Part shown: in pieces, positions 1 to 64,000 of the stretch
Layout: each line of letters opens with the position of its first letter
Numbering within the stretch: the stretch's first letter is position 1
Assembly: GCA_001567275.1 (NCBI GenBank)
Contig: LNBX01000043.1
Coordinates: 44,351-108,350, forward strand
Reading direction: 5' to 3'
Source of the DNA: Bacteroidetes bacterium OLB10
Lineage (GTDB): Bacteria; Bacteroidota; Bacteroidia; AKYH767-A; OLB10
DNA: 64,000 nt
Notes under the pieces: model-generated
What the model was told of the DNA's origin: nothing
Seen by the model: the letters and a program-made list of their open reading frames with translations, nothing else
Database searches by the model: none
Translations under genes and position numbers: made by a program

Positions 1-672
1 ATTTGCTTCAGAGTTTTTAGTGCTGAAAGCCAATCGTGCATTAATCAACATACTCTTTTTTCCTTCTGTATAAACAATTCCATCTTCAAGAACAATATGA
101 TTACTGTTGGCAGTTTCATTCAGTTGCTTAAAAAAAGGAGTTGTAATATTCAGTGGGTCATTCACTAAAAACTCTTTGGCAAACAATCCTGCCGGAGAAA
201 GCAGCCGCTGATAACTTTCGCTGACGGACTGTTTTATTTTTTCAGTTGTTATGCAGGAGTCAATATGACTATAATAACCAGAATCAATAAAAGCAGGAAA
301 AGCTGAATAATAATAATCGTAAACTTCTTGCTGGATATCAGGACGTGTGGCACGTATGTCTGTCAGATAATTTTTGCATGCAGAGTCGAGCAGAACTGCT
401 GCTTCATCAATAAGCTGTTGGTGAAAATCAGGGTCATTATTTCCACCGGTTTCAATCGAAAACAATACCTGATTCGAGATATTCTTTGTTTCGATTAAGC
501 TGTTAAATTGCTGAAATTGTTTCCCTTTGGGCAAAGCGGCAAAAATATCTTCAGTAATCCGGAGATTTCTGATTCCATTATAAGTGAAAAAAGCTATAAC
601 GGATAGCAAAAGAATCAAAAACAGAGGTTTTTTGACCAGAAACTGAACAAAACGTGTGATGCTGCTACTCAA
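1..672 (-). CDS. 5-prime part of a membrane protein, possibly an MMPL/RND-like predicted exporter (gene continues past the left edge)
   Basis: Absent from the ORF track because no stop lies in the window. My manual minus-strand translation is open from about 672 down to position 1 (LSSSITRFVQFLVKKPLFLILLLSVIAFFTYNGIRNLRITEDIFAALPKGKQF...). That gives a short N-terminus, one TM helix and then a large soluble loop. There is no in-frame ATG. TTG at 672-670 is the only plausible start, so the start is uncertain. Confidence 0.4.
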   Translation of the reverse strand, partial: MSSSITRFVQFLVKKPLFLILLLSVIAFFTYNGIRNLRITEDIFAALPKGKQFQQFNSLIETKNISNQVLFSIETGGNNDPDFHQQLIDEAAVLLDSACKNYLTDIRATRPDIQQEVYDYYYSAFPAFIDSGYYSHIDSCITTEKIKQSVSESYQRLLSPAGLFAKEFLVNDPLNITTPFFKQLNETANSNHIVLEDGIVYTEGKKSMLINARLAFSTKNSEAN

Positions 673-752
673 TCTGATTTGGGGTAATAAGTCTGCGAAT
701 TTAGGTGAATTTATTTAGTGCAAAAGGGTGGATTATTTATTTTTAAAATGCG

Positions 753-760
753 TATTTTTG
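753..760 (+). promoter_or_regulatory. Bacteroidota -7 promoter element (TAttTTTG) upstream of hppD
   Basis: TATTTTTG matches the TAnnTTTG consensus. It ends 26 bp upstream of the ATG at 786. Confidence 0.4.
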
Positions 761-785
761 TATCTTATTATTAATACAAATTATC

Positions 786-1880
786 ATGGCAGAAGATTTT
801 CTTCCTTTAAACGGTACAGACCACATTGAATTCTATGTGGGCAATGCCAAACAATCGGCATATTATTATCAGTCAGCCTGGGGTTATGAACTAATAGCAT
901 ACGCTGGCCCCGAAACGGGTGTTCGCGATCGTGCATCATACGTTTTGCAGCAAGGTAAAATTCGTTTTGTACTTAGCAGTGCAATGCATCCCGACAGTGA
1001 AATAACAAAGCACGTAGCACAGCATGGTGATGGTGTAAAAGTGCTTGCACTTTGGGTGGATGATGCTGAGAAATCATTTTACGAAACAATGAGCCGGGGA
1101 GCAAAGGCTCATACACAACCAACTACTTTATCAGACGAATTTGGAGAAGTGAAAATTTCAGCGATACATACTTATGGAGAAACCATCCATAAGTTTGTTG
1201 AGCGTAAAAATTACAAAGGTGCTTTTATGCCCGGTTTCAAAGCTGCCAAAAGTTCTATTCCCGTAAAACCAGTTGGCTTGCGACATGTAGATCATTGCGT
1301 GGGCAATGTAGAGTTGGGTCAGATGAATCAGTGGGTGAAATTTTACGAGGATGTAATGGGATTCAAACTTCTTATTACGTTTGATGATAAAGATATTTCA
1401 ACTGAATACTCTGCTTTGATGAGTAAGGTGGTGAGCAATGGAAACGGATATGTGAAGTTTCCGATTAATGAACCTGCCGATGGAAAACGCAAGTCACAAA
1501 TTGAAGAATATATTGAATTTTATCACGGTTCAGGAGTGCAACACGTAGCTATTGAAACGGCAGATATTATTTCTACAGTTCGGGAATTGCGCAGCCGTGG
1601 AGTTGAGTTTTTGCATGTGCCTGATACTTACTATGAGGACGTATGGAACAGAGTAGGGCATATCAATGAAGATACAAAAGCAATTAAAGATTTAAATATT
1701 TTGGTTGACCGTGATGATGAAGGTTACCTGCTTCAGTTGTTTTCAAAACCTGTGCAGGACAGACCAACTGTATTTTTTGAAATCATTCAGCGTGTTGGTG
1801 CCAAATCATTCGGCAAAGGAAACTTCAAAGCACTGTTTGAAGCTATAGAACGCGAACAGGCTTTGCGCGGAAATCTTTAA
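786..1880 (+). CDS. hppD: 4-hydroxyphenylpyruvate dioxygenase
   Basis: 364 aa with two vicinal-oxygen-chelate halves. Family-typical motifs are HIEFYVGNAKQ, HVDHCVGNVELG, GVQHVA, GYLLQLFS, FFEIIQR and GNFKALFEAIE. Confidence 0.9.
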   Translation: MAEDFLPLNGTDHIEFYVGNAKQSAYYYQSAWGYELIAYAGPETGVRDRASYVLQQGKIRFVLSSAMHPDSEITKHVAQHGDGVKVLALWVDDAEKSFYETMSRGAKAHTQPTTLSDEFGEVKISAIHTYGETIHKFVERKNYKGAFMPGFKAAKSSIPVKPVGLRHVDHCVGNVELGQMNQWVKFYEDVMGFKLLITFDDKDISTEYSALMSKVVSNGNGYVKFPINEPADGKRKSQIEEYIEFYHGSGVQHVAIETADIISTVRELRSRGVEFLHVPDTYYEDVWNRVGHINEDTKAIKDLNILVDRDDEGYLLQLFSKPVQDRPTVFFEIIQRVGAKSFGKGNFKALFEAIEREQALRGNL

Positions 1881-1900
1881 GAATAATTTATATTTTTCTG

Positions 1901-1933
1901 AATTGGCGGTTCTCGGTTTACAGGGCCGCCAAT
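1901..1933. terminator. Hairpin between convergent hppD and recR
   Basis: AATTGGCGG ... CCGCCAATT forms a 9-bp stem flanked by T-runs on both strands, in a 54-bp convergent intergenic gap. Confidence 0.55.
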
Positions 1934-1934
1934 T

Positions 1935-2555
1935 TTATTTTATGAGCACATTTTCATAAGGTACTCTGTTGAGAATAGAGCGACCTAAAGTAACTTCATC
2001 GGCATATTCCAGTTCTCCACCTATGGCTACACCTCTTGCCAGAATAGAAATTTTTACTCCCGAATCGCGAAGTTTTTTTGAAATATAAAATACGGTAGTA
2101 TCTCCTTCCATAGTGGCGCTGAGGGCCATTATTACTTCTGAAATTTTTCCGGAGTTTACTTTTTCAACCAATGAATCAATGTTCAGCTGCCCGGGGCCAA
2201 TACCATCCATTGGTGAGATAATTCCTCCAAGAACATGATATAGTCCGTTGAATTGCGAAGTATTTTCAACAGCCATCACATCTCTGATGTCCTGCACCAC
2301 ACAAATCTGCGAGTTGTCTCTTCGCGGATTGGCACAGATACTGCAAACTTCTGATTCAGAAATATTATGGCAACTTGTACAATAATTGATGTTGTTTCTC
2401 AACCTGATAATGGCATTGCCGAAACGATTTACATCGGCAGCATCCTGTTTGAGCAAATGCAATGCAAGCCTCAGTGCACCTCTGCGGCCAATACCCGGCA
2501 GGCGCGAAAGTTCATTTACAGCTTCTTCCAGTAAGCGGGAAGGATAATGTTCCAT
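1935..2555 (-). CDS. recR: Recombination protein RecR
   Basis: 206 aa. It has an HhH motif ([20 protein letters not shown]), a C4 zinc finger (CTSCHN...CSIC) and a Toprim-like C-terminal half. Confidence 0.95.
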
Positions 2556-2580
2556 TTTTAAAAAGCAGGGAAATATTTGT

Positions 2581-2588
2581 CAAATATA
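2581..2588 (-). promoter_or_regulatory. -7 promoter element (TAtaTTTG on the minus strand) upstream of recR
   Basis: Plus-strand CAAATATA is TATATTTG on the minus strand, 26 bp upstream of the recR ATG at 2555. It is part of a 15-bp AT palindrome at 2573-2587. Confidence 0.35.
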
Positions 2589-2666
2589 GGTTGTTTAAAA
2601 ATATCAGATGTGGTTTTTATTTAAATCATCATTAAATAGTAATCTTGTTAATCAAATATTTTACTC

Positions 2667-4127
2667 TTGACTCCTGCTCTCATTCTTACTGTGGTGCTTA
2701 TCTACACCATCTTGTTGTTCGGCATCACATTCTACACTTCACGCAATGCCGATAATCAAAGCTATTTTGTCGGTAATCGCGCATCTCCCTGGTATGTGGT
2801 AGCTTATGGTATGATAGGTGCTTCGTTATCGGGAGTAACTTTTATGTCGGTACCGGGCGATGTGGGAACAGGAAATTTCTCTTATTTCCAGATGGTGTTG
2901 GGTTATCTGCTGGGATATGGAGTGATTGCTTTTGTATTGCTTCCTGTGTATTACAGAATGAACCTGACTTCTATCTATACATATCTCAAAGAGCGGTTGG
3001 GGATAAGCACTTACAAAACCGGAGCTTTTTTCTTTATCCTTTCGCGTGTAGTAGGTGCTTCGTTCCGATTGTATATTGTAGTATATGTTTTGCAGTTGTT
3101 TATTTTTCAAGCCTGGGGTGTTCCTTTTTGGCTAACGGTTTTAATATTTATTCTGCTCATATTAGCATACACTTTTAAAGGTGGAGTAAAAACCATCGTG
3201 TGGACAGATTCTCTGCAAACAACTTTTATGTTGTTGTCGTTGTTTTTATCAGTTTACCTTATATCAGATCAACTCAACTGGAGTTTTTCAGAAGTAATTT
3301 CTCAAATCACTAAGAGCAGCTATTCAGATATTTTTGTATGGGACTGGCATGCCGGAACATTTTTTCCTAAACATTTTTTCGGTGGAATGTTTATTGCCAT
3401 TGCCATGACAGGTCTTGATCAGGAGATGATGCAGAAAAACATCAGTTGCCGCAATGTTGGTGAGTCACAAAAAAACATGGTTACATTCAGCATCATACTT
3501 GTATTTGTAAATCTTGTTTTCCTCTCGCTCGGTGCATTACTTTATTTGTATATTCAGAAAGAAGGAATTGTCATTCCTGAAAGAACTACAGATGATTTGT
3601 TCCCAAGTATTGCGCTAAATAATTTAGGAACTTTGTCAGCCATTTGTTTTATCATTGGATTGATATCTGCAGCCTATCCAAGTGCTGACGGTGCACTCAC
3701 TGCACTTACTGCTTCGGTATGCATAGATTTCCTCGGTTTTGAAGAAGGAAAATATTCAGAAGAGCAAAAGACAAGAATACGCAAAAGAGTACATGTGATT
3801 TTTGGATTTGTTTTGCTGGCAGTCATCGTTATTTTTCATGCCATCAACAATCAGGCTGTCATACGTCAGATTTTCAAAGCTGCTAACTACACTTATGGGC
3901 CATTGCTCGGATTGTTTGCCTTTGGAATATTAACCAAACGAAATGTGTTGGATAAAATGGTGCCTGTTGTAGGAATTTTATCTCCGATTATTTGTTATGT
4001 GCTGGACGTAAATTCAAAAGAGTGGTTTAACGGATATAAATTTGGCAATGAACTCATCATCGTAAATGGCTGCATTACCTTTTTGGGTTTACTTTTGTTA
4101 TCACGTAATAAGAAAGTATTGTCATGA
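2667..4127 (+). CDS. Sodium:solute symporter family transporter
   Basis: 486 aa with roughly 13 hydrophobic helices. The N-terminus resembles the SSF family (YFVGNR..PWYVVAYGMIGASLSGVTFMSVPG). The track uses a TTG start. Confidence 0.75.
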   Translation: MTPALILTVVLIYTILLFGITFYTSRNADNQSYFVGNRASPWYVVAYGMIGASLSGVTFMSVPGDVGTGNFSYFQMVLGYLLGYGVIAFVLLPVYYRMNLTSIYTYLKERLGISTYKTGAFFFILSRVVGASFRLYIVVYVLQLFIFQAWGVPFWLTVLIFILLILAYTFKGGVKTIVWTDSLQTTFMLLSLFLSVYLISDQLNWSFSEVISQITKSSYSDIFVWDWHAGTFFPKHFFGGMFIAIAMTGLDQEMMQKNISCRNVGESQKNMVTFSIILVFVNLVFLSLGALLYLYIQKEGIVIPERTTDDLFPSIALNNLGTLSAICFIIGLISAAYPSADGALTALTASVCIDFLGFEEGKYSEEQKTRIRKRVHVIFGFVLLAVIVIFHAINNQAVIRQIFKAANYTYGPLLGLFAFGILTKRNVLDKMVPVVGILSPIICYVLDVNSKEWFNGYKFGNELIIVNGCITFLGLLLLSRNKKVLS

Positions 4128-5542
4128 ACCGTGAAGAATTAAGTAAAAAATATAATCAGCCTGAATCAAAACTTATTGAAGCACTTCAGAAAATATGTGG
4201 TGAAGTTTTTGTTTTTACAGATGAAGAAGTTCGGAATGATTATGGCCACGATCAGACAGAAGATTTGTTGTTTAAACCTTCAGTAGTTGTAAAACCAAGA
4301 ACACCAGAAGAAATTTCTGAAATTTTAAAGTTAGCCAACCGTGATAATATAGCAGTGACTCCCCGTGGAGCAGGCACAGGCCTCAGTGGTGGAGCATTGC
4401 CTGTGCATGGAGGTATCATTATTTCTATGGAGCGCTTCAATGCCATTATTGAAATTGATGAGCAAAATCTGCAATGTACTGTCGAAACAGGTGTGATCAA
4501 TCAGCATTTGCGCGATGCCGTTGAAGCCAAAGGATTGTTCTATCCTCCTGACCCGGCAAGCAGAGGCAGTTGCTACATAGGTGGAAACCTTGCCGAATGC
4601 AGTGGCGGACCAAAAGCAGTAAAATATGGTGTGACGAAAGATTATGTGCTCAATTGTGAAGTGGTTTTGCCAACAGGTGAAATCATTTGGACAGGAGCTA
4701 ATGTTTTAAAAAATTCAACAGGGTATAATTTAACTCAACTGATGGTAGGCAGCGAAGGCACACTTGGCATTATCACCAAGGTAGTGCTCAAGTTAATTCC
4801 GCTTCCCTCTGAAAATTTGCTGATGCTTGCACCATTTAAGTCAGCTGAGAAAGCATGTGAAGCAGTATCTGCAGTTTTCCGCCAGGGAATCACACCTTCG
4901 GCAATGGAGTTTATGGAGCGTGAAGCAATTGAATATGTGATGCAGTTTACAGATGTAAGGGTTGAACTGGCTGACGACACCACTGCACACCTGCTTGTTG
5001 AAGTGGATGGCAACGACAGAGATGTGTTGTTTAAAGAATGCGAAAAAATAAGTGAAGTATTGTATGCACATGACTGTGGCGAAGTGTTGTTTGCAGAAAC
5101 ATCACAACAAAAAGCTGACTTATGGAGAATGCGCAGAGTTGTTGGCGAAGCGGTGAAATCACATTCGGTATATAAAGAAGAAGATACCGTTGTGCCACGA
5201 GCACATTTGCCCGAGTTGCTCAAAGGAGTTAAGCAAATCGGAGCGAAATATGGATTTCGCAGTGTGTGCTATGGTCATGCGGGCGATGGCAATCTGCATG
5301 TCAACATCATTAAGGAGAATATGAGTGATGAAGACTGGAATGAAAAACTCCCTTTGGGAATTACGGAAATATTTAAGCTATGTATCAGTCTTAACGGAAC
5401 CATTTCAGGCGAACATGGAATAGGGTGGGTTCAGAAAAATTATATGCCATTGCGTTTTAGTCCGGTTGAAATTGCTCTTCAAAAAGGAATAAAAAAACTC
5501 TTCGATCCGAATGAAATTTTAAATCCTTCAAAAATTTTCTGA
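4124..5542 (+). CDS. FAD-linked oxidase (GlcD / D-lactate dehydrogenase-like)
   Basis: 472 aa. It has an FAD_binding_4 signature (VTPRGAGTGLSGGALP) and a C-terminal FAD-oxidase domain (GTISGEHGIG). Its ATGA start overlaps the upstream symporter stop. Confidence 0.85.
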   Translation: MNREELSKKYNQPESKLIEALQKICGEVFVFTDEEVRNDYGHDQTEDLLFKPSVVVKPRTPEEISEILKLANRDNIAVTPRGAGTGLSGGALPVHGGIIISMERFNAIIEIDEQNLQCTVETGVINQHLRDAVEAKGLFYPPDPASRGSCYIGGNLAECSGGPKAVKYGVTKDYVLNCEVVLPTGEIIWTGANVLKNSTGYNLTQLMVGSEGTLGIITKVVLKLIPLPSENLLMLAPFKSAEKACEAVSAVFRQGITPSAMEFMEREAIEYVMQFTDVRVELADDTTAHLLVEVDGNDRDVLFKECEKISEVLYAHDCGEVLFAETSQQKADLWRMRRVVGEAVKSHSVYKEEDTVVPRAHLPELLKGVKQIGAKYGFRSVCYGHAGDGNLHVNIIKENMSDEDWNEKLPLGITEIFKLCISLNGTISGEHGIGWVQKNYMPLRFSPVEIALQKGIKKLFDPNEILNPSKIF

Positions 5543-5552
5543 AAGAAAAGTT

Positions 5553-7880
5553 TTAAGGTTGCTCAACAATTTTCAATCTTGCATACTTCAGCAGCAGTTG
5601 TTTTGACTCTCCGTTTTCAAAATTTACAACCGCTTTTAAATCGGGCATACGTCCTTCCAGACTCATCACCTTGCCCTTGCCAAAACGTTGATGCAACACC
5701 TGCATTCCAATCTCAATGCGCAATGGGTCATCAGCTGTAAAATTTTCCAGCAACTTTGGGTCAACAGCTTTGGCAGCAGGTTTTTTAGCTAATGGTTTCA
5801 GTTTGTTTTTTGTGAAGCTGTTGTTGCTGTAAGTTGGTAAGTTGTCGTCACCTGAAATTCGTCCTCCTCTTTGGGTTGTAGGTTCAGGTGCAAATTTCAT
5901 ATCAACAAATTCTGGATTTATTTCACTGAGAAAACGACTTGGTTCGCATCCGGTAAGATTACCCCAGCGATAACGGGTCATGGCATAACTTAAAGTTAAA
6001 CGCTTTTCCGCACGCGTAACAGCTACATAAAAGAGTCTGCGTTCTTCTTCCATGTCTTCCCTTGAGTTTATGGAAAGTTGTGAAGGGAAAAGATTTTCTT
6101 CCAATCCTGACACAAACACTTCTTTAAACTCTAACCCTTTAGCCTGATGAATGGTCATAAGAGACACTTTATCATCATTACCGTCATCTTTATTTTCAGC
6201 ATCGGTTAACAGTGCAATATCCTGCATGTATTCATTCAGCAAACGGGTATCGGATTCTCGCAGTTCTGAAGAAGGAGATTCAAGAGGCAGATTCCCTCTT
6301 TCACTAAATTCTTTAATACCTGCAAGCAGTTCCTGAATATTTTCATAATGGCTTACACCTTCAGATGATTTGTCGTTAAACAATTCCTTCAGCAGTCCGC
6401 TGCTTTGTGCAATATGACTTGCCACATCATAGGCATTTTGAGTTTTTGACATCACAGCAAAACTCTTAATCATGGTAACAAAGTCTGATATTTTTGTTTT
6501 GGTTGCTGATGCGATATCTATCTCTTTGTCGTGAATATCTTCCATCACATTCCAAATGGTGCAGGTACGCTGATCGGCCATCACCATAAGTTTTTCATAC
6601 GATGTTTTTCCTATTCCTCGTATCGGATAATTGTACACACGTTCCAGTGCTTCTTCATCGGCATGATTGATGGTAAGTCTGAAATAGGCGAGGAGGTCTT
6701 TAATTTCTTTTCGTTTAAAAAACGAGAGTCCTCCATAAATACGGTAAGGGATATTTAATTTACGGAGAGCTTCTTCCAGTGATCGCGATTGAGCATTGGT
6801 GCGATAAAGAATGGCAAAATCTTTATTCTTATATTGATGATTCATTCTGTCTTCGAAAATGGTATTTGCTATCTGATTACCTTCTTCGTTGTCGCTGATA
6901 GCTCTCAGCAGTCTGATTTTGTCACCGTTTGTGTTATCTGTCCAAACTTCTTTTTTCAGCTGATGTCTGTTGTTGGCAATAACATTGTTGGCAGCACCAA
7001 CAATTGTTTTTGTACTGCGGTAATTTTGTTCCAGCTTAAATGTTTTCAGATCAGGATAGTCTTTTTCAAAATTCAGAATATTTTGAATGTTGGCTCCTCT
7101 GAAAGCATAAATACTTTGCGCATCATCGCCTACCACACAAATGTTTTCGTGCTGAGCTGCCAGTTTGCGTACTATGATATACTGAGCATAGTTGGTGTCC
7201 TGAAACTCGTCCACCATGATGTAGCGAAATTTTTTCTGATACTTCAGCAAAGCATCCGGATGGTTTTTCAGAAGCAAATAAGTATTGAAAAGTAAATCAT
7301 CAAAATCCATTGCATCAGCCTGCTTCAGTCTTTTCTGATAAATTTGATACAACTCACCGATTTTAGGTTTCCCTGCCATACGGTCTTCGCTCATCAGTTG
7401 ATCATTGCTCAGATAATCACTTACAGAAAAAAGATTGTTCTTGGCGGATGAAATGCGGTTGAGTACCAGAGAAGGCTTGTAATTCTTGTCATCTAACTGT
7501 TGCTCCTGAATAATTTTCTTTACCAGATTTTTTGAATCATCGGCATCGTAAATGGTAAAAGCGGCAGGGAATCCGATTTTTTCAGCTTCAATTCGTAAAA
7601 GTTTTGCAAAAACAGAATGAAAGGTTCCCATCCACAGACTCATTGCATCGTTGCCAACCATACTGATAACACGATCTTTCATTTCGCGTGCAGCTTTGTT
7701 GGTAAAAGTAAGTGCGAGAATATTGAAAGGATCCACTTGGTTATGCAACATGTGTACAATCCGGTAAGTCAGAACACGTGTTTTCCCTGAACCTGCACCG
7801 GCAATTATCATGCTGGGTCCATCCATACACATTACTGCATCGCGCTGTGACGGGTTTAATTGATCTAAATAATTACTCAT
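5553..7880 (-). CDS. ATP-dependent DNA helicase, UvrD/PcrA/Rep family
   Basis: 775 aa. It carries Walker A (AGAGSGKT), motif II (MVDEFQDTN) and the motifs YRSTKTI, VSLMTIHQAKGLEF and LFYVAVTRA. Confidence 0.9.
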   Translation of the reverse strand: MSNYLDQLNPSQRDAVMCMDGPSMIIAGAGSGKTRVLTYRIVHMLHNQVDPFNILALTFTNKAAREMKDRVISMVGNDAMSLWMGTFHSVFAKLLRIEAEKIGFPAAFTIYDADDSKNLVKKIIQEQQLDDKNYKPSLVLNRISSAKNNLFSVSDYLSNDQLMSEDRMAGKPKIGELYQIYQKRLKQADAMDFDDLLFNTYLLLKNHPDALLKYQKKFRYIMVDEFQDTNYAQYIIVRKLAAQHENICVVGDDAQSIYAFRGANIQNILNFEKDYPDLKTFKLEQNYRSTKTIVGAANNVIANNRHQLKKEVWTDNTNGDKIRLLRAISDNEEGNQIANTIFEDRMNHQYKNKDFAILYRTNAQSRSLEEALRKLNIPYRIYGGLSFFKRKEIKDLLAYFRLTINHADEEALERVYNYPIRGIGKTSYEKLMVMADQRTCTIWNVMEDIHDKEIDIASATKTKISDFVTMIKSFAVMSKTQNAYDVASHIAQSSGLLKELFNDKSSEGVSHYENIQELLAGIKEFSERGNLPLESPSSELRESDTRLLNEYMQDIALLTDAENKDDGNDDKVSLMTIHQAKGLEFKEVFVSGLEENLFPSQLSINSREDMEEERRLFYVAVTRAEKRLTLSYAMTRYRWGNLTGCEPSRFLSEINPEFVDMKFAPEPTTQRGGRISGDDNLPTYSNNSFTKNKLKPLAKKPAAKAVDPKLLENFTADDPLRIEIGMQVLHQRFGKGKVMSLEGRMPDLKAVVNFENGESKQLLLKYARLKIVEQP

Positions 7881-8010
7881 TCTGATGTTGCTATCGAAAT
7901 ATAGCTATAAGATATTGACGAAAAAAAAAAGATTTTCATTTATTGTTAAACACCGTAGTGAAATAAAGTTTCCATAAATGATGAAACTTTTCTGCGGACA
8001 GATGATATTG

Positions 8011-8394
8011 TTACATGTACTTTCTCAGAAAAGTATAGTAATCATGTTTGAGGTCAACATACAGATGCTCAAAAACCTTCATTCTTTCGCGCAGTGATGT
8101 TTCAATTTCAAGTGTTTCCTGAGTTACTTTTCCGCCTTTGCTAATAGCTTCGAACTCATCATCCATGCGGTTTTCCAGTTGTTTCACATCGTGACGGATA
8201 ATATCAATCTGATCTTCCTGAATGATTACCTGATTCTGGAAATGCTCAGCTTCGCGAAGAATATCTTTGTTGGTATTGCTTGTTACAACATGAGAAAGAT
8301 GCTTACGCCAGAATCGCAGTTCGTTTTTATAAAAGTCAAGTGCTTTGAGCCATTCAAGCAGCTCTACGTGGTTCAAATCTATTTTTGTAGCCAT
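8011..8394 (-). CDS. Hypothetical protein, predicted helical
   Basis: A 127-aa ORF with coding-like composition and no motif I recognise. The antisense ORF 8179-8496 is low complexity and looks like a shadow. Confidence 0.5.
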   Translation of the reverse strand: MATKIDLNHVELLEWLKALDFYKNELRFWRKHLSHVVTSNTNKDILREAEHFQNQVIIQEDQIDIIRHDVKQLENRMDDEFEAISKGGKVTQETLEIETSLRERMKVFEHLYVDLKHDYYTFLRKYM

Positions 8395-8507
8395 ATTCTT
8401 TCAGTAAAATTTATTTTGCTAAAATACAGAATTCCTCTGACAGATTTCATCAATAGTAAGCTAAAAAACATATTTGCACACTTGCAATTAAATTGATTGG
8501 AAAATAC

Positions 8508-8515
8508 TATTTTTG
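8508..8515 (+). promoter_or_regulatory. -7 promoter element (TAttTTTG) upstream of the DUF4199 gene
   Basis: TATTTTTG lies 33 bp upstream of the ATG at 8548. Confidence 0.4.
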
Positions 8516-8547
8516 AACACACATAACCAACTTATAAAAATAATATT

Positions 8548-9060
8548 ATGAAACCATTTTTAAAATACGGATTATTAGGAGCTGCATTATCTATCATCTG
8601 GACATTGATAGGTTACATCATGGGAAATGAAATGCAGGAAAAACTAAAGTGGCTTAGCACGATAATCATGATAGCGATATCGGTTTTTTGTTTTATTGCT
8701 GCCATAAAGGAAGAACGATTAGCAGGGGAGGGGTTTATCAGTTTTGGTAAAGCATTTGGTACTGCTTTCAAAACAGGTTTGATAATGGCAATTATTGGCG
8801 CAATTTTTACTTATCTGTATTTTGCGTTTATCAATACAAGTTATATGACTTTTGTTCTGGAAAAAGCGCAGGAAGAAATGTCTAATCGTGGTATGGATGA
8901 AGAGCAAATAGAAATGGCTATGAAAATGCAATCTAAATTTATAACTCCACCGGTGATGGCGGGTTTTGCATTTGTTGGTGGTTTAATCGTTAACCTGATT
9001 ATTGCTCTGATTCTGGGAGCTGCAATGAAAAAAGAAAATCCTGCAGGAGAAATCAAATAA
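8548..9060 (+). CDS. DUF4199 family membrane protein
   Basis: 170 aa with four TM segments and an amphipathic central region. Size and layout fit the Bacteroidota DUF4199 family, assigned from memory. Confidence 0.65.
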
Positions 9061-10282
9061 AGGATTCAATACTTTTTTTGATTATTCCAATACATTCGTA
9101 AAGCTGCTCTTCATTAATAACCAAAGGTGGAGCAAAGCGGATGATATCACCGTGTGTTGGTTTTGCAAGCAGACCATTTTCTGCAAGTTTCAGACACACA
9201 TCCCATGCATCTTTGCCTTTATGCGGTTTGATGACGATGGCATTTAACAAGCCTTTTCCTCTGACCAGCGTCAGCATTTCATGGCTTATGGTATTCAACT
9301 CCGAACGGAGAATTTCTCCCATGTGAGCTGCATTTTCAGCAAGATTTTCCTGTTCAATCACGCGAAGAGATGCCATACCTACAGCACATGCCAGAGGATT
9401 ACCACCATAAGTAGAGCCATGTTCGCCAGGTTTTATCGTAAGCATAATTTCATCATTGGCAAGAACAGCACTCACGGGCATCATTCCGCCACTCAATGCC
9501 TTCCCAAGAATAAGAATATCAGGATGAACATTTTCATAATCACATGCCAGCATTTTTCCGGTACGTGCAAGCCCTGTTTGAATTTCATCAGCAATAAATA
9601 AAACATTTCTTTCTTTACATAAAGAATATGCTTTTGACAGATATCCATCGTCTGGTACTACAACACCGGCTTCCCCTTGTATAGGCTCAACAATAAATCC
9701 TGCAATGGCAGGATCTTCAAGTGCTGCTTCTAATGCAGCTAAGTCGTTATACGGTATGATGGTATATCCCGGAGTAAAAGGGCCATATCCGGTAGATGCA
9801 GTAGGATCGGTAGATGCTGAAATAATAGAAATGGTTCTGCCATGAAAGTTACCTTCACAAAAAATAATTTTTGCCTGATTACGCGGAACGCCTTTCACCT
9901 GATAAGCCCATTTGCGACAGAGTTTGATGGCAGTTTCTACTGCCTCTGCCCCTGAATTCATAGGCAACATTTTATCATAACCAAAAAGTTCAGTAATATA
10001 TTTTTCAAATTCACCTAACTGATCATTATAAAATGCTCTCGAAGTGAGTGTAAGCTTTTCTAACTGAGAAGTTAACGCTTTGATAATATGAGGATGACAA
10101 TGTCCCTGATTTAATGCAGAATATGCAGAAAGAAAATCGTAATATTTTTTCCCTTCAGCATCCCAAACAAATACACCTTTTCCTTTTGACAAGACTACAG
10201 GTAAAGGATGATAATTATGTGCTCCGTACTTTTCTTCCAGCTCAATAAAATACTGATTCGATATGATGCTGCTCGTATTCAT
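9053..10282 (-). CDS. rocD: Ornithine--oxo-acid aminotransferase
   Basis: 409 aa class-III aminotransferase. Motifs: [44 protein letters not shown]. Confidence 0.9.
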
Positions 10283-10305
10283 AAAAATTACATTTTAATA
10301 AACTA

Positions 10306-10313
10306 CAAATATA
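10306..10313 (-). promoter_or_regulatory. -7 promoter element (TAtaTTTG on the minus strand) upstream of rocD
   Basis: Plus-strand CAAATATA lies 24 bp upstream of the rocD ATG at 10282. Confidence 0.4.
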
Positions 10314-10329
10314 CATGAAACACTCCAAA

Positions 10330-10373
10330 GAAAATAATAACACCAGTGATGCATGATATGAAAATAATAACAC
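10330..10373. repeat. Perfect 14-bp direct repeat GAAAATAATAACAC, two copies starting 30 bp apart
   Basis: Copies at 10330-10343 and 10360-10373, in the divergent intergenic region between rocD and the DUF4476 gene. Confidence 0.7.
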
Positions 10374-10502
10374 AACTTACTATGTAAATGGTTTCAAGAA
10401 TGATGATTTTATTTTATATTGTATTCTGTCTGTTTAGATAGAATTCATAATTTCGCAAACTAATGGTATAATATTAGATATGCCAAAATAAACATTAACA
10501 AC

Positions 10503-11459
10503 ATGACGAAATACTTAATTACACTAATCACTTGCGTTTTCTTTGCAACAGGGTTGCAGGCGCAAAATTCTAATTTGATTCTCTTTACTGAGAATGGCGA
10601 AAAATTTTATGCAATTCTTAATGGAGTAAGGCAAAATGACAAACCTGAGACCAATGTAAAAATTACAGACCTCAATGCTAATTTTTACAAGCTTAAGGTG
10701 ATTTTTGATGATGCTAAATTAGGAGAGAAGAATTTTAACGTAGGACTCAATCCCGGAACCGAAACTTCTGTGATGATTAAGTTCCATGCTAAGAAAAATG
10801 AATATGTTTTGCGCCCTGTGAGCGAAACTCCTATTGCAGAGGCATTGCCACCGGCTCCTAATCAAACGGTAGTAGTGTATTCAGCTACGCCTACACCTGC
10901 ACCGGCTGCAACATCTGTTACTCAAACTACAACTACAACTACGGGCGTACCCGGAGATAACATGAATATGTCTGTTGGAGTAAATATGGGTGATATGGGA
11001 GGTGGATTTAATGTGAATGTTTCCGGAGGAACAACACATACCACCACACAAACTACTACCACAACTACAACTGTTAGTCACTCTCATACGATTGACGAAC
11101 CTGTAGCTCCGCCACCACCGCCACCTGCTTATCTGCCGGGCTATAATGGTCCTTATGGATGTCCGGTGCCAATGGCTCCACAGGATTTTGAGTCTTTGAA
11201 GCAGACTATTTCAAGCAAAACTTTTGAAGACAGCAAAATGACCATTGCCAAGCAAGTATTGCAAAGCAATTGTCTGTTGACCTCACAGGTAAAACAGATT
11301 ATGGGTTTGTTTACTTACGAGCAAAGCAAACTTGATTTTGCAAAATATGCTTATGCTTACACCTATGATATCGGGAATTATTTCAAGGTGAATGATATGT
11401 TTACATTCGAATCTTCTATAGATGATTTGAACCAATATATTTCTTCTCAGAGAAGATAG
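10503..11459 (+). CDS. DUF4476 domain-containing secreted protein
   Basis: 318 aa with a signal peptide (..ATGLQAQ). Thr-rich and Pro-rich low-complexity linkers precede a C-terminal DUF4476-like module (FESLKQTISSKTFEDSKMTIAKQVL...QVKQIMGLFTYEQSKLDFAKYAY). Confidence 0.65.
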   Translation: MTKYLITLITCVFFATGLQAQNSNLILFTENGEKFYAILNGVRQNDKPETNVKITDLNANFYKLKVIFDDAKLGEKNFNVGLNPGTETSVMIKFHAKKNEYVLRPVSETPIAEALPPAPNQTVVVYSATPTPAPAATSVTQTTTTTTGVPGDNMNMSVGVNMGDMGGGFNVNVSGGTTHTTTQTTTTTTTVSHSHTIDEPVAPPPPPPAYLPGYNGPYGCPVPMAPQDFESLKQTISSKTFEDSKMTIAKQVLQSNCLLTSQVKQIMGLFTYEQSKLDFAKYAYAYTYDIGNYFKVNDMFTFESSIDDLNQYISSQRR

Positions 11460-11481
11460 TCTGAAAACTGTAAGTATTGAA

Positions 11482-11520
11482 AAAACGGGAGAGGCGGCTG
11501 AAAGCCGCCTCTCCCGTTTT
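11482..11520. terminator. Strong bidirectional rho-independent terminator
   Basis: AAAACGGGAGAGGCGGC tgaaa GCCGCCTCTCCCGTTTT is a 17-bp perfect stem with an A-run and a T-run, between convergent genes. Confidence 0.85.
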
Positions 11521-11551
11521 AATGCAACAATTTATTATGTTAAAAAACAGT

Positions 11552-12241
11552 TTATTTCACAAAATCAGTTAATGCCGCAGCATCTTTATAACCCGATGCT
11601 TTACGAACAAGTTTACCATCATTAAAAAAATAGAGAGATGGAAGTTCTGTTGCTTCAAGTGTTTTTGCCAGTTGTTGATTATCGTCTTTATTAAAACGAA
11701 GGATTTTTACATTGCCTTTCCATGCTGTTTCAAGAGAGTCGAGCGTTGGTTTCATTTTCACACATGGCGCACACCAAGGTGCGTTGATGTCAACCAATAC
11801 TTTGCCTGATGCTTTGAGCAGATTAAATTGTTCCATATTAATTCCTGCATTCAAAGTATTTCTGTTTTCCACCGGAAGATTGGCATCTGTCCATGCGCTG
11901 TAACCGCCCTGCATATCGTAGATGATTTTAAATCCCATCTTTTTAAAATATTCACAAGCTTTTGCACTGCGACCACCCATATAACAATATACGAATAGTG
12001 GCTTTTCCTTATCAAGATAAGGAGCACGCTTTTCCAGATCACTACTGTTGATATTCATGTTCAGTGCATTTTTCAGATGACCTTTCTGGAATTCTTCAGG
12101 AGTGCGCACATCTACTAATTGTCCATCCGGTGTTTCATGTAATCTTTTGGCAAATACTTCAGGTGTCAACAGTTGATTGGTTTGACATTCTGCCATTCCG
12201 CAACCGGCAATAAAGAGCAAAGTGACTATAATATTTTTCAT
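11552..12241 (-). CDS. Exported rhodanese-thioredoxin fusion protein
   Basis: 229 aa with a signal or lipoprotein signal (LLFIAGCG). The rhodanese domain has an active-site loop (YCYMGGRSAKA). The C-terminal thioredoxin domain has WCAPC. Confidence 0.8.
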   Translation of the reverse strand: MKNIIVTLLFIAGCGMAECQTNQLLTPEVFAKRLHETPDGQLVDVRTPEEFQKGHLKNALNMNINSSDLEKRAPYLDKEKPLFVYCYMGGRSAKACEYFKKMGFKIIYDMQGGYSAWTDANLPVENRNTLNAGINMEQFNLLKASGKVLVDINAPWCAPCVKMKPTLDSLETAWKGNVKILRFNKDDNQQLAKTLEATELPSLYFFNDGKLVRKASGYKDAAALTDFVK

Positions 12242-12246
12242 CGTTA

Positions 12247-12963
12247 TTAAATTAGAGTGTTAACTTTAATAATCTCATTGTTGAAAGCATCGTTTTCTAT
12301 CAATCCATCTTTTATTCTTACAATACGATGGGCATATCTTGCAATATCCTCTTCATGGGTTACTACGATAATGGTGTTACCGTTGCTGTGAATTTCTTCA
12401 AACAAAGCCATAATTTCAATGGATGTTTTTGAATCAAGATTACCTGTAGGCTCATCAGCAAGAATGATAGATGGATTGTTGACCAACGCTCGGGCTACTG
12501 CAACCCTTTGTCTTTGACCTCCTGAAAGTTCATTGGGTTTATGATGAATGCGATCTCCGAGACCAACATTACGAAGTACCTTTTCTGCACGTTCCAAACG
12601 TTCTTCTTTTGCTACTCCTGCATATACAAGTGGCAATGCAACATTTTCTAAAGCTGTACTTCGTGGCAGCAGGTTGAATGTCTGAAAAACAAAACCAATT
12701 TGCTTGTTGCGAACCTCTGCCAGATCATTATCTGTCATTCCGGATACTGCAATTCCATTTAGTTCATAATGGCCGGCAGAAGGAGTGTCTAAACATCCTA
12801 AAATATTCATGAGAGTAGATTTTCCGGAACCCGAACTTCCCATCAGTGCCACATACTCATTTTTTGAAATATCAAGGGTGATGGAGCGTAAAGCATGAAT
12901 GGTTTCAGTTCCAACTTTATATTCTCTTGATATATTTTCTAAACGGATAATTACCGGCTGCAT
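12247..12963 (-). CDS. ABC transporter ATP-binding protein (MacB/LolD-type)
   Basis: 238 aa with Walker A (GSSGSGKST), the ABC signature ([15 protein letters not shown]) and Walker B ([11 protein letters not shown]). Confidence 0.9.
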
Positions 12964-13022
12964 AGATTCAAAATATTTGTAAAAATAGCGATTTAAGCCG
13001 AAAGTAAAATGTTATTCAATTG

Positions 13023-13793
13023 TTAATAACGCAGTACAAAATCCTGCTTACTTAAATCAGGGTCGAAAAAAACCAAACCCATCATAAACAAATCAATCGT
13101 TACTGTAACCTTAGGGTGATTTTTAATTTCATTCCAGGCACGTTGCATCCCTTCGCTCCAGTTGATGTCATCAAATACAAAAACACTTTTTGAATGTACT
13201 TTATCGAGGCACATATTAAAATATTTCAAAGTTGGTTCATACTGATGATTACCATCAAAGAACACAAAATCCGTTTTTGAAATACCTGCCAGCACTCCGG
13301 GAAGTGTTTCATCAAACATTCCCTGAACAGTTTCAATTCTGCTGCCATAACTGCTTTTGTCAAATTCTTGTCTTGCAAGTTGCAGCACGGCATCATTACC
13401 TTCCAGTGTAATTACTTTACCCTTGATTGCTGATGCCAGATACAGTGTGCTGATGCCAAGTGAGGTTCCTAATTCCACACATACAGATGGGTTGAAGTAA
13501 GTTGCAAGGCGATAAATCAGTCGGGCATAGCGGGGACTTTTCAGTGAGTTTTTGGCAATATCAGCAATACTTTTCTCTGTTGCAGAATTTGTAGAATTGA
13601 TGGTGGGTATTTTATTGTGATTATTTAGAAATTGCTTCCGTATCTGTTCAATCTCTTTAAAATGTTTTTGATTTTTATCAGGTGAAATTACGCGTGTGTA
13701 AAGCTGATAAACAAAAGGAGAATGTATGTGATGCGCATTGTGCGAGGTCAGATAATATCCTGCATAATGCAACGCCATCAGCAACTTATTCAT
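13023..13793 (-). CDS. Class I SAM-dependent (O-)methyltransferase
   Basis: 256 aa. It has a SAM-binding motif I (VELGTSLGISTLYLA) and an FFDGNH motif typical of family-3 O-methyltransferase-like proteins. Confidence 0.7.
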   Translation of the reverse strand: MNKLLMALHYAGYYLTSHNAHHIHSPFVYQLYTRVISPDKNQKHFKEIEQIRKQFLNNHNKIPTINSTNSATEKSIADIAKNSLKSPRYARLIYRLATYFNPSVCVELGTSLGISTLYLASAIKGKVITLEGNDAVLQLARQEFDKSSYGSRIETVQGMFDETLPGVLAGISKTDFVFFDGNHQYEPTLKYFNMCLDKVHSKSVFVFDDINWSEGMQRAWNEIKNHPKVTVTIDLFMMGLVFFDPDLSKQDFVLRY

Positions 13794-15282
13794 TGAAAAT
13801 AATTTTTGCCATTAACAGTTTTTTTCTGTTCCAGCAGGGAATTACCAGTTCATCAGCACTGATTTGTCGTGCAGCAAATGGTATAATCATAATTCTGTCC
13901 TCAGGCTGAATAAATTCTTTTGTATCGGAGGTTCCGTTATTTTTAACTCTGAAAACGGCTACTGAATTGTTGCGGTCAATGCGTGTGTTGTAAACAAGAT
14001 TTATTTCATTATCTGTTTGAGCAATGGTGAAGGAGGAATATTTTCCGTAATCGTTTGTAGAAACCTGATCTTTTCGTAAAACCGCATCCCAGTCAATACT
14101 TCCGTCAGCATTTACCGAAAGTGCAACTGCATTGTTAAAATGATATTCGTAACTCCTGATATAATTCTGAGTAAAATAATCGTAATATGAATAATCGGTC
14201 ACATACGACATTTCAGTTATCAGCACTGCACCACCATCATTTCGGAGAATTATTTTTTCAATATTGAGATTATCCACTCCTGTATTGCTTTTATCAATCG
14301 TTAATCCCGAAAACATTCTGGCCTGTGTGCTTTCACCAATGGGTTGCCTGAATATTTTCAGAGAATCATTTGATTCAGTTTTAAGTGTTGCATAAATTAT
14401 ACCTGACTTACCATTTGTTTTATCAGTATAAAACCCTGCAAGCACCAGTTGTTTATTGGCAATGTCGTAGGCAATGTTACTGCCATTCAGTTCTATGTCG
14501 CTTTTGTTTACTGCATATTCTACCGCACCTTCATTGCCATTCAGCGACACAAAAAGTTTGTAAGCATCCCAGCGTTTACGTTTCTCATTGTTTTCTTTGG
14601 AATAAAAACTTCCTTCAAGTACAAAATCACCTGCCTCTGTCAGCAACCAGTTTTCATAGCTGAAATTTTTCTCAGGATAAGGTACATCAAACTGCAACTG
14701 TCTCATAGTAACTAATTCGGAACTGATGACTATGCAATGCAGCTTCTGCATGCCATTTTGTTTTTTCTCATTCTGAATTATTCCGAATAAATTATTTCTC
14801 TGAGAAGCTATAATCTTGATTTTATCCAGACTACTGGTTTTGTCAAATGCAATGCTGCCAAGCAGGAGGGGTGATGCAGATTCCTTGCCTGAATCGTCAA
14901 GAGGTGAAGCATAAACATTAAGTTTATCTTCTTTATCTGTAAATGTTGATTTAATCAGCACCACCTTGCCATTGATAACAGCCATGGTTTCAATTCTCTC
15001 TTTATCATTTGAAGGATTGAATTTTTTCGACCATTTGACAGTAAGGTTGTTGTTATAACAGGTAATCTGATATTTTCTCGACTTAAAACCTATACGGTCA
15101 CGGTCGTTTTCAAAAGGCAGATTACTCTGAAAAAGAAAAAATTCGTTCTCATTATAACCTGCAATTTTTATAAAATCGTAACTATAGGCATCTATTTCCT
15201 GTTTGGAATAAACCACTTTTTGCGATGTAGCAAATAAAGGCATCAACAATAGCAGGCTTAGTATTCTGAAATGGCTCAACAT
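13786..15282 (-). CDS. Hypothetical secreted protein
   Basis: 498 aa with a signal peptide (LLLLMPLFATSQ) and beta-rich composition. I recognise no motif. Its stop overlaps the methyltransferase start by 8 nt. Confidence 0.5.
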   Translation of the reverse strand: MLSHFRILSLLLLMPLFATSQKVVYSKQEIDAYSYDFIKIAGYNENEFFLFQSNLPFENDRDRIGFKSRKYQITCYNNNLTVKWSKKFNPSNDKERIETMAVINGKVVLIKSTFTDKEDKLNVYASPLDDSGKESASPLLLGSIAFDKTSSLDKIKIIASQRNNLFGIIQNEKKQNGMQKLHCIVISSELVTMRQLQFDVPYPEKNFSYENWLLTEAGDFVLEGSFYSKENNEKRKRWDAYKLFVSLNGNEGAVEYAVNKSDIELNGSNIAYDIANKQLVLAGFYTDKTNGKSGIIYATLKTESNDSLKIFRQPIGESTQARMFSGLTIDKSNTGVDNLNIEKIILRNDGGAVLITEMSYVTDYSYYDYFTQNYIRSYEYHFNNAVALSVNADGSIDWDAVLRKDQVSTNDYGKYSSFTIAQTDNEINLVYNTRIDRNNSVAVFRVKNNGTSDTKEFIQPEDRIMIIPFAARQISADELVIPCWNRKKLLMAKIIFNE

Positions 15283-15355
15283 GTAATTTTTTTTTCAAAA
15301 GTAACTATTCAACGTCTTAAAGAGAAAAATATGATATACTGTGATGAAAATTAGG

Positions 15356-15862
15356 TTAGACCTTCGTTTTCACATGAGCCCATTTCTTCAGCTGCCACTC
15401 AACTTGGCTGGTACTGATGTGGTTCTTATCTGTGTCAAAGGCTTTTGCCTCCAGTTTCAGCAGTGCAGCACCCGTATCTGCAGGAATTTCTTCAAGGAAT
15501 TTTATAAAATTATTCTTATCCATTTCAAAACGTACAGAAACATCTCTCTTCCCCTGATAAAAATATTCATTGCTCAGGCTTTTAAGAATAAGACGATACT
15601 CGCCCTCAGGAAGCAAAGTTGTCAGACAAAATCCTGTTGCATACTCTGAAGCTGTTGCAAGTGCACAGGCATGTATACTTTTTATATGATTGAGGTTGCT
15701 TCTGCGATAGGGGATGAGGATTTCAATTTTTCCTTCTCCAATATCAGTAATTCTGAAGCGATGTGCAGCATTAAACGGAATCTTTCTCCATAAGATTAAA
15801 TTTAATATCCATAGATAAAAACCTGAATGCTCTGCCTTATGTATCAGATGTTGTAAGTTCAT
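15356..15862 (-). CDS. DUF4442 / PaaI-like hotdog-fold protein (putative thioesterase)
   Basis: 168 aa. The NHIKSIHACALATASEYATG motif resembles the DUF4442 hotdog family. It overlaps the upstream NMO gene by 4 nt. Confidence 0.6.
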   Translation of the reverse strand: MNLQHLIHKAEHSGFYLWILNLILWRKIPFNAAHRFRITDIGEGKIEILIPYRRSNLNHIKSIHACALATASEYATGFCLTTLLPEGEYRLILKSLSNEYFYQGKRDVSVRFEMDKNNFIKFLEEIPADTGAALLKLEAKAFDTDKNHISTSQVEWQLKKWAHVKTKV

Positions 15863-16863
15863 TGGTCAAAAAGCGTGTCGAGTTCTGTTTTAGCCTGGTG
15901 AGTTTCGTCTTTCAGTTTATTGATAATTTCATCACAGGATAATATTTCATCTATAAGTTCCACTGTTTGCCCTGCACACCACAGGTTATGGTAGTTTCCG
16001 GGCTTCACGGCCTGTTCCAGTTTCTTCAATCCACGATACTGAACCAGCATCTTAAAATATTTTTTTGTTGTGGAGTTGTTACTAAGCCAGCGTTCAAATA
16101 TATTTTGACGATAGCCAATTTTTTTAGCGTATGGTGTGTTGATGATATTGCAAGGTGTTCCTGAAAGCCGCTCTGTGAGCACCACATCTTTCATCCCTGA
16201 ACTGACCACACTGTTTTTGTAATCATCTGATACAGTAGCTTCATGCGATGCAATAAACCGCGTACCAATACTGATACCTGCAGCGCCTAATGACAACATG
16301 CTAAGTATTCCTTTGCCGGTGGTTACAGTGCCTGCAGCAATTACCGGTATGTTTGGAAAGTGTTTTTTCAGAGAAGGAATCAATAATGAGTTTGGATAGG
16401 GACCTGCATGTCCTCCTGCACCCTGACTTACTGCAATAAATCCGTCACATCCATTCTCAGCAGCCTTGGCGGCATGTGCAGGATTGGTTACATCACAATA
16501 CACTTTGGCTCCATAACGGTGCGCTTCTTCAATTACATGTTTAGGATTTCCAAGTGAAGTAATATAAAACGGAACCTTATTATCCACACATATTGAAAGA
16601 TGTTTTTCATATAGCGGATTTGTTTTTTGCACGATGAGGTTTACTCCATACGTACCTTTACAGTTGTTGTTGAAAGCATTAAGTCGTTTTAACAATTCAC
16701 TTAATTCATTTTCCTTTCGATAATTCAATGACGGAAAAACCCCGGCAATTCCGTTTCTCATGGCAGACAATATCATGGCTTCATTGCTTACCAGAAACAT
16801 GGGAGCCATGATGATGGGGAACTCTATATTAAGTTGTTTTGTAAAAGTTGTTTCAATTTTCAT
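15859..16863 (-). CDS. Nitronate monooxygenase family flavoprotein (NMO / FabK-like)
   Basis: 334 aa. Motifs: PIIMAPM, GFIAVSQGAGGHAG, VIAAGTV..G. These are typical of the NMO/2-nitropropane dioxygenase fold. Confidence 0.85.
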   Translation of the reverse strand: MKIETTFTKQLNIEFPIIMAPMFLVSNEAMILSAMRNGIAGVFPSLNYRKENELSELLKRLNAFNNNCKGTYGVNLIVQKTNPLYEKHLSICVDNKVPFYITSLGNPKHVIEEAHRYGAKVYCDVTNPAHAAKAAENGCDGFIAVSQGAGGHAGPYPNSLLIPSLKKHFPNIPVIAAGTVTTGKGILSMLSLGAAGISIGTRFIASHEATVSDDYKNSVVSSGMKDVVLTERLSGTPCNIINTPYAKKIGYRQNIFERWLSNNSTTKKYFKMLVQYRGLKKLEQAVKPGNYHNLWCAGQTVELIDEILSCDEIINKLKDETHQAKTELDTLFDQ

Positions 16864-17297
16864 TTTACATGACAGGTTGAGCCGAATAAATAACGGTTTC
16901 GCGCAACGAAGCGATAGAGTTTGTTGCGTAAAAACAAAGGAATGATTTTAGCTAAAATAAAAATTCTGCGCCAGCCACCTGTCGCCACCAGTGATTCAAT
17001 TACAGCATCGCTTTCAGTGTAAAATTTTCCCTGATGGTAAAAAATTACTGAGTTAAATGTTTCAGCAGAAGCATTCTCTTGAATATTGTTGGTATTATCT
17101 TGTGTGTTGTAACTAACTAATTTAATCCTGTGTTGTTTGTCAAGGGTATGCAAAATCGAAGTGCATCGCTGACAAAAGGAACAATCACCGTCAAATACCA
17201 GCGTGTTGTTTTCCGGCTTTTCATTCTTAAATATCGTATTTGCGAAGTTGTTCAAAACCATTATCTTTTCAATATGCAAAATTACCAAATGTTTCAT
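16860..17297 (-). CDS. Thiol-disulfide oxidoreductase, DCC family (DUF393)
   Basis: 145 aa with the DCC signature FDGDCSFCQRC. It overlaps the NMO gene by 4 nt. The true start may be an internal Met. Confidence 0.75.
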   Translation of the reverse strand: MKHLVILHIEKIMVLNNFANTIFKNEKPENNTLVFDGDCSFCQRCTSILHTLDKQHRIKLVSYNTQDNTNNIQENASAETFNSVIFYHQGKFYTESDAVIESLVATGGWRRIFILAKIIPLFLRNKLYRFVARNRYLFGSTCHVK

Positions 17298-17342
17298 TCG
17301 ATTTAGTATTTTTAGCGTGCGCTAATAAAGATTTTCAGAGTT

Positions 17343-19112
17343 ATGGATGTAACGCGACTAATAGATTTGTTTCCTTACCAGTTAGAGAAATTTCCCAAAT
17401 CAGATGCTCTTGCTGCAAAAGAAAATGGTGTCTGGAAAAAATACAGCACAGCTGAAGTATTGGAAGTAGTCAACAACCTGAGTTATGGCTTGCTGAATGC
17501 AGGTATTAAACCGGGAGATAAAATCGGTATTATTTCCAATAACCGTCCTGAATGGAATTTTATTGACCATGCCTGTCTGCAAATTGCAGTTGCCGATGTT
17601 CCGTTATATCCGACCATCAGCGAACATGACCTCAAGTTTACAATGCATCAATCCGAAGTGCGTTATATGTTTGTTTCTGATAAAGTGATTTATGATAAAA
17701 TAAATGCACTTAAACCGGAACTCCCGTTTCTTGAGAAAATTTACACATTCAATAAGTTGGAAGGAGCTGCTCACTGGACCGAGCTTACCGAAGCAGGTAA
17801 AAAAGCACCCCTTGCAGAGAGGGTTAACGAAATACGCAGTACCATCAAACCTTCTGATTTGGCAACAATCATTTATACCTCAGGTACTACAGGCAACCCC
17901 AAAGGGGTGATGTTATCGCACAATAATCTGGTAAGTAATTTCAAAGCTTGTGAAGTACTGTGTCCGTTTAATGATAATTGGAGAGCGTTGAGTTTCCTTC
18001 CACTCAATCACGTTTACGAACGCATGTTGTCATATCTTTATGTGTATTACGGTGTTTCTATTTACTATGCCGAAAGCCTGGATACCATTGCTGATAATCT
18101 GAAAGATGTTAAGCCGGAAATATTTGTAACAGTGCCACGGTTACTCGAAAAAGTGTACGATAAAATTGTGTCGAAAGGCGCTGAACTTTCCGGGATAAAA
18201 AAGGCTTTGTTTTATTGGGCTTTAAATCTTGGATTACGATATGAATTGCATGGTGCCAATGGTTGGTGGTATGAGTTTCAGCTTAAAATTGCGAATAAAC
18301 TTATATTCAGCAAATGGCGTGAAGCATTAGGTAATAACATTGTTGCAATAGCATCAGGAGGTGCTGCATTGCAGCCAAGGCTTGCACGCGTATTTCATGC
18401 TGCGCGCATTCCTGTTCTCGAAGGATATGGCCTTACTGAAACAAGTCCTGTGATTGCTGTAAATAATTTTCAGCCTGACTGTATAAAGTTTGGAACAGTA
18501 GGCACGGTGATTGACAAAGTAGAAGTGAAGATTGCTGAAGATGGGGAGATATTATGCAAAGGCCCCAATGTGATGATGGGATATTATCAGAATCCTGAAC
18601 AAACTGCTGAAATGATTGATGCCGATGGATGGTTTCATACAGGGGATATCGGAATTATTGAAGATGGAAAATTCCTGAAAATTACTGATCGTAAAAAAGA
18701 AATATTCAAAACTTCAGGAGGAAAATATATCGTGCCACAGATGATTGAAAACAAACTCAAAGAATCGCGATTTATAGAACAGGCAATGGTGATTGGAGAG
18801 AACCAGAAATTTGCTTCAGCATTTATAGTTCCTAATTTTTCGTTTATTCGAGACTGGGCTAATCGCAAAAATCTGAAACTGGAGACCAATGAAGAAATTG
18901 CGGCCAATCCGGAAGTAAAAAAACGCATTGCAGAGGAAGTAAATGAAATAAATAAAACGCTTGGACATTTTGAAACTATTAAACGCTTCGAACTGCTCAG
19001 CAGAGAATTCAGCATTGAAAAAAATGAAATGACTCCGAAACTTAGCCTTCGCAGAAAAATTATTCTGGAAAATTTTAAGGAGCAGTACAATCGTATTTAC
19101 TCTTTTGACTGA
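17343..19112 (+). CDS. Long-chain fatty acid--CoA ligase (AMP-binding enzyme)
   Basis: 589 aa with the AMP-binding motif IIYTSGTTGNPKGVMLSH, plus GYGLTETS, WFHTGDIG and the FACS-type tail TPKLSLRRK. Confidence 0.9.
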   Translation: MDVTRLIDLFPYQLEKFPKSDALAAKENGVWKKYSTAEVLEVVNNLSYGLLNAGIKPGDKIGIISNNRPEWNFIDHACLQIAVADVPLYPTISEHDLKFTMHQSEVRYMFVSDKVIYDKINALKPELPFLEKIYTFNKLEGAAHWTELTEAGKKAPLAERVNEIRSTIKPSDLATIIYTSGTTGNPKGVMLSHNNLVSNFKACEVLCPFNDNWRALSFLPLNHVYERMLSYLYVYYGVSIYYAESLDTIADNLKDVKPEIFVTVPRLLEKVYDKIVSKGAELSGIKKALFYWALNLGLRYELHGANGWWYEFQLKIANKLIFSKWREALGNNIVAIASGGAALQPRLARVFHAARIPVLEGYGLTETSPVIAVNNFQPDCIKFGTVGTVIDKVEVKIAEDGEILCKGPNVMMGYYQNPEQTAEMIDADGWFHTGDIGIIEDGKFLKITDRKKEIFKTSGGKYIVPQMIENKLKESRFIEQAMVIGENQKFASAFIVPNFSFIRDWANRKNLKLETNEEIAANPEVKKRIAEEVNEINKTLGHFETIKRFELLSREFSIEKNEMTPKLSLRRKIILENFKEQYNRIYSFD

Positions 19113-19120
19113 TTCGGTTT

Positions 19121-19960
19121 ATGATTTACAGAAAAAAGAAGCAGGGAGACTTAACTACACGTCAGTTGTTGTTGTCAGGCAACAAAGTGGTTTCATACAC
19201 CGATAGTGAACAGGGAGATTTTACACTGTTGTTTATTCATGGTTTTCCTTTCAATAAAGATTTTTGGCAACCTCAGCTTTCTTTTTTCTCTTCAATTTGC
19301 AGAGTGGTAGCCTATGACGTGAGAGGATATGGAAGCAGTTCAAAAGTTACTGATAATTTTACGGTTGATGATTTGGGAGATGACCTTGTGAGCCTGATTA
19401 CCACTTTGCAACTGAATCGTGTTGTATTGTGCGGATTGTCTATGGGAGGTTATATTGCGCTCAATGTTATTGGCCGTTATCCCCAACATGTGTCGGGAAT
19501 CATTCTCTGCGATACACAATGCACTGCTGATACAGATGAAATGCGTGAAAAAAGATTTCATGCTATTGATTTAATTCAGAAAGGAGGTAAGGATGCCTAC
19601 ATTCATACTTCTCTGAAGAATTTGTTTGCTCCGCAATCGTTCAGCACACATCCGCAGTCGGTAGAATTTATTCGCAATATCATGAACAAGGCCGATGCTG
19701 AAATTATATGTAATACACTCAAAGCACTTGCCGGCCGACATGAAACATGTTCATCGCTTGCAACGATACAAGTTCCTGCACTGGTCATTTGCGGAGTTGA
19801 AGATGCAATGACTCCTGTGGCTAAAGCAGAGTATATGCACCGGCATATAACAGGAAGCAGTTTGGTGTTGATTCCGGATGCAGGTCATGTTACCAATCAT
19901 GAGGCGACTGAAACTTTTAATAATTGTGTTTCGGAGTTTTTGCAGAAAAATTTCAATTGA
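19121..19960 (+). CDS. Alpha/beta hydrolase
   Basis: 279 aa with an HGFPF oxyanion region, the nucleophile elbow GLSMGG and a C-terminal DAGH motif. Confidence 0.85.
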   Translation: MIYRKKKQGDLTTRQLLLSGNKVVSYTDSEQGDFTLLFIHGFPFNKDFWQPQLSFFSSICRVVAYDVRGYGSSSKVTDNFTVDDLGDDLVSLITTLQLNRVVLCGLSMGGYIALNVIGRYPQHVSGIILCDTQCTADTDEMREKRFHAIDLIQKGGKDAYIHTSLKNLFAPQSFSTHPQSVEFIRNIMNKADAEIICNTLKALAGRHETCSSLATIQVPALVICGVEDAMTPVAKAEYMHRHITGSSLVLIPDAGHVTNHEATETFNNCVSEFLQKNFN

Positions 19961-19992
19961 AAATATTCTCAGAAAAGTTCAGGGGGAGAGAA

Positions 19993-21252
19993 TCACGTTT
20001 TTTGTTTTTTCTTTTTTGCAGCAGGAAACAAAACATTGTTTAGAATCAAACGATATCCCGGGCTGTTGGGGTGAAGATTCAAATCAGTGGGAGGGTCGCC
20101 AACCAAATGCTGATAATCTTCAGGGTCATGACCCCCGTAAAACGTCCAGGTGCCTTTGCCAAAATCACCATGAATATATTTTGCTTCGTTGGCGGCTTTG
20201 TTTTCACCCATAATCACCACATCAGGTTTAATCACGTTTTTATTGAATGCAGTTGTTTGTCCCATAAATCCTTTTATCACCTGCATGTGATTTTGACAGA
20301 GCATGGTTGGCACAGGATCCCACTTAGCCGAAAAATCAAACAGTGTAAACACATCTTCATCGCGAGGAACTCTCCGTGTTGTTGTAACATCAATATTCGA
20401 AAAACGATATTCAAGCGGATTGGTGCTTAGTTTATAATCACGGAAGGCAAATGTTTTAGAGTAATCGAGTTTTGAATTATAATCCGGTGTAGTGCCATCA
20501 CCATCATACATGCTTTCGCAAATATCCAGCCCTTCAGCAGAAAGTGCAATGTCGTAGGTGTCGGTTCCTGAGCACATGGTAAACAAAAATCCACCTCCTG
20601 CAACAAACTCTTTTATGCTTTTGGCAACAGCAAGTTTCATCTGCGATACTTTGGCAAAACCTAATTTGTGTGCCATACTTTCCATGCTGCGTTGCTGCTC
20701 CTGATACCATGGAGCATTGCGGTACATGGCGTAAAACTTCCCATATTGTCCTGTAAAATCTTCGTGGTGCAGATGTAGCCAGTCATACAGATTTAATTTT
20801 CCCTGCAATATTTCTTCGTCATAAATTACATCGTATGGTATTTCGGCATACGTCAGCGCCAGTGTTACAGCATCGTCCCAGGGACGTTTGTCTTTAGGTG
20901 AATACACACATATTTTGGGAACTTTTTCAAGTTTTACCACGTCCTCATTTACCTGCGGATCCAGAATTTCATTTACTATCTGCCCGGCTTGTGCTTCGGA
21001 AACCACCGTATAACTCACTCCTCTTAATTTCATTTCAGTTTCGAAGCGCTGGCTTTGTGGAAACATAAAACTTCCACCACGGTAGTTGAGCAACCAGTTT
21101 ATTTCTATACCACCCTGCAACACCCAGTAGGCTATGCCATACGCTTTCAGATGATTGGTCTGTGTATCATCCATCGGTATAAGTATTTGTGCAGAGTATG
21201 CAGGACGATGCATGAGCAGCACAAGCAGTAATAAAGAAATAATGCGTTTCAT
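19993..21252 (-). CDS. Conserved Bacteroidota secreted protein of unknown function
   Basis: 419 aa with a signal peptide and the N-terminal motif ILIPMDDTQTNHLKAYGIAYWVL. From memory, relatives are sometimes labelled asparagine synthetase B, but I see no Ntn-amidotransferase or AsnB synthetase motifs. Confidence 0.45.
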   Translation of the reverse strand: MKRIISLLLLVLLMHRPAYSAQILIPMDDTQTNHLKAYGIAYWVLQGGIEINWLLNYRGGSFMFPQSQRFETEMKLRGVSYTVVSEAQAGQIVNEILDPQVNEDVVKLEKVPKICVYSPKDKRPWDDAVTLALTYAEIPYDVIYDEEILQGKLNLYDWLHLHHEDFTGQYGKFYAMYRNAPWYQEQQRSMESMAHKLGFAKVSQMKLAVAKSIKEFVAGGGFLFTMCSGTDTYDIALSAEGLDICESMYDGDGTTPDYNSKLDYSKTFAFRDYKLSTNPLEYRFSNIDVTTTRRVPRDEDVFTLFDFSAKWDPVPTMLCQNHMQVIKGFMGQTTAFNKNVIKPDVVIMGENKAANEAKYIHGDFGKGTWTFYGGHDPEDYQHLVGDPPTDLNLHPNSPGYRLILNNVLFPAAKKKKQKT

Positions 21253-21273
21253 TTTTCTGTTTTTAATTAAACG

Positions 21274-23178
21274 TTATTCAATGATTACAGGTTTACTTTC
21301 ACGTTTTCCATCAGCAAACCACGAAACAAAATAAATTCCTTTTGCCCAGTTGTTTACACTGATATTTTTTGTTTTTTCTTTCACTGCATCTTCTTTCAAA
21401 AGAATTTTACCTGCAGCATCTGAAATTACTAACTGACCTGACGACTGATTTCGTATTTCAATCTTCAAATTATCTTTTACGGGATTAGGGTAAATGTCAA
21501 AAGAAGTTGTTGGATGAGACAGTGAAGGAATACCCAAACTTACCTGATTGTTGGCAGAGAGTATCCATAAATCAGGGTCGAACTCAACTGTTGATACCGG
21601 CCATGGGATTGTCGCAGTAAACAACTGACCTGAAAAAGTATGGTTAAACACCAATGTTGTGTCATGACCTGCACCACTGAACTTTACAGGTACCGGCATT
21701 TCAAAGAATGTAACCGATGGGTCAGACGTAGTTTGGTTAATCTGAACATACACCTGCTGATTATTTTGTGACCAGTTCACCTGATAGGCGGGATATCCCT
21801 GTTTGTAATACCACTGGTCGAAGAATACGTTGAGGTTTTGTCCGCTTGTATTCTGCAAATGTTGAATCAAGTCAGGTGTTTTTGCGTAACCGAATTTCAA
21901 TGCCGGGTCGTTTAGGTAATCCCTTAAAGCCTGAAAAAAAACAGCATCACCAAGTTTCCATCGAAGCATGTGCAGTAAGTAACTGCCCTTGTCATAAGTA
22001 AGCCTTCCGTTGAAAATACGGCTTACATCTGTTGTGTCAGTACATTTTACTGAGCCATCAGGCTGTGAGGTAATGTTACTTATTTTTTGTGATTTCCATG
22101 AGTACCATTGTGCCGGGAAATATCGCTCTTTGGTTAGTCCTTCAAAATAAGTGGCAAAGCCTTCGTTCAGCCAGATATCCTCCCAACTTCCGCATGTTAC
22201 CAAATCGCCAAACCACTGATGCGCACATTCATGTGCTATCAGACTCTGACCGTAGTTAATTACAAAACTCATCGTCTGATGTTCCATACCGCCACCCCAG
22301 TTAAACTGAGCGTGCCCGTACTTTTCATTTTTAAAAGGATATTCTATGGTAAGGCTGTCATACAGCTGAATAATGGGAATAATCTGTGGTGTTTGCGACT
22401 GTGCTGTTGCCAGATCTTCAGGGTACACATAGTTGAGCACCTGCAAACTGTCGCCTCCTGCCAAAGGAACATAATCGGAATATTCAGCATAATTTGTTAC
22501 AGCTATTGCCACCAGATAAGAAGAGATGGGATAATTACTTTTCCAGTGAACGGTTTTCTCACTGCCATTAAAAATTTCATTCATCAGTTTTCCGTTTGAT
22601 GCTACACGATACGAAGTATCTGTTGTAACAAACACATCAATGCTGTCAGCTTTATCGGTATTCAAACTCTTACATGGCCACCAGTCGCTCGAATAAAAAG
22701 GTTCTGACAAAGTCCATAATACAGGAGTACCGTTATGTGTACTGGTGTTAAACGAACCAAATCCTGAACCCGGTGGCACTCCCTGATAAACAATTTCAAC
22801 ACTGTCGAGTGTTCCCACAGGAAGTGTTGCAGGCAGCATTACTGTTAAAATATCATTGACATGCGAAAAGTTTACAGTTGCTGAATGATACATTACCGAA
22901 TCAACTGTAAGTGCTGAAACCAAATCAAACTCCAGTTGATTAGTGTTGCTTTTAGTTTCAAACAATGTCATCACACTTCCTGAAATATAAAGCTGTGAAG
23001 GGTCAATCTGCCAGTGGAAGCGGTGATATTTTACGTCATAATTACTTCCGGTGGTAAGCATACGTTGTGGAACATTCAGAAAAGCTGACGCTGACGCGCT
23101 GCGCTTACATTCCTGATATTGGGCATTTGTTTTTGCGAAACAAAAAACAGCTAATAACAGCAAGGCTGTTTTTTTCAT
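21274..23178 (-). CDS. M1 family metallopeptidase with T9SS C-terminal sorting domain
   Basis: 634 aa with a signal peptide. It has the GGMEH exopeptidase motif and the zinc site HECAHQWFGDLVTCGSWEDIWLNEGFATY (HExxH-18-E). The C-terminus is T9SS-like (FDIYPNPVKDNLKIEI ... GIYFV). Confidence 0.9.
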   Translation of the reverse strand: MKKTALLLLAVFCFAKTNAQYQECKRSASASAFLNVPQRMLTTGSNYDVKYHRFHWQIDPSQLYISGSVMTLFETKSNTNQLEFDLVSALTVDSVMYHSATVNFSHVNDILTVMLPATLPVGTLDSVEIVYQGVPPGSGFGSFNTSTHNGTPVLWTLSEPFYSSDWWPCKSLNTDKADSIDVFVTTDTSYRVASNGKLMNEIFNGSEKTVHWKSNYPISSYLVAIAVTNYAEYSDYVPLAGGDSLQVLNYVYPEDLATAQSQTPQIIPIIQLYDSLTIEYPFKNEKYGHAQFNWGGGMEHQTMSFVINYGQSLIAHECAHQWFGDLVTCGSWEDIWLNEGFATYFEGLTKERYFPAQWYSWKSQKISNITSQPDGSVKCTDTTDVSRIFNGRLTYDKGSYLLHMLRWKLGDAVFFQALRDYLNDPALKFGYAKTPDLIQHLQNTSGQNLNVFFDQWYYKQGYPAYQVNWSQNNQQVYVQINQTTSDPSVTFFEMPVPVKFSGAGHDTTLVFNHTFSGQLFTATIPWPVSTVEFDPDLWILSANNQVSLGIPSLSHPTTSFDIYPNPVKDNLKIEIRNQSSGQLVISDAAGKILLKEDAVKEKTKNISVNNWAKGIYFVSWFADGKRESKPVIIE

Positions 23179-23189
23179 TGCGATAAATA

Positions 23190-23847
23190 TTATTTGTTTT
23201 CCTGCAGTAATAAATCAATATCGGTGAGCAACCGGTTTACATCAGTAGAATCGGTGCCGTCATAATATCCTCTGATTCGTTTATCCTTATCCACCAATGC
23301 AAAAATTTTGTGTATGTATAAAGTCATCCGGGCCACCGTCACCTTTTGATGCAATAGAAAGATAGGAGGTACGTGCCAGATCGTAAATTTGTTTTTTATC
23401 TCCCGTAACAAAAAACCATTTCCCTGATACTGCATGATGCATGTCAGCATATTCTTTCAGCACGGCAGGTGTATCATATTCCGGATTTACTGAGTGCGAT
23501 ATAATAAGTACATTGGGATTGTTGGCATATTTTTCAGCCACACGTTCCATTTGTGTTGACATGACAGGGCAAATACTTCTGCACGTAGTGAAGAAAAAAT
23601 CAGCTACATAAATTTTTCCGTCAAAGGTGTGGTTGGTAATGGTATCTCCATCCTGATCAATCAGACTGAAAGGCTGCACATGGTGTGAAGCTTTTGTTTC
23701 TTCATTGGTTGGACCATAAATGGGTAAAGTACGCAGTGGGCCGTCATTGCAGGATGTCCACAAAAGCGAAAGACCAAGAAGGAATAATATGATTACCCAC
23801 TCCAAAAGTGGCACTGCCCATAGCCGTTTAAAAGAAAAGCTATTCAT
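23190..23847 (-). pseudogene. SCO1/SenC family copper chaperone, frameshifted as assembled
   Basis: ORF 23287-23847 carries the SCO fold and the CxxxC motif (FFFTTCRSICP). ORF 23190-23450 supplies the missing C-terminus (ALVDKDKRIRGYYDG). The two frames join if one base is removed from the run at 23301-23309 (A5T4 on the plus strand). The span is 658 nt, which is 219 codons plus 1. Confidence 0.75.
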
Positions 23848-24158
23848 TTATCTGTTAAATATGCAGAAGGGTTTTTTATAAAATCTTCTTTGCAGGATGC
23901 GCCACAGAATGCATAAATCTTTCCGTCAACCATAGCTGTATCCGAATATTCTTCTTTGACTGACATCATACACACCGGATCAATATCTGAAGCCAATGCA
24001 ATTTTTGGTTTCTCTGTTTCGGATTTTTGTTCAAGCGCAGGTGCGGTAAGTACTTCCGGCTCTTTGGGTTTATTCTGGCATGCAGCTACAACAAATACTA
24101 AAGGAAGAATTAATTTTCTCATTATTTCATTTTTACTGTGTAAAAGTAAGCAATACAT
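23844..24158 (-). CDS. YHS domain lipoprotein (putative copper-binding)
   Basis: 104 aa with a lipobox (VVAAC) and a YHS-type motif (DPVCMMSV ... YAFCGASCKEDFIKNP). It overlaps the SCO1 gene start by 4 nt. Confidence 0.7.
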   Translation of the reverse strand: MYCLLLHSKNEIMRKLILPLVFVVAACQNKPKEPEVLTAPALEQKSETEKPKIALASDIDPVCMMSVKEEYSDTAMVDGKIYAFCGASCKEDFIKNPSAYLTDK

Positions 24159-24253
24159 ACTATACTTTTACTGATTTAAGTCGTATTTTTAACAGCCGAT
24201 TCTCATTTCATTATAAGTGAACAAATAAGAAGATTTTTGTAATATATAAACGT

Positions 24254-24748
24254 ATGAAACTTAATAAACTTTTCATTCTTGGATTTTTTTTATTTACAAC
24301 CGGCAATGTGTTTGCACAACAAAAATTCGAAGTGTATCATCCTGATGCCGATGCACGTCAACAGGTAGATGAAGCAGTTGTTAGAGCTGCAGCGGAACAT
24401 AAGAACGTTTTTCTTTTTATAGGAGGAAACTGGTGCGGATGGTGTCGAAAATTTTATAAGTTCAGCAAAGAGGATTTTCAGATTGACTCACTGATGAAGG
24501 CTGATTATATTGTGGAACATATCAATTTCAGCAAGGAAAACCGCAATTTGCCATTAATGCAGGAACTGGATTTCCCTCAGCGGTTTGGTTTTCCGGTATT
24601 TGTTATATTGGACGAAAAAGGAAAAAGAATCCATACCCAAAACTCAGGCTACCTCGAAGAAGGTGAGGGTTACAGCAAGAAAAAAGTAATGGAGTTTTTG
24701 CAGCAATGGAGTCCTGCTGCTTTAGAGCCTGCTCAATACGAACAGTAA
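24254..24748 (+). CDS. Secreted thioredoxin-fold protein
   Basis: 164 aa with a signal peptide and a CxxC motif in thioredoxin-like context (FIGGNWCGWCRKF). Confidence 0.7.
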   Translation: MKLNKLFILGFFLFTTGNVFAQQKFEVYHPDADARQQVDEAVVRAAAEHKNVFLFIGGNWCGWCRKFYKFSKEDFQIDSLMKADYIVEHINFSKENRNLPLMQELDFPQRFGFPVFVILDEKGKRIHTQNSGYLEEGEGYSKKKVMEFLQQWSPAALEPAQYEQ

Positions 24749-26116
24749 TCAGTAAACCGGATTTTTAATTGCAGCTCCTTTTTGAGTGTACAGGAGTGAG
24801 AGTTGTTTATTCCCTTTTTGTTTGTAAATGCGACTGAGGCTGTCGTAGGCAGTCACACAATTGGGATAATGTGCAATATTGAGTTTTAAAATTTTAATAG
24901 CATCATCCAATTGGCGTTTGCGAATTAAATTATTGCCCATCGCAAGAAATTTGTTCATGCTTACTCCGGCATCTTCTTCAGGTTGTTTTTTGATTCGTAT
25001 AGAGGCCAGTTCTTTCTGGATTTTTTCCATGCGTGTGATAAAGAAATCAGCCGGGATAGTGCCATCCATTAAGTCATCACTGTACGATTCCATACATTGT
25101 TTCAGCAGGTGAATATCCTGTCGCGTTCCTTTGCGGTTCTTTTTATATGCAGCAAACTGTTTTTCTCCCTGTACTAGCCACATGGAGTCTTTATCGGCAT
25201 TCAGAAAATTTTCGAAAATTACAATATTGGCAAGCGCAATCTGAGAGTAGTTCTGTGATTCATTCTTAAAACCTCCACATTCAGTATTCCAAATTTTGGT
25301 AAATAAGTCTATACCTCCTTTATCCGGTTTAAGTTGATTGATTACACATGCTACATTACCCGGGCCTGCATGATAAGCATGCAGCACAAGTAACCTGAAC
25401 CATAAATCTTCTTCATTGTACGAAACGTTATTTGCATCCAGTACAGCTTTTACTTTTGGAATGCAGGAGTGCTTAAGTAATTGTGATGCTGCAAAAGCGG
25501 CTCTGTTTAAGTCAGTCCGCTCGTCAACTTTTGAATTAACTCTCAAGCCATATTTGATGGCAACACTTTTCATCAGCTGAAAAGGCCCGTTAGCTCCCAC
25601 ATAAGATTTGTTATGGTTTTTTCCGGGATTTTCAATCAACAAAATGGTTTGAGCATACCAGGGATCAACAGAGTTGGTGTTAAATACTTTAATTGCGCTG
25701 TTTATGGTAGGAATTACTCTTTTGTACTCATAAAATTCTTTCTTGCCAAATGTTACATATAATGAGGTGTTGGTATCAAGACCATTGGCTAAATTGATAA
25801 ATTTCTTATATGCTGTTTTTTCAGTTTCATTCTGGCATGTCCAGTCGGCAAAAGGTATTTTATGTAAAACCTGTCTTGACGATGACACATTTATCAAAGC
25901 TGTATCGGCATTCAAACCAATTACTTGTTGCCAGAATTTAACTTGTTGTAAAGTATCCCAATGTTCTCTGAACAAAACAGCATTAGACACAAAACTCATT
26001 TTTGCAGTGTCACTTACACCACATACCGTACGGCTCACCATTGTAGTGGTAGCTGATACACTGCCAATGATGCCAAAAAGCAGAAAACAGGTATTTATTG
26101 TTTTTAACTTCATCAA
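24749..26116 (-). CDS. Lytic transglycosylase (SLT) domain protein with C-terminal TPR
   Basis: 455 aa with a signal peptide. The SLT-like catalytic region is LLIENPG ... GANGPFQLM. The C-terminus has TPR-like repeats. Confidence 0.65.
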   Translation of the reverse strand: MMKLKTINTCFLLFGIIGSVSATTTMVSRTVCGVSDTAKMSFVSNAVLFREHWDTLQQVKFWQQVIGLNADTALINVSSSRQVLHKIPFADWTCQNETEKTAYKKFINLANGLDTNTSLYVTFGKKEFYEYKRVIPTINSAIKVFNTNSVDPWYAQTILLIENPGKNHNKSYVGANGPFQLMKSVAIKYGLRVNSKVDERTDLNRAAFAASQLLKHSCIPKVKAVLDANNVSYNEEDLWFRLLVLHAYHAGPGNVACVINQLKPDKGGIDLFTKIWNTECGGFKNESQNYSQIALANIVIFENFLNADKDSMWLVQGEKQFAAYKKNRKGTRQDIHLLKQCMESYSDDLMDGTIPADFFITRMEKIQKELASIRIKKQPEEDAGVSMNKFLAMGNNLIRKRQLDDAIKILKLNIAHYPNCVTAYDSLSRIYKQKGNKQLSLLYTQKGAAIKNPVY

Positions 26117-26376
26117 TCTAACGAAACATACGCAGATGTTACAACGCAGTTTTGTCTTTTTTTCTGTTTAACTTACAATTCACAAAAGTATCACTCAATA
26201 ACCTTTTGGATTTTTATGATGCTAAGATATTATAAAATCTTTATCAACACAATTAAAAATGAATGAGAAGTGCTCTGATTTCAGGTTATTTTACCATTGC
26301 GATGTATTTGTTTTGGTGATGTGGATAAAATAAATCAAAATTTTCAATGTAAATTTTTTAGCAGCATTTCAAATAT

Positions 26377-26384
26377 TACATTTG
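26377..26384 (+). promoter_or_regulatory. -7 promoter element (TAcaTTTG) immediately upstream of pyrR
   Basis: TACATTTG ends 6 nt before the ATG at 26391. This argues against the TTG start at 26382 used in the track. Confidence 0.4.
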
Positions 26385-26390
26385 CAAACC

Positions 26391-26957
26391 ATGACACGGT
26401 TGATACTCTCAGAAAAACAGATGGGCATAACCATCCAGCGTATGTGTCATCAATTGGTTGAAAATCATGATGATTTTTCTAATAGCTGCATTATAGGACT
26501 TCAGCCAAGAGGAATTTTTCTTTCAAAAAGAATTGTGCAGCACCTGCAGAAATGGAATCCTAAAAACAAACTGAAGTATGGGGCTTTGGATATTACTTTC
26601 TACAGAGATGATTACAGACGGAGTGAAAAACTGCTGGTACCATCACGCACAGATATAGACTTTGTGGTAGAAGGGAAAAAAGTCATACTGGTAGATGATG
26701 TATTGTTCACCGGTCGTACCATACGCGCAGCAATGGATGCATTACTGGCTTTTGGCCGACCTGAGAAAGTAGAATTACTGGTACTGATTGACAGAAAATT
26801 CAGCAGACATTTACCTATTGAACCGGATTATACAGGTGATGCCATTGATTCAATTGACAGTGACAAAGTGAATGTGGAATGGAAAGAAAATGGCAAAGAA
26901 GACGGAGTATGGTTAGTTTCAAAATCGAAATCAAATGCAACGAAAACTAAGCGTTAA
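26391..26957 (+). CDS. pyrR: Bifunctional pyrimidine operon regulator / uracil phosphoribosyltransferase PyrR
   Basis: It has a PRTase motif (VILVDDVLFTGRTIRAA) and a PyrR-like N-terminus. It overlaps pyrB by 23 nt. I chose the ATG at 26391 over the TTG at 26382. Confidence 0.9.
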   Translation: MTRLILSEKQMGITIQRMCHQLVENHDDFSNSCIIGLQPRGIFLSKRIVQHLQKWNPKNKLKYGALDITFYRDDYRRSEKLLVPSRTDIDFVVEGKKVILVDDVLFTGRTIRAAMDALLAFGRPEKVELLVLIDRKFSRHLPIEPDYTGDAIDSIDSDKVNVEWKENGKEDGVWLVSKSKSNATKTKR

Positions 26958-27867
26958 ACATCTGATTGGAATTAAGGGGCTTGTTCCTTCCGATATTGAG
27001 TTGATTTTTGAAACAGCTCAGACTTTTAAAGAAGTCATCAACAGGCCAATAAAGAAGGTGCCTTCCATGCGCGATGTTACTGTAGTAAATTTGTTTTTCG
27101 AAAATTCAACGAGAACCAGATTATCTTTTGAACTGGCAGAGAAAAGACTTTCTGCAGATGTTCTCAATTTTACTGCATCATCGTCTTCAGTAAGCAAAGG
27201 TGAAACACTTATTGATACAGTGAACAATATACTTGCCATGAAAGTGGATATGGTAGTAATGCGTCACCCCAAACCGGGAGCAGCTTTATTCCTGTCACAA
27301 AAAGTAAATTCCATCATTGTGAATGCCGGTGACGGTACGCATGAACACCCAACACAGGCTTTACTGGATGCATTTTCAATAAGAGAAGCATTGGGAGAGT
27401 TGAAAGGGAAGAAAGTTGTAATTGTTGGCGATATTCTTCATTCAAGGGTTGCATTATCCAATATTTATTGTCTGCAGAAGATGGGAGCAGAGGTAATGGT
27501 GTGTGGTCCCCCCACACTTATTCCAAAATATATAGATGAATTAGGTGTTAAAGTAGAAACGAATCTGTTCAAAGCATTATCGTGGTGCGATGTAGCCAAT
27601 GTGCTGCGCATTCAGCTGGAAAGGCAGGATATTAAATATTTCCCATCATTGCGTGATTATATATTGCAGTATGGCATTAACGCTGAAATACTGAATAAAG
27701 TAAATAAGAAAATCACCATCATGCATCCCGGTCCAATCAACCGTGGAGTAGAAATTACCAGTGATGTTGCCGACAGCAAACAGTCTATTATTCTCGATCA
27801 GGTTGAGAATGGTGTAGCCGTGAGGATGGCTGTACTTTATTTACTTGGAGGGCAACAAAATAGCTGA
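26935..27867 (+). CDS. pyrB: Aspartate carbamoyltransferase catalytic subunit
   Basis: 310 aa. Motifs: ENSTRTRLSFE, HPTQALLD, VGDILHSRV, HPGP. Confidence 0.95.
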   Translation: MQRKLSVKHLIGIKGLVPSDIELIFETAQTFKEVINRPIKKVPSMRDVTVVNLFFENSTRTRLSFELAEKRLSADVLNFTASSSSVSKGETLIDTVNNILAMKVDMVVMRHPKPGAALFLSQKVNSIIVNAGDGTHEHPTQALLDAFSIREALGELKGKKVVIVGDILHSRVALSNIYCLQKMGAEVMVCGPPTLIPKYIDELGVKVETNLFKALSWCDVANVLRIQLERQDIKYFPSLRDYILQYGINAEILNKVNKKITIMHPGPINRGVEITSDVADSKQSIILDQVENGVAVRMAVLYLLGGQQNS

Positions 27868-27924
27868 TTTGCAATATTCAATTCAAGTTCTTTATATTTG
27901 TTATCACTTTATTTAATCAGAAAT

Positions 27925-28281
27925 ATGCATTACACCTTAGACAAGAAAGAAAAATACGCAGTGCTTAAGCTTCACGAACAGAAACTTAATACACTTATTT
28001 CCGCTGAACTCAAATCTGAACTGTTAATTCTGAACAGTCAGGGATATATCAATATCTTACTCGACCTCACCGACACCAATTATTGCGATTCTTCAGGACT
28101 GAGTGCAATTTTGGTTGGAAACAGAATCTGCAGAAATGCAAATGGAAATTTTATAGTAACTGAAATCAGTGAGCCTGTAAAAAAACTTATTTCCATCTCT
28201 CAGCTGGATTCGGTGTTAACCATCATTCCAACACTGGATGACGCACTGGCTCAGATTGCCAAAGCTACATCTGTAAATTAA
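27925..28281 (+). CDS. STAS domain protein (anti-sigma-factor antagonist-like)
   Basis: The SpoIIAA-like layout includes the conserved DSSGL motif (YCDSSGLSAIL). The ATG at 27925 is preferred over the upstream TTG at 27898. Confidence 0.75.
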   Translation: MHYTLDKKEKYAVLKLHEQKLNTLISAELKSELLILNSQGYINILLDLTDTNYCDSSGLSAILVGNRICRNANGNFIVTEISEPVKKLISISQLDSVLTIIPTLDDALAQIAKATSVN

Positions 28282-28302
28282 ATTTTAGAAAAATATAAAA
28301 TC

Positions 28303-29065
28303 ATGCTTAGAAAACTACTCTTCACAGCTTCAATTATTGCTTCAGGCTTATTTGCCAATGCACAATGTGTTCCTGATGTAACTATCACCGACCCCGGAGT
28401 GTATCCCGACAGTGCCACCGGCCTGGCTGTTGGAGTGGTGGGTGTGCCTTATAATCAGGTGATTCAGGTACGTACTTTTTTTGGATACTGTTGTTACTGT
28501 TCCACCTTTCGGCACAGTAAATTTTCAGTTGGATTCTATTACTATAACCGGAGTAAGTGGTTTACCTCCTGGAATTACTTATGCATGCAACCCCGGAACC
28601 TGCAAGTTTTTAGCAAGCAGCAATGGATGTCTTCTGCTTTCAGGAACTCCTGTTACAGCAGGTGTTTATCCAATTACAGTAGATGTGATGGCTAAAGGAA
28701 AATTAACCAATCTTGGAAATCTTTCTTTCTCACAACCACAGTCGGTAACTTATTATACCATTACCATTGATACCAATTCAGGCATAATGGAATTGTTGCC
28801 TAAGGATAAGTTAAGCATGTCACAAAATTTGCCAAATCCATATCGTGACAAGTCAGTAATTTATTTTAATACTCCATCAGGCGGCAAACTTGAGTTTAAA
28901 GTATTTAATATTTTAGGAAAAGTTGTATTCAGCGATTGGATAACTGCAAAAAGAGGAGTGAACACTTATACACTTGATGCTGCAAAATTCAATTCAGGAA
29001 TTTACATGTATTCGTTAACATCAGGTACATCTACCGTAACACGCAGAATGGTTGTAGCCAAATAA
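28303..29065 (+). pseudogene. Small T9SS-sorted secreted protein, frameshifted as assembled
   Basis: ORF 28303-28695 supplies the signal peptide (..LFANAQC). ORF 28481-29065 supplies the body and a T9SS C-terminal domain (NLPNPYRDKSVIYF ... GIYMYSL). The frames join if the T7 run at 28476-28482 is read as T6. The span is 763 nt, which is 254 codons plus 1. Confidence 0.7.
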
Positions 29066-29979
29066 TGAATTTTGAAGTAACGATTTTAGGAAGCAGCTCA
29101 GCAACTCCTATCTTTCAAAGACATCCCACCGCTCAGGTACTTAACATACGTGAGCGGTTTTTTTTGGTTGATTGCGGTGAAGGTACTCAGGCACAGTTTC
29201 TGAAATACAAGGTGCGTCTCAGTAAAATTACTCATATTTTCATTTCGCACCTGCATGGCGATCATTATCTCGGGCTTGTCGGATTACTGTCAACCATGCA
29301 CCTGCAGGGACGCACCAATGAGATTCATGTTTACGGACAAGCAGAGTTAATGGATGTTATAGAACTTCAGCTGAGGCTCTCGATGACGAGGCTTCGCTAT
29401 CAGATAATTTTTCATCCCATCAAACATTTTGCACCGGCTATCATTTTAGAAGATGAGGATATGATAGTAAAAACAATCATTCTCAATCACCGTATTCCCT
29501 GTACCGGATTTTTGTTTAAAGAAAAACCCAAGCCACGTAAATTACTTGTCAATAAACTTCAGCAGTATAACATTCCGTTTTCATTTTATGGCAAATTAAA
29601 AGATGGTTTTGATTACAGAGATGTGGATGGCAATGTTATTGCCAATGATGAGTTAACCATTTCTTCGAGGGCACCACGTTCTTATGCATTTTGCAGCGAC
29701 ACTGTTTATGACGAATCTATCATCAATGAGATAAGAGGTGTGGATTTGCTTTATCACGAAGCAACTTTTTTGCATGATATGGTTGAGCGTGCACAAACTA
29801 CTTTTCATACTACAAGCCTGCAGGCTGCCACCATTGCCAAAAAAGCAGAAGTGAAAAAATTAATTATCGGACATTTTTCAGCCCGTTACAAAGAACTTCA
29901 TCCGTTACTTGACGAAGCAAGAACTGTTTTCCCGAATACAGAACTGGCTATAGAAGGAAATCGTTTTGAAGTAGAATAA
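29065..29979 (+). CDS. rnz: Ribonuclease Z
   Basis: 304 aa metallo-beta-lactamase fold with HLHGDHYLGL and a C-terminal GHFSARY motif. Confidence 0.9.
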   Translation: MNFEVTILGSSSATPIFQRHPTAQVLNIRERFFLVDCGEGTQAQFLKYKVRLSKITHIFISHLHGDHYLGLVGLLSTMHLQGRTNEIHVYGQAELMDVIELQLRLSMTRLRYQIIFHPIKHFAPAIILEDEDMIVKTIILNHRIPCTGFLFKEKPKPRKLLVNKLQQYNIPFSFYGKLKDGFDYRDVDGNVIANDELTISSRAPRSYAFCSDTVYDESIINEIRGVDLLYHEATFLHDMVERAQTTFHTTSLQAATIAKKAEVKKLIIGHFSARYKELHPLLDEARTVFPNTELAIEGNRFEVE

Positions 29980-29986
29980 ACCGTTT

Positions 29987-32537
29987 TTAGAAATTGTCGT
30001 AGCGATCGTTTTTGCGGGTAAGTTTCAAATCCTGCAAAACACTTGACTTTACATTTATCTGGAAGAAATAATTTGCCTGATATCCGAATGGCACCCAGTT
30101 AAGCCTCATCTCCCAGCAATGCAGGTCGCGATAAAATCCCAGTGAAGTATAGGAGAGTTTTTTACTCTGAAAATCGTAACCGGAATTAAACGTCACTTTC
30201 CAGTTTTTAGTCAGCGAAATATCACCGTTAAATCCTACAATTTGTGTGACAATACCTTTTGCTAATCCCGGTCGGGAATAATTGATACTATAGTTCACAG
30301 CCAGATTATAAGGTATGGTGAAATCAACATAATCTTCCGGATGGTCATTTATTTCTTTAAGCTGTTCGGGTGTTCCTTTCAGACTTTTCTTTGCTCCTTT
30401 ATTCTGATTCAGATTAAAACTTACACTGCTTCCGGCTGATGTAAGTCGTGCAAGTTTGCCATTTTCTGAAAGAGAATATTCCTTGGTGCGAATTCCGGAT
30501 TCGTTAATGTAATAAGGATCGAAAGTACCTGATGCAGTGAGATTGATTCTGTCAAACAGTGTTGTGCGTGCACTCATGCCGATAGGAGAGAGGTTGAAGG
30601 AATCAACAGCCAGATTATATGATGCTGCAATACTGAAACTTTCAAGAAGTTTAATTTTCTTCAGGTTGGTAGCTGTATCTGTATATTGCCTAACCTTCAT
30701 TTCAAAATTATTATCGAGGCTGAAAGAAAGAATACTCGATTTGCCTTGTCCGGGGCCACCGTATAGCGTATTGTCGTAGATGGAATATTTACGTGTATTT
30801 CCCAAGGAATCTATCTGAACAGTTTTATAGTAACCATATTTGCTTTCAGAAAAATCAGGTCGCCATGAATAGCTCAGGTTAGGAGTCATCACATGCCTGA
30901 AGGCTGCCACTTTTCCTTTTTTAAACTGAAACAAACCATAAATACGTGTGTTGAGCGAAGCAGAACCACTGTAATCGTGTGCAGCACTGAATGATTTAAC
31001 GGTATCGGTTACCAACCAGTTGTTGGCAGCATCATAATGCAACCGGTAGGTCTGAAGGTACCATCGTTCATTGAAACTTGCTGATGGTGTGAGTGTGAAA
31101 TATTTGAGTACACGAAACGAAGTGCTTATAGGAATACTGTGCTGCATTCCGTTTCTCATGTTTTGAATGGTGGAATTGGTAAAAAATACGCTGTCAGGAT
31201 TCTGCAATTGATTTTGTAGTGTACTGCTGTAGCCAACACCGATTTTCTCATACCATTTTGGTGTTCCTTCAGAATCTTTTTTTCGGAAAGGATACAATGT
31301 TGCCATACTCATATTCAAAGTAGGTGCAGTTAGGTAAACCATTCTCGACTGAGTATTCTGAGAATGAGTAATTGCAGTTGAAATATTAAACTGTTTATTG
31401 AATAACGATGTTGAGTAGGAAATGGATGAATTAAAAGTATTGGTCAGATAATTGGATGCAGAAGAAATATTTCGTGTATAATAATCATTAGATCCTGCTC
31501 TTACCGAAGCAGAGAATATTCCATTGGGACGTGCTTTGGCATCCTGCTGATGCGACCAGTTGATAAAAAACTCTTTACTTCTGCTGTAGTCAGGCAAATC
31601 TTTTTCGCTGACCTTGATAATGGAATATAAAAATGACAGATTGCCATTGTAGTGATAACGGTTGCTGTACCGTGATGAAGCTCTTACTGCCCAGCTTCCC
31701 AAAGTATAAATATCACCGGTTAGCGACAAATCAACATGATCACTTATTCCGAAATAATAACCTCCGTTTTTGAAAAAGAATCCGAGAGAATTACTTTCAC
31801 CATAGGCGGGAAACAAAATTCCTGAACTTCTGCCTTTGGTATTTGGAAAAAGACCGAATGGAATGGCAGCAGGTGTAGGTACATCGGCAATAACCAGATA
31901 AGCGGGCCCTGTAATAATTTTATTATTTGGAATCACCTTCAGTTTGTTTGCAGCAATGTAATAATGTGGTGTGTCAAGGTCGCAGGTAGTGTAACGGCCA
32001 TGACTGATGTAACTGCTTTCTTCTTCTTTTTTCACAATTTTACCATGGATGAATCCTTCGCCCTGCTGGGTAGTAACATTATAAACCTTACCTTTTTTTG
32101 TATCGAAATTATACCGCATGGTATCTGCTTTAAATTCATCATCCCCATCTTTGAATACAGGTTTGTCATAAATTTTTCCGCTGCTGTCGCGCAAGCCTGA
32201 TGAAAACACATTTTTACTATTCCAGTCCACAGAGATGAAAGCTGCTTTCAGTTCAATATTTTCATAATTAACCTGTGCCTTTTTATAGAGGTAAACTTTT
32301 TCATTTGAGATGTCAAACTCAATGGTATCATCTGCAGTATAGTGCACCTTCGATTTAATTTCGTTGCTGATACCGGCATGCAAAGAGTCTTTTTTTTAAG
32401 GTATCTGCGTGCATTTGCAGAGTAGTATCATTAGCTGCAACAGCCTTGTTTTGAGCATGAACAGATGATGATGACAGACCGAATGCCGTTAAATACAGCA
32501 GAAAAACTGGCGTTAATAAGTTTTTAAAAACGGTCAT
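29987..32537 (-). pseudogene. Bacteroidota LptD-like LPS-assembly outer-membrane protein, frameshifted as assembled
   Basis: ORF 32355-32549 gives the signal peptide (MTVFKNLL...SSVHAQ). ORF 29987-32383 gives an OstA-like N-terminal region and a large beta-barrel. The frames join if the T8 run at 32390-32397 (A8 on the coding strand) loses one base. The span 29987-32537 is 2551 nt, which is 850 codons plus 1. Confidence 0.75.
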
Positions 32538-32567
32538 TCTAACAGACAAAATTGGGGCGAAAACTTA

Positions 32568-32575
32568 TATTTTTG
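32568..32575 (+). promoter_or_regulatory. -7 promoter element (TAttTTTG) upstream of the amidase gene
   Basis: TATTTTTG lies 44-56 bp upstream of the candidate starts at 32619 and 32631. Confidence 0.35.
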
Positions 32576-32580
32576 ACCCG

Positions 32581-32588
32581 CAAAGGTA
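32581..32588 (-). promoter_or_regulatory. -7 promoter element (TAccTTTG on the minus strand) upstream of the LptD-like gene
   Basis: Plus-strand CAAAGGTA lies 44 bp upstream of the ATG at 32537. It forms a divergent promoter pair with 32568-32575. Confidence 0.35.
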
Positions 32589-32618
32589 ATTGAACAGAAA
32601 CATACCACATTAACGAAT

Positions 32619-34016
32619 TTGCTGAAACAGATGTTGTTTTCTAAAAAGCTATCATGGGCAAGAGGATTTATTATTGTTTTAACAGGATTTTTCCTCTGTA
32701 CATCTTCTACTTTCGGTACCTATAAGCCTCCTTATCACATCAAAACCGTAGTTATTGACCCCGGACACGGAGGTCATGATTCAGGTTGTTTGGGTTCTTC
32801 TTCAAAAGAAAAACAGATAGCTCTTGAAATTGCGCTTAAACTTGGGGATTTAATTTCCAAGAAATATCCTGATGTAAATGTTATTTACACCCGAAAAACA
32901 GATGAGTTTATAGAATTACATGAACGTGCTGCCATTGCCAACCGCAACCATGCCGACCTTTTTATATGTATTCACTGTAACTCAGGTGCTCCGGCTGCAT
33001 TTGGTGCTGAAACCTATGTGATGGGATTACATAAAACAGAGGATAATCTGAGTGTTGCAAAGCGCGAAAATGCTTCAGTGTTGTATGAAAAAGATTACAA
33101 ACAAAAGTACGATGGCTTTGACCCGAATTCTCCTGAAGCCAACATTATTTTTTCATTATATCAGAACGCATACCTTACGCAAAGTCTCAAATTTGCATCA
33201 GCAGTGCAGCGACAGTTTGAAGAATATGCAGGCAGATTTAACCGCGGTGTGAAACAGGCCGGATTTCTGGTTCTCTACAAAACAGCAATGCCGAGTGTGT
33301 TGATTGAAACAGGCTTTCTTACCAATAAAACAGACGAAAAATATTTGTTATCGGAAAAAGGACAACTAGCTACTGCCAACAGTATTTTCAGAGCATTTAT
33401 GGCCTACAAACTCGATATGGAAATGCCCGGCTCTAAAGACAAAGAGTTGGCTTCTGCCGATTCTGACATGAAAAAGAATCAACCTGTTGTAAATCCTGAT
33501 TTGAAAGAGAATACTGAAACGCCAAAACCATCGCCTAAAAATAATGCAGATGCTGCTGCTGAAAAAACAAAAACAGATACGCCTGAGCAAAAGGAACCGG
33601 TAAAATCCACTGTTACGCCAATAGATAAAAAGAAAGATGATGTAAAACCTGCTCCGGAAAAAATAAATGACACAAAACCTGCACCACCTAAAACAAATGC
33701 AAACGCAACAACAACGGTGGAAGCGGGTGACAAGGAAGTAAAATATCCTGATTTGTTTTATACCGTTCAGGTGGCTGCAGCTCAGCCTGAATCCATAGAA
33801 AACGAACTGAAAAAATACTCAGCACTTGGCGATGTTCATACATTCAAAGCTGAGAATGGTATGATAAGAATATGTAATGGTATATATTTGAGCCATGCTA
33901 AAGCAACTGAAGCACAAAATGCAATCAGGAAAAAAGGATATTCTGATGCATTTGTTACCCCATATTATAAAGGTAAAAGAATCAGTGTTCAAGAAGCATT
34001 AAAAATTAAAAAATAA
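32619..34016 (+). CDS. N-acetylmuramoyl-L-alanine amidase (Amidase_3) with C-terminal SPOR domain
   Basis: 465 aa. The Amidase_3 motifs are VVIDPGHGGHDSG, IHCNS and ETGFLTN. A long Lys/Pro/Thr-rich linker leads to a SPOR-like end (YTVQVAAAQ ... KGYSDAFV). Confidence 0.85.
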   Translation: MLKQMLFSKKLSWARGFIIVLTGFFLCTSSTFGTYKPPYHIKTVVIDPGHGGHDSGCLGSSSKEKQIALEIALKLGDLISKKYPDVNVIYTRKTDEFIELHERAAIANRNHADLFICIHCNSGAPAAFGAETYVMGLHKTEDNLSVAKRENASVLYEKDYKQKYDGFDPNSPEANIIFSLYQNAYLTQSLKFASAVQRQFEEYAGRFNRGVKQAGFLVLYKTAMPSVLIETGFLTNKTDEKYLLSEKGQLATANSIFRAFMAYKLDMEMPGSKDKELASADSDMKKNQPVVNPDLKENTETPKPSPKNNADAAAEKTKTDTPEQKEPVKSTVTPIDKKKDDVKPAPEKINDTKPAPPKTNANATTTVEAGDKEVKYPDLFYTVQVAAAQPESIENELKKYSALGDVHTFKAENGMIRICNGIYLSHAKATEAQNAIRKKGYSDAFVTPYYKGKRISVQEALKIKK

Positions 34017-34022
34017 TTCCGT

Positions 34023-34952
34023 GTGAAAATATCGAATGAAGTTAAAGTAGGCATTGCAGTAGTCATAACCATAGCAGGATTAATATGGGGACTTAACTAC
34101 CTCAAGGGTACAGACCTTTTTGCTACTACCAATAAGTATTTTGTGGTTTATAACAATGTAAATGGTATCGTCAAATCCAATCCTGTTATAATGAACGGAT
34201 ATAAAATTGGTCAGGTGGACAAAATAGAATATACCAAAGATAAGAGCGGAAGGTTGGTGGTTACACTAAAAATTGATGATAATATTTTTGTTCCCAAATC
34301 AAGCAATGCAGTTATTGTTTCGAGTGATTTATTAGGTTCCAAAGCCATTGAACTTGAATTTGGAAATGATGGAACTCCGGCAAAAAACGGAGATACGCTG
34401 GTGGGTGATGTTGAATCAGGACTTACAGAGCAAATCAAACCATTAAAAAATAAAGCTGAAGGGCTTGTTACTTCGCTTGATTCTCTTTCTTTTGCTTTAA
34501 GCCAACTGCTGAATGACAATTCGCGCAACAGTCTCAATAAAACATTTTCTAATCTTGAGAAAATTTCTTCCGGGTTGGATCAGTTAATTAATTCAGAAAA
34601 TAGTCGTTTGCGTTCATTTATTACCAATGCTGATGGAGTGGCAGGAAATCTGAATAAAAACAGCAACAACATCAACGCTATTTTAAGTAATGTAAACTCT
34701 TTGAGCGACTCGCTCAGCAGACTGCAACTTAATGCCACGATTGAAAGGCTAAATAAAACCGTTACAGAATTAAGTAATGTATTGGCTAAAATTGAAAACG
34801 GGCAAGGAAGTCTGGGTAAATTAGTTAATAACGACAGCCTGTATGTCAACCTGAATAATGCTTCTGCCAATCTGGATAAATTGCTGATTGATTTAAAAGC
34901 AAATCCGGGCCGTTATGTGCATGTATCTGTTTTTGGAAGAAAGGATAAGTAA
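34023..34952 (+). CDS. MlaD/MCE family protein
   Basis: 309 aa with an N-terminal TM anchor (VKVGIAVVITIAGLIW), an MCE domain and a helical C-terminus ending in GRYVHVSVFG. GTG start. Confidence 0.8.
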   Translation: MKISNEVKVGIAVVITIAGLIWGLNYLKGTDLFATTNKYFVVYNNVNGIVKSNPVIMNGYKIGQVDKIEYTKDKSGRLVVTLKIDDNIFVPKSSNAVIVSSDLLGSKAIELEFGNDGTPAKNGDTLVGDVESGLTEQIKPLKNKAEGLVTSLDSLSFALSQLLNDNSRNSLNKTFSNLEKISSGLDQLINSENSRLRSFITNADGVAGNLNKNSNNINAILSNVNSLSDSLSRLQLNATIERLNKTVTELSNVLAKIENGQGSLGKLVNNDSLYVNLNNASANLDKLLIDLKANPGRYVHVSVFGRKDK

Positions 34953-35076
34953 CAGAACTTTTTCGGTATAAGTTTGTTAAAAGTAACTCATATAGTTACG
35001 ACTAAATCATGTTTTTCTTAATTGCCCGCAGATAAATTATGATTATTTTCGTATCCTAAGCTTTAAATTAATCAGG

Positions 35077-36210
35077 ATGAATACCCGTGTAATTTTATTT
35101 TCTGCAATTATATGTGCAGGTATGAGTGCTTGCGGTGGAAGTGAAAATGATACTTCCGGCAATTCAGCAGAAACCATTGCAGCAACAGATGATAATGAAT
35201 CATCTGAGAATGCAAATGCTAAACAAAATTCAAAAGGAAATTACTGGCAAAAGATGGTGATGCTTGAAGTGCGCGACAATAATGGAACCATTCAGTATTG
35301 GCAACCACTTCCCGCCAACTGGAAATTCATTGCACATTCTTCAGACGGTGTTTCCATAAAAGGACCTGATGGAATTAAAGTAACCGATTTTCCACTACAT
35401 TCTTTTATGGTGGACTATACAGGAATGGGTGTATCTAATGGAATGCAAATGAGAGCTATGCCACCAATTGATGATTTGATTCAACAGGATGTTATTCCCT
35501 CAGCATCACAAAGAGGACTACAATATATCAGACATTATGAGTTGCCTGATGTTTCAAGAATGAATCAGTGGTACGCTGATCAACTTTACTCAAGCGCGCC
35601 AACAACGAAATTTAATAAAGCTTACGGCATTGACTGGAAAAACGCTGATGGCAGAGAGTCTTTTTCTATATTACATGTGTCGTCTTTCAAAGGTCAATAT
35701 AGTGAAATGTGGAATTACAGAGCTTCACTTCTGGAAGCTGACCCTTCTGTTTTTACTCTTGCAAAAAAGCAATACATATTTTCATTAGCCAATATGCGAT
35801 ATAATCTGGAACCCATCATAGCATATAATCAGGCCGAAGCACAACGTATAGGTCAAAGTTGGGATGCATTTAATCGGAGAATGGCTGCAAATCAGGCAGC
35901 ATTTGAAGCAAGTCAAAGAGCGCATATCAATAAAACCAACGCCATCAACGATGCGATTATGAGTAACTGGAGATCGTCTAATGAGGCAAGTGATAAAAAC
36001 CAGGAACAGTTTATAGATAACATTTATGAAAACCAGAATGTGGTGAATGAGGAAACAGGGCAGAAATACAAAGTGCAGCAAGGATATAACCAGTACTGGA
36101 TGAACAACGATGGCGAGTATATCGGAACACCTTCCAACACTTACAATCCAAATCTTGATGAAAACCTTAATGAACAGAACTGGCAGAAATTGAATCAAAT
36201 TGACAGGTAA
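35077..36210 (+). CDS. Hypothetical lipoprotein with Asn/Gln-rich C-terminus
   Basis: 377 aa with a lipobox (AGMSAC). I recognise no family. Confidence 0.5.
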   Translation: MNTRVILFSAIICAGMSACGGSENDTSGNSAETIAATDDNESSENANAKQNSKGNYWQKMVMLEVRDNNGTIQYWQPLPANWKFIAHSSDGVSIKGPDGIKVTDFPLHSFMVDYTGMGVSNGMQMRAMPPIDDLIQQDVIPSASQRGLQYIRHYELPDVSRMNQWYADQLYSSAPTTKFNKAYGIDWKNADGRESFSILHVSSFKGQYSEMWNYRASLLEADPSVFTLAKKQYIFSLANMRYNLEPIIAYNQAEAQRIGQSWDAFNRRMAANQAAFEASQRAHINKTNAINDAIMSNWRSSNEASDKNQEQFIDNIYENQNVVNEETGQKYKVQQGYNQYWMNNDGEYIGTPSNTYNPNLDENLNEQNWQKLNQIDR

Positions 36211-37247
36211 TGAAATTCGGAATAGGATTATTCGGAGATTCAGGATATGACTCTGAAAACAAAAAATATCGCAGTCCTGATTTGCGACTGAAAGAAATTG
36301 TAGAAGAAGTAAAATTAGCTGACGAAATTGGAATAGATGTGTTTGCTATGGGCGAACATCATCGCAATGATTACGTAGTTTCTTCCCCCGAAACTATGTT
36401 GGCGGCATTGACAACGGTAACTAAGAATATTACTCTTAGCAGCGGAGTAAATGTTTTAAGTTCGGCTGATCCGGTGAAATTATATCAGGATTACGCCATG
36501 ATAGATTTGCTATCCGGTGAGCGAGCCGAAATCATGGCGGGCAGAGGTAGTTTTATTGAGTCTTTTCCTTTGTTCGGCCAGGACTTAAAAGATTACAATG
36601 TATTGTTTGATGAAAAATTAAAGTTACTTCTTCAACTGAACAGAGAGGAAGTCATCAACTGGAAAGGGAAATTTCGTCCTGCATTGATAAATCAAACTGT
36701 TTATCCACGACCCAAAAGAGCAATTCCTGTATGGATTGCAGTTGGCGGCACTCCTGAGTCTGTAGAAAGAGCTGCTCAACTTGGATTACCTATCATGTTT
36801 GCAATTATAGGTGGTGATATCAGACAGTTTAAACCATTGTTCGATTTTTATAAGGAAGAATACATTGGTGCAGGACATGATATTAAAACAATGGAAGTTG
36901 GCGTACATTCTCACACCTACATTGCAAATTCGAAAGCAACCGTTATCCAGGACTACTTTTCTGTTTATGCACGTCAGATGGATAAACTCGCTGCAGAAAG
37001 AAACTGGAGAGTTGGAAAATTTACTCAATCAAGGTTTGAAGAGGGTATGAGTAAATATGGTGCACTGTTTATGGGTGATGCTGATGAGGTTGCAGAAAAA
37101 ATTATCAATACCATTGAATTGTTCAGCCTGACACGTTTCGTTGCGCATCTGGATGTGGGTGGACCCACACATATCGAACTGATGCGCACCATTGAGTTGT
37201 TCGGAACTAAAGTGATTCCAAAGATTAAGAAACATTTTGACAAATAA
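36210..37247 (+). CDS. LLM-class (luciferase-like) flavin-dependent oxidoreductase
   Basis: 345 aa with TIM-barrel luciferase-like features (FAMGEHH, GRGSF). Its start overlaps the previous stop in a TAATG arrangement. Confidence 0.85.
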   Translation: MKFGIGLFGDSGYDSENKKYRSPDLRLKEIVEEVKLADEIGIDVFAMGEHHRNDYVVSSPETMLAALTTVTKNITLSSGVNVLSSADPVKLYQDYAMIDLLSGERAEIMAGRGSFIESFPLFGQDLKDYNVLFDEKLKLLLQLNREEVINWKGKFRPALINQTVYPRPKRAIPVWIAVGGTPESVERAAQLGLPIMFAIIGGDIRQFKPLFDFYKEEYIGAGHDIKTMEVGVHSHTYIANSKATVIQDYFSVYARQMDKLAAERNWRVGKFTQSRFEEGMSKYGALFMGDADEVAEKIINTIELFSLTRFVAHLDVGGPTHIELMRTIELFGTKVIPKIKKHFDK

Positions 37248-37262
37248 TAAAAATAATGCATT

Positions 37263-37457
37263 GTGAATACTGCACAAAGTCCTGAAGATATTCCGCAGAT
37301 GTTTGTAGAAAACTGGAACAAACGAAGACCTGATTTGATGGCAGAGGTGTTTGAAGAAGATGCCGACTTCATCAATGTGGTTGGACTATGGTGGAACAAC
37401 AGAGCGGATATTTTGAAAGCGCATGACTATGGATTGGAATGGCTTAACGAAGTTTAA
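37263..37457 (+). pseudogene. N-terminal fragment of an SgcJ/EcaC-type (SnoaL-like, NTF2-fold) protein
   Basis: It encodes only about 58 family-like residues (IPQMFVENWNKRRPDLMAEVFEEDADFINVVGLWWNNRADILKAHDYGL). Six unrelated codons and a stop follow. The rest of the fold is at 41793-42086. Confidence 0.7.
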
Positions 37458-37863
37458 AAAAGAAAGGATAGAAAGCACAACTGTTGCCACAAAAAAATGC
37501 GAACAATAAGATAAATTATTTACCGACAAGAAGTTCACATTTTTTTTGCACTTGCAGAATGTTTGTTACTTGCATAATTGTTTGTTTACCTATCAAAGCC
37601 CTTCTTTCTTAAATTTTGTTTAAGCTTCATTTTACCTGCATGTGCTGCTGTTCAGTCGCAGTAATGTCTGCCCGAATTTGCTCACTGGTTATTTCTTGAT
37701 TGTTGGAGCGTGGAACTGTGTGGTTGCGAAGTTTTTATTTTTTTTAGCGCGGCTTTAAAATGTGTATGGTTTTGTGTTTGGGCATTTGAATAAAATGGTT
37801 GTTGTTATTCAGTTTATATTATAATGAATTGTTAAGTCTTTAGCGGAGACGTTAAAATGCTCA

Positions 37864-38538
37864 TCAGTTAAGCGTTACATTTATTAGTGTGGTATCGCAT
37901 ACGTTAGCTATATGTGTGTTCATTACTTCTGGGTTGTTATTTAATTTGTATCCAAAGTCGAGAATATTTTGAATATAACTTAAATTTATTAAGCTGAAAT
38001 CTTGCATTTCATACACTATGCCGCTGTTGAAAGGACCAGGCAATTATAGCGGTTCAGCTAAATTTCTAAAGTCAGTAATTGATAATGTGTCGTTGGTTGA
38101 ATATGTATTTAGCGCAGTTAAGATAAATTTAATATTTGTGCGTGGAGTTACAAAAACATTCAAATCATAAATATTTTCATGCTGAGGAATATAATCTAAC
38201 AAAACTTTATACCCTTGCCCTGCCGGTATGCTGATTTTTTCTTCCAATCCGCCTAATTCTTTAAATTCAAACTTAAAATAACCATTATTATCGGTTGTAG
38301 TTTCAGCAAGAATACCTCCATGCAAAGGTCCTCCCAAAGTGCTGGAATATGTTTGAAACAAATCCACTTTTTGGTTTGCCACAGGCTGCATGCTGCAATC
38401 TAAGTATAGGTTTCCTGTAATGGTGTATGTAGGGCCATCCCCAGGACGGTTAAAGTCTTTACGACATGAGGTAAAGCAGGTAATTAGCATAATCGACAAG
38501 GAAATCTTTAATTGCTGCAAATAATTTATTTTTTTCAT
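37864..38538 (-). pseudogene. Lipoprotein with a carboxypeptidase-regulatory-like (transthyretin-fold) domain, interrupted by an in-frame TAA
   Basis: This is a paralogue of 38657-39331, with near-identical N-terminal halves (..TSCRKD..GDGPTYTITG.LYLDCSMQP..NQKVDLFQTYSSTLGG). A TAA at 38044-38046 sits where the paralogue has Lys. The same frame stays open for 59 more codons that still align (LPGPFNSGIVY ... VCDTTLINV versus IAGPFTNSIAY ... ICDTTDVVI). Confidence 0.65.
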
Positions 38539-38591
38539 TGTACAATGAATTAAAAGCAGGCTTGTATTTAGCAAGGCTGATTTAGTTAAAC

Positions 38592-38645
38592 GTATTTATT
38601 GATGATTAATTTATGAGATGCAGATTCGCCTTTATCGCTTAACTT
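38592..38645 (-). repeat. 54-bp relic copy of the 3-prime end of the T9SS hydrolase gene
   Basis: TTTATTGATGATTAATTTATGAGATGCaGATTCGCCtTTATCGCTTAAC matches 39389-39437 with two mismatches. It marks a tandem duplication whose unit is the gene end, the intergenic region and the lipoprotein gene. Confidence 0.8.
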
Positions 38646-38656
38646 AACACTAGCAT

Positions 38657-39331
38657 TTATTGTATAGGTATAACTACATCAGTTGTATCACATATTTTAA
38701 ATTGAAAGCTAACAAATTTCCAAGTAGAGTTATTAATAGCATAAGCCAACTCCTCACTGCTACCAGAAAATGTATTATTAATAATTCCAAAATTATTTGC
38801 TACATAAGCTATGCTATTTGTAAACGGGCCTGCAATCTTTAGTTTCTGCGACAAATTTCTAAAATCTGTTAAATATAAAGTATCACTACTTGTATAACTA
38901 TTTGTAGCATTTAAGGAAACTTTTATATGAGAAGTTGGGTTCGCTATAACATCTATATCGTAAAAACTTTGGTTCTGAGGAATGTAATCCATTAATACTT
39001 TATACCCTTGCCCTGTCGGAATTCTGATTTTTTCTTCAAGTCCATCCAAGTCTTTAAACTCAAACTTAAAATAACCATCAGAATCGGTTATGGTTTCAGC
39101 AAGAATACCTCCGTTTAAATTACCACCAAGTGTGCTTGAGTAAGTTTGAAATAAATCAACTTTTTGATTTGACATCGGCTGCATACTGCAATCTAAGTAA
39201 AGTTTTCCTGTAATTGTGTATGTTGGACCATCCCCCGGCTGGTCAATATCTTTGCGACATGAAGTAAAGAATGTAATTAACATTATCGTCAAGGAAATTT
39301 TTAATTGATGGAATATATTAATATTTTTCAT
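38657..39331 (-). CDS. Lipoprotein with a carboxypeptidase-regulatory-like (transthyretin-fold) domain
   Basis: 224 aa with a lipobox (FFTSC). The TITGKLYLD ... TDSDGYFKFEF pattern is typical of CarboxypepD_reg-like domains. This is the intact copy of the duplicated pair. Confidence 0.6.
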   Translation of the reverse strand: MKNINIFHQLKISLTIMLITFFTSCRKDIDQPGDGPTYTITGKLYLDCSMQPMSNQKVDLFQTYSSTLGGNLNGGILAETITDSDGYFKFEFKDLDGLEEKIRIPTGQGYKVLMDYIPQNQSFYDIDVIANPTSHIKVSLNATNSYTSSDTLYLTDFRNLSQKLKIAGPFTNSIAYVANNFGIINNTFSGSSEELAYAINNSTWKFVSFQFKICDTTDVVIPIQ

Positions 39332-39348
39332 TGTATAATGAATTAAAA

Positions 39349-39373
39349 GCAGTCCTGCAATTTACAGGACTGC
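39349..39373 (-). terminator. Hairpin terminator downstream of the T9SS hydrolase gene
   Basis: GCAGTCCTG caattta CAGGACTGC is a 9-bp stem followed by a T-run on the minus strand. The duplicated copy near 38553-38577 has a mismatched stem. Confidence 0.6.
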
Positions 39374-39385
39374 ATTAGTTAAATT

Positions 39386-41467
39386 TTATTTATTGATGAT
39401 TAATTTATGAGATGCTGATTCGCCATTATCGCTTAACAGTTTTATAAAATATAATCCTGATGTTAGATTGATGCGTGTTAATTCAACAACAGCAGTTGAG
39501 TTAACACTTGAATCATTAACTTTAATAACTTGGGTATTGATTAATTCACCGGTTGAATTATACAAGTTAAATTTAACCGGAGCGTTCGATTTAAAAGAAA
39601 AATACAATACAAGTTGATACCCGTTATTAGGATTTGGAAATACACTTAGAAACGTTTTTGAGTCACTGGTTTTTGTTTTATTCTTCTGCGCATGACGCTC
39701 CAAAAAATTTTCGCAGCATACATCAACTGGTTGGTCAATATGATTATAATTACCTGTAAAAGGAGGGTTATAAACAAAACCAATTCCGGTTGGTGAATGA
39801 GTCGCGTTAAAATAAAAAGTGGCATAACCAGAATTATCAATTATGTATGGGTCTTCTTTAGAGTAAATTCCATGAAACATAGGTGGACCAGAAAAAGGCT
39901 GGCTCGGATACTCATATCTTGGATTTCGCTCATTTACGTACAAATCATATTCAGGTTGATATGAAGCTTGCCAGTGTAATGTTACATTTTCAAGGTACAA
40001 GTTTTCGTCTCCAATTTCAGCATTTAATAAACTTCGCTCAACGTTATCATTTACCCCCATGCAGGAATAATAGGTACAATTATGAGGACCAGCATTTGGT
40101 TGTGTAGTTAGATTATAAGCAAAATCATTTCTGAAACCAACATGACTCCGGTTAGGATAACTTCCGATATAGGGAACAATCATCATATCAACTGGCGTAT
40201 TGGAAACTTTTACGTTAATATTATCATTGTTCTCAATGTCATATTCTAAAGGAATTGAGCCAAGTACACCATAATCTAAAGCTGATTGAACAGGCACAAA
40301 ACCAAAATGCAAACCATCGGAACACAAAGAATAATCAAAATTTGCAGATAAAAAACCATTGAACCCTAAATGAGAATCAAAATCAACACAACCGTTACCA
40401 TCTACCGTATGATTGTAATGGAAAAAATTAAGAAGCCAATAGTTGTTGGATAAATTAAACCCATTAGAAGAAGGAGTTGAGCTGATAAAAAATGGGTCTC
40501 CAGTAAAGCCGCCTTTATTTACGCAATACGGTTTAAGATTCGCATATTCATCTTTAAATAAAAGTGAGTTGTACCCAATTTTAATTTTTATACCAAACCA
40601 TTTGAGTTTAATTTTAATCCCAAACCAACCTGCTTGCGCATGAAAAATATGTCCATTGCCATTAGGATTTGTTTTACACTCTAAATCACCGCCAAAAATT
40701 GGTACTTTAAGCCATAACACCCTGGCATAAAGATCTGCACTAAAATCTAGCAAGCGGTCCCCTGGTGTTCTATCGGCACCGGTATTAAAATTTCTCTGCA
40801 TTTCACCCGACATTGAGCCTTGGGACATTGCAATTACTTTAGCAAACTGAGGATAATTACCAAGTGAATTTAACTGGTCAAAAAAGAAATATTTATCAGA
40901 TTTTGAATCATAATTGTAATACCCAGGCGAGCCTGATTTAGTGTCAATATGATAAATCAACATTTGCTGTGCTGCCTGCCCATCAAGAAATAAGTTGAAT
41001 GAACTTGCTAACAAGCGCTTATCAAAACTGATATACCTGCTAACTACATCCATAGCTGTTTTATAAGCATATTGCATAGACATCGGAATATTTGCACCTT
41101 GATGTGGAGTATCGAGTGTTATGAATAATCTTGTATTGTGCATTTTTTCGGTACGGCACCATAACGAAGGCATATTAAAAATATTTGGTTGCAATGCAAG
41201 ATAGGGAAGATTATTAATGTCAAATTGGTCAACAAAAAATGGTGAGGTATTTTGTTGCAAGTAATATTCCGATTCCATATAAGTAAGAGCAAATCGGGCT
41301 ACCAAACCTCCCATACTTTCGCCCATTACTACAAACTGTTGTTCATCAACATCTTGGGTAATGCATTTTAAATGTTCAAGCAGGTTAACAAAATACAATG
41401 CATTAAAACGAATGTCAATACGACTATTAGCGTAGTCCACAATAATGAAACTATACCCCTGATTTTT
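39386..41467 (-). pseudogene. 5-prime-truncated lipase-like alpha/beta hydrolase with T9SS C-terminal sorting domain
   Basis: ORF 39386-41440 has the nucleophile elbow GESMGG but no signal peptide and no N-terminal part of the fold. Coding-like sequence (KNQGYSFIIVDY) continues upstream of the annotated GTG start to an in-frame TAG at about 41468. The C-terminus is T9SS-like (FLSVFPNPNNGYQLVLYF ... GLYFIKLL). Confidence 0.6.
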
Positions 41468-41789
41468 TAACTATTTCAAAAGTATATCAAAAAAACATTA
41501 CAAAAACGTAAATTTTAAGATTAATTTATTAACAGTTGACTTATGCCATACGTGCGATGGAAAATTGCACTCTATTGCAAACTTTGGTTGTGCGATAGGT
41601 TTTTCGAGCGGCTTGCAATTGTGTGCAATGTGCGGCAGGAGTAAATTAAAAAATAAAAAATGCGGAGAGGAAAAAATAAAACTTCTTGCGAGGGCTTGTT
41701 GGGTTTCGCAGTCAGTTTGGGCGGGCTTTGGTAACCCTTTTTCAGTTTATTAAAGGCACACAGTTTCAAGTTAGCAGACAGTTTTAGCA

Positions 41790-42086
41790 TTGCAGGTAAA
41801 AGTGATATTTCAGAACTCAACTTTGCAAATCATTCGTATGAAAACAAAAATGCTTTCTGAAAATTCGGCAGTAGTTCACTCTAAACTAAGGCTGACCGGA
41901 CAAACTACACATCACGGACAGCATGCCGGAGACAGGTTAACGATATTAACCTTTGTAGTTCGCAAAAATGAGGACGGAATATGGTGGGCGGTATCAGCAC
42001 AAAATACAGATATTGTGGGTGATGCAGAAACGTATCTTCGCACCGCAAACGGAGATTTGAAACCCGTAGATTATCGCAACAGTTAA
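41790..42086 (+). pseudogene. C-terminal fragment of the same SgcJ/EcaC-type NTF2-fold protein
   Basis: VIFQNSTLQIIRMKTKMLSENSAVVHSKLRLTGQT ... LTILTFVVRKNEDGIWWAVSAQNTDIV matches the beta-sheet half of the family. There is an in-frame stop just upstream, so it has no native start of its own. Confidence 0.7.
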
Positions 42087-42124
42087 GAATAGTATTTAAC
42101 CGATTATTTTTTATTTGAAAGAAA

Positions 42125-42682
42125 ATGCAAGCAGTTGTATTTAATGGCTCTATGGAAACAGGGGCACACTCAGTTGGAAATGTAATTTCAGAATATATTA
42201 AGTCAGACTTAAAAACACGGAATATTAAAACAGAAATTTTTGAAGCAGGAAAGTCTGAAATCCCTTTGCTCCATCCCGAAAAAATGCGTAATGTGCCGGC
42301 TGAGGTGAAGAAGATGTGCGAATTAATGCAGAAAACGGAGGTGCATTTTTGGTTGTCACCTTTATATCACGGATCAATTCCGGGTATTATGAAAAATTGT
42401 CTGGATTGGTTGGAGATAACTTCAAAATCATCCACACCATACCTTACTGATAAAATTGTCTGTTTGGTATGCTGGGCAGATGGTTCACATGCACTTAATG
42501 GCATTCAAACAATGACTACCATTGCGCATTCGTTGCGAGCCTGGACATTGCCTTATAATGTAGCAGTGAGTACTCCATTTCTTTACGAATCGAACAGCAG
42601 GGATGAAATATCAACTTATTATAAGCAAAAGATAAATCGCCTTATTGAGTTGGCCGTTTCCAGAAAAATTGAAATGAGATAA
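42125..42682 (+). CDS. NADPH-dependent FMN reductase family protein
   Basis: 185 aa flavodoxin-like protein (VVFNGS ... SPLYHGSIPGIMKNCLDWL). Confidence 0.75.
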   Translation: MQAVVFNGSMETGAHSVGNVISEYIKSDLKTRNIKTEIFEAGKSEIPLLHPEKMRNVPAEVKKMCELMQKTEVHFWLSPLYHGSIPGIMKNCLDWLEITSKSSTPYLTDKIVCLVCWADGSHALNGIQTMTTIAHSLRAWTLPYNVAVSTPFLYESNSRDEISTYYKQKINRLIELAVSRKIEMR

Positions 42683-42714
42683 CAGAGGTTATTATTAGGG
42701 GAATAGTAATTTAT

Positions 42715-43218
42715 TTATTTCCTGACAGCATAAATTAATTCGTCCTCTGCAACGCCATTCTTAAAAATCACTTTATCAAGTCTGGCTTCAAGTTTAAATC
42801 CTGCTTTTTCAAGAACTCTTTGCGAGGCAAGATTGCTTCCGAAAGGACGTGCATAAATTCTGTTTACAGGAAACTGACTGAAACCATATTCCACCATTTC
42901 TTTAATATGATTTGTAATGATACCCTTGCCCCAGTATTTTTCAGAAAGCCAGTAGCCTAATTCCGCATTTCGCTCCATGATGTCGGTTTGCGGATGTATT
43001 CCTATGGCACCTATTGCTTCACCATTATAATCAATTGCAAATACCTGAGCAGGTATTAACTTTGAAATTCGGAAAATAAATTCTTTAGCGTGACGATCAG
43101 TATAAGGGTAGGGGAACTGATTCGTCATGAATTTTGCTATTGACGGATTGTTTGCATGGAGTTGCAAACTTTGCCAGTCTTCTTCCTTAAATTCCCGCAA
43201 CGTGGTTTTTAAAACCAT
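42715..43218 (-). CDS. GNAT family N-acetyltransferase (RimJ/RimL-like)
   Basis: 167 aa with an acetyl-CoA binding region (YWLSEKYWGKGIITN) and NLASQRVLEKAGF. Its start shares a TAATG overlap with the stop of the upstream 1340-aa gene. Confidence 0.85.
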   Translation of the reverse strand: MVLKTTLREFKEEDWQSLQLHANNPSIAKFMTNQFPYPYTDRHAKEFIFRISKLIPAQVFAIDYNGEAIGAIGIHPQTDIMERNAELGYWLSEKYWGKGIITNHIKEMVEYGFSQFPVNRIYARPFGSNLASQRVLEKAGFKLEARLDKVIFKNGVAEDELIYAVRK

Positions 43219-46200
43219 TATTTTATCACCACTAATTGCTTTACAAATTTACCTTGATCAGTTATCAGATGAACATGATAAACACCTTTGGCCAAATGGG
43301 CTATATTGGTTTTTAGCTGATGATAACCTGATTCAAGATTTTCCTCACGCTCCATTACCAGTTGCCCGATATCATTAATAACCTCTAACCGAACTGAAGA
43401 ACTTTCAGGAAGTATAATTTCACTGATAAAATCATCATTGGCCGGATTAGGATAAAGATTAAACAACGGTACCACTGAACTGTTCTTGTCGCAGGAAACT
43501 GCTATCATTGGAAGTACTTTGTAACTTCCGTCATAATCATATTGAATGAGTCTGAAGAAGTTGTGGATATTTTCAGCTTTGGCAACAAACGTATATCGCG
43601 TTTGCGAAGTAGTTGTACCCTTTCCGTTTATTTTTCCGATTGTCGTAAAGTTATCACCATCTGTTGACTGTTGCACGTCAAAATAACTATTATTAACTTC
43701 AGAAGCAGTAACCCAGTTAAGTGTAACTTCCGACTTATTACAAATAGCTGAGAAGGATAACAACTCAACAGGCAGCGGATTGGATTCAGGAGCTATGTTG
43801 AAGTTTTCAGTAGTTGAAAAATCATTCCAGTTAGTTCTGAGTATTGAACCTAATACAGGTGATGCTGCACCGCTGGGAATACCTCCTATATCTTCCCACC
43901 AAAGCGGAGGTGAGTTATGTCCCCACTGTGTCAACTTCAGCAATGCCCAGGCAGTTATGGCATCCTGAGCATCGTCAGCGTAAAGTGAAAACTCAGCAAA
44001 CGAAGTTCCTGAAACATGATTTATTTTTTGATACCATCCGGGATTTATCGGACCTAACAACGGATCACGAAGCGCACGGTTAAATCCATCGGTATTTGGG
44101 TCATTGTTTACCATTCGTACACCAAATGTATTGGCTGAGGCCGAGAGTGGTCGAATAGATACAGGTCTGAAACGTGCAGGAGGTACTGATGAACCTACAG
44201 GGAAGAGATAATTGGAAACAGATGCCGTATTGCGCCATAGCCTACCGGTACCGGTGCTGCTTACAAATCCTTGTACCGGTGTAGAGTTCAGTGCACCTGT
44301 TCGTGTAATTGCACCCGGAGAAGTGTTGGTTACATACATCACATTTCCCTGTGTTGCAAGTTCGCGGTTATTCAGATTTAGTGTTCCCTCAACTCGTGCA
44401 TCAACATTTTGTGTTTTAATTCCGGTGCCTGTAAGTGTAAGATTGTAAAAATAAGTAGGTGTTGTTCCTCTGATGGTTTGATTGGCGCCAAAAAGTTCTA
44501 CCTCTCCGGGGCTTGAATTGATGAATGCATTTCCTGTGGAATTGTTTGTCCAGTCACCCTGAATTCTTACCTGACCACGGTTGTCCCATGTTCCAATATT
44601 ACTGAGGTTATCCTGGTTTATCACACCACCTTCAACATGCATAACTGCACCTGCCTGTAAATAAATCAATGAGCCGTCATTTACAATTAAACCTGTTCCG
44701 GGTGAAGGACATGTCACAACGTTGATATAATTTGTCTGTGTTGAACTGTTACTGCCAAATGCATTGCTTGCTGTAAGAGATACATTGTAAGTTCCGGCTG
44801 TAGCATAAGTAATTACAGGATTCTGCACTGCTGATGCAGCCGGTGTTCCTCCTGTAAAAGTCCACGACCATGATGAAGGTACATTGGTGGACTGATCAAC
44901 GAAAGTTACCGATTGCCCTGCACATACAGTGGTAGGAAATCCTGAAAAAGATACAACAGGAGCAGAACATAAATTCACAGTAATGTATCCCGACATGGTA
45001 ACAGTGTTTGAGCCTCCACTGTTTGTAGCGGTCAAGGTTACTGCGTAAGTGCCGGGAGTGTTATATGTAATAGTTGGATTTTGTGCAACAGATGACAACG
45101 GTGTTCCTCCTGTAAAAGTCCACGACCATGAAGTAGGGCTGTTGGTAGATAAATCTGTAAATGCAACAGTACCTCCTGCACAAAGAGTTGTAGGTGTTGC
45201 AGAAAATGCAGCCACAGGTGCAGGCGGACAAACATTGACAGTAATGTAATTGTTTTTTGTAATAGTATTGTTGCCATACGCATTGGTTGCAGTAAGAGTA
45301 ACATTATAAACACCTCCGGTGGAATAAGTAATTAATGGATTTTGCGCAGTAGATGTACCGGGTGTTCCTCCTGGAAAAGTCCAGCTCCAACTTGTGGGTG
45401 AGTCACTGCTCATATCCACAAACTGAACGCTGCTTCCTTCGCAAATTGTAAGTGGCGAAGCAGTAAAATCTGCAGTAGGAGCAGGGCAGTTGTTTACAGT
45501 TACATAATTTGTTTTGGTAATACTGTTTGAACCGAATGCATTACTCACAGTTAACATAACAGAATAAGATCCGGGAGCTCCATAAAAAATTGCAGGTGGT
45601 GTTGCCCCTGAAAAAGTATTGGGTACTCCCCCTGGGAAAGACCATGTCCAGGAAGTTGGAGTATTCAGAGAAGCATCCGTAAAAGTTACATTAAGCGTGT
45701 TGCAACCTGTCAGTGGAGTTCCTGTGAAATCGGCTATGGGTGCATTTATGGCGCAGTTAGAGGCATTAAGAGCCACCATTGCTGATGGGCCACATGCATT
45801 TGTGATGATGCTTCGGCTCATAATATCATTACCACCTGCTGTTTCACTTGCAGGTGTAAGCGTTCTTCTGTCAGTATTTGGGCCAATGGCATAATTCATT
45901 ACTGTAACCGGTAGTATTGTATGTCCTAACTGGTGACTGTGACCCAACTCATGCAAGCACACCGATTCAAAATCGAACTGACCTCCACCGGTAGCACCGG
46001 GGCCATAATTCCAGTTGATACCACCAGTACCGTTCGTACGGAATTTTAAATCATTTTCATTAAGATACCACACACCACTTGCACAGGCACTGTAATAACT
46101 GTATGAAATCCCTAATACGCCTGATGGCAGTGCACATGAACCATCAAAAGTTACAATATTATTTCCATCCAATGCCTGACAGGTAGTAGCTGTTGTTCCT

Positions 46201-47240
46201 GAACGGTTGAAGTTTACATACGTTCCGCAACGCCATGTCTGCAAGGCTCTTTCAAATGCAGCTACAGCGGGCGCGTTACCATTGAAGGTGGTGTTGTAAG
46301 CCCAGGTGTATCCATTGGTACCATTATCGTTAATTAAATCAGGCTGATAATAATTTCCACCTGAAACAACATTTGTTTCATTGTAGTTTACTGTTATGGC
46401 AATAGCCGATGTAGTTGTTTCACCAAGATTATTGGTCACTCGTATGTTTCCGCTTCCTCCTTGTGTTGGCACCCACACCTGAATTTGAGTATTATTCCAT
46501 GAAACAATATGATTAGCCGGGGCAGAAATATAACCTGCACCTCCGTTATTGGCATCAGGGAATTCAACATTGCTTATTCCACTTACATAACTTGCTCCGA
46601 AATTACTTCCACTGATTGTAATAGTAGAAAATGTTCCTGCTGTTGTTGTTCCGGGAGCTATTGCCCCTATTGTGGGTGGCACCAGCATTTTATTTCCTGA
46701 AGAAGGTAATGGTTGAGCTAATGCTACTTTGCGCTGTACATTTCCTGTTAAATTTTCAATCTGATTTCTAATTGAATTGATATCACTGTATTGCTGAAAT
46801 GGATCGCTAGCTTTGTTTTGCTGAAAATCAAACCGAATTAAACTTTGAGAGGATGCATAACCTTCAAATGCATCTTTCAGTTTTACAACTGAATAATTTC
46901 CTGCAGGTTTTAAGAAAAATATACCCGTTTCTCCTGAATGTATCTGCAGTTCAGGTTCTGCAACAATTTTTATATTCCCTACAGTTCCTCCCTCGGTAAT
47001 AAGTGTTACAAAACTGTTGTTTATATTTCCTTTGTAAACAGCATGTACTTCAAGCGTAGTTGCAGTATAAATAAAATCGTTGCTGTTATTCCAGAATGAA
47101 TTTTGCTGTATTGCCTTTGCTTCAATCACAGCATCAGAGTTGTTTACTCTGTCCTGCAACGACAATGGATATAACATACACTGACTATACACAGATTGTA
47201 TCATCAGAGTGAATAAAAGGAAAAGTAATAACTTTTTCAT
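43218..47240 (-). CDS. Giant T9SS-sorted surface protein with IPT/TIG-like, metzincin-like protease and four PKD domains
   Basis: 1340 aa with a signal peptide. An IPT/TIG-like segment spans about aa 186-285. The zinc motif HELGHSHQLGH (45921-45956) is followed by a Met-turn-like VMNY. Four PKD repeats lie at aa 501-845. The end is a T9SS type-A C-terminal domain (LYPNPANDDF ... GVYHVHLI). Confidence 0.85.
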   Translation of the reverse strand: MKKLLLFLLFTLMIQSVYSQCMLYPLSLQDRVNNSDAVIEAKAIQQNSFWNNSNDFIYTATTLEVHAVYKGNINNSFVTLITEGGTVGNIKIVAEPELQIHSGETGIFFLKPAGNYSVVKLKDAFEGYASSQSLIRFDFQQNKASDPFQQYSDINSIRNQIENLTGNVQRKVALAQPLPSSGNKMLVPPTIGAIAPGTTTAGTFSTITISGSNFGASYVSGISNVEFPDANNGGAGYISAPANHIVSWNNTQIQVWVPTQGGSGNIRVTNNLGETTTSAIAITVNYNETNVVSGGNYYQPDLINDNGTNGYTWAYNTTFNGNAPAVAAFERALQTWRCGTYVNFNRSGTTATTCQALDGNNIVTFDGSCALPSGVLGISYSYYSACASGVWYLNENDLKFRTNGTGGINWNYGPGATGGGQFDFESVCLHELGHSHQLGHTILPVTVMNYAIGPNTDRRTLTPASETAGGNDIMSRSIITNACGPSAMVALNASNCAINAPIADFTGTPLTGCNTLNVTFTDASLNTPTSWTWSFPGGVPNTFSGATPPAIFYGAPGSYSVMLTVSNAFGSNSITKTNYVTVNNCPAPTADFTASPLTICEGSSVQFVDMSSDSPTSWSWTFPGGTPGTSTAQNPLITYSTGGVYNVTLTATNAYGNNTITKNNYITVNVCPPAPVAAFSATPTTLCAGGTVAFTDLSTNSPTSWSWTFTGGTPLSSVAQNPTITYNTPGTYAVTLTATNSGGSNTVTMSGYITVNLCSAPVVSFSGFPTTVCAGQSVTFVDQSTNVPSSWSWTFTGGTPAASAVQNPVITYATAGTYNVSLTASNAFGSNSSTQTNYINVVTCPSPGTGLIVNDGSLIYLQAGAVMHVEGGVINQDNLSNIGTWDNRGQVRIQGDWTNNSTGNAFINSSPGEVELFGANQTIRGTTPTYFYNLTLTGTGIKTQNVDARVEGTLNLNNRELATQGNVMYVTNTSPGAITRTGALNSTPVQGFVSSTGTGRLWRNTASVSNYLFPVGSSVPPARFRPVSIRPLSASANTFGVRMVNNDPNTDGFNRALRDPLLGPINPGWYQKINHVSGTSFAEFSLYADDAQDAITAWALLKLTQWGHNSPPLWWEDIGGIPSGAASPVLGSILRTNWNDFSTTENFNIAPESNPLPVELLSFSAICNKSEVTLNWVTASEVNNSYFDVQQSTDGDNFTTIGKINGKGTTTSQTRYTFVAKAENIHNFFRLIQYDYDGSYKVLPMIAVSCDKNSSVVPLFNLYPNPANDDFISEIILPESSSVRLEVINDIGQLVMEREENLESGYHQLKTNIAHLAKGVYHVHLITDQGKFVKQLVVIK
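44706..45740 (-). repeat. Four tandem PKD-domain coding repeats, about 87 codons each
   Basis: The pattern F(T/V)D.S.N.PTSWSW.F.GG.P..S..QNP.I.Y...G.Y.V.LTA.N..G.N recurs four times. Each repeat is bounded by a Cys-Pro linker. Confidence 0.85.
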
Positions 47241-47271
47241 ATCAATGTTTTTTGGTTAATGGCAATGCAGA

Positions 47272-48907
47272 TTATTTTTCAGAGTTTAACTTTTTCAAAT
47301 TTTTCAATTCTTCATTATCTAATGTGACTGATTTTTCAGCTGTAGATTTCAGTTCTTTATGTTTTTTGTAATAAATACCCATTTCCTGAGGCTGGCCATA
47401 CAAGGTTGGTTGTAAATATTTACCGACAGCATCGCCTGTTTTGTTTATTTCAACCAGTCGTTTATCAGGATTTTGTTGTAAGTATGGATCATTTCTTTCA
47501 GCTGTCAGTGTCCAGCTTACTTTTAATCCCGGTTGACCACCTGCAATTACAAACTGACCTGTTGAAGAAACTTCTGACTTAATATACAATGATGCAGGTT
47601 GACCTATTGGAGTCAGGTTATAACCATAGTTGGTATTGTTGATACTTTGAAAATAATCGGGTAGTTGTACAGTGGCTTCACCATTAGCGTCAAGAATAAC
47701 GTTGCCGCGATAATAGTTCAATACTTCATTTGATTCCATACTGAAATGTTTAAGAAACTTATTGGCAGGGTCTAACGGATGGTCAATCATAAAAGGCTTT
47801 GTGCCGCTTGCACCTATATCGCCATTTGCAAAGACTCCAAAACGTGTTGCAATATTCGGAGCTGCCACTTCCTGACCTAAAACACCAACAGCATTTGCAC
47901 CTGTAGAACTGTTAAGACCTGCTACTGCAATTGATGTGGCACCTGTGCTCACTTGGCCCCACACTCCGTAAGGAGAAGCACCTGCAGTTGCAGTTCCAAA
48001 AACTCCTGTTCCATTAGTAGAACTTCCTAAACCATAAACCCCTTCATTACCTCCAAAATAGGACGCACCAATCACACCCGAACCATTTGCAGAGTCTATG
48101 CCTGTAACTCCGGCTCCACCTAAGAAACTTAATATGATTGTTTTTCTGTTTGCTCCCCATACTGCACTTCCTGATATGGCTGCACTGCTGATATTTGAAA
48201 AAATTGATGGTGCCAAATGTATTTCCTCTGAAAGATGCAGCTGAACCATTCACAAGATAAGTAGCACCCAGATTATTTCCACTGGCAAGTAAGGCTGTTC
48301 CATTTACATTGGAATTATACAGTCGGCTTGCAAATGCAGTAGCACCTGAGGCAGTACCCAATAAACCTGTACCATTGCTCGTGTTTCCAAACACTCCTGT
48401 TCCTGAACCTACGTTTTCGCCATAAATACCGCAACCGGTATTTGCAGAATATCCGTTTATTGAAAAATCGCCTAATGGATTCAATACTCCTGCTAAACCT
48501 GCACCATAAACTGAAAATACATCACCTGCTAATGGCGCAGTTTTATTTACAACAACTTGTCCTTCTGCCATGATTCTCATTCTTTCATTTGTAGCTCCAT
48601 TGCCATTGGTTTTAAAAATTACCGGACGGAAATTTAGTGTTCCAAGAAAGTTTTTCGTAGAGTCTATTGAACTGTTACCTAACGTAAGCCATGCAACTGA
48701 GTCTAACAAACCGGTAGTACTGGCATTCAGTGTACCTGTTGGGTCTGCCATAACCAATCGGTTACCCACACCGCTTAATGTGGATGATCGTATTTTTCCT
48801 ATCACATCTAATTTTTCCAGTGGCGTAGTTGTTCCTATCCCTACATTTTGAGCATTTGCTGTTAAGCACGCTACAATTAAAAGTGGAAGAAGTAAAAACT
48901 TTTTCAT
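47272..48907 (-). pseudogene. Secreted Gly-rich fibre-like repeat protein, frameshifted as assembled
   Basis: It has a signal peptide plus the NVGIGTTTPLEKLDV module, Gly-rich repeats and a conserved-looking C-terminal domain (FMIDHPLDPANKFLKH ... VSWTLTAERND). ORFs 48047-48922 and 47272-48249 join if the A6 run at 48198-48203 loses one base. The span is 1636 nt, which is 545 codons plus 1. Confidence 0.6.
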
Positions 48908-49032
48908 TTTATATATTTTCATTTTGTAATTTTTAATTTAATAAAGTTTTATATTTTATTTGTTGAAGCTAAATCAGCATTTTTTAAGAAAATACTTTTA
49001 AAAAGATATGTTTTGGAAATAAAATTTATATT

Positions 49033-50141
49033 CTATTTTGCTGATTTTTCCAGTTGCTCAATTCTGACCTTTAACGCTTCTATCTGAGTCTGTTGTTCCT
49101 TAATGGCTTCTACCAGCACCGGAATTACATCAGCATAGGAAACTGCTTTTACACTATATGAGCCACTTCGACTTGCTTTTTCTGTTGATACCGGATCTAT
49201 GTCGTATGGTATTGCTGTATTTCTAACAGCAGAAGGAAGTACTTTTTCCAATTCCTGAGCAATGAAACCTGTTTGAGTAGTGGAACTTAAATTCAAAGGT
49301 TTGTATTCTTCTGTGCGATAGTTATAAAAAACTCCACGCATGTTTTGAACCATTTGTAATGCATTAGGAATGGTCTTGATATTTGTTTTTAATTTTTCAT
49401 CTGAAACATTTAACCAGTTAGTAATACCTCCAGCCCAACCACCGCCATAAACAGCCCAACCAATTGCCGTTGGTTGATTACCGCCTACAAATGCACCGTA
49501 AACACCAATTCCTGCAGTGCTGTTGGAATGACCTCTAACACCTTCGCCACCTGCAAGCAGAGGAGCAGTATTTGTATTGTTCAAAGCAATGCCAATTACA
49601 GCAGAAGCATTCCATCCTGTGCTGTTAAAGTTTGTTGCACCCATAAGCACACGGTTATTATTGCTTGCGCTTGAATTTTGAAATCTGGCAGGAGCATCAC
49701 CGGTCAGTAAATTATCCCATTTAAATTGCCAGTCATTGATTAAGGAGGGAGGAATGGCATGCATCCATGTGGTTACGGGATTGGTAGTCCACAGACCAAT
49801 ACTACCTGTATTTTTTATGGTCATTCGTTCGGAGTTGTTAGTTCTGAATCTAAGATCAATATTATCAGTTGTTCCCAGAAAATTAAGAGTACTGCTCAAA
49901 CCTGCATTACCTTTTGTAAGCCATACATCAGAAGGCGTACCGGGCGTGTGGTTAAATCTCCAAAGTTATTTACATAAACATTTCTGGTGCCTACTCCCGA
50001 TAATCCGTCAATACGAATTGTCTGACCGGAACCTGCAACATGTAATTTTTGCAATGGAACAGATGTACCTATTCCTACATTCTGCGCACGAACAGAAAAA
50101 CAAATTGAAAGTAAAAAGAACAGAGGTAGATACTTTTTCAT
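49033..50141 (-). pseudogene. Secreted tail-fibre-like protein with C-terminal S74 intramolecular chaperone domain, frameshifted as assembled
   Basis: It has a signal peptide plus the NVGIGTSVPLQKLHV module. The C-terminus SDEKLKTNIKTIPNALQMVQNMRGVFYNY ... VPVLVEAIKEQQTQIEALKVRIEQLEK matches the phage tailspike/endosialidase autochaperone (peptidase S74) pattern. ORFs 49896-50246 and 49033-49899 join if one base is added near 49940-49944. The span is 1109 nt, which is 370 codons minus 1. Confidence 0.65.
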
Positions 50142-50294
50142 ATATTTTAATTTTATTCGTTTTCCCAAAATTATAAGTAAAAATTGTAAAAAAGAAGTGT
50201 TTTGTAGAAAAAAATCGGCATTATTTATTTGTAAATATTGTGTCAAAATGCCTTAAGCTAAGATAGATTTTGATTTTAGTAAAGATTGAAGCGA

Positions 50295-50302
50295 TAATTT
50301 TG
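50295..50302 (+). promoter_or_regulatory. -7 promoter element (TAatTTTG) upstream of the PD40 gene
   Basis: TAATTTTG lies 15 bp upstream of the ATG at 50317. Confidence 0.4.
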
Positions 50303-50316
50303 CAAAAAATTTTTTT

Positions 50317-51369
50317 ATGCGATCTGTTTTCACTCTGGGTTTTGCACTGCTTTTAGGGGCTAACTGCACAGCACAAACCACTGATTCCGTTGAAAGTAAA
50401 CACTTATCCAACATTCGCCAGTTAACTTTCGGTGGCGATAATGCTGAAGCTTATTTCAGCTTTGACAATAAGCAACTGGTTTTTCAGTCAAATTATAAGG
50501 AGTGGGGGGTATCCTGCGATCAGATATTCTATATGGATGTTGACAAGGGTGCTGCACAAAAACCACCGATGTTAAGCACCGGAAAAGGGCGTACCACCTG
50601 CGCTTATTTCATGCCCGGTAACAAAACAATTTTATATGCCAGTACTCATCAGGGTGGTGATAATTGTCCTGATGCAGGTGATTTGCATAAGGGTGGCAAA
50701 TACCTGTGGCCGATTTTTAATACTTATGATATTTATGTTGCTGATTTGAACGGAAAAATTTTAAAACAGTTGACCAATGCACCCGGATATGATGCAGAAG
50801 CGACAGTTTCTCCTGATGGAAAAAAAATTGTGTTTACAAGTGACCGCTCGGGCGATCTTGAATTATGGACGATGGATATTGATGGCTCCAATCAAAAGCA
50901 GATAACTTTTGGTTTAGGGTATGACGGTGGTGCATTCTTTTCTCCTGACAGCAAGAAATTAGTATTCAGAGCATCACGACCACAAACTCCTGAAGCCATT
51001 GAGGAATACAAACAATTGCTTAAGCAGGGACTAGTTGCGCCAACCAATATGGAAATTTATACCTGTAATGTAGATGGAAGTGATTTAAAACAGGTTACAC
51101 ATCTGGGCAAAGCAAACTGGGCTCCTTTCTTTCATCCTTCAGGAAAAAAAATAATATTTTCATCTAATCATGCTTCCAAAACAGGTTTTTATTTTCAACT
51201 GTATATGATGAATCTGGATGGGAGCGGATTGGAACAAATTACCGATCAGAGTTTATTCAATGCATTTCCGATGTTTTCCCCTGATGGTAAGAAACTCGTT
51301 TTCTCAAGCAACCGCAACAATGGTGGCACACACGACACCAATGTGTTTATAGCCGACTGGAAAGACTAA
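50317..51369 (+). CDS. TolB-like PD40 beta-propeller repeat protein
   Basis: 350 aa with a signal peptide. WD40-like PD40 repeats recur (SPDGKKIVFTSDRSG, SPDSKKLVFRA, HPSGKKIIFSSN, SPDGKKLVFSSNRNN). Confidence 0.8.
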   Translation: MRSVFTLGFALLLGANCTAQTTDSVESKHLSNIRQLTFGGDNAEAYFSFDNKQLVFQSNYKEWGVSCDQIFYMDVDKGAAQKPPMLSTGKGRTTCAYFMPGNKTILYASTHQGGDNCPDAGDLHKGGKYLWPIFNTYDIYVADLNGKILKQLTNAPGYDAEATVSPDGKKIVFTSDRSGDLELWTMDIDGSNQKQITFGLGYDGGAFFSPDSKKLVFRASRPQTPEAIEEYKQLLKQGLVAPTNMEIYTCNVDGSDLKQVTHLGKANWAPFFHPSGKKIIFSSNHASKTGFYFQLYMMNLDGSGLEQITDQSLFNAFPMFSPDGKKLVFSSNRNNGGTHDTNVFIADWKD

Positions 51370-51387
51370 TATTTGTAATGCAGTGCA

Positions 51388-51395
51388 TACCTTTG
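51388..51395 (+). promoter_or_regulatory. -7 promoter element (TAccTTTG) only 4 nt before a start codon
   Basis: TACCTTTG ends at 51395 and the ATG is at 51400. This implies a leaderless or near-leaderless transcript. Confidence 0.35.
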
Positions 51396-51399
51396 CACT

Positions 51400-52014
51400 A
51401 TGCAGTACGAAATAAATCCAGATAACATTGACGACAGAAAAATTGATGCTGTAGTAAATGTTTTGAAACATGACGGAGTAATTATACTTCCTACCGATAC
51501 CATTTATGCTTTTGCATGCAGTATTTACAGTGAGAAAGCAATTGAAAAAATTTGTAGATTCAAACAAGTGAAAGTCGAAAAAGCGAACCTTTCCTTTCTT
51601 TTCAATAATCTGAAAAACATTTCGGAATTCACCAAACCATTTGACAGGAGTACTTACAAACTGCTGAATCGTTCATTGCCGGGACCCTTTACATTTATTC
51701 TTGAAGCGTCTTCCAAAGTGCCTGCAATTTTTCGTTCCCGAAAGAAAACTATTGGTATTCGTATTCCTGATCATCCTGTTGCACTTCAAATCATTGAGAA
51801 AACAGGACATCCGTTGATAGCAGCATCGCTGCACGATTCTGATGATCCTATCACTGATTACCTGACAGACCCTTCAGAAATATTTGAAAAATTTGAAACC
51901 ATCACTGATGCCTTTGTTGATTGTGGCGCAGGCGGAAATAAACCAAGTACAGTAGTTGACTTAACAGGAAGTGAAATTGTGGTTGTACGTGAGGGAAAAG
52001 GAATACTTAGTTAG
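51400..52014 (+). CDS. L-threonylcarbamoyladenylate synthase (YrdC/TsaC/Sua5 family)
   Basis: 204 aa YrdC-domain protein (ILPTDTIYAFAC, LPGPFTFIL, IGIRIPDHP, PSTVVDL). Confidence 0.85.
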   Translation: MQYEINPDNIDDRKIDAVVNVLKHDGVIILPTDTIYAFACSIYSEKAIEKICRFKQVKVEKANLSFLFNNLKNISEFTKPFDRSTYKLLNRSLPGPFTFILEASSKVPAIFRSRKKTIGIRIPDHPVALQIIEKTGHPLIAASLHDSDDPITDYLTDPSEIFEKFETITDAFVDCGAGGNKPSTVVDLTGSEIVVVREGKGILS

Positions 52015-52652
52015 CGAACATTTTTGTTGAAGTAAATACAACAATGTGTCAACCCACACTCCGAACATTTGGGTTTGCGGGCTATGCAAACATATCGTCC
52101 GTGGAGAATGAGCCAGTGATGTGCTTTCGGAATCAATTCTTCAGGGATATGTTTCACTAATTGTTTTTCAGCAGCAAGAGGTGTTTTGGCATTTCGTGTA
52201 AGGCCAATGCGAGCTGCAACACGAAATACATGTGTGTCAACCGCCATGGTTGCTTTGTTGTAAACCACAGATGCAATTACATTCGCAGTTTTGCGTCCTA
52301 CACCGGGCAGTTTTATCAGGTCTTCTATTTCAGAAGGAACCTTGCCTTTAAAATCTTCAACCAGCATTTTAGCCATTGCAGTCAGATGTTTCGCCTTGTT
52401 GTTGGGATAGCTTATGCTTTTAATGTAAGTAAAAACCTCATCTGATGATGCAGCTGCAAGAGTTTTTGCATTAGGAAATGCTTTGAACAATGCTGGAGTT
52501 GTCATGTTCACTCGTTTGTCAGTGCACTGAGCTGACAATATCACTGCCACTAATAGCTGATAAGGATTCTTATATTGAAGTTCAGTTTCGGCAACAGGCA
52601 TTTTCTCACTGAAATAATCAAGTACTTCCTTATAGCGTTCCTTAATGGTCAT
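52011..52652 (-). CDS. nth: Endonuclease III
   Basis: 213 aa with HhH-GPD (LPGVGRKTANV, VDTHVFRV) and the 4Fe-4S cluster loop CIARKPKCSECGLTHCC. Confidence 0.95.
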   Translation of the reverse strand: MTIKERYKEVLDYFSEKMPVAETELQYKNPYQLLVAVILSAQCTDKRVNMTTPALFKAFPNAKTLAAASSDEVFTYIKSISYPNNKAKHLTAMAKMLVEDFKGKVPSEIEDLIKLPGVGRKTANVIASVVYNKATMAVDTHVFRVAARIGLTRNAKTPLAAEKQLVKHIPEELIPKAHHWLILHGRYVCIARKPKCSECGLTHCCIYFNKNVR

Positions 52653-52661
52653 ACTGTTTTC

Positions 52662-53375
52662 TTAGAGTTCTGATTTGAGGATGTCTCTGAATTCAAAAAA
52701 GCCTTTATGATTCACAATCCATTCGGCTGCAGTAACGGCTCCTCGGGCAAAGCCTCTCCTGTTGAACGCATGATGCATTATTTCGATAGTATCATCATCA
52801 CTGCGGTAATTTACCAGATGTGTACCCGTTACTTCGTCAATGCGCTCACAGTAAACAGGCAGTTTGTGAGGTTCCTCATTCAGCGACCATCCGTCATATT
52901 TTTTATTGTATTTCAGAATGTCATTTGCCAGTGTGATGGCAGTGCCGCTTGGTTTATCTTTCTTATTTATATGATGTGTTTCTTCAAGCCAGGCATTATA
53001 TGGTTGTTTGGCCATTAAACCTGCAAGCAAATCATTCACTAAAAAAATATATTTACTCCTATACTGAAATTTGAAGCATATATGACAGAAGCATTTTTTT
53101 TCAATGGTATATGTTTTCAGGTTCTCTAACTTGTCATACCAACCTGTTGTACCAATTACCACAGGAACTCCTGCATCAATACAAAATTTTGCGTTGATTA
53201 AGGCATTTTCAGGACTTGAAAATTCAATGGCCACATCAGCCTGCTGAAGCATTCCCTTACTTAGCTGTCCAATATTTTCAGAATTAATTTTCAAAACAAT
53301 TTCATGGTTGTGCAAAAGAGAAGCTGCTTCAACTTCTTTGCCCATTTTGCCATAACCCAAAAGCGCAATTTTCAT
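52662..53375 (-). CDS. dapB: 4-hydroxy-tetrahydrodipicolinate reductase, with an internal out-of-frame patch as assembled
   Basis: 237 aa with an NAD-binding N-terminus (MKIALLGYGKMG), GTTGW and EETHHINKKDKPSGTA. Residues encoded between 53047 and 53094 (CFCHICFKFQYRSKYIF) replace the conserved ASNFSIGVN motif, which is readable in the adjacent frame. Confidence 0.85.
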   Translation of the reverse strand: MKIALLGYGKMGKEVEAASLLHNHEIVLKINSENIGQLSKGMLQQADVAIEFSSPENALINAKFCIDAGVPVVIGTTGWYDKLENLKTYTIEKKCFCHICFKFQYRSKYIFLVNDLLAGLMAKQPYNAWLEETHHINKKDKPSGTAITLANDILKYNKKYDGWSLNEEPHKLPVYCERIDEVTGTHLVNYRSDDDTIEIMHHAFNRRGFARGAVTAAEWIVNHKGFFEFRDILKSEL

Positions 53376-53383
53376 TTCCGGAA

Positions 53384-54013
53384 TTATTTAAGTTGTAAAG
53401 TCAGACGCACTCCTGCAAAAGCTGTATTATTAATTACAGGCGAAACAGATGGTTCAGCCCTAAGTGTCAAATCATCACTTACATCGAAGTAAAACAAGTG
53501 TGCATCCACAGCAGCATCTATAATATTGAGGACATAAGTAACGCCCATTCCAATATAGGCAAGGTCACGGTTTCTCCGGTAATAATTTTTTAATACACGT
53601 AAATCGTCATCCGAATATACATTGACATAAGGGTCAACTGTGTCGGGATTGTCGTCCAATCTCACTTTAAATGCATTTTTATAATTGACATACTGCCTGT
53701 TGTTATCCACAACAAAGTAAGTGAGCAATCCACCTAAGCCATATATAACAGGAATTTTCCAGTATTTGCGGTTATATGCCTGACCAAGACCGGGAAGTAT
53801 GGCCGAATAGATGGTTGCCTTTTTTGGAGAATGAAAATGAATGGAATCACTTTTTTGAATCTTACTGATGGAATCATTTGTTTTAACAGACGTCTCAACT
53901 AATTTATCAGCAAGTTTCTTTTTCTGTATAGTGTCTGTTTGTCCCCATACGAGAGGTGCAAAGCACACTAAGAAAAATAAGATACTGATTTTTTTGCGCG
54001 CCATACCATTCAA
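53384..54013 (-). CDS. DUF5683 domain-containing protein
   Basis: 209 aa with a signal peptide. The SAILPGLGQAYNRKYWKIPVIY motif and the position directly downstream of parB are typical of this Bacteroidota family, assigned from memory. Confidence 0.65.
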   Translation of the reverse strand: MNGMARKKISILFFLVCFAPLVWGQTDTIQKKKLADKLVETSVKTNDSISKIQKSDSIHFHSPKKATIYSAILPGLGQAYNRKYWKIPVIYGLGGLLTYFVVDNNRQYVNYKNAFKVRLDDNPDTVDPYVNVYSDDDLRVLKNYYRRNRDLAYIGMGVTYVLNIIDAAVDAHLFYFDVSDDLTLRAEPSVSPVINNTAFAGVRLTLQLK

Positions 54014-54901
54014 TCAGGCATCAAGTAAGTCGAGCAATCTATTGAGGTCGTCAGTCGAAAAATAAGTGAAGTGAATTTGTCCTGAACCGTTTTTACGGTG
54101 TTTTACTTCTATTTTGGTTTCAAACTTATCTTCCAGTCGTTTTTGGATTTGTTTGTATTCAAGCCCTTTTAAAAATTTCTCACTGATAGAAACTTCTTTT
54201 TTGGCAGGTTTGGCTGTGCCTCTTACAACTTCTTCTACCGAGCGAACACTTAAATCATTTTCTATAATATCATTGAAAATTTTTATCTGCATCATCGGAT
54301 CACTGATGTTGATGATAGCACGTGCATGGCCCATACTTATTTTATCGTCACGTAAAGCAGCTTGAATTTGTGGCGGCAGTTTGAGTAATCTCAGATAATT
54401 ATTTACCGTAGAACGGTCTTTGCCAACGCGTAATCCCAAATCTTCCTGCGTCAGTTTGCACTCGTCAATAAGACGTTTGTAGCTGATGGCAATTTCAATT
54501 GCATTCAGGTTTTCGCGCTGAATATTTTCAACCAAAGCCATTTCAAGCATGCTCTGGTCATTGGCAACCCTCACATAAACAGGAATACTTTTCAGTCCGG
54601 CCAATTGAGAAGCTCTGAAACGTCTTTCACCTGAAATAATCTGATATCTGTCGGCATGAACTCTTCTGACTGTGACAGGTTGAATTATTCCATGCACGCG
54701 AATAGAGTCAGCAAGGTTCAGCAATTCTTCTTCTTTAAATTCATTTCGCGGCTGAAATGGATTAGGTTCAATCATTTCAACAGCGAGTGTAGTTATGATT
54801 CCCGGCTGAACATTATTTAATTCCTTAAGATCAGTAGCAGGAATATTGTTGTCAAGCAATGCACTCAGACCTTTGCCAAGCCCTGATTTTTTTTGTGTCA
54901 T
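54014..54901 (-). CDS. parB: ParB/Spo0J chromosome partitioning protein
   Basis: 295 aa. Motifs: PNPFQPR, GIIQPVTVR, ISGERRFRAS, and an HTH region. Confidence 0.95.
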   Translation of the reverse strand: MTQKKSGLGKGLSALLDNNIPATDLKELNNVQPGIITTLAVEMIEPNPFQPRNEFKEEELLNLADSIRVHGIIQPVTVRRVHADRYQIISGERRFRASQLAGLKSIPVYVRVANDQSMLEMALVENIQRENLNAIEIAISYKRLIDECKLTQEDLGLRVGKDRSTVNNYLRLLKLPPQIQAALRDDKISMGHARAIINISDPMMQIKIFNDIIENDLSVRSVEEVVRGTAKPAKKEVSISEKFLKGLEYKQIQKRLEDKFETKIEVKHRKNGSGQIHFTYFSTDDLNRLLDLLDA

Positions 54902-54945
54902 TCGTAAATTGATTTTAATCCGGTTGGTTAAGTACCGGCAGGTTT

Positions 54946-55776
54946 TTAATTCATTTTTATTTTAGAAGTCTCTTCAGATTTAAAAATTTTATCTCGTGAG
55001 GGAACTCCTGCATTGTTATTTTTCTGAATGATTTCTCTTGCAAGATTCAGATAGTTTACGGCACCTTTGCTGCTGGCATCGTGCATGATGATGGTTTCAC
55101 CAAAGCTGGGAGCCTCGCCCAATTTTGTGTTTCGCTGAATAATCGTGTTGAACACCATATTCTGAAAATGCGTTTTCACTTCTTCTACCACCTGATTACT
55201 CAGTCGCAGGCGCGAATCATACATTGTGAGCAATATTCCTTCAATGCTTAACTGAGGGTTGAGGCGTGTTTGCACAATGTTTATAGTGTTCAGCAATTTT
55301 CCTAAACCTTCAAGAGCAAAATATTCACATTGCACAGGAATAATCACACTGTCGGCAGCAGAGAGAGCATTAATGGTGATGAGACCGAGAGATGGCGAAC
55401 AGTCAATGATGATGAAATCATAGTTGTCAGCAATTTTGTTGATGGTTTGTTTCATCATATACTCTCTGTTGGAGAGGTTGATCATTTCAATTTCTGCACC
55501 TACCAGGTCAATATGTGCGGGAAGTAAGTCGAGATTAGGAGTTTTTGTTTCCTGAATCACCTCTGCCGGATTTTCATCGTTGATGATACATTCATAAATA
55601 CTTCTTTTGATTACACGCGGGTCATATCCTACACCACTTGTGCTGTTTGCCTGTGGGTCTGCATCTATCAACAGTGTTTTATATTCCAATACTGCAAGGC
55701 TTGCAGCAAGGTTGATGGCAGTAGTTGTTTTTCCAACACCACCTTTTTGATTCGCTATCGCAATAATTTTTGCCAT
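54946..55776 (-). CDS. parA: ParA/Soj chromosome partitioning ATPase
   Basis: 276 aa with a deviant Walker A (NQKGGVGKTTTAINLA) and IIIDCSPSLG. Confidence 0.95.
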   Translation of the reverse strand: MAKIIAIANQKGGVGKTTTAINLAASLAVLEYKTLLIDADPQANSTSGVGYDPRVIKRSIYECIINDENPAEVIQETKTPNLDLLPAHIDLVGAEIEMINLSNREYMMKQTINKIADNYDFIIIDCSPSLGLITINALSAADSVIIPVQCEYFALEGLGKLLNTINIVQTRLNPQLSIEGILLTMYDSRLRLSNQVVEEVKTHFQNMVFNTIIQRNTKLGEAPSFGETIIMHDASSKGAVNYLNLAREIIQKNNNAGVPSRDKIFKSEETSKIKMN

Positions 55777-55802
55777 TTTCTGATTGTTGTTTTTTTAAGC
55801 TG

Positions 55803-56484
55803 TTAAATCGTAATTGTTTCTCCAATTTTCATGAGTAATAAATCTTTTCCTGCATTGGTAAATTTTTCTTTCGCTTCCTGATGATCAATGCGAATAGGAG
55901 GGAAGGTATCGTAATGCATGCCTATCACTCTGTCGCATTTTACAAATTCAGAAGCAATGATGGCATTGTCAATACCCATGGTAAAATTGCTGCCTATGGG
56001 TAGCATGCAAATATCAATGCGTTTATAATCGCCAATAAGTTTCATGTCATATGAAAGGGCAGTATCTCCTGAATAATAAACATTACCTGCTTCTGTTTCA
56101 AGAAGGAAGCCCATAGCACTTCCGCCATACGAACCATCAGGCATGGAACTGCTGTGAATAGCATTAACACATTTCAACTTACCAAAATCAAACATGTAAT
56201 GGCCGCCAATGTTCATTGCATGTACACGGTTAATTCCTTTTTCCTGAACCCAGTTACAAATTTCGCAAATTGCTTACTACCAATGCATTGGTAAGCCGGG
56301 CCAGTTCTATTGCATCTGCCGTATGATCTTCATGCCCATGCGAAATCAGAATATAATCTGCTTTTATATTTTTGAGCTGAATATTCTTAGCTAACGGATT
56401 ACCTGATATAAACGGGTCAAAAACAATGGTCTTTCCGTCCACTTCTACAGCAAAACATGCATGACCATAATATGTAATCTTCAT
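55803..56484 (-). pseudogene. UPF0173-type metal-dependent hydrolase (metallo-beta-lactamase fold), frameshifted as assembled
   Basis: ORF 56254-56517 (MKITYYGHACF ... SHGHEDH) and ORF 55803-56216 are the two halves of one protein of about 226 aa. The linking residues (NFEICNWVQEKGINRVHAMNIGG) are readable if one base near 56274-56277 is removed. The span is 682 nt, which is 227 codons plus 1. Confidence 0.8.
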
Positions 56485-56514
56485 CACCTTTTCTACAAAA
56501 TTTTTTATAAAACG

Positions 56515-56522
56515 CAAAGGTA
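56515..56522 (-). promoter_or_regulatory. -7 promoter element (TAccTTTG on the minus strand) upstream of the UPF0173 gene
   Basis: Plus-strand CAAAGGTA lies 31 bp upstream of the ATG at 56484. This supports MKITYY as the true start rather than 56517. Confidence 0.4.
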
Positions 56523-56687
56523 AGATGCGTTAAGGTTCACAACCAATAAAATTATAAACAAACCCAAGAATTTAAGAGAGTAAAACGCAGAGTTATTAAC
56601 AATCGTATCTGAATTGCTGACAATTGAATTTATCAGGACTTTTAATTAGAAAAATCTTCAATTCTACGCCCATATACTCAGGAAATT

Positions 56688-56695
56688 TATCTTTG
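56688..56695 (+). promoter_or_regulatory. -7 promoter element (TAtcTTTG) upstream of the FKBP gene
   Basis: TATCTTTG lies 23 bp upstream of the ATG at 56718. Confidence 0.4.
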
Positions 56696-56717
56696 CGCGA
56701 ATTTCAAAAAAGATAAA

Positions 56718-57425
56718 ATGAATAAAGTAAAAATCGCAGTTTTATGTTTTCTGGCATCTGCATTCAGCGCATGTGGGCAAAAAAACAGCAATAATCAAAC
56801 TATAACCACATCTGTTGATTCGGTTAGTTACGGAATAGGTGTAAGCATTGGCGAGAATCTGAAAAAAGATGGCTTGAATGATGTGAATGTAGATTTGATG
56901 GCACGAGGTATTGCTGAAGCTTTAAAGGGAGAAAAGACGGCTTTAACAATGGAGCAGATTCAATCATGCATTGGTGCTTATATGGCTGAAAAGCAAAAAG
57001 TAAAAGATGCAGAAAATAAGGTTAAGGCTGAGGCAAATCTTGAAAAAGGAAAAAAATTCCTCGAAGAGAACGGCAAACGTAAAGGGGTAGTTACATTGCC
57101 AAGCGGATTGCAATATGAAATAATTAAAGAAGGTACAGGGCCAAAACCCAAAGCGGATGATATGGTTACCACTCACTACCACGGAACACTTATTGACGGA
57201 AAAGTATTTGATAGTTCTGTTGAGCGTGGTCAGCCTGCGCAGTTTGGCGTAAATCAGGTAATACCTGGATGGACAGAAGCACTGCAACTTATGCCGGTTG
57301 GCTCTAAATGGAAATTATATATTCCTGCAAATCTTGCTTATGGCGAACACGGTGCAGGTGGTGCCATTGGACCTAACGAAACATTGATTTTCGAAGTTGA
57401 ATTACTTTCAATAGATAAGAAGTAA
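56718..57425 (+). CDS. FKBP-type peptidyl-prolyl cis-trans isomerase (FkpA-like lipoprotein)
   Basis: 235 aa with a lipobox (SAFSAC), an FkpA-like helical N-domain and an FKBP domain (VTTHYHGTLIDGKVFDSS ... VIPGWTEAL ... LIFEVELL). Confidence 0.9.
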   Translation: MNKVKIAVLCFLASAFSACGQKNSNNQTITTSVDSVSYGIGVSIGENLKKDGLNDVNVDLMARGIAEALKGEKTALTMEQIQSCIGAYMAEKQKVKDAENKVKAEANLEKGKKFLEENGKRKGVVTLPSGLQYEIIKEGTGPKPKADDMVTTHYHGTLIDGKVFDSSVERGQPAQFGVNQVIPGWTEALQLMPVGSKWKLYIPANLAYGEHGAGGAIGPNETLIFEVELLSIDKK

Positions 57426-57445
57426 GTAAAGATTTTTTCAAATGG

Positions 57446-57474
57446 AAAAGCTGTCTTCAAAGGCAGCTTTTTTT
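57446..57474. terminator. Bidirectional hairpin terminator between convergent genes
   Basis: AAAAGCTGTC ttcaaa GGCAGCTTTT followed by a T-run. It overlaps the stop codon of the minus-strand gene. Confidence 0.65.
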
Positions 57475-59413
57475 ATTTGGCTGAACCAAATTTCTGAGGG
57501 TCAATTTGTGCGGCTTTTGCTATATATGTCTCTGCATTGTTTTCATCTCCTTTATAACGATAAGTGATGCCGATGTAATAATAGGCCTGTGCCAAATTTG
57601 GATTCAGTTTGATTGCTTTAAAAAAATAGGATAATGCCGTATCGTATTCCTGTTTCATGCCATAGGTGCTTCCTAGATTCATAATCGCATCCGGATAGTT
57701 TGGATTGTACTTTATTGCCTTTTCATACATCTCTTGTGCTTCCTTCACTTTTCCGGTGTTGAAATAGAGTGAGCCCAGGTTATTATACACCACAGCGTCC
57801 GATGGATTAGCTTCAATTGCTTTCTGGTAACTCTCAAAAGAATTCTGATAATCTTTTCTCTTGTTATAAATTATTCCCATCTGATTGTAAGCATCACCAA
57901 AAGGATAAATGTCAACTGATTTTTTAAGTTCTGCAAGAGCTACCAATTGTATGGAATCAATTTCCTTTGCAGTTTTTCCTTTCAGGTTTATATCTTTTGA
58001 CAGGTAATTCCCCAGATAATAATGAGTACGTGTGCTATTTGGAGCTAACAATACATCATTTGAATAAAGTGTGTAATTGCTTTTCCAAACCTCATTGCGT
58101 GCCATAGTTTTAACACTGAAAAGAACAGTGACAATAAAAACAGGTATCAATACATTCTTATTCTTAAAAATAAAATCTTTAAGAGAAAAACTTTTTTCAG
58201 GAGATGCAATTAAGGTACACAAATAACCCACAACCACACAAATGCCAAATACGGCAGTGTAAAGAAAACGTTCACCAAAAGATGATCCGATGATGTAAAA
58301 TATATTGGAATAGATGCTCATGGAAATAAGATAGAACAATATTCCGAATGAGATTAATTTATACTTTTTAAACGACCAAATTGCATAAACAAACAGGGCA
58401 ACATAAATCAGCAGCGAAAGAATGAATCCGAAATCGGATAACCCTGTAAGAGGAATCTGATTATAGGAATAGTCAAAAATTAACGGGTGAGGAAAGAAAA
58501 CAAGTTTTAAATACATTCCCAGAATAAGTACTGCTGTTGCAAAACGCTGGTCGAACGATTTAGCTGCCATGAGTAAATTATCAGCAACAGATGGATCGCC
58601 AGAGGGTAGTTTACTCAGTATGGAATATCTTATGAGTAGAAAAAATAAGGTAACTGCAGCAAATAATCCAATAGCAAGTGTAGCAGAGTGTGATTTCTTC
58701 TGTTTCGAAACTTCCGGCTTGAATAAAATAATCAGCAGTGGAAAAATGGCTATAAAAGTAATGGACGATTCTTTGCTGAACAAAGCGGTAAGAAAAAATA
58801 ATGCAGCTAAAATTATGGAACTTAATTTTCCGTTGCTGTAATAAACAAACAACATCCGTGCAGACAAAATACAGAATAAGAAAGACAATATTTCGTCCAT
58901 GCTTTTGATGTTGGCTACAACTTCGGTGTGTATTGGATGGGCAATAAATAGCAAGGAAGTTGCAAATGCAAAAAGCTGATGATTAAAAAGCCTTAAACAA
59001 AATCTGAATAAAATAAATCCGGTTATTGCATAGAGCAAAATATTCAACAGATGCAAGGGTAAAGGATTATCTCCAAATAGCTGCCACGATATAGCAAATA
59101 TAGATTTTGGTAACGGGCGATAAAGTTCATCTGTTGATAAAGTATATCCGCTTCTGTACGAACTTGAAAAAATTTCAGGAATTGCTTTTACGCCTTGCTG
59201 AGTAACAGTGTTTTCAAGTATCACTGAATAATCATCTAACACAAAACCATGATTCAGTGTATTGCCATAAAGTACAATAGCTGCAAATGCTATCAGCAAA
59301 GCGAGTAATGTGTTTGTTTTTTTTACTGACTCATTCTTCAGCAATTCAGCTTTCAGTTGTTGCTGCGCCTGTCTGCTCTCAGCTATTTTTGATTTTTTTC
59401 CGGCAACAGCCAT
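57473..59413 (-). CDS. TMTC-like polytopic membrane protein (GT-C/PMT-like N-terminal region) with C-terminal TPR repeats
   Basis: 646 aa with about 10 TM helices. The first loop motif, NHGFVLDDYSVILEN, resembles the DD/DE loop of PMT/TMTC-type glycosyltransferases. The C-terminal third has five or more TPR repeats. Confidence 0.6.
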   Translation of the reverse strand: MAVAGKKSKIAESRQAQQQLKAELLKNESVKKTNTLLALLIAFAAIVLYGNTLNHGFVLDDYSVILENTVTQQGVKAIPEIFSSSYRSGYTLSTDELYRPLPKSIFAISWQLFGDNPLPLHLLNILLYAITGFILFRFCLRLFNHQLFAFATSLLFIAHPIHTEVVANIKSMDEILSFLFCILSARMLFVYYSNGKLSSIILAALFFLTALFSKESSITFIAIFPLLIILFKPEVSKQKKSHSATLAIGLFAAVTLFFLLIRYSILSKLPSGDPSVADNLLMAAKSFDQRFATAVLILGMYLKLVFFPHPLIFDYSYNQIPLTGLSDFGFILSLLIYVALFVYAIWSFKKYKLISFGILFYLISMSIYSNIFYIIGSSFGERFLYTAVFGICVVVGYLCTLIASPEKSFSLKDFIFKNKNVLIPVFIVTVLFSVKTMARNEVWKSNYTLYSNDVLLAPNSTRTHYYLGNYLSKDINLKGKTAKEIDSIQLVALAELKKSVDIYPFGDAYNQMGIIYNKRKDYQNSFESYQKAIEANPSDAVVYNNLGSLYFNTGKVKEAQEMYEKAIKYNPNYPDAIMNLGSTYGMKQEYDTALSYFFKAIKLNPNLAQAYYYIGITYRYKGDENNAETYIAKAAQIDPQKFGSAK

Positions 59414-59415
59414 AT

Positions 59416-59958
59416 TTATTTTTGGGTTGAAGTAGTACTCAGTGTATCCTGTTGGTGTGTTACTTCTTTAACAACATCTTCGGCACTTTTACCCAAATGT
59501 TGTAATGAAAATTCAGCACTTTCTGTCATTTCATGTTTTGGATATCGCTTAATAAACTCCTGATAATATTTTCTGGCACTTGCTGTATCACCTAATGTGT
59601 TCTCATTAATAAATCCCTGCAGAAATAATGCATAACCGGCACGGCTGCTGTTGGGATATTTTTCTGAAACTATATGGAAAAATTCCAGTGCATTCTGAAA
59701 AGCATTGATGCCTGAAGAAACATCACCCGCTTTGAACAGATAATCGGCAGAAACTGTATCCTCAGGGAATTTCTCTGCATAATAACGATAGAGCGTAATT
59801 ACATCACGTGCCTTATTGGGGTTGATACTATGGTCTTTCTCGGCAAAGAGTGCATCTTCCTTTTCTTTTATTTCTGACTTTAATTTGTCCTTGGTGTTGA
59901 CACAGGCAGCGAATGTTAATGTTATGGCAGTGATAAATGCTAATGTTTTTATGCTCAT
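59416..59958 (-). CDS. TPR-like lipoprotein
   Basis: 180 aa with a lipobox (LTFAAC) and TPR-like helices. Its stop codon ends 2 nt before the start of the TMTC-like gene. Confidence 0.55.
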   Translation of the reverse strand: MSIKTLAFITAITLTFAACVNTKDKLKSEIKEKEDALFAEKDHSINPNKARDVITLYRYYAEKFPEDTVSADYLFKAGDVSSGINAFQNALEFFHIVSEKYPNSSRAGYALFLQGFINENTLGDTASARKYYQEFIKRYPKHEMTESAEFSLQHLGKSAEDVVKEVTHQQDTLSTTSTQK

Positions 59959-59984
59959 GATTCTAAACTATTAACTGTTGGTAT

Positions 59985-60791
59985 TTATTTAAAAGGTGAC
60001 TCTGGTTCTTTAGCTACAAAATTATAAACTATTTTATCCATCCATGCAGGAAAAAACTTATTCAGAAAAACAGTAAGTTTCCCGTTGGTGGTAAGTACAA
60101 GGTCGCGTTTTCGTTTTAGTACTGCATTGTATATATGAAATGCAACCTCATCAGCCTTCATCAGTTTCGACTCGTCTAAAGGTGTTTCCTGTTGTGCTTT
60201 ACCATCTTTGTTTAATGCAGTTTTTCTGATGTTGCTCGATGTGTATCCCGGGCATGCCACCAACACATGTAAATTATTTTTCAGGTTTTCAGTGCGCAGG
60301 GTTTCCATAAATCCTTCCATTGCAAACTTACTTGCACTATAAGCGCAACGTCCGGGCAGTCCTTTTTTGCCTGCAATTGATGACATGGCCACAACCGAAC
60401 CTCCGGACTTTAGCAAATAAGGCAGTGCATATTTAGTACAGTAAACCGTTCCCCAGAAATTTATATTCATCACCTGACGCATAACATCCAGAGATACATC
60501 ATTAAATAATGCCCTCATAGAAATGCCTGCATTGTTGATTAAAACATCAATCTTTCCATAAGCATCAACAGCCGATTCAATCAGGTGTTTACACTCCGAT
60601 TCTATTGACACATCGGCAGGTACTGCAATACAATGTCCATAATGTGATTTCAGTTCTTCGGCTACAGTTTGCAATTGCTCTTTGTTGCGGGCAGCGATTG
60701 TTAATTTACATCCCTGTTGTGCAAAATATTTTGCACATGCTTTGCCTATGCCTGATGAAGCACCTGTGATAACTACAACCCGGTCTTTCAA
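59985..60791 (-). CDS. SDR family oxidoreductase
   Basis: 268 aa. Motifs: TGASSGIGKA, NNAG, and the catalytic YSASKFA. TTG start. Confidence 0.9.
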   Translation of the reverse strand: MKDRVVVITGASSGIGKACAKYFAQQGCKLTIAARNKEQLQTVAEELKSHYGHCIAVPADVSIESECKHLIESAVDAYGKIDVLINNAGISMRALFNDVSLDVMRQVMNINFWGTVYCTKYALPYLLKSGGSVVAMSSIAGKKGLPGRCAYSASKFAMEGFMETLRTENLKNNLHVLVACPGYTSSNIRKTALNKDGKAQQETPLDESKLMKADEVAFHIYNAVLKRKRDLVLTTNGKLTVFLNKFFPAWMDKIVYNFVAKEPESPFK

Positions 60792-60832
60792 ATTTTTAGA
60801 TTTAAATGAAAAATGCTCTCGGCAAAATTAAA

Positions 60833-60840
60833 TAGTTTTG
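60833..60840 (+). promoter_or_regulatory. -7 promoter element (TAgtTTTG) 6 nt before the ATG at 60847
   Basis: TAGTTTTG overlaps the TTG start used by the ORF track at 60838, which favours the ATG at 60847. Confidence 0.35.
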
Positions 60841-60846
60841 CAGCCT

Positions 60847-62010
60847 ATGCAAGTAACAGAAGTTATTACTCCTCAGGATAAAAAAGCATTTCTTGAATTA
60901 CCACTTAAAATTTACCGGGATGATTCTAACTGGATTCGGCCACTGGATTCAGATATTGAATCAGTTTTTGATACTGCAAAAAACAAGTTTTTCAGACATG
61001 GCGAATGTACTCGATGGATTGTGAAAGATGATTCGGGAAATACCATTGGAAGAGTAGCTGCTTTTATTGACAAGAAAACAGCTACTAAAAATAACGAGCA
61101 GCCGACAGGTGGTATGGGCTTTTTTGAAAGTGTGAATAATCAAGAAGTAGCTTTTTTGTTATTCGATACTGCAAAAAAATGGTTGCAGCAAAAAGGAATG
61201 GAAGCAATGGATGGTCCCATCAACTTTGGCGAGCGTGACAGCTGGTGGGGACTGTTGGTTGATGGTTTTTCTTCGCCAATTTATAAGATGAATTACAATC
61301 CGCGTTATTATCAGGATTTTTTTGAAGCTTATGGATTCAAAACTTATTTCAAGCAGTTTTGCTATGGATTAAAAGTTCATAATCGCTTACAGGAAAAATT
61401 TTATGAACGACATGCCATCATAGCCGCTGATAAGAATTACACGTCATGTCATATCCGTAAAAATCAGTTAGAGAAGTTTGCAGAAGATTTCAGGCAAGTA
61501 TATAATAAAGCTTGGGTGAAACATGGAAGCGGCAAAGAACTCGAACAAAAACAGACACTACAGTTTTTTAAAAAAATGAAAGCTGTTATTGACGAAAAAT
61601 TAGTTTGGTATGTGTATTTTAAAGGCGAACCGGTTGCCTGTTGGGTAAACCTGCCCGACATCAACCAGATTTTTAAACGATTTAACGGAAGATTTGGATG
61701 GCTTGAAAAGTTGCGATTCCTGTGGTTGTTCCGCACCCTTAAAATGGATCGTTTTATCGGATTGGTATTTGGTGTAGTACCCGAACATCAGGGCAAGGGA
61801 GTTGACAGTTATATGATAGTAGAAGGAGCAAACGTGATTCAAAAAGAGCGTATTTATAAAGATTATGAAATGCAATGGATTGGAGATTTCAATCCTAAGA
61901 TGATAACAGTGGCAGAAGGACTTGGCACCTGGAAGAGCAGAACGCTGATTACATACCGCAAACTGTTTGATAATGAAAAGGAATTTAAACGACATCCCAT
62001 GTTGGGTTAA
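60847..62010 (+). CDS. Conserved hypothetical protein, possibly GNAT-fold
   Basis: About 387 aa. The segment GLVFGVVPEHQGKGVDSYM resembles an acetyl-CoA binding loop. The function is unknown. Confidence 0.5.
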   Translation: MQVTEVITPQDKKAFLELPLKIYRDDSNWIRPLDSDIESVFDTAKNKFFRHGECTRWIVKDDSGNTIGRVAAFIDKKTATKNNEQPTGGMGFFESVNNQEVAFLLFDTAKKWLQQKGMEAMDGPINFGERDSWWGLLVDGFSSPIYKMNYNPRYYQDFFEAYGFKTYFKQFCYGLKVHNRLQEKFYERHAIIAADKNYTSCHIRKNQLEKFAEDFRQVYNKAWVKHGSGKELEQKQTLQFFKKMKAVIDEKLVWYVYFKGEPVACWVNLPDINQIFKRFNGRFGWLEKLRFLWLFRTLKMDRFIGLVFGVVPEHQGKGVDSYMIVEGANVIQKERIYKDYEMQWIGDFNPKMITVAEGLGTWKSRTLITYRKLFDNEKEFKRHPMLG

Positions 62011-62059
62011 TTTTGTTAATAAAAAAGTAAAATAGTTTTGATAATTTCACCGAGAAGCA

Positions 62060-62067
62060 TACTTTTG
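62060..62067 (+). promoter_or_regulatory. -7 promoter element (TActTTTG) upstream of tRNA-Lys
   Basis: TACTTTTG ends 27 bp before the first base of the tRNA. Confidence 0.45.
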
Positions 62068-62093
62068 CGCCCTCGTTTTGAGAAAAGAATTTC

Positions 62094-62166
62094 GATTCCG
62101 TAGCTCAGTCGGTAGAGCATTACACTTTTAATGTAGGGGTCCTGGGTTCGAGCCCCAGCGGGATCA
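62094..62166 (+). tRNA. tRNA-Lys (anticodon UUU)
   Basis: I folded the 73-nt cloverleaf by hand. The acceptor stem is GATTCCG/CGGGATC with one G-U pair, and the D arm is GCTC-AGTCGGTA-GAGC. The anticodon arm is TTACA-CTTTTAA-TGTAG, and the T arm is CTGGG-TTCGAGC-CCCAG. CCA is not encoded. Confidence 0.95.
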
Positions 62167-62176
62167 CAAAAAAACA

Positions 62177-62210
62177 AAAGACCACAGATAATTTTTGTCT
62201 GTGGTCTTTT
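62177..62210 (+). terminator. Rho-independent terminator after tRNA-Lys
   Basis: AAAGACCACAGA taatttttg TCTGTGGTCTTT is a 12-bp stem followed by a T-rich tract. Confidence 0.8.
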
Positions 62211-62284
62211 TACTTTTTTGACTCTATAGATTTTTGGGTGATTTTATTCCACAACTAACTTCTTATTACCAGCTTAAAAGGAAT

Positions 62285-63091
62285 CTACATCGGATAAGCC
62301 AGTAATGGCAACGATAAATTTCCAACTCTCGAAAGTGTAAGGCTTTTGTTAAACAGCGACTCCCAAAACCTTCTTCGTTTGGTGAACATGATTAACAAAT
62401 CGGCATGATGTTTTTGTAAGAAATGGTCAACACCATGGTTAAAATCTTTGAAACTGCTCACATACATTTTTACTCCCGGATAAGTGAATCTTTTTCTGAC
62501 ACTTCCGGGTAAATCACTCAACTGAAATTCGGTTTGGGTAGCCATATCACTTTCTTTGTTCAGATGCAGGATATGTACTTCCGGATGCAATCCCTGAAAA
62601 TAGTGCATGGAATCTTCCATCAGTTTGAGAGATTGTGAATGCATGTCTGTAGTGATAACCAGTTTTTCTATTGGTTTATATGTGTGATTGCATGGAATTG
62701 CCAAGACAGGACAGTTGACTTTTTGAATGATATTGAGTGTATTGGTGCCAAAAAATTTCCGACTAAGATTGTTCGCACCTTTGGTGCCCATGACAATCAG
62801 ATTACATTTATGGCGCTTATGAAACTTGATGATTTCCTTGATTCTTTCTCCCTCACAAACATTCAGCGTGACCGGAAAATTCTTTAATCGTTCATCTTTG
62901 TCAACTATTTCAGCAAGGCGTTCTTTGTAATCTTTTTGCCTGGTTGTTTTAGTTTCAGAATCCTTACTTTTTACATATAGCAATTCCAACTCAGCCTGTG
63001 TTGCTTCTGCAATAGATTTTGCATACAAAAGCGTGTTTAAAGTGCACTCTGAAAAATCAACCGGCATCAGGATTTTATCCTGTTTTTTCAT
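62285..63091 (-). CDS. Tandem-domain universal stress protein (UspA family)
   Basis: 268 aa with two Usp domains (ILMPVDFSE ... LIVMGTKG ... SRKFFGTNT in the first, a weaker second). Confidence 0.8.
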   Translation of the reverse strand: MKKQDKILMPVDFSECTLNTLLYAKSIAEATQAELELLYVKSKDSETKTTRQKDYKERLAEIVDKDERLKNFPVTLNVCEGERIKEIIKFHKRHKCNLIVMGTKGANNLSRKFFGTNTLNIIQKVNCPVLAIPCNHTYKPIEKLVITTDMHSQSLKLMEDSMHYFQGLHPEVHILHLNKESDMATQTEFQLSDLPGSVRKRFTYPGVKMYVSSFKDFNHGVDHFLQKHHADLLIMFTKRRRFWESLFNKSLTLSRVGNLSLPLLAYPM

Positions 63092-63272
63092 AGATGTTTA
63101 ATTAGGTCTAAAACTTCAAATGTACTTCCTGAATTAATTTTAAAAAATTCAATACACATATTCCTACCACTACAAAACACATGCGGCAAAAATGTCGCTG
63201 CATATTTAAACTTTATAGATAATTTGTCGGTTTTATTTTTGTTATTCTGACTATTTGACGCTAAAATACAAA

Positions 63273-63280
63273 TATTTTTG
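63273..63280 (+). promoter_or_regulatory. -7 promoter element (TAttTTTG) upstream of clpB
   Basis: TATTTTTG lies 42 bp upstream of the ATG at 63322. A TTTG at 63254-63257 could be the -33 element. Confidence 0.35.
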
Positions 63281-63321
63281 AATGGTCATATTTATGATAG
63301 ATAAAATTCTAAAAGAAAATA

Positions 63322-64000
63322 ATGGACTTAAATAAATTAACAATTAAATCGCAGGAAACACTTCAGCAGGCTCAGTTTCTGGCAACTTCAGCCGGGCAAC
63401 AGTCTGTAGAAACAGGCCATATTCTGAGGGCACTTCTTGAAATAGATCAACATGTGGTACCTTTTCTTCTGAAGAAATTAAATGTCAATATGAATGTGCT
63501 GAATACAAAGCTCAAAACATTGACAGAAAATTATCCGAAAGTATCAGGTGGTCAGGTATATTTTTCAAACGATGCCAATGCTGCTTTGCAAAAAGCTTTC
63601 GGTTATCTGAAAACATTCAAAGATGAGTTTGTTTCAATCGAGCACATACTTCTCGGATTGCTTGCAGGAAAGGATGAAACAGCCCGATTGCTGAAAGAAC
63701 AGGGTTGCAATGAAAAAGATTTAAAAGAGGCAATTACTGAATTGCGCAAAGGTGAAAGAGTGACTTCGGCAAGTGCAGAAGATACATATAACTCCTTGAA
63801 TAAGTTTGCACGGAATCTGAATGAATTAGCACGCAACGGAAAACTTGATCCCGTTATTGGCCGTGATGAAGAAATCAGAAGAGTATTGCAGATTCTTTCG
63901 CGCAGAACAAAAAATAATCCTATACTGATTGGCGAACCCGGTGTAGGTAAAACCGCTATTGCCGAAGGTCTTGCACATCGTATTATCAATGGTGACGTTC
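63322..64000 (+). CDS. clpB: ATP-dependent chaperone ClpB, N-terminal part (runs off the right edge)
   Basis: Absent from the ORF track because there is no stop. Manual translation gives [18 protein letters not shown]..., the Clp_N repeats, and then [44 protein letters not shown] (Walker A of NBD1). ORF 63603-63989 on the minus strand is its shadow. Confidence 0.95.

Follow-up and report, generated by a model that had tools for sequence, protein, structure and literature searches.

An apparently integron-type gene cassette, placed at a non-standard site, interrupts an SgcJ/EcaC gene in some strains of a Bacteroidota species

The 64-kb stretch of DNA analysed here (the window) carries on its plus strand an LLM-class flavin monooxygenase gene (36210..37247; Pfam PF00296, 169 bits; NCBIfam TIGR03858, 437.8 bits, under the 462 cutoff) and, downstream, an NADPH-dependent FMN reductase gene (42125..42682, +; PF03358, 70.4 bits), between which an SgcJ/EcaC gene lies in two pieces. 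The 5′ fragment (37263..37439, +) comprises 59 native codons, from a GTG start to E59, and the product of its ORF (37263-37457) reads MNTAQ...AHDYGL-E before running into WLNEV and a stop. The 3′ fragment (41802..42086, +) supplies 94 native codons plus stop at the end of ORF 41790-42086, whose product closes with VIFQNS...DYRNS. The intact gene has 153 codons, as in the orthologue P0001 (...AHDYGL-E-VIFQNS...; 97% identity to the joined window protein): the 5′ fragment is identical to P0001 residues 1-59, and the 3′ fragment corresponds to residues 60-153 with G138D as its sole difference. The first-pass annotation had restored an ORF of 155 codons, which is two too many, the QVK that it read at the start of the second half holding two insert-derived codons. 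Against NCBIfam TIGR02246 (cutoff 33.95) the N fragment alone scores 31.4 bits over profile positions 8-54, and the joined protein, a member of the family, scores 45.9 bits over positions 8-124 of 128. Since joining extends the match in this way, with positions 55-124 contributed by the C fragment, the two halves are complementary, and the ORFs and the profile together bear out the initial proposal of one SgcJ/EcaC gene split by a kilobase-scale insertion within a monooxygenase/reductase unit. The three-gene unit itself, also proposed at that stage, is unbroken in contigs L015 and L001, and the monooxygenase-SgcJ pair is also present in L003, L005, L006 and L007.

Boundaries were set by blastn against the empty-site contig L015, whose 10-kb flanks on either side match at 99.2-99.3% identity. 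The flanks align up to 37439 and from 41800 with a 2-nt AA overlap, so the insert measures 4362 bp, 37440..41801 (±2 nt from the AA/TT overlap), with all of its cargo on the minus strand. These ends replace the 37437 and 41792 given earlier; the ATTG reported at both junctions does exist and was rightly denied the status of a target-site duplication, but it lies off the true junction. The block is missing from the conspecific contigs L015 and L016, whose flanks are 99% identical and which provide the empty site expected in relatives, and the SgcJ gene is likewise intact in outgroups at 87% identity. Identical junctions recur in at least six independent assemblies (L017-L022): GCA_015075335.1 (a 2.1-Mb contig), GCA_026129665.1, GCA_023957715.1, GCA_035448325.1 and two JGI metagenomes (3300015612 and 3300015605), and the samples differ among these assemblies; SgcJ C-fragment proteins of 82 aa are recorded on ~165 contigs. 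The 4.36 kb block is a real, strain-variable insertion. Its GC content, 0.34, is below the 0.38-0.39 of the flanks, and its divergence between the window and L017 is lower than that of the flanks (0.34% versus 0.8-0.9%). Homopolymer lengths differ between the window and an otherwise identical assembly, so the window holds some sequencing errors.

The cargo runs, on the window minus strand, from a T9SS alpha/beta-hydrolase gene to a lipoprotein-like gene and then a duplicated second copy of the latter. The hydrolase gene (39386..41440, −) is a 5′-truncated ORF of 684 codons that encodes a secreted protein with a C-terminal type A sorting domain (TIGR04183, 33.9 bits, cutoff 23, residues 600-683). 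Homologues measure ~1000-1050 aa and the window ORF is without the N-terminal third; the match to PF05057 (21.0 bits, cutoff 20.3) begins at profile position 75. Its partner, the intact 224-aa lipoprotein-like gene (38657..39331, −), gives only weak transthyretin-like matches in Pfam; the exact protein occurs on 16 contigs and all six of the placements listed are at this insertion site, while a homologous gene of 222-228 aa comes after the hydrolase in L023 and L024. The second copy (37864..38574, −; ORFs 38044-38574 and 37864-38043) is a pseudogene, 71-82% identical to the first within a 793-bp direct duplication (D1). A 51-nt remnant of the T9SS gene 3′ end (38593..38643, −; direct repeat D3), 96% identical to 39387-39437, was brought by the internal duplication. 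A deletion scar lies at 41465..41472, where, relative to L017, blastn and the junction sequences show that 1058 bp between 8-bp direct repeats TTTTAACT, with the hydrolase gene start among them, are gone. L017 carries a longer, 5425-bp form with the same two ends, its extra DNA being no more than the portion of the hydrolase gene that the window has lost. The cargo had already been called decayed, with which the deletion and the split pseudogene copy agree, and the best reading is decay after integration through the 1058-bp deletion, one nonsense and one frameshift mutation. The closest cargo homologues (L023, 77% aa identity; L147, 71%) both sit outside a cassette context, so the donor cassette is unsampled.

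As first reported, neither an integrase nor a transposase nor a tRNA is encoded in the block. Terminal inverted repeats are likewise absent, the junction overlap is only 2 nt and no transposase domain was found in the block, which sets it apart from insertion sequences and transposons; a recombinase gene was found neither in the window nor in 20-kb flanks on the conspecific contigs. The arrival of the block was originally left unexplained and no mobility gene is indeed aboard, but the anatomy of a mobile element becomes visible on comparison with other sequences.

Near the right end of the block lies a conserved family leader of ~80 nt, the M element (41558..41636, −; nhmmer family profile, 47.2 bits, E = 3.4e-13), which is single-copy in the window and stands upstream of the hydrolase gene in the undeleted form. 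The right end itself, TTGCAGGTAA, is a conserved cassette start in >100 Bacteroidota metagenome contigs, and the block terminus ATTGCAGGTAA is the conserved family terminus, at which family similarity stops. This cassette start, also an outer box of the recombination site, occupies 41789..41801 (−; ATTGCAGGTAAAA, or TTTTACCTGCAAT in cargo sense). The terminus ATTGCAGGTAAAA falls at +224..238 from the M motif (family range +167..230), coincides with the insertion junction and matches the commonest family terminus, CTTGCAGGTAAC, found in 22 of 97 non-redundant loci. The M-leader family is defined by an M element ahead of the first cargo gene and by the terminus CTTGNNNNTAAC some 170-230 nt further out, and the block belongs to it.

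At the left end, an attC-like imperfect palindrome (37440..37640) comprises inner arms at 37442-37467 and 37598-37625 and an outer box CATTTTACCTGCA at 37628-37640; its other outer box is missing here and is now at the opposite end of the block. A significant palindrome appears only once the block ends are joined: 41775-41801 attached to 37440-37650 gives a hairpin of ~225 nt (DNA fold z = -3.7 and -3.9; 0/200 shuffles as stable), in which a 13-bp stem, TGCAGGTAAAATG/CATTTTACCTGCA, bridges the junction. The site reconstructed in this way is GCAGGTAAAATGGCTTAAC, its outer boxes being AGGTAAAA/TTTTACCT in place of ...AAC/GTT.... In cargo sense the 2 nt shared at the junction read TT, an overlap that alone is not significant; a circle cut at A|TTTTACC and a target cut at C|TTCC reproduce both junctions and are compatible with x|TT in both partners, and the canonical cut, G|TT on the top strand, after which a cassette begins with TT, falls within the 2-nt ambiguity. 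Run over the window, the attC covariance model R1 left 37440-37640 unscored and had its best match elsewhere, at E = 1; this model was built on 23 family attC sites of the 116-nt class, and the window site is split and ~100 nt longer. A site of 201 nt is found in L144, whose leader aligns with that of the window.

The 24-nt core of M matches >119 metagenome contigs, and in every case it precedes the first gene of a variable operon by 25-40 nt. The family cassettes are multi-gene units of 0.5-10 kb, each opening with a near-invariant M leader, and they form arrays with attC-like folded sites between them. By attC we understand an imperfect palindrome whose conserved outer core boxes read RYYYAAC...GTTRRRY and whose inner arms keep their structure but not their sequence. 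In the family, the terminus abuts such sites with invariant AAC...GTT cores, and compensatory changes occur in 16 of 21 stem pairs. The covariance model finds 132 attC-like sites in the metagenome loci, co-oriented per locus and at most five per locus (four each in L105 and L101, five each in L126, L116 and L070); these co-oriented arrays are seen in related loci only, the window holding one solo cassette. In L104 and L067, Xer/IntI-like tyrosine recombinases directly adjoin the first cassette; in L133 and L097 they lie nearby. In most family loci the available sequence shows attC arrays but no recombinase. Against TIGR02249 (cutoff 265) the recombinases of L104, L067 and L133 reach 208, 202 and 168 bits, all short of the NCBIfam integron-integrase threshold. 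Compared with what we take to be the IntI1 sequence and the position of its IntI-specific domain, the L104 enzyme is 30% identical and has a gap over that domain region; the related-locus recombinases are missing the IntI-specific insertion and have an N-terminal extension of ~240 aa. All 10 of 10 hand-picked family cargo proteins match PADLOC models of defence systems.

On this evidence, the block looks like a mobile gene cassette of the integron type that reached a non-standard site by site-specific recombination. We call it integron-like, integron status not being proven, because the window has no recombinase, the related recombinases are without the IntI-specific domain and the family attC model is silent here. 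Probably, an integron-like circular cassette integrated at a secondary site in one event and then decayed. The block would be a cassette of a Bacteroidota integron-like system, its parts ordered in cargo sense as start TTTTACCTGCAAT, an M-bearing leader some hundreds of nt long, the cargo and the attC-like folded site. We infer that it entered the SgcJ gene most likely as a circle, a tyrosine recombinase acting in trans to join the core of the attC-like site to a non-att (secondary) chromosomal site, and that both partners were cut 5′ of TT (circle GCCA|TTTTACCTGC, target TCAC|TTCCAATCC); the donor, as noted, would be an unsampled cassette. A cut within the core would open the palindrome and so part its outer boxes, one going to the right end of the block while the remainder of the site stays at the left. 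The insertion, which would have happened once in this species, inactivated SgcJ and set the monooxygenase and reductase genes apart, and the filled allele would then have persisted and spread, by descent or homologous recombination, as its cargo decayed.

A rather unlikely alternative is the capture of a random stretch of foreign DNA through illegitimate recombination (microhomology-mediated joining, or end-joining at a double-strand break) without a site-specific recombinase. A junction homology of merely 2 nt, a block free of terminal inverted repeats, longer target duplication or mobility gene, its GC below that of the host and the missing window match of the family attC model would all suit such a capture. 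Against it, the two breaks occupy equivalent positions in the core of a recombination-site palindrome, the conserved cassette start of the family forms one end, the joined ends rebuild a hairpin with its 13-bp stem over the junction, and no target base was lost; by our estimate, a fixed-register 13-bp match would arise by chance with a probability of ~1e-7 to 1e-8. We regard it as very improbable that a larger transposon, IS composite or integrative element arrived with its own enzyme, later lost it, and was reduced by internal deletion to the present block. Loss of 1058 bp is demonstrated relative to L017 and the tandem duplication reveals internal rearrangement, yet the 5425-bp form has the same ends and adds only part of the hydrolase, neither terminal inverted repeats nor a transposase/integrase ORF remnant nor a tRNA target is present, and the cassette architecture accounts for the ends.

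Slimmer still are the prospects of a block that is ancestral and was precisely lost from the empty strains, or of the variant in which the rare intact GAA (E59) allele is a revertant produced by recombinase-mediated excision. Precise excision by a site-specific system is possible in principle, the left junction of the filled allele is GAA, and the only intact GAA alleles, P0001 and P0252, are rare, each occurring on a single contig, AAA (K) being common and the outgroup state; a single A-to-G change is nevertheless a simpler account of the E allele. The more distant relatives L001, L003, L005 and L007 (proteins P0002-P0069) all carry an uninterrupted gene, from which it follows that the empty state is ancestral. 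An assembly chimera, a concern raised from the outset, is next to inconceivable because the junctions are shared by at least six assemblies of independent origin, which settles the matter without reads: they derive from different samples, one is a 2.1-Mb contig, and the 82-aa C-fragment proteins recur on ~165 contigs, so many observations weighing against the homopolymer-length differences that could be cited in favour of a chimera.

Among known systems, the Xer-dependent modules (pdif modules, IMEX elements) resemble the family as enzyme-less cargo modules associated with Xer-type tyrosine recombinases. Their sites are duplex, dif-like and ~28 bp long. They are not known to use folded sites like those of the family, hairpins of ~120-220 nt whose stems covary and whose cores read AAC/GTT.

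Integron integrases are known to deliver cassettes to secondary sites as well (GWTMW/GNT; PMC4618277), and cassettes stranded in this way outside an array are like our integron-like block in several respects: an enzyme-less, promoter-independent mobile unit bounded by a putative recombination site in the form of a folded imperfect palindrome, apparent integration at the site core beside TT with 2-3 nt common to the partners, an intact target and no inverted terminal repeats. TT is the dinucleotide common to integron recombination partners, as it is in the junction overlap of the block. The differences lie in the Xer-like recombinases of the related loci, with their N-terminal extension in place of the IntI insertion, in the large size of the block (4.4-5.4 kb, three genes, its own conserved leader), in boxes that read AAAA/TTTT instead of AAC/GTT and in the target C|TTCC, a poor fit to the published GWTMW consensus.

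Most family loci, as attC arrays with no recombinase in the available sequence, are similar to CALINs, the attC clusters without integrase of IntegronFinder (PMC9024848), and the cassette of the window, a solo unit, likewise lies far from any integrase. In Bacteroidetes, IntegronFinder reported only In0 elements and one complete integron, in Salinibacter (PMC9024848), and Bacteroidota are named among the clades previously found without integrons (bioRxiv 10.1101/2024.07.02.601686). The block leads to a large and so far little-described cassette family in Bacteroidota, most of whose members carry anti-phage defence genes. In its co-oriented arrays, structured attC sites and richness in defence genes, this family is like the sedentary chromosomal integrons of Vibrio with their anti-phage stockpiles (bioRxiv 10.1101/2024.07.02.601686), from which it differs in phylum and in its multi-gene, M-led cassettes, those of Vibrio being mostly promoterless and expressed from Pc.

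Each of the two ORFs bordering the block carries part of an SgcJ/EcaC-like gene: 37263-37457 encodes the first 58 residues up to AHDYGL, followed by EWLNEV and a stop, and 41790-42086 encodes a product that ends VIFQNS...DYRNS. Searches against NCBIfam TIGR02246 returned 31.4 bits for the N-terminal fragment alone (profile positions 8-54), no detection for the C-terminal fragment by itself and 45.9 bits for the protein joined in silico (positions 8-124 of 128; cutoff 33.95); the two pieces thus represent complementary halves of a single gene, as the first-pass annotation had proposed. Their neighbours are a luciferase-like monooxygenase upstream (PF00296, 169 bits; TIGR03858, 437.8 bits) and an NADPH-dependent FMN reductase downstream (PF03358, 70 bits).

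A protein search with the joined sequence recovered an intact 153-aa protein, P0001 (97% identity), encoded at locus L015 (NCBI contig DAIQHX010000002.1), where the genes are arranged as in the window: LLM, SgcJ, FMN reductase, acetyltransferase and a 1340-aa PKD protein. Assembly GCA_036791285.1 represents the empty allele. This contig provides the empty site in a close relative, with the gene uninterrupted: by blastn, L015 1-10177 corresponds to window 27261-37439 and L015 10176-20462 to window 41800-52085, at 99.2-99.3% identity. Since the flanking alignments end at 37439 and 41800, the insert is 4362 bp long (37440-41801), with a 2-nt AA overlap that leaves an ambiguity of ±2 nt. These boundaries replace the earlier 37437-41792. 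The in-frame join held up, but its supposed length of 155 codons did not, because two of the codons come from the insert and the intact gene, reading ...AHDYGL-E-VIFQNS..., has 153 aa; nor is the ATTG reported at both junctions located at the true junction.

In a second empty site, L016 (JGI 3300009868; 98.8-99.0% identity), SgcJ is independently disrupted, with 8 bp duplicated in tandem (TCCGCAGA) and 20 bp deleted (L016 10001-10444), and in locus L002 no SgcJ match is detectable in the 268 bp that separate LLM from FMN reductase (11035-11303). The gene is thus evidently dispensable in this lineage, and its independent inactivation in other lineages suggests relaxed selection. Residue 59 (codon 37437-37439) is polymorphic among intact alleles, where K (AAA) is common and is also the outgroup state (compare P0239 and P0245) and E (GAA) is rare (P0001 and P0252). 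The filled allele has GAA at its left junction, and the insertion target must have been the E59 allele. A D/G polymorphism at residue 138 is present in filled and intact alleles alike, a sign that haplotypes may have recombined close to the insertion.

The exact 224-aa protein encoded in the block occurs on 16 contigs, and the block lies at the same position in all six of the places shown: GCA_015075335.1 (a 2.1-Mb contig), GCA_026129665.1, GCA_023957715.1, GCA_035448325.1, JGI 3300015612 and JGI 3300015605. A chimeric assembly is excluded, since all six share the same junctions. That the block is ancestral and was precisely lost elsewhere is contradicted by the outgroups, which have an uninterrupted gene. 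In the protein collection, 82-aa products of the C-terminal fragment are found on ~165 contigs and intact 153-aa products on ~115. The insertion has become a common polymorphism of an uncultured species of Bacteroidota; contigs of this species and of its closest relatives derive mainly from activated-sludge and anaerobic-digester metagenomes. Divergence between the window and the filled locus L017 is 0.34% in the block and 0.8-0.9% in the flanks; the lower value for the block fits a single insertion event followed by spread within the species.

Comparison with a further filled locus, L018 (GCA_026129665.1), revealed zero substitutions over 20.7 kb and five single-base differences in homopolymer length (32390, 37540, 37732, 47247 and 48198), at least two of which fall at apparently broken window genes. 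As L018 differs in homopolymer lengths only, the homopolymer breaks named in the first-pass annotation are probably sequencing artefacts and not decay. The broken genes concerned are an LptD-like ORF, which has 798 aa in the window and 849 aa in L018, and a gene of ~544 aa that is split in the window at 47272-48922.

All cargo genes of the block lie on the minus strand: a T9SS-sorted alpha/beta-hydrolase (TIGR04183, 33.9 bits; DUF676/PGAP1-like) of 684 codons, against 1000-1050 aa in its homologues; an intact lipoprotein-like gene of 224 aa; and a frameshifted second copy of the latter, which arose by a 793-bp internal tandem duplication (window 38010-38643 versus 38803-39437) that also copied 51 nt of the hydrolase 3′ end. 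The lipoprotein copies are 71-82% identical, the 51-nt remnant is 96% identical to its source, and gene conversion is a possible origin of this uneven identity. L017 carries a longer, 5425-bp form of the block, from which the window form was derived by deletion of 1058 bp between 8-bp direct repeats TTTTAACT (scar 41465-41472), with loss of the start of the hydrolase gene, the main cargo gene. The undeleted hydrolase of L017 already has an in-frame stop codon. Together with the frameshifted copy, these lesions agree with the earlier description of the cargo as decayed. The deleted form dominates, with the 684-aa product on ~146 contigs and the 825-aa product on ~10, while the 224-aa lipoprotein gene is intact on every contig seen, a pattern that, speculatively, resembles toxin loss with retention of immunity.

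The hydrolase-lipoprotein pair recurs in ordinary chromosomal contexts in L023 (77% amino-acid identity), L024 and L147. The block ends had no homology to the flanks of L023 and L147, the loci of the closest cargo homologues; no cargo homologue between 77% and about 99% identity was found, and the donor is unsampled. GC content is 0.34 in the block and 0.38-0.39 in the flanks.

Searches of the whole block against phage and plasmid collections, including distant blastn, returned a single 74-nt match, in non-coding DNA upstream of the hydrolase gene, to a Persicobacter replicon, and no viral contigs were retrieved with either block end. This match led to M. Its 24-nt degenerate core (ATTGCACTCTNTTGCAAANTTTGG) matches at least 119 metagenome stretches, and the loci anchored on it have in common a near-invariant non-coding element of ~80-90 nt, GGCAAAAATTGCACTCTTTTGCAAATTTTGG...GCGATTTGCAAATGTGTGCAATGTGCG (window 41558-41636; loci L026-L146). 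Between the left edge of M and the start codon of a leftward operon, which varies by locus, there are 25-40 nt, and M precedes the first gene in more than 100 different operons on metagenome contigs of Bacteroidota. Often a hairpin with compensatory variants, CTGTCCCGAAGGGCAG, comes after M, and then an A/T-rich box. The sole copy in the window scores 47.2 bits (E = 3.4e-13) on the family profile. M is absent from L023 and L147, and Rfam has no family in the block or at M in related loci. Outside metagenome contigs M was found only in two plasmid records, the 1.57-Mb Persicobacter replicon and a 46-kb Flammeovirga plasmid, and in one viral contig. On the former, unannotated replicon (Persicobacter sp. 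JZB09 CP012852.1, 993050-1001120; L026), M stands upstream of a predicted 814-aa ORF, and a 206-aa ORF ~0.7 kb from M has an N-terminus that looks like a putative IS30-type helix-turn-helix. Possible roles of M are those of a promoter or leader, of an operator, or of an accessory site for a recombinase.

Ten of 10 hand-picked first-operon proteins match PADLOC defence families (Vsr, type II and type I methyltransferases, ThsA/SIR2, HEC-06, PDC-S06, ZorA, QueC, HerA and DruF). Other cargo, by the look of its sequence, includes putative TetR-type regulator and MMPL-type transporter ORFs. No protein common to all M-bearing loci, such as a linked recombinase, was found within ±7 kb. A weaker direct copy, M′ (19-43 bits), lies 3-10 kb off at the far end of the cargo in 39 loci (L028, L031, L034, L056, L065, L070, L075, L088, L100, L119, L125 and others), in a conserved ~170-nt trailer between the cargo 3′ end and an attC-like site, where the A/T-rich box is directed back into the cargo; the window cassette has no M′.

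Right of M, as the window is oriented, similarity between loci stops ~170-230 nt away at a conserved terminus, with the variants CTTGCAGGTAAC (22 of 97 non-redundant loci), CTTGCATACAAC (19), CTTGTTGCCAAC (9) and others. In many loci it adjoins a ~116-nt imperfect palindrome, ...AAC↓GGTTGGCGGTATGAAACGTTGGGG ... CCCCAATGTTTTATACCGCTT↓GTTRRRY, in which AAC and GTT are invariant across an alignment of 23 non-redundant sites and 16 of 21 predicted pairs show compensatory changes (RNAalifold). G·T pairs in these attC-like sites fall on the bottom strand relative to the cargo, and in integrons it is the bottom strand of attC that folds. With a covariance model of the palindrome, 132 matches at E ≤ 0.001 were obtained in metagenome loci, co-oriented within a locus and up to five per locus, and none in host-species loci; contigs often end inside such a site.

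Tyrosine recombinases directly adjoin the first cassette in L104 and L067 (+408..1961 and +310..1929 from the motif; 517-539 aa) and are found close by in L133 and L097. Their scores are 168-208 bits against the 'integron integrase' model TIGR02249 (cutoff 265) and 198-212 bits against NF040815 (cutoff 220). The L104 enzyme is 30% identical to what we take to be the IntI1 sequence, with an alignment gap over the presumed position of the IntI-specific domain. L104 and L067 lack the IntI-specific insertion and have a ~240-aa N-terminal extension, without a Pfam match, that contains three ..RW...CW.IP.. motif repeats. At least 7983 homologues were found (7983 of 8000 scored candidates), under source names that include XerD, tyrosine-type recombinase/integrase and site-specific tyrosine recombinase/integron integrase, and in cultured genomes such as Parabacteroides sp. 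FAFU027. The architecture of the family is that of an integron, but its enzyme falls outside IntI.

At its right end, ...GCATTGCAGGTAAAA↓GTG, the block has the family terminus, located +224..238 from the motif and exactly at the insertion junction. The left end starts TGGCTTAACGAAGTTTAAAAAAGAAAGG, which pairs with CCTTCTTTCTTAAATTTTGTTTAAGC at 37598-37625, and CATTTTACCTGCA at 37628-37640 is the complement of the right terminus plus the first two bases of the block. When joined, the ends (41775-41801 and 37440-37650) fold as a ~225-nt hairpin on either strand (DNA fold, -34.4 and -36.2 kcal/mol; z = -3.7 and -3.9; 0 of 200 shuffles as stable), with a perfect 13-bp stem crossing the junction, for which we estimate a chance of ~1e-7 to 1e-8 in a fixed register. 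On the strength of this rebuilt hairpin and the terminus at the junction, the integrated block would be a circularly permuted cassette whose own recombination site had been opened at its core or, equivalently, exactly one array unit cut at matching points of two successive sites. In cargo sense, the proposed cuts GCCA↓TTTTACCTGC in the circle (predicted junction ...TTGCAGGTAAAATGGCTTAACG...) and TCAC↓TTCCAATCC in the SgcJ target site (TATCACTTCCAATCC, integration at x↓TT) would reproduce both junctions. Both would lie 5′ of TT, with the canonical position also within the 2-nt ambiguity. A cassette without its own enzyme would thus have inserted at a non-standard site, knocking out SgcJ.

Random capture of DNA by illegitimate recombination or end-joining accounts for the missing enzyme and the minimal homology; it leaves unexplained why both ends lie at recombination-site cores, and we downgraded it because of the split-palindrome geometry. 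The longer L017 form, with identical ends and no additional gene, contradicts a transposon remnant. As had been noted earlier, no integrase, transposase or tRNA was found in the block; tRNA/tmRNA targets were likewise missing, and terminal inverted or direct repeats amounted to low-complexity or internal duplications. What looked like a long inverted repeat, linking the left conserved segment with the region right of M, shrank to an A/T-rich box of 16 nt. The non-coding region at the right end gave no RNA-folding signal on either strand (z ~0 to 0.5), and scans for sigma-70-type promoters and terminators gave no excess. We consider that the block is probably an integron-like cassette inserted at a secondary site. 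This confidence, and the label integron-like rather than integron, reflect the absence of a recombinase from the window and conspecific flanks, the lack of any score of the family attC model for the window's site, a poor fit of the target to the published secondary-site consensus, and the unsampled donor. The window's site is split, exceeds the modelled class by ~100 nt and carries AAAA/TTTT boxes; the site of L144, a locus whose leader aligns with that of the window, measures 201 nt.

The locus turns from an unexplained structural disruption into a testable event, in which a gene was knocked out and a three-gene flavin-enzyme unit split. Taking this and the related loci together, we tentatively read them, with slightly less than even confidence, as a widespread Bacteroidota integron-like system largely missed by integron surveys, in which arrays of large multi-gene cassettes, mostly anti-phage defence, would be separated by attC-like folded sites, every cassette would start with the near-invariant ~80-nt M inside a promoter-bearing leader, Xer-type recombinases without the IntI-specific domain and with a novel repeat-containing N-terminal extension would mobilise them, and the window cassette would have jumped from an array into an ordinary gene. 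If true, the system is able to act as an insertional mutagen at non-att sites. The related loci point to an extensive integron-like reservoir of defence systems in Bacteroidota, whose unusual features are multi-kilobase cassettes, a recombinase that lacks the IntI domain and a leader that is strongly conserved. Confirmation would extend the integron paradigm, make M plus the cassette start a new marker for mining defence systems, and raise the question of M's role. Literature searches returned no paper containing M, and no paper on integrons or Bacteroidota that appears to describe the M-led family, neither of which proves the family undescribed.

In Bacteroidota, integrons are considered rare or absent (PMC9024848; bioRxiv 10.1101/2024.07.02.601686), and integron surveys in Bacteroidetes reported only In0 elements and one complete integron (PMC9024848). 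The insertion event proposed for the block is like integron cassette insertion at secondary sites, which IntI1 carries out at GWTMW/GNT (PMC4618277), and both proposed cuts 5′ of TT are like the G↓TT of integron core sites. The family as a whole is like the sedentary chromosomal integron that stockpiles defence systems (bioRxiv 10.1101/2024.07.02.601686), but differs from such integrons in phylum, recombinase type, cassette size, multi-gene cargo and its near-invariant M leader.
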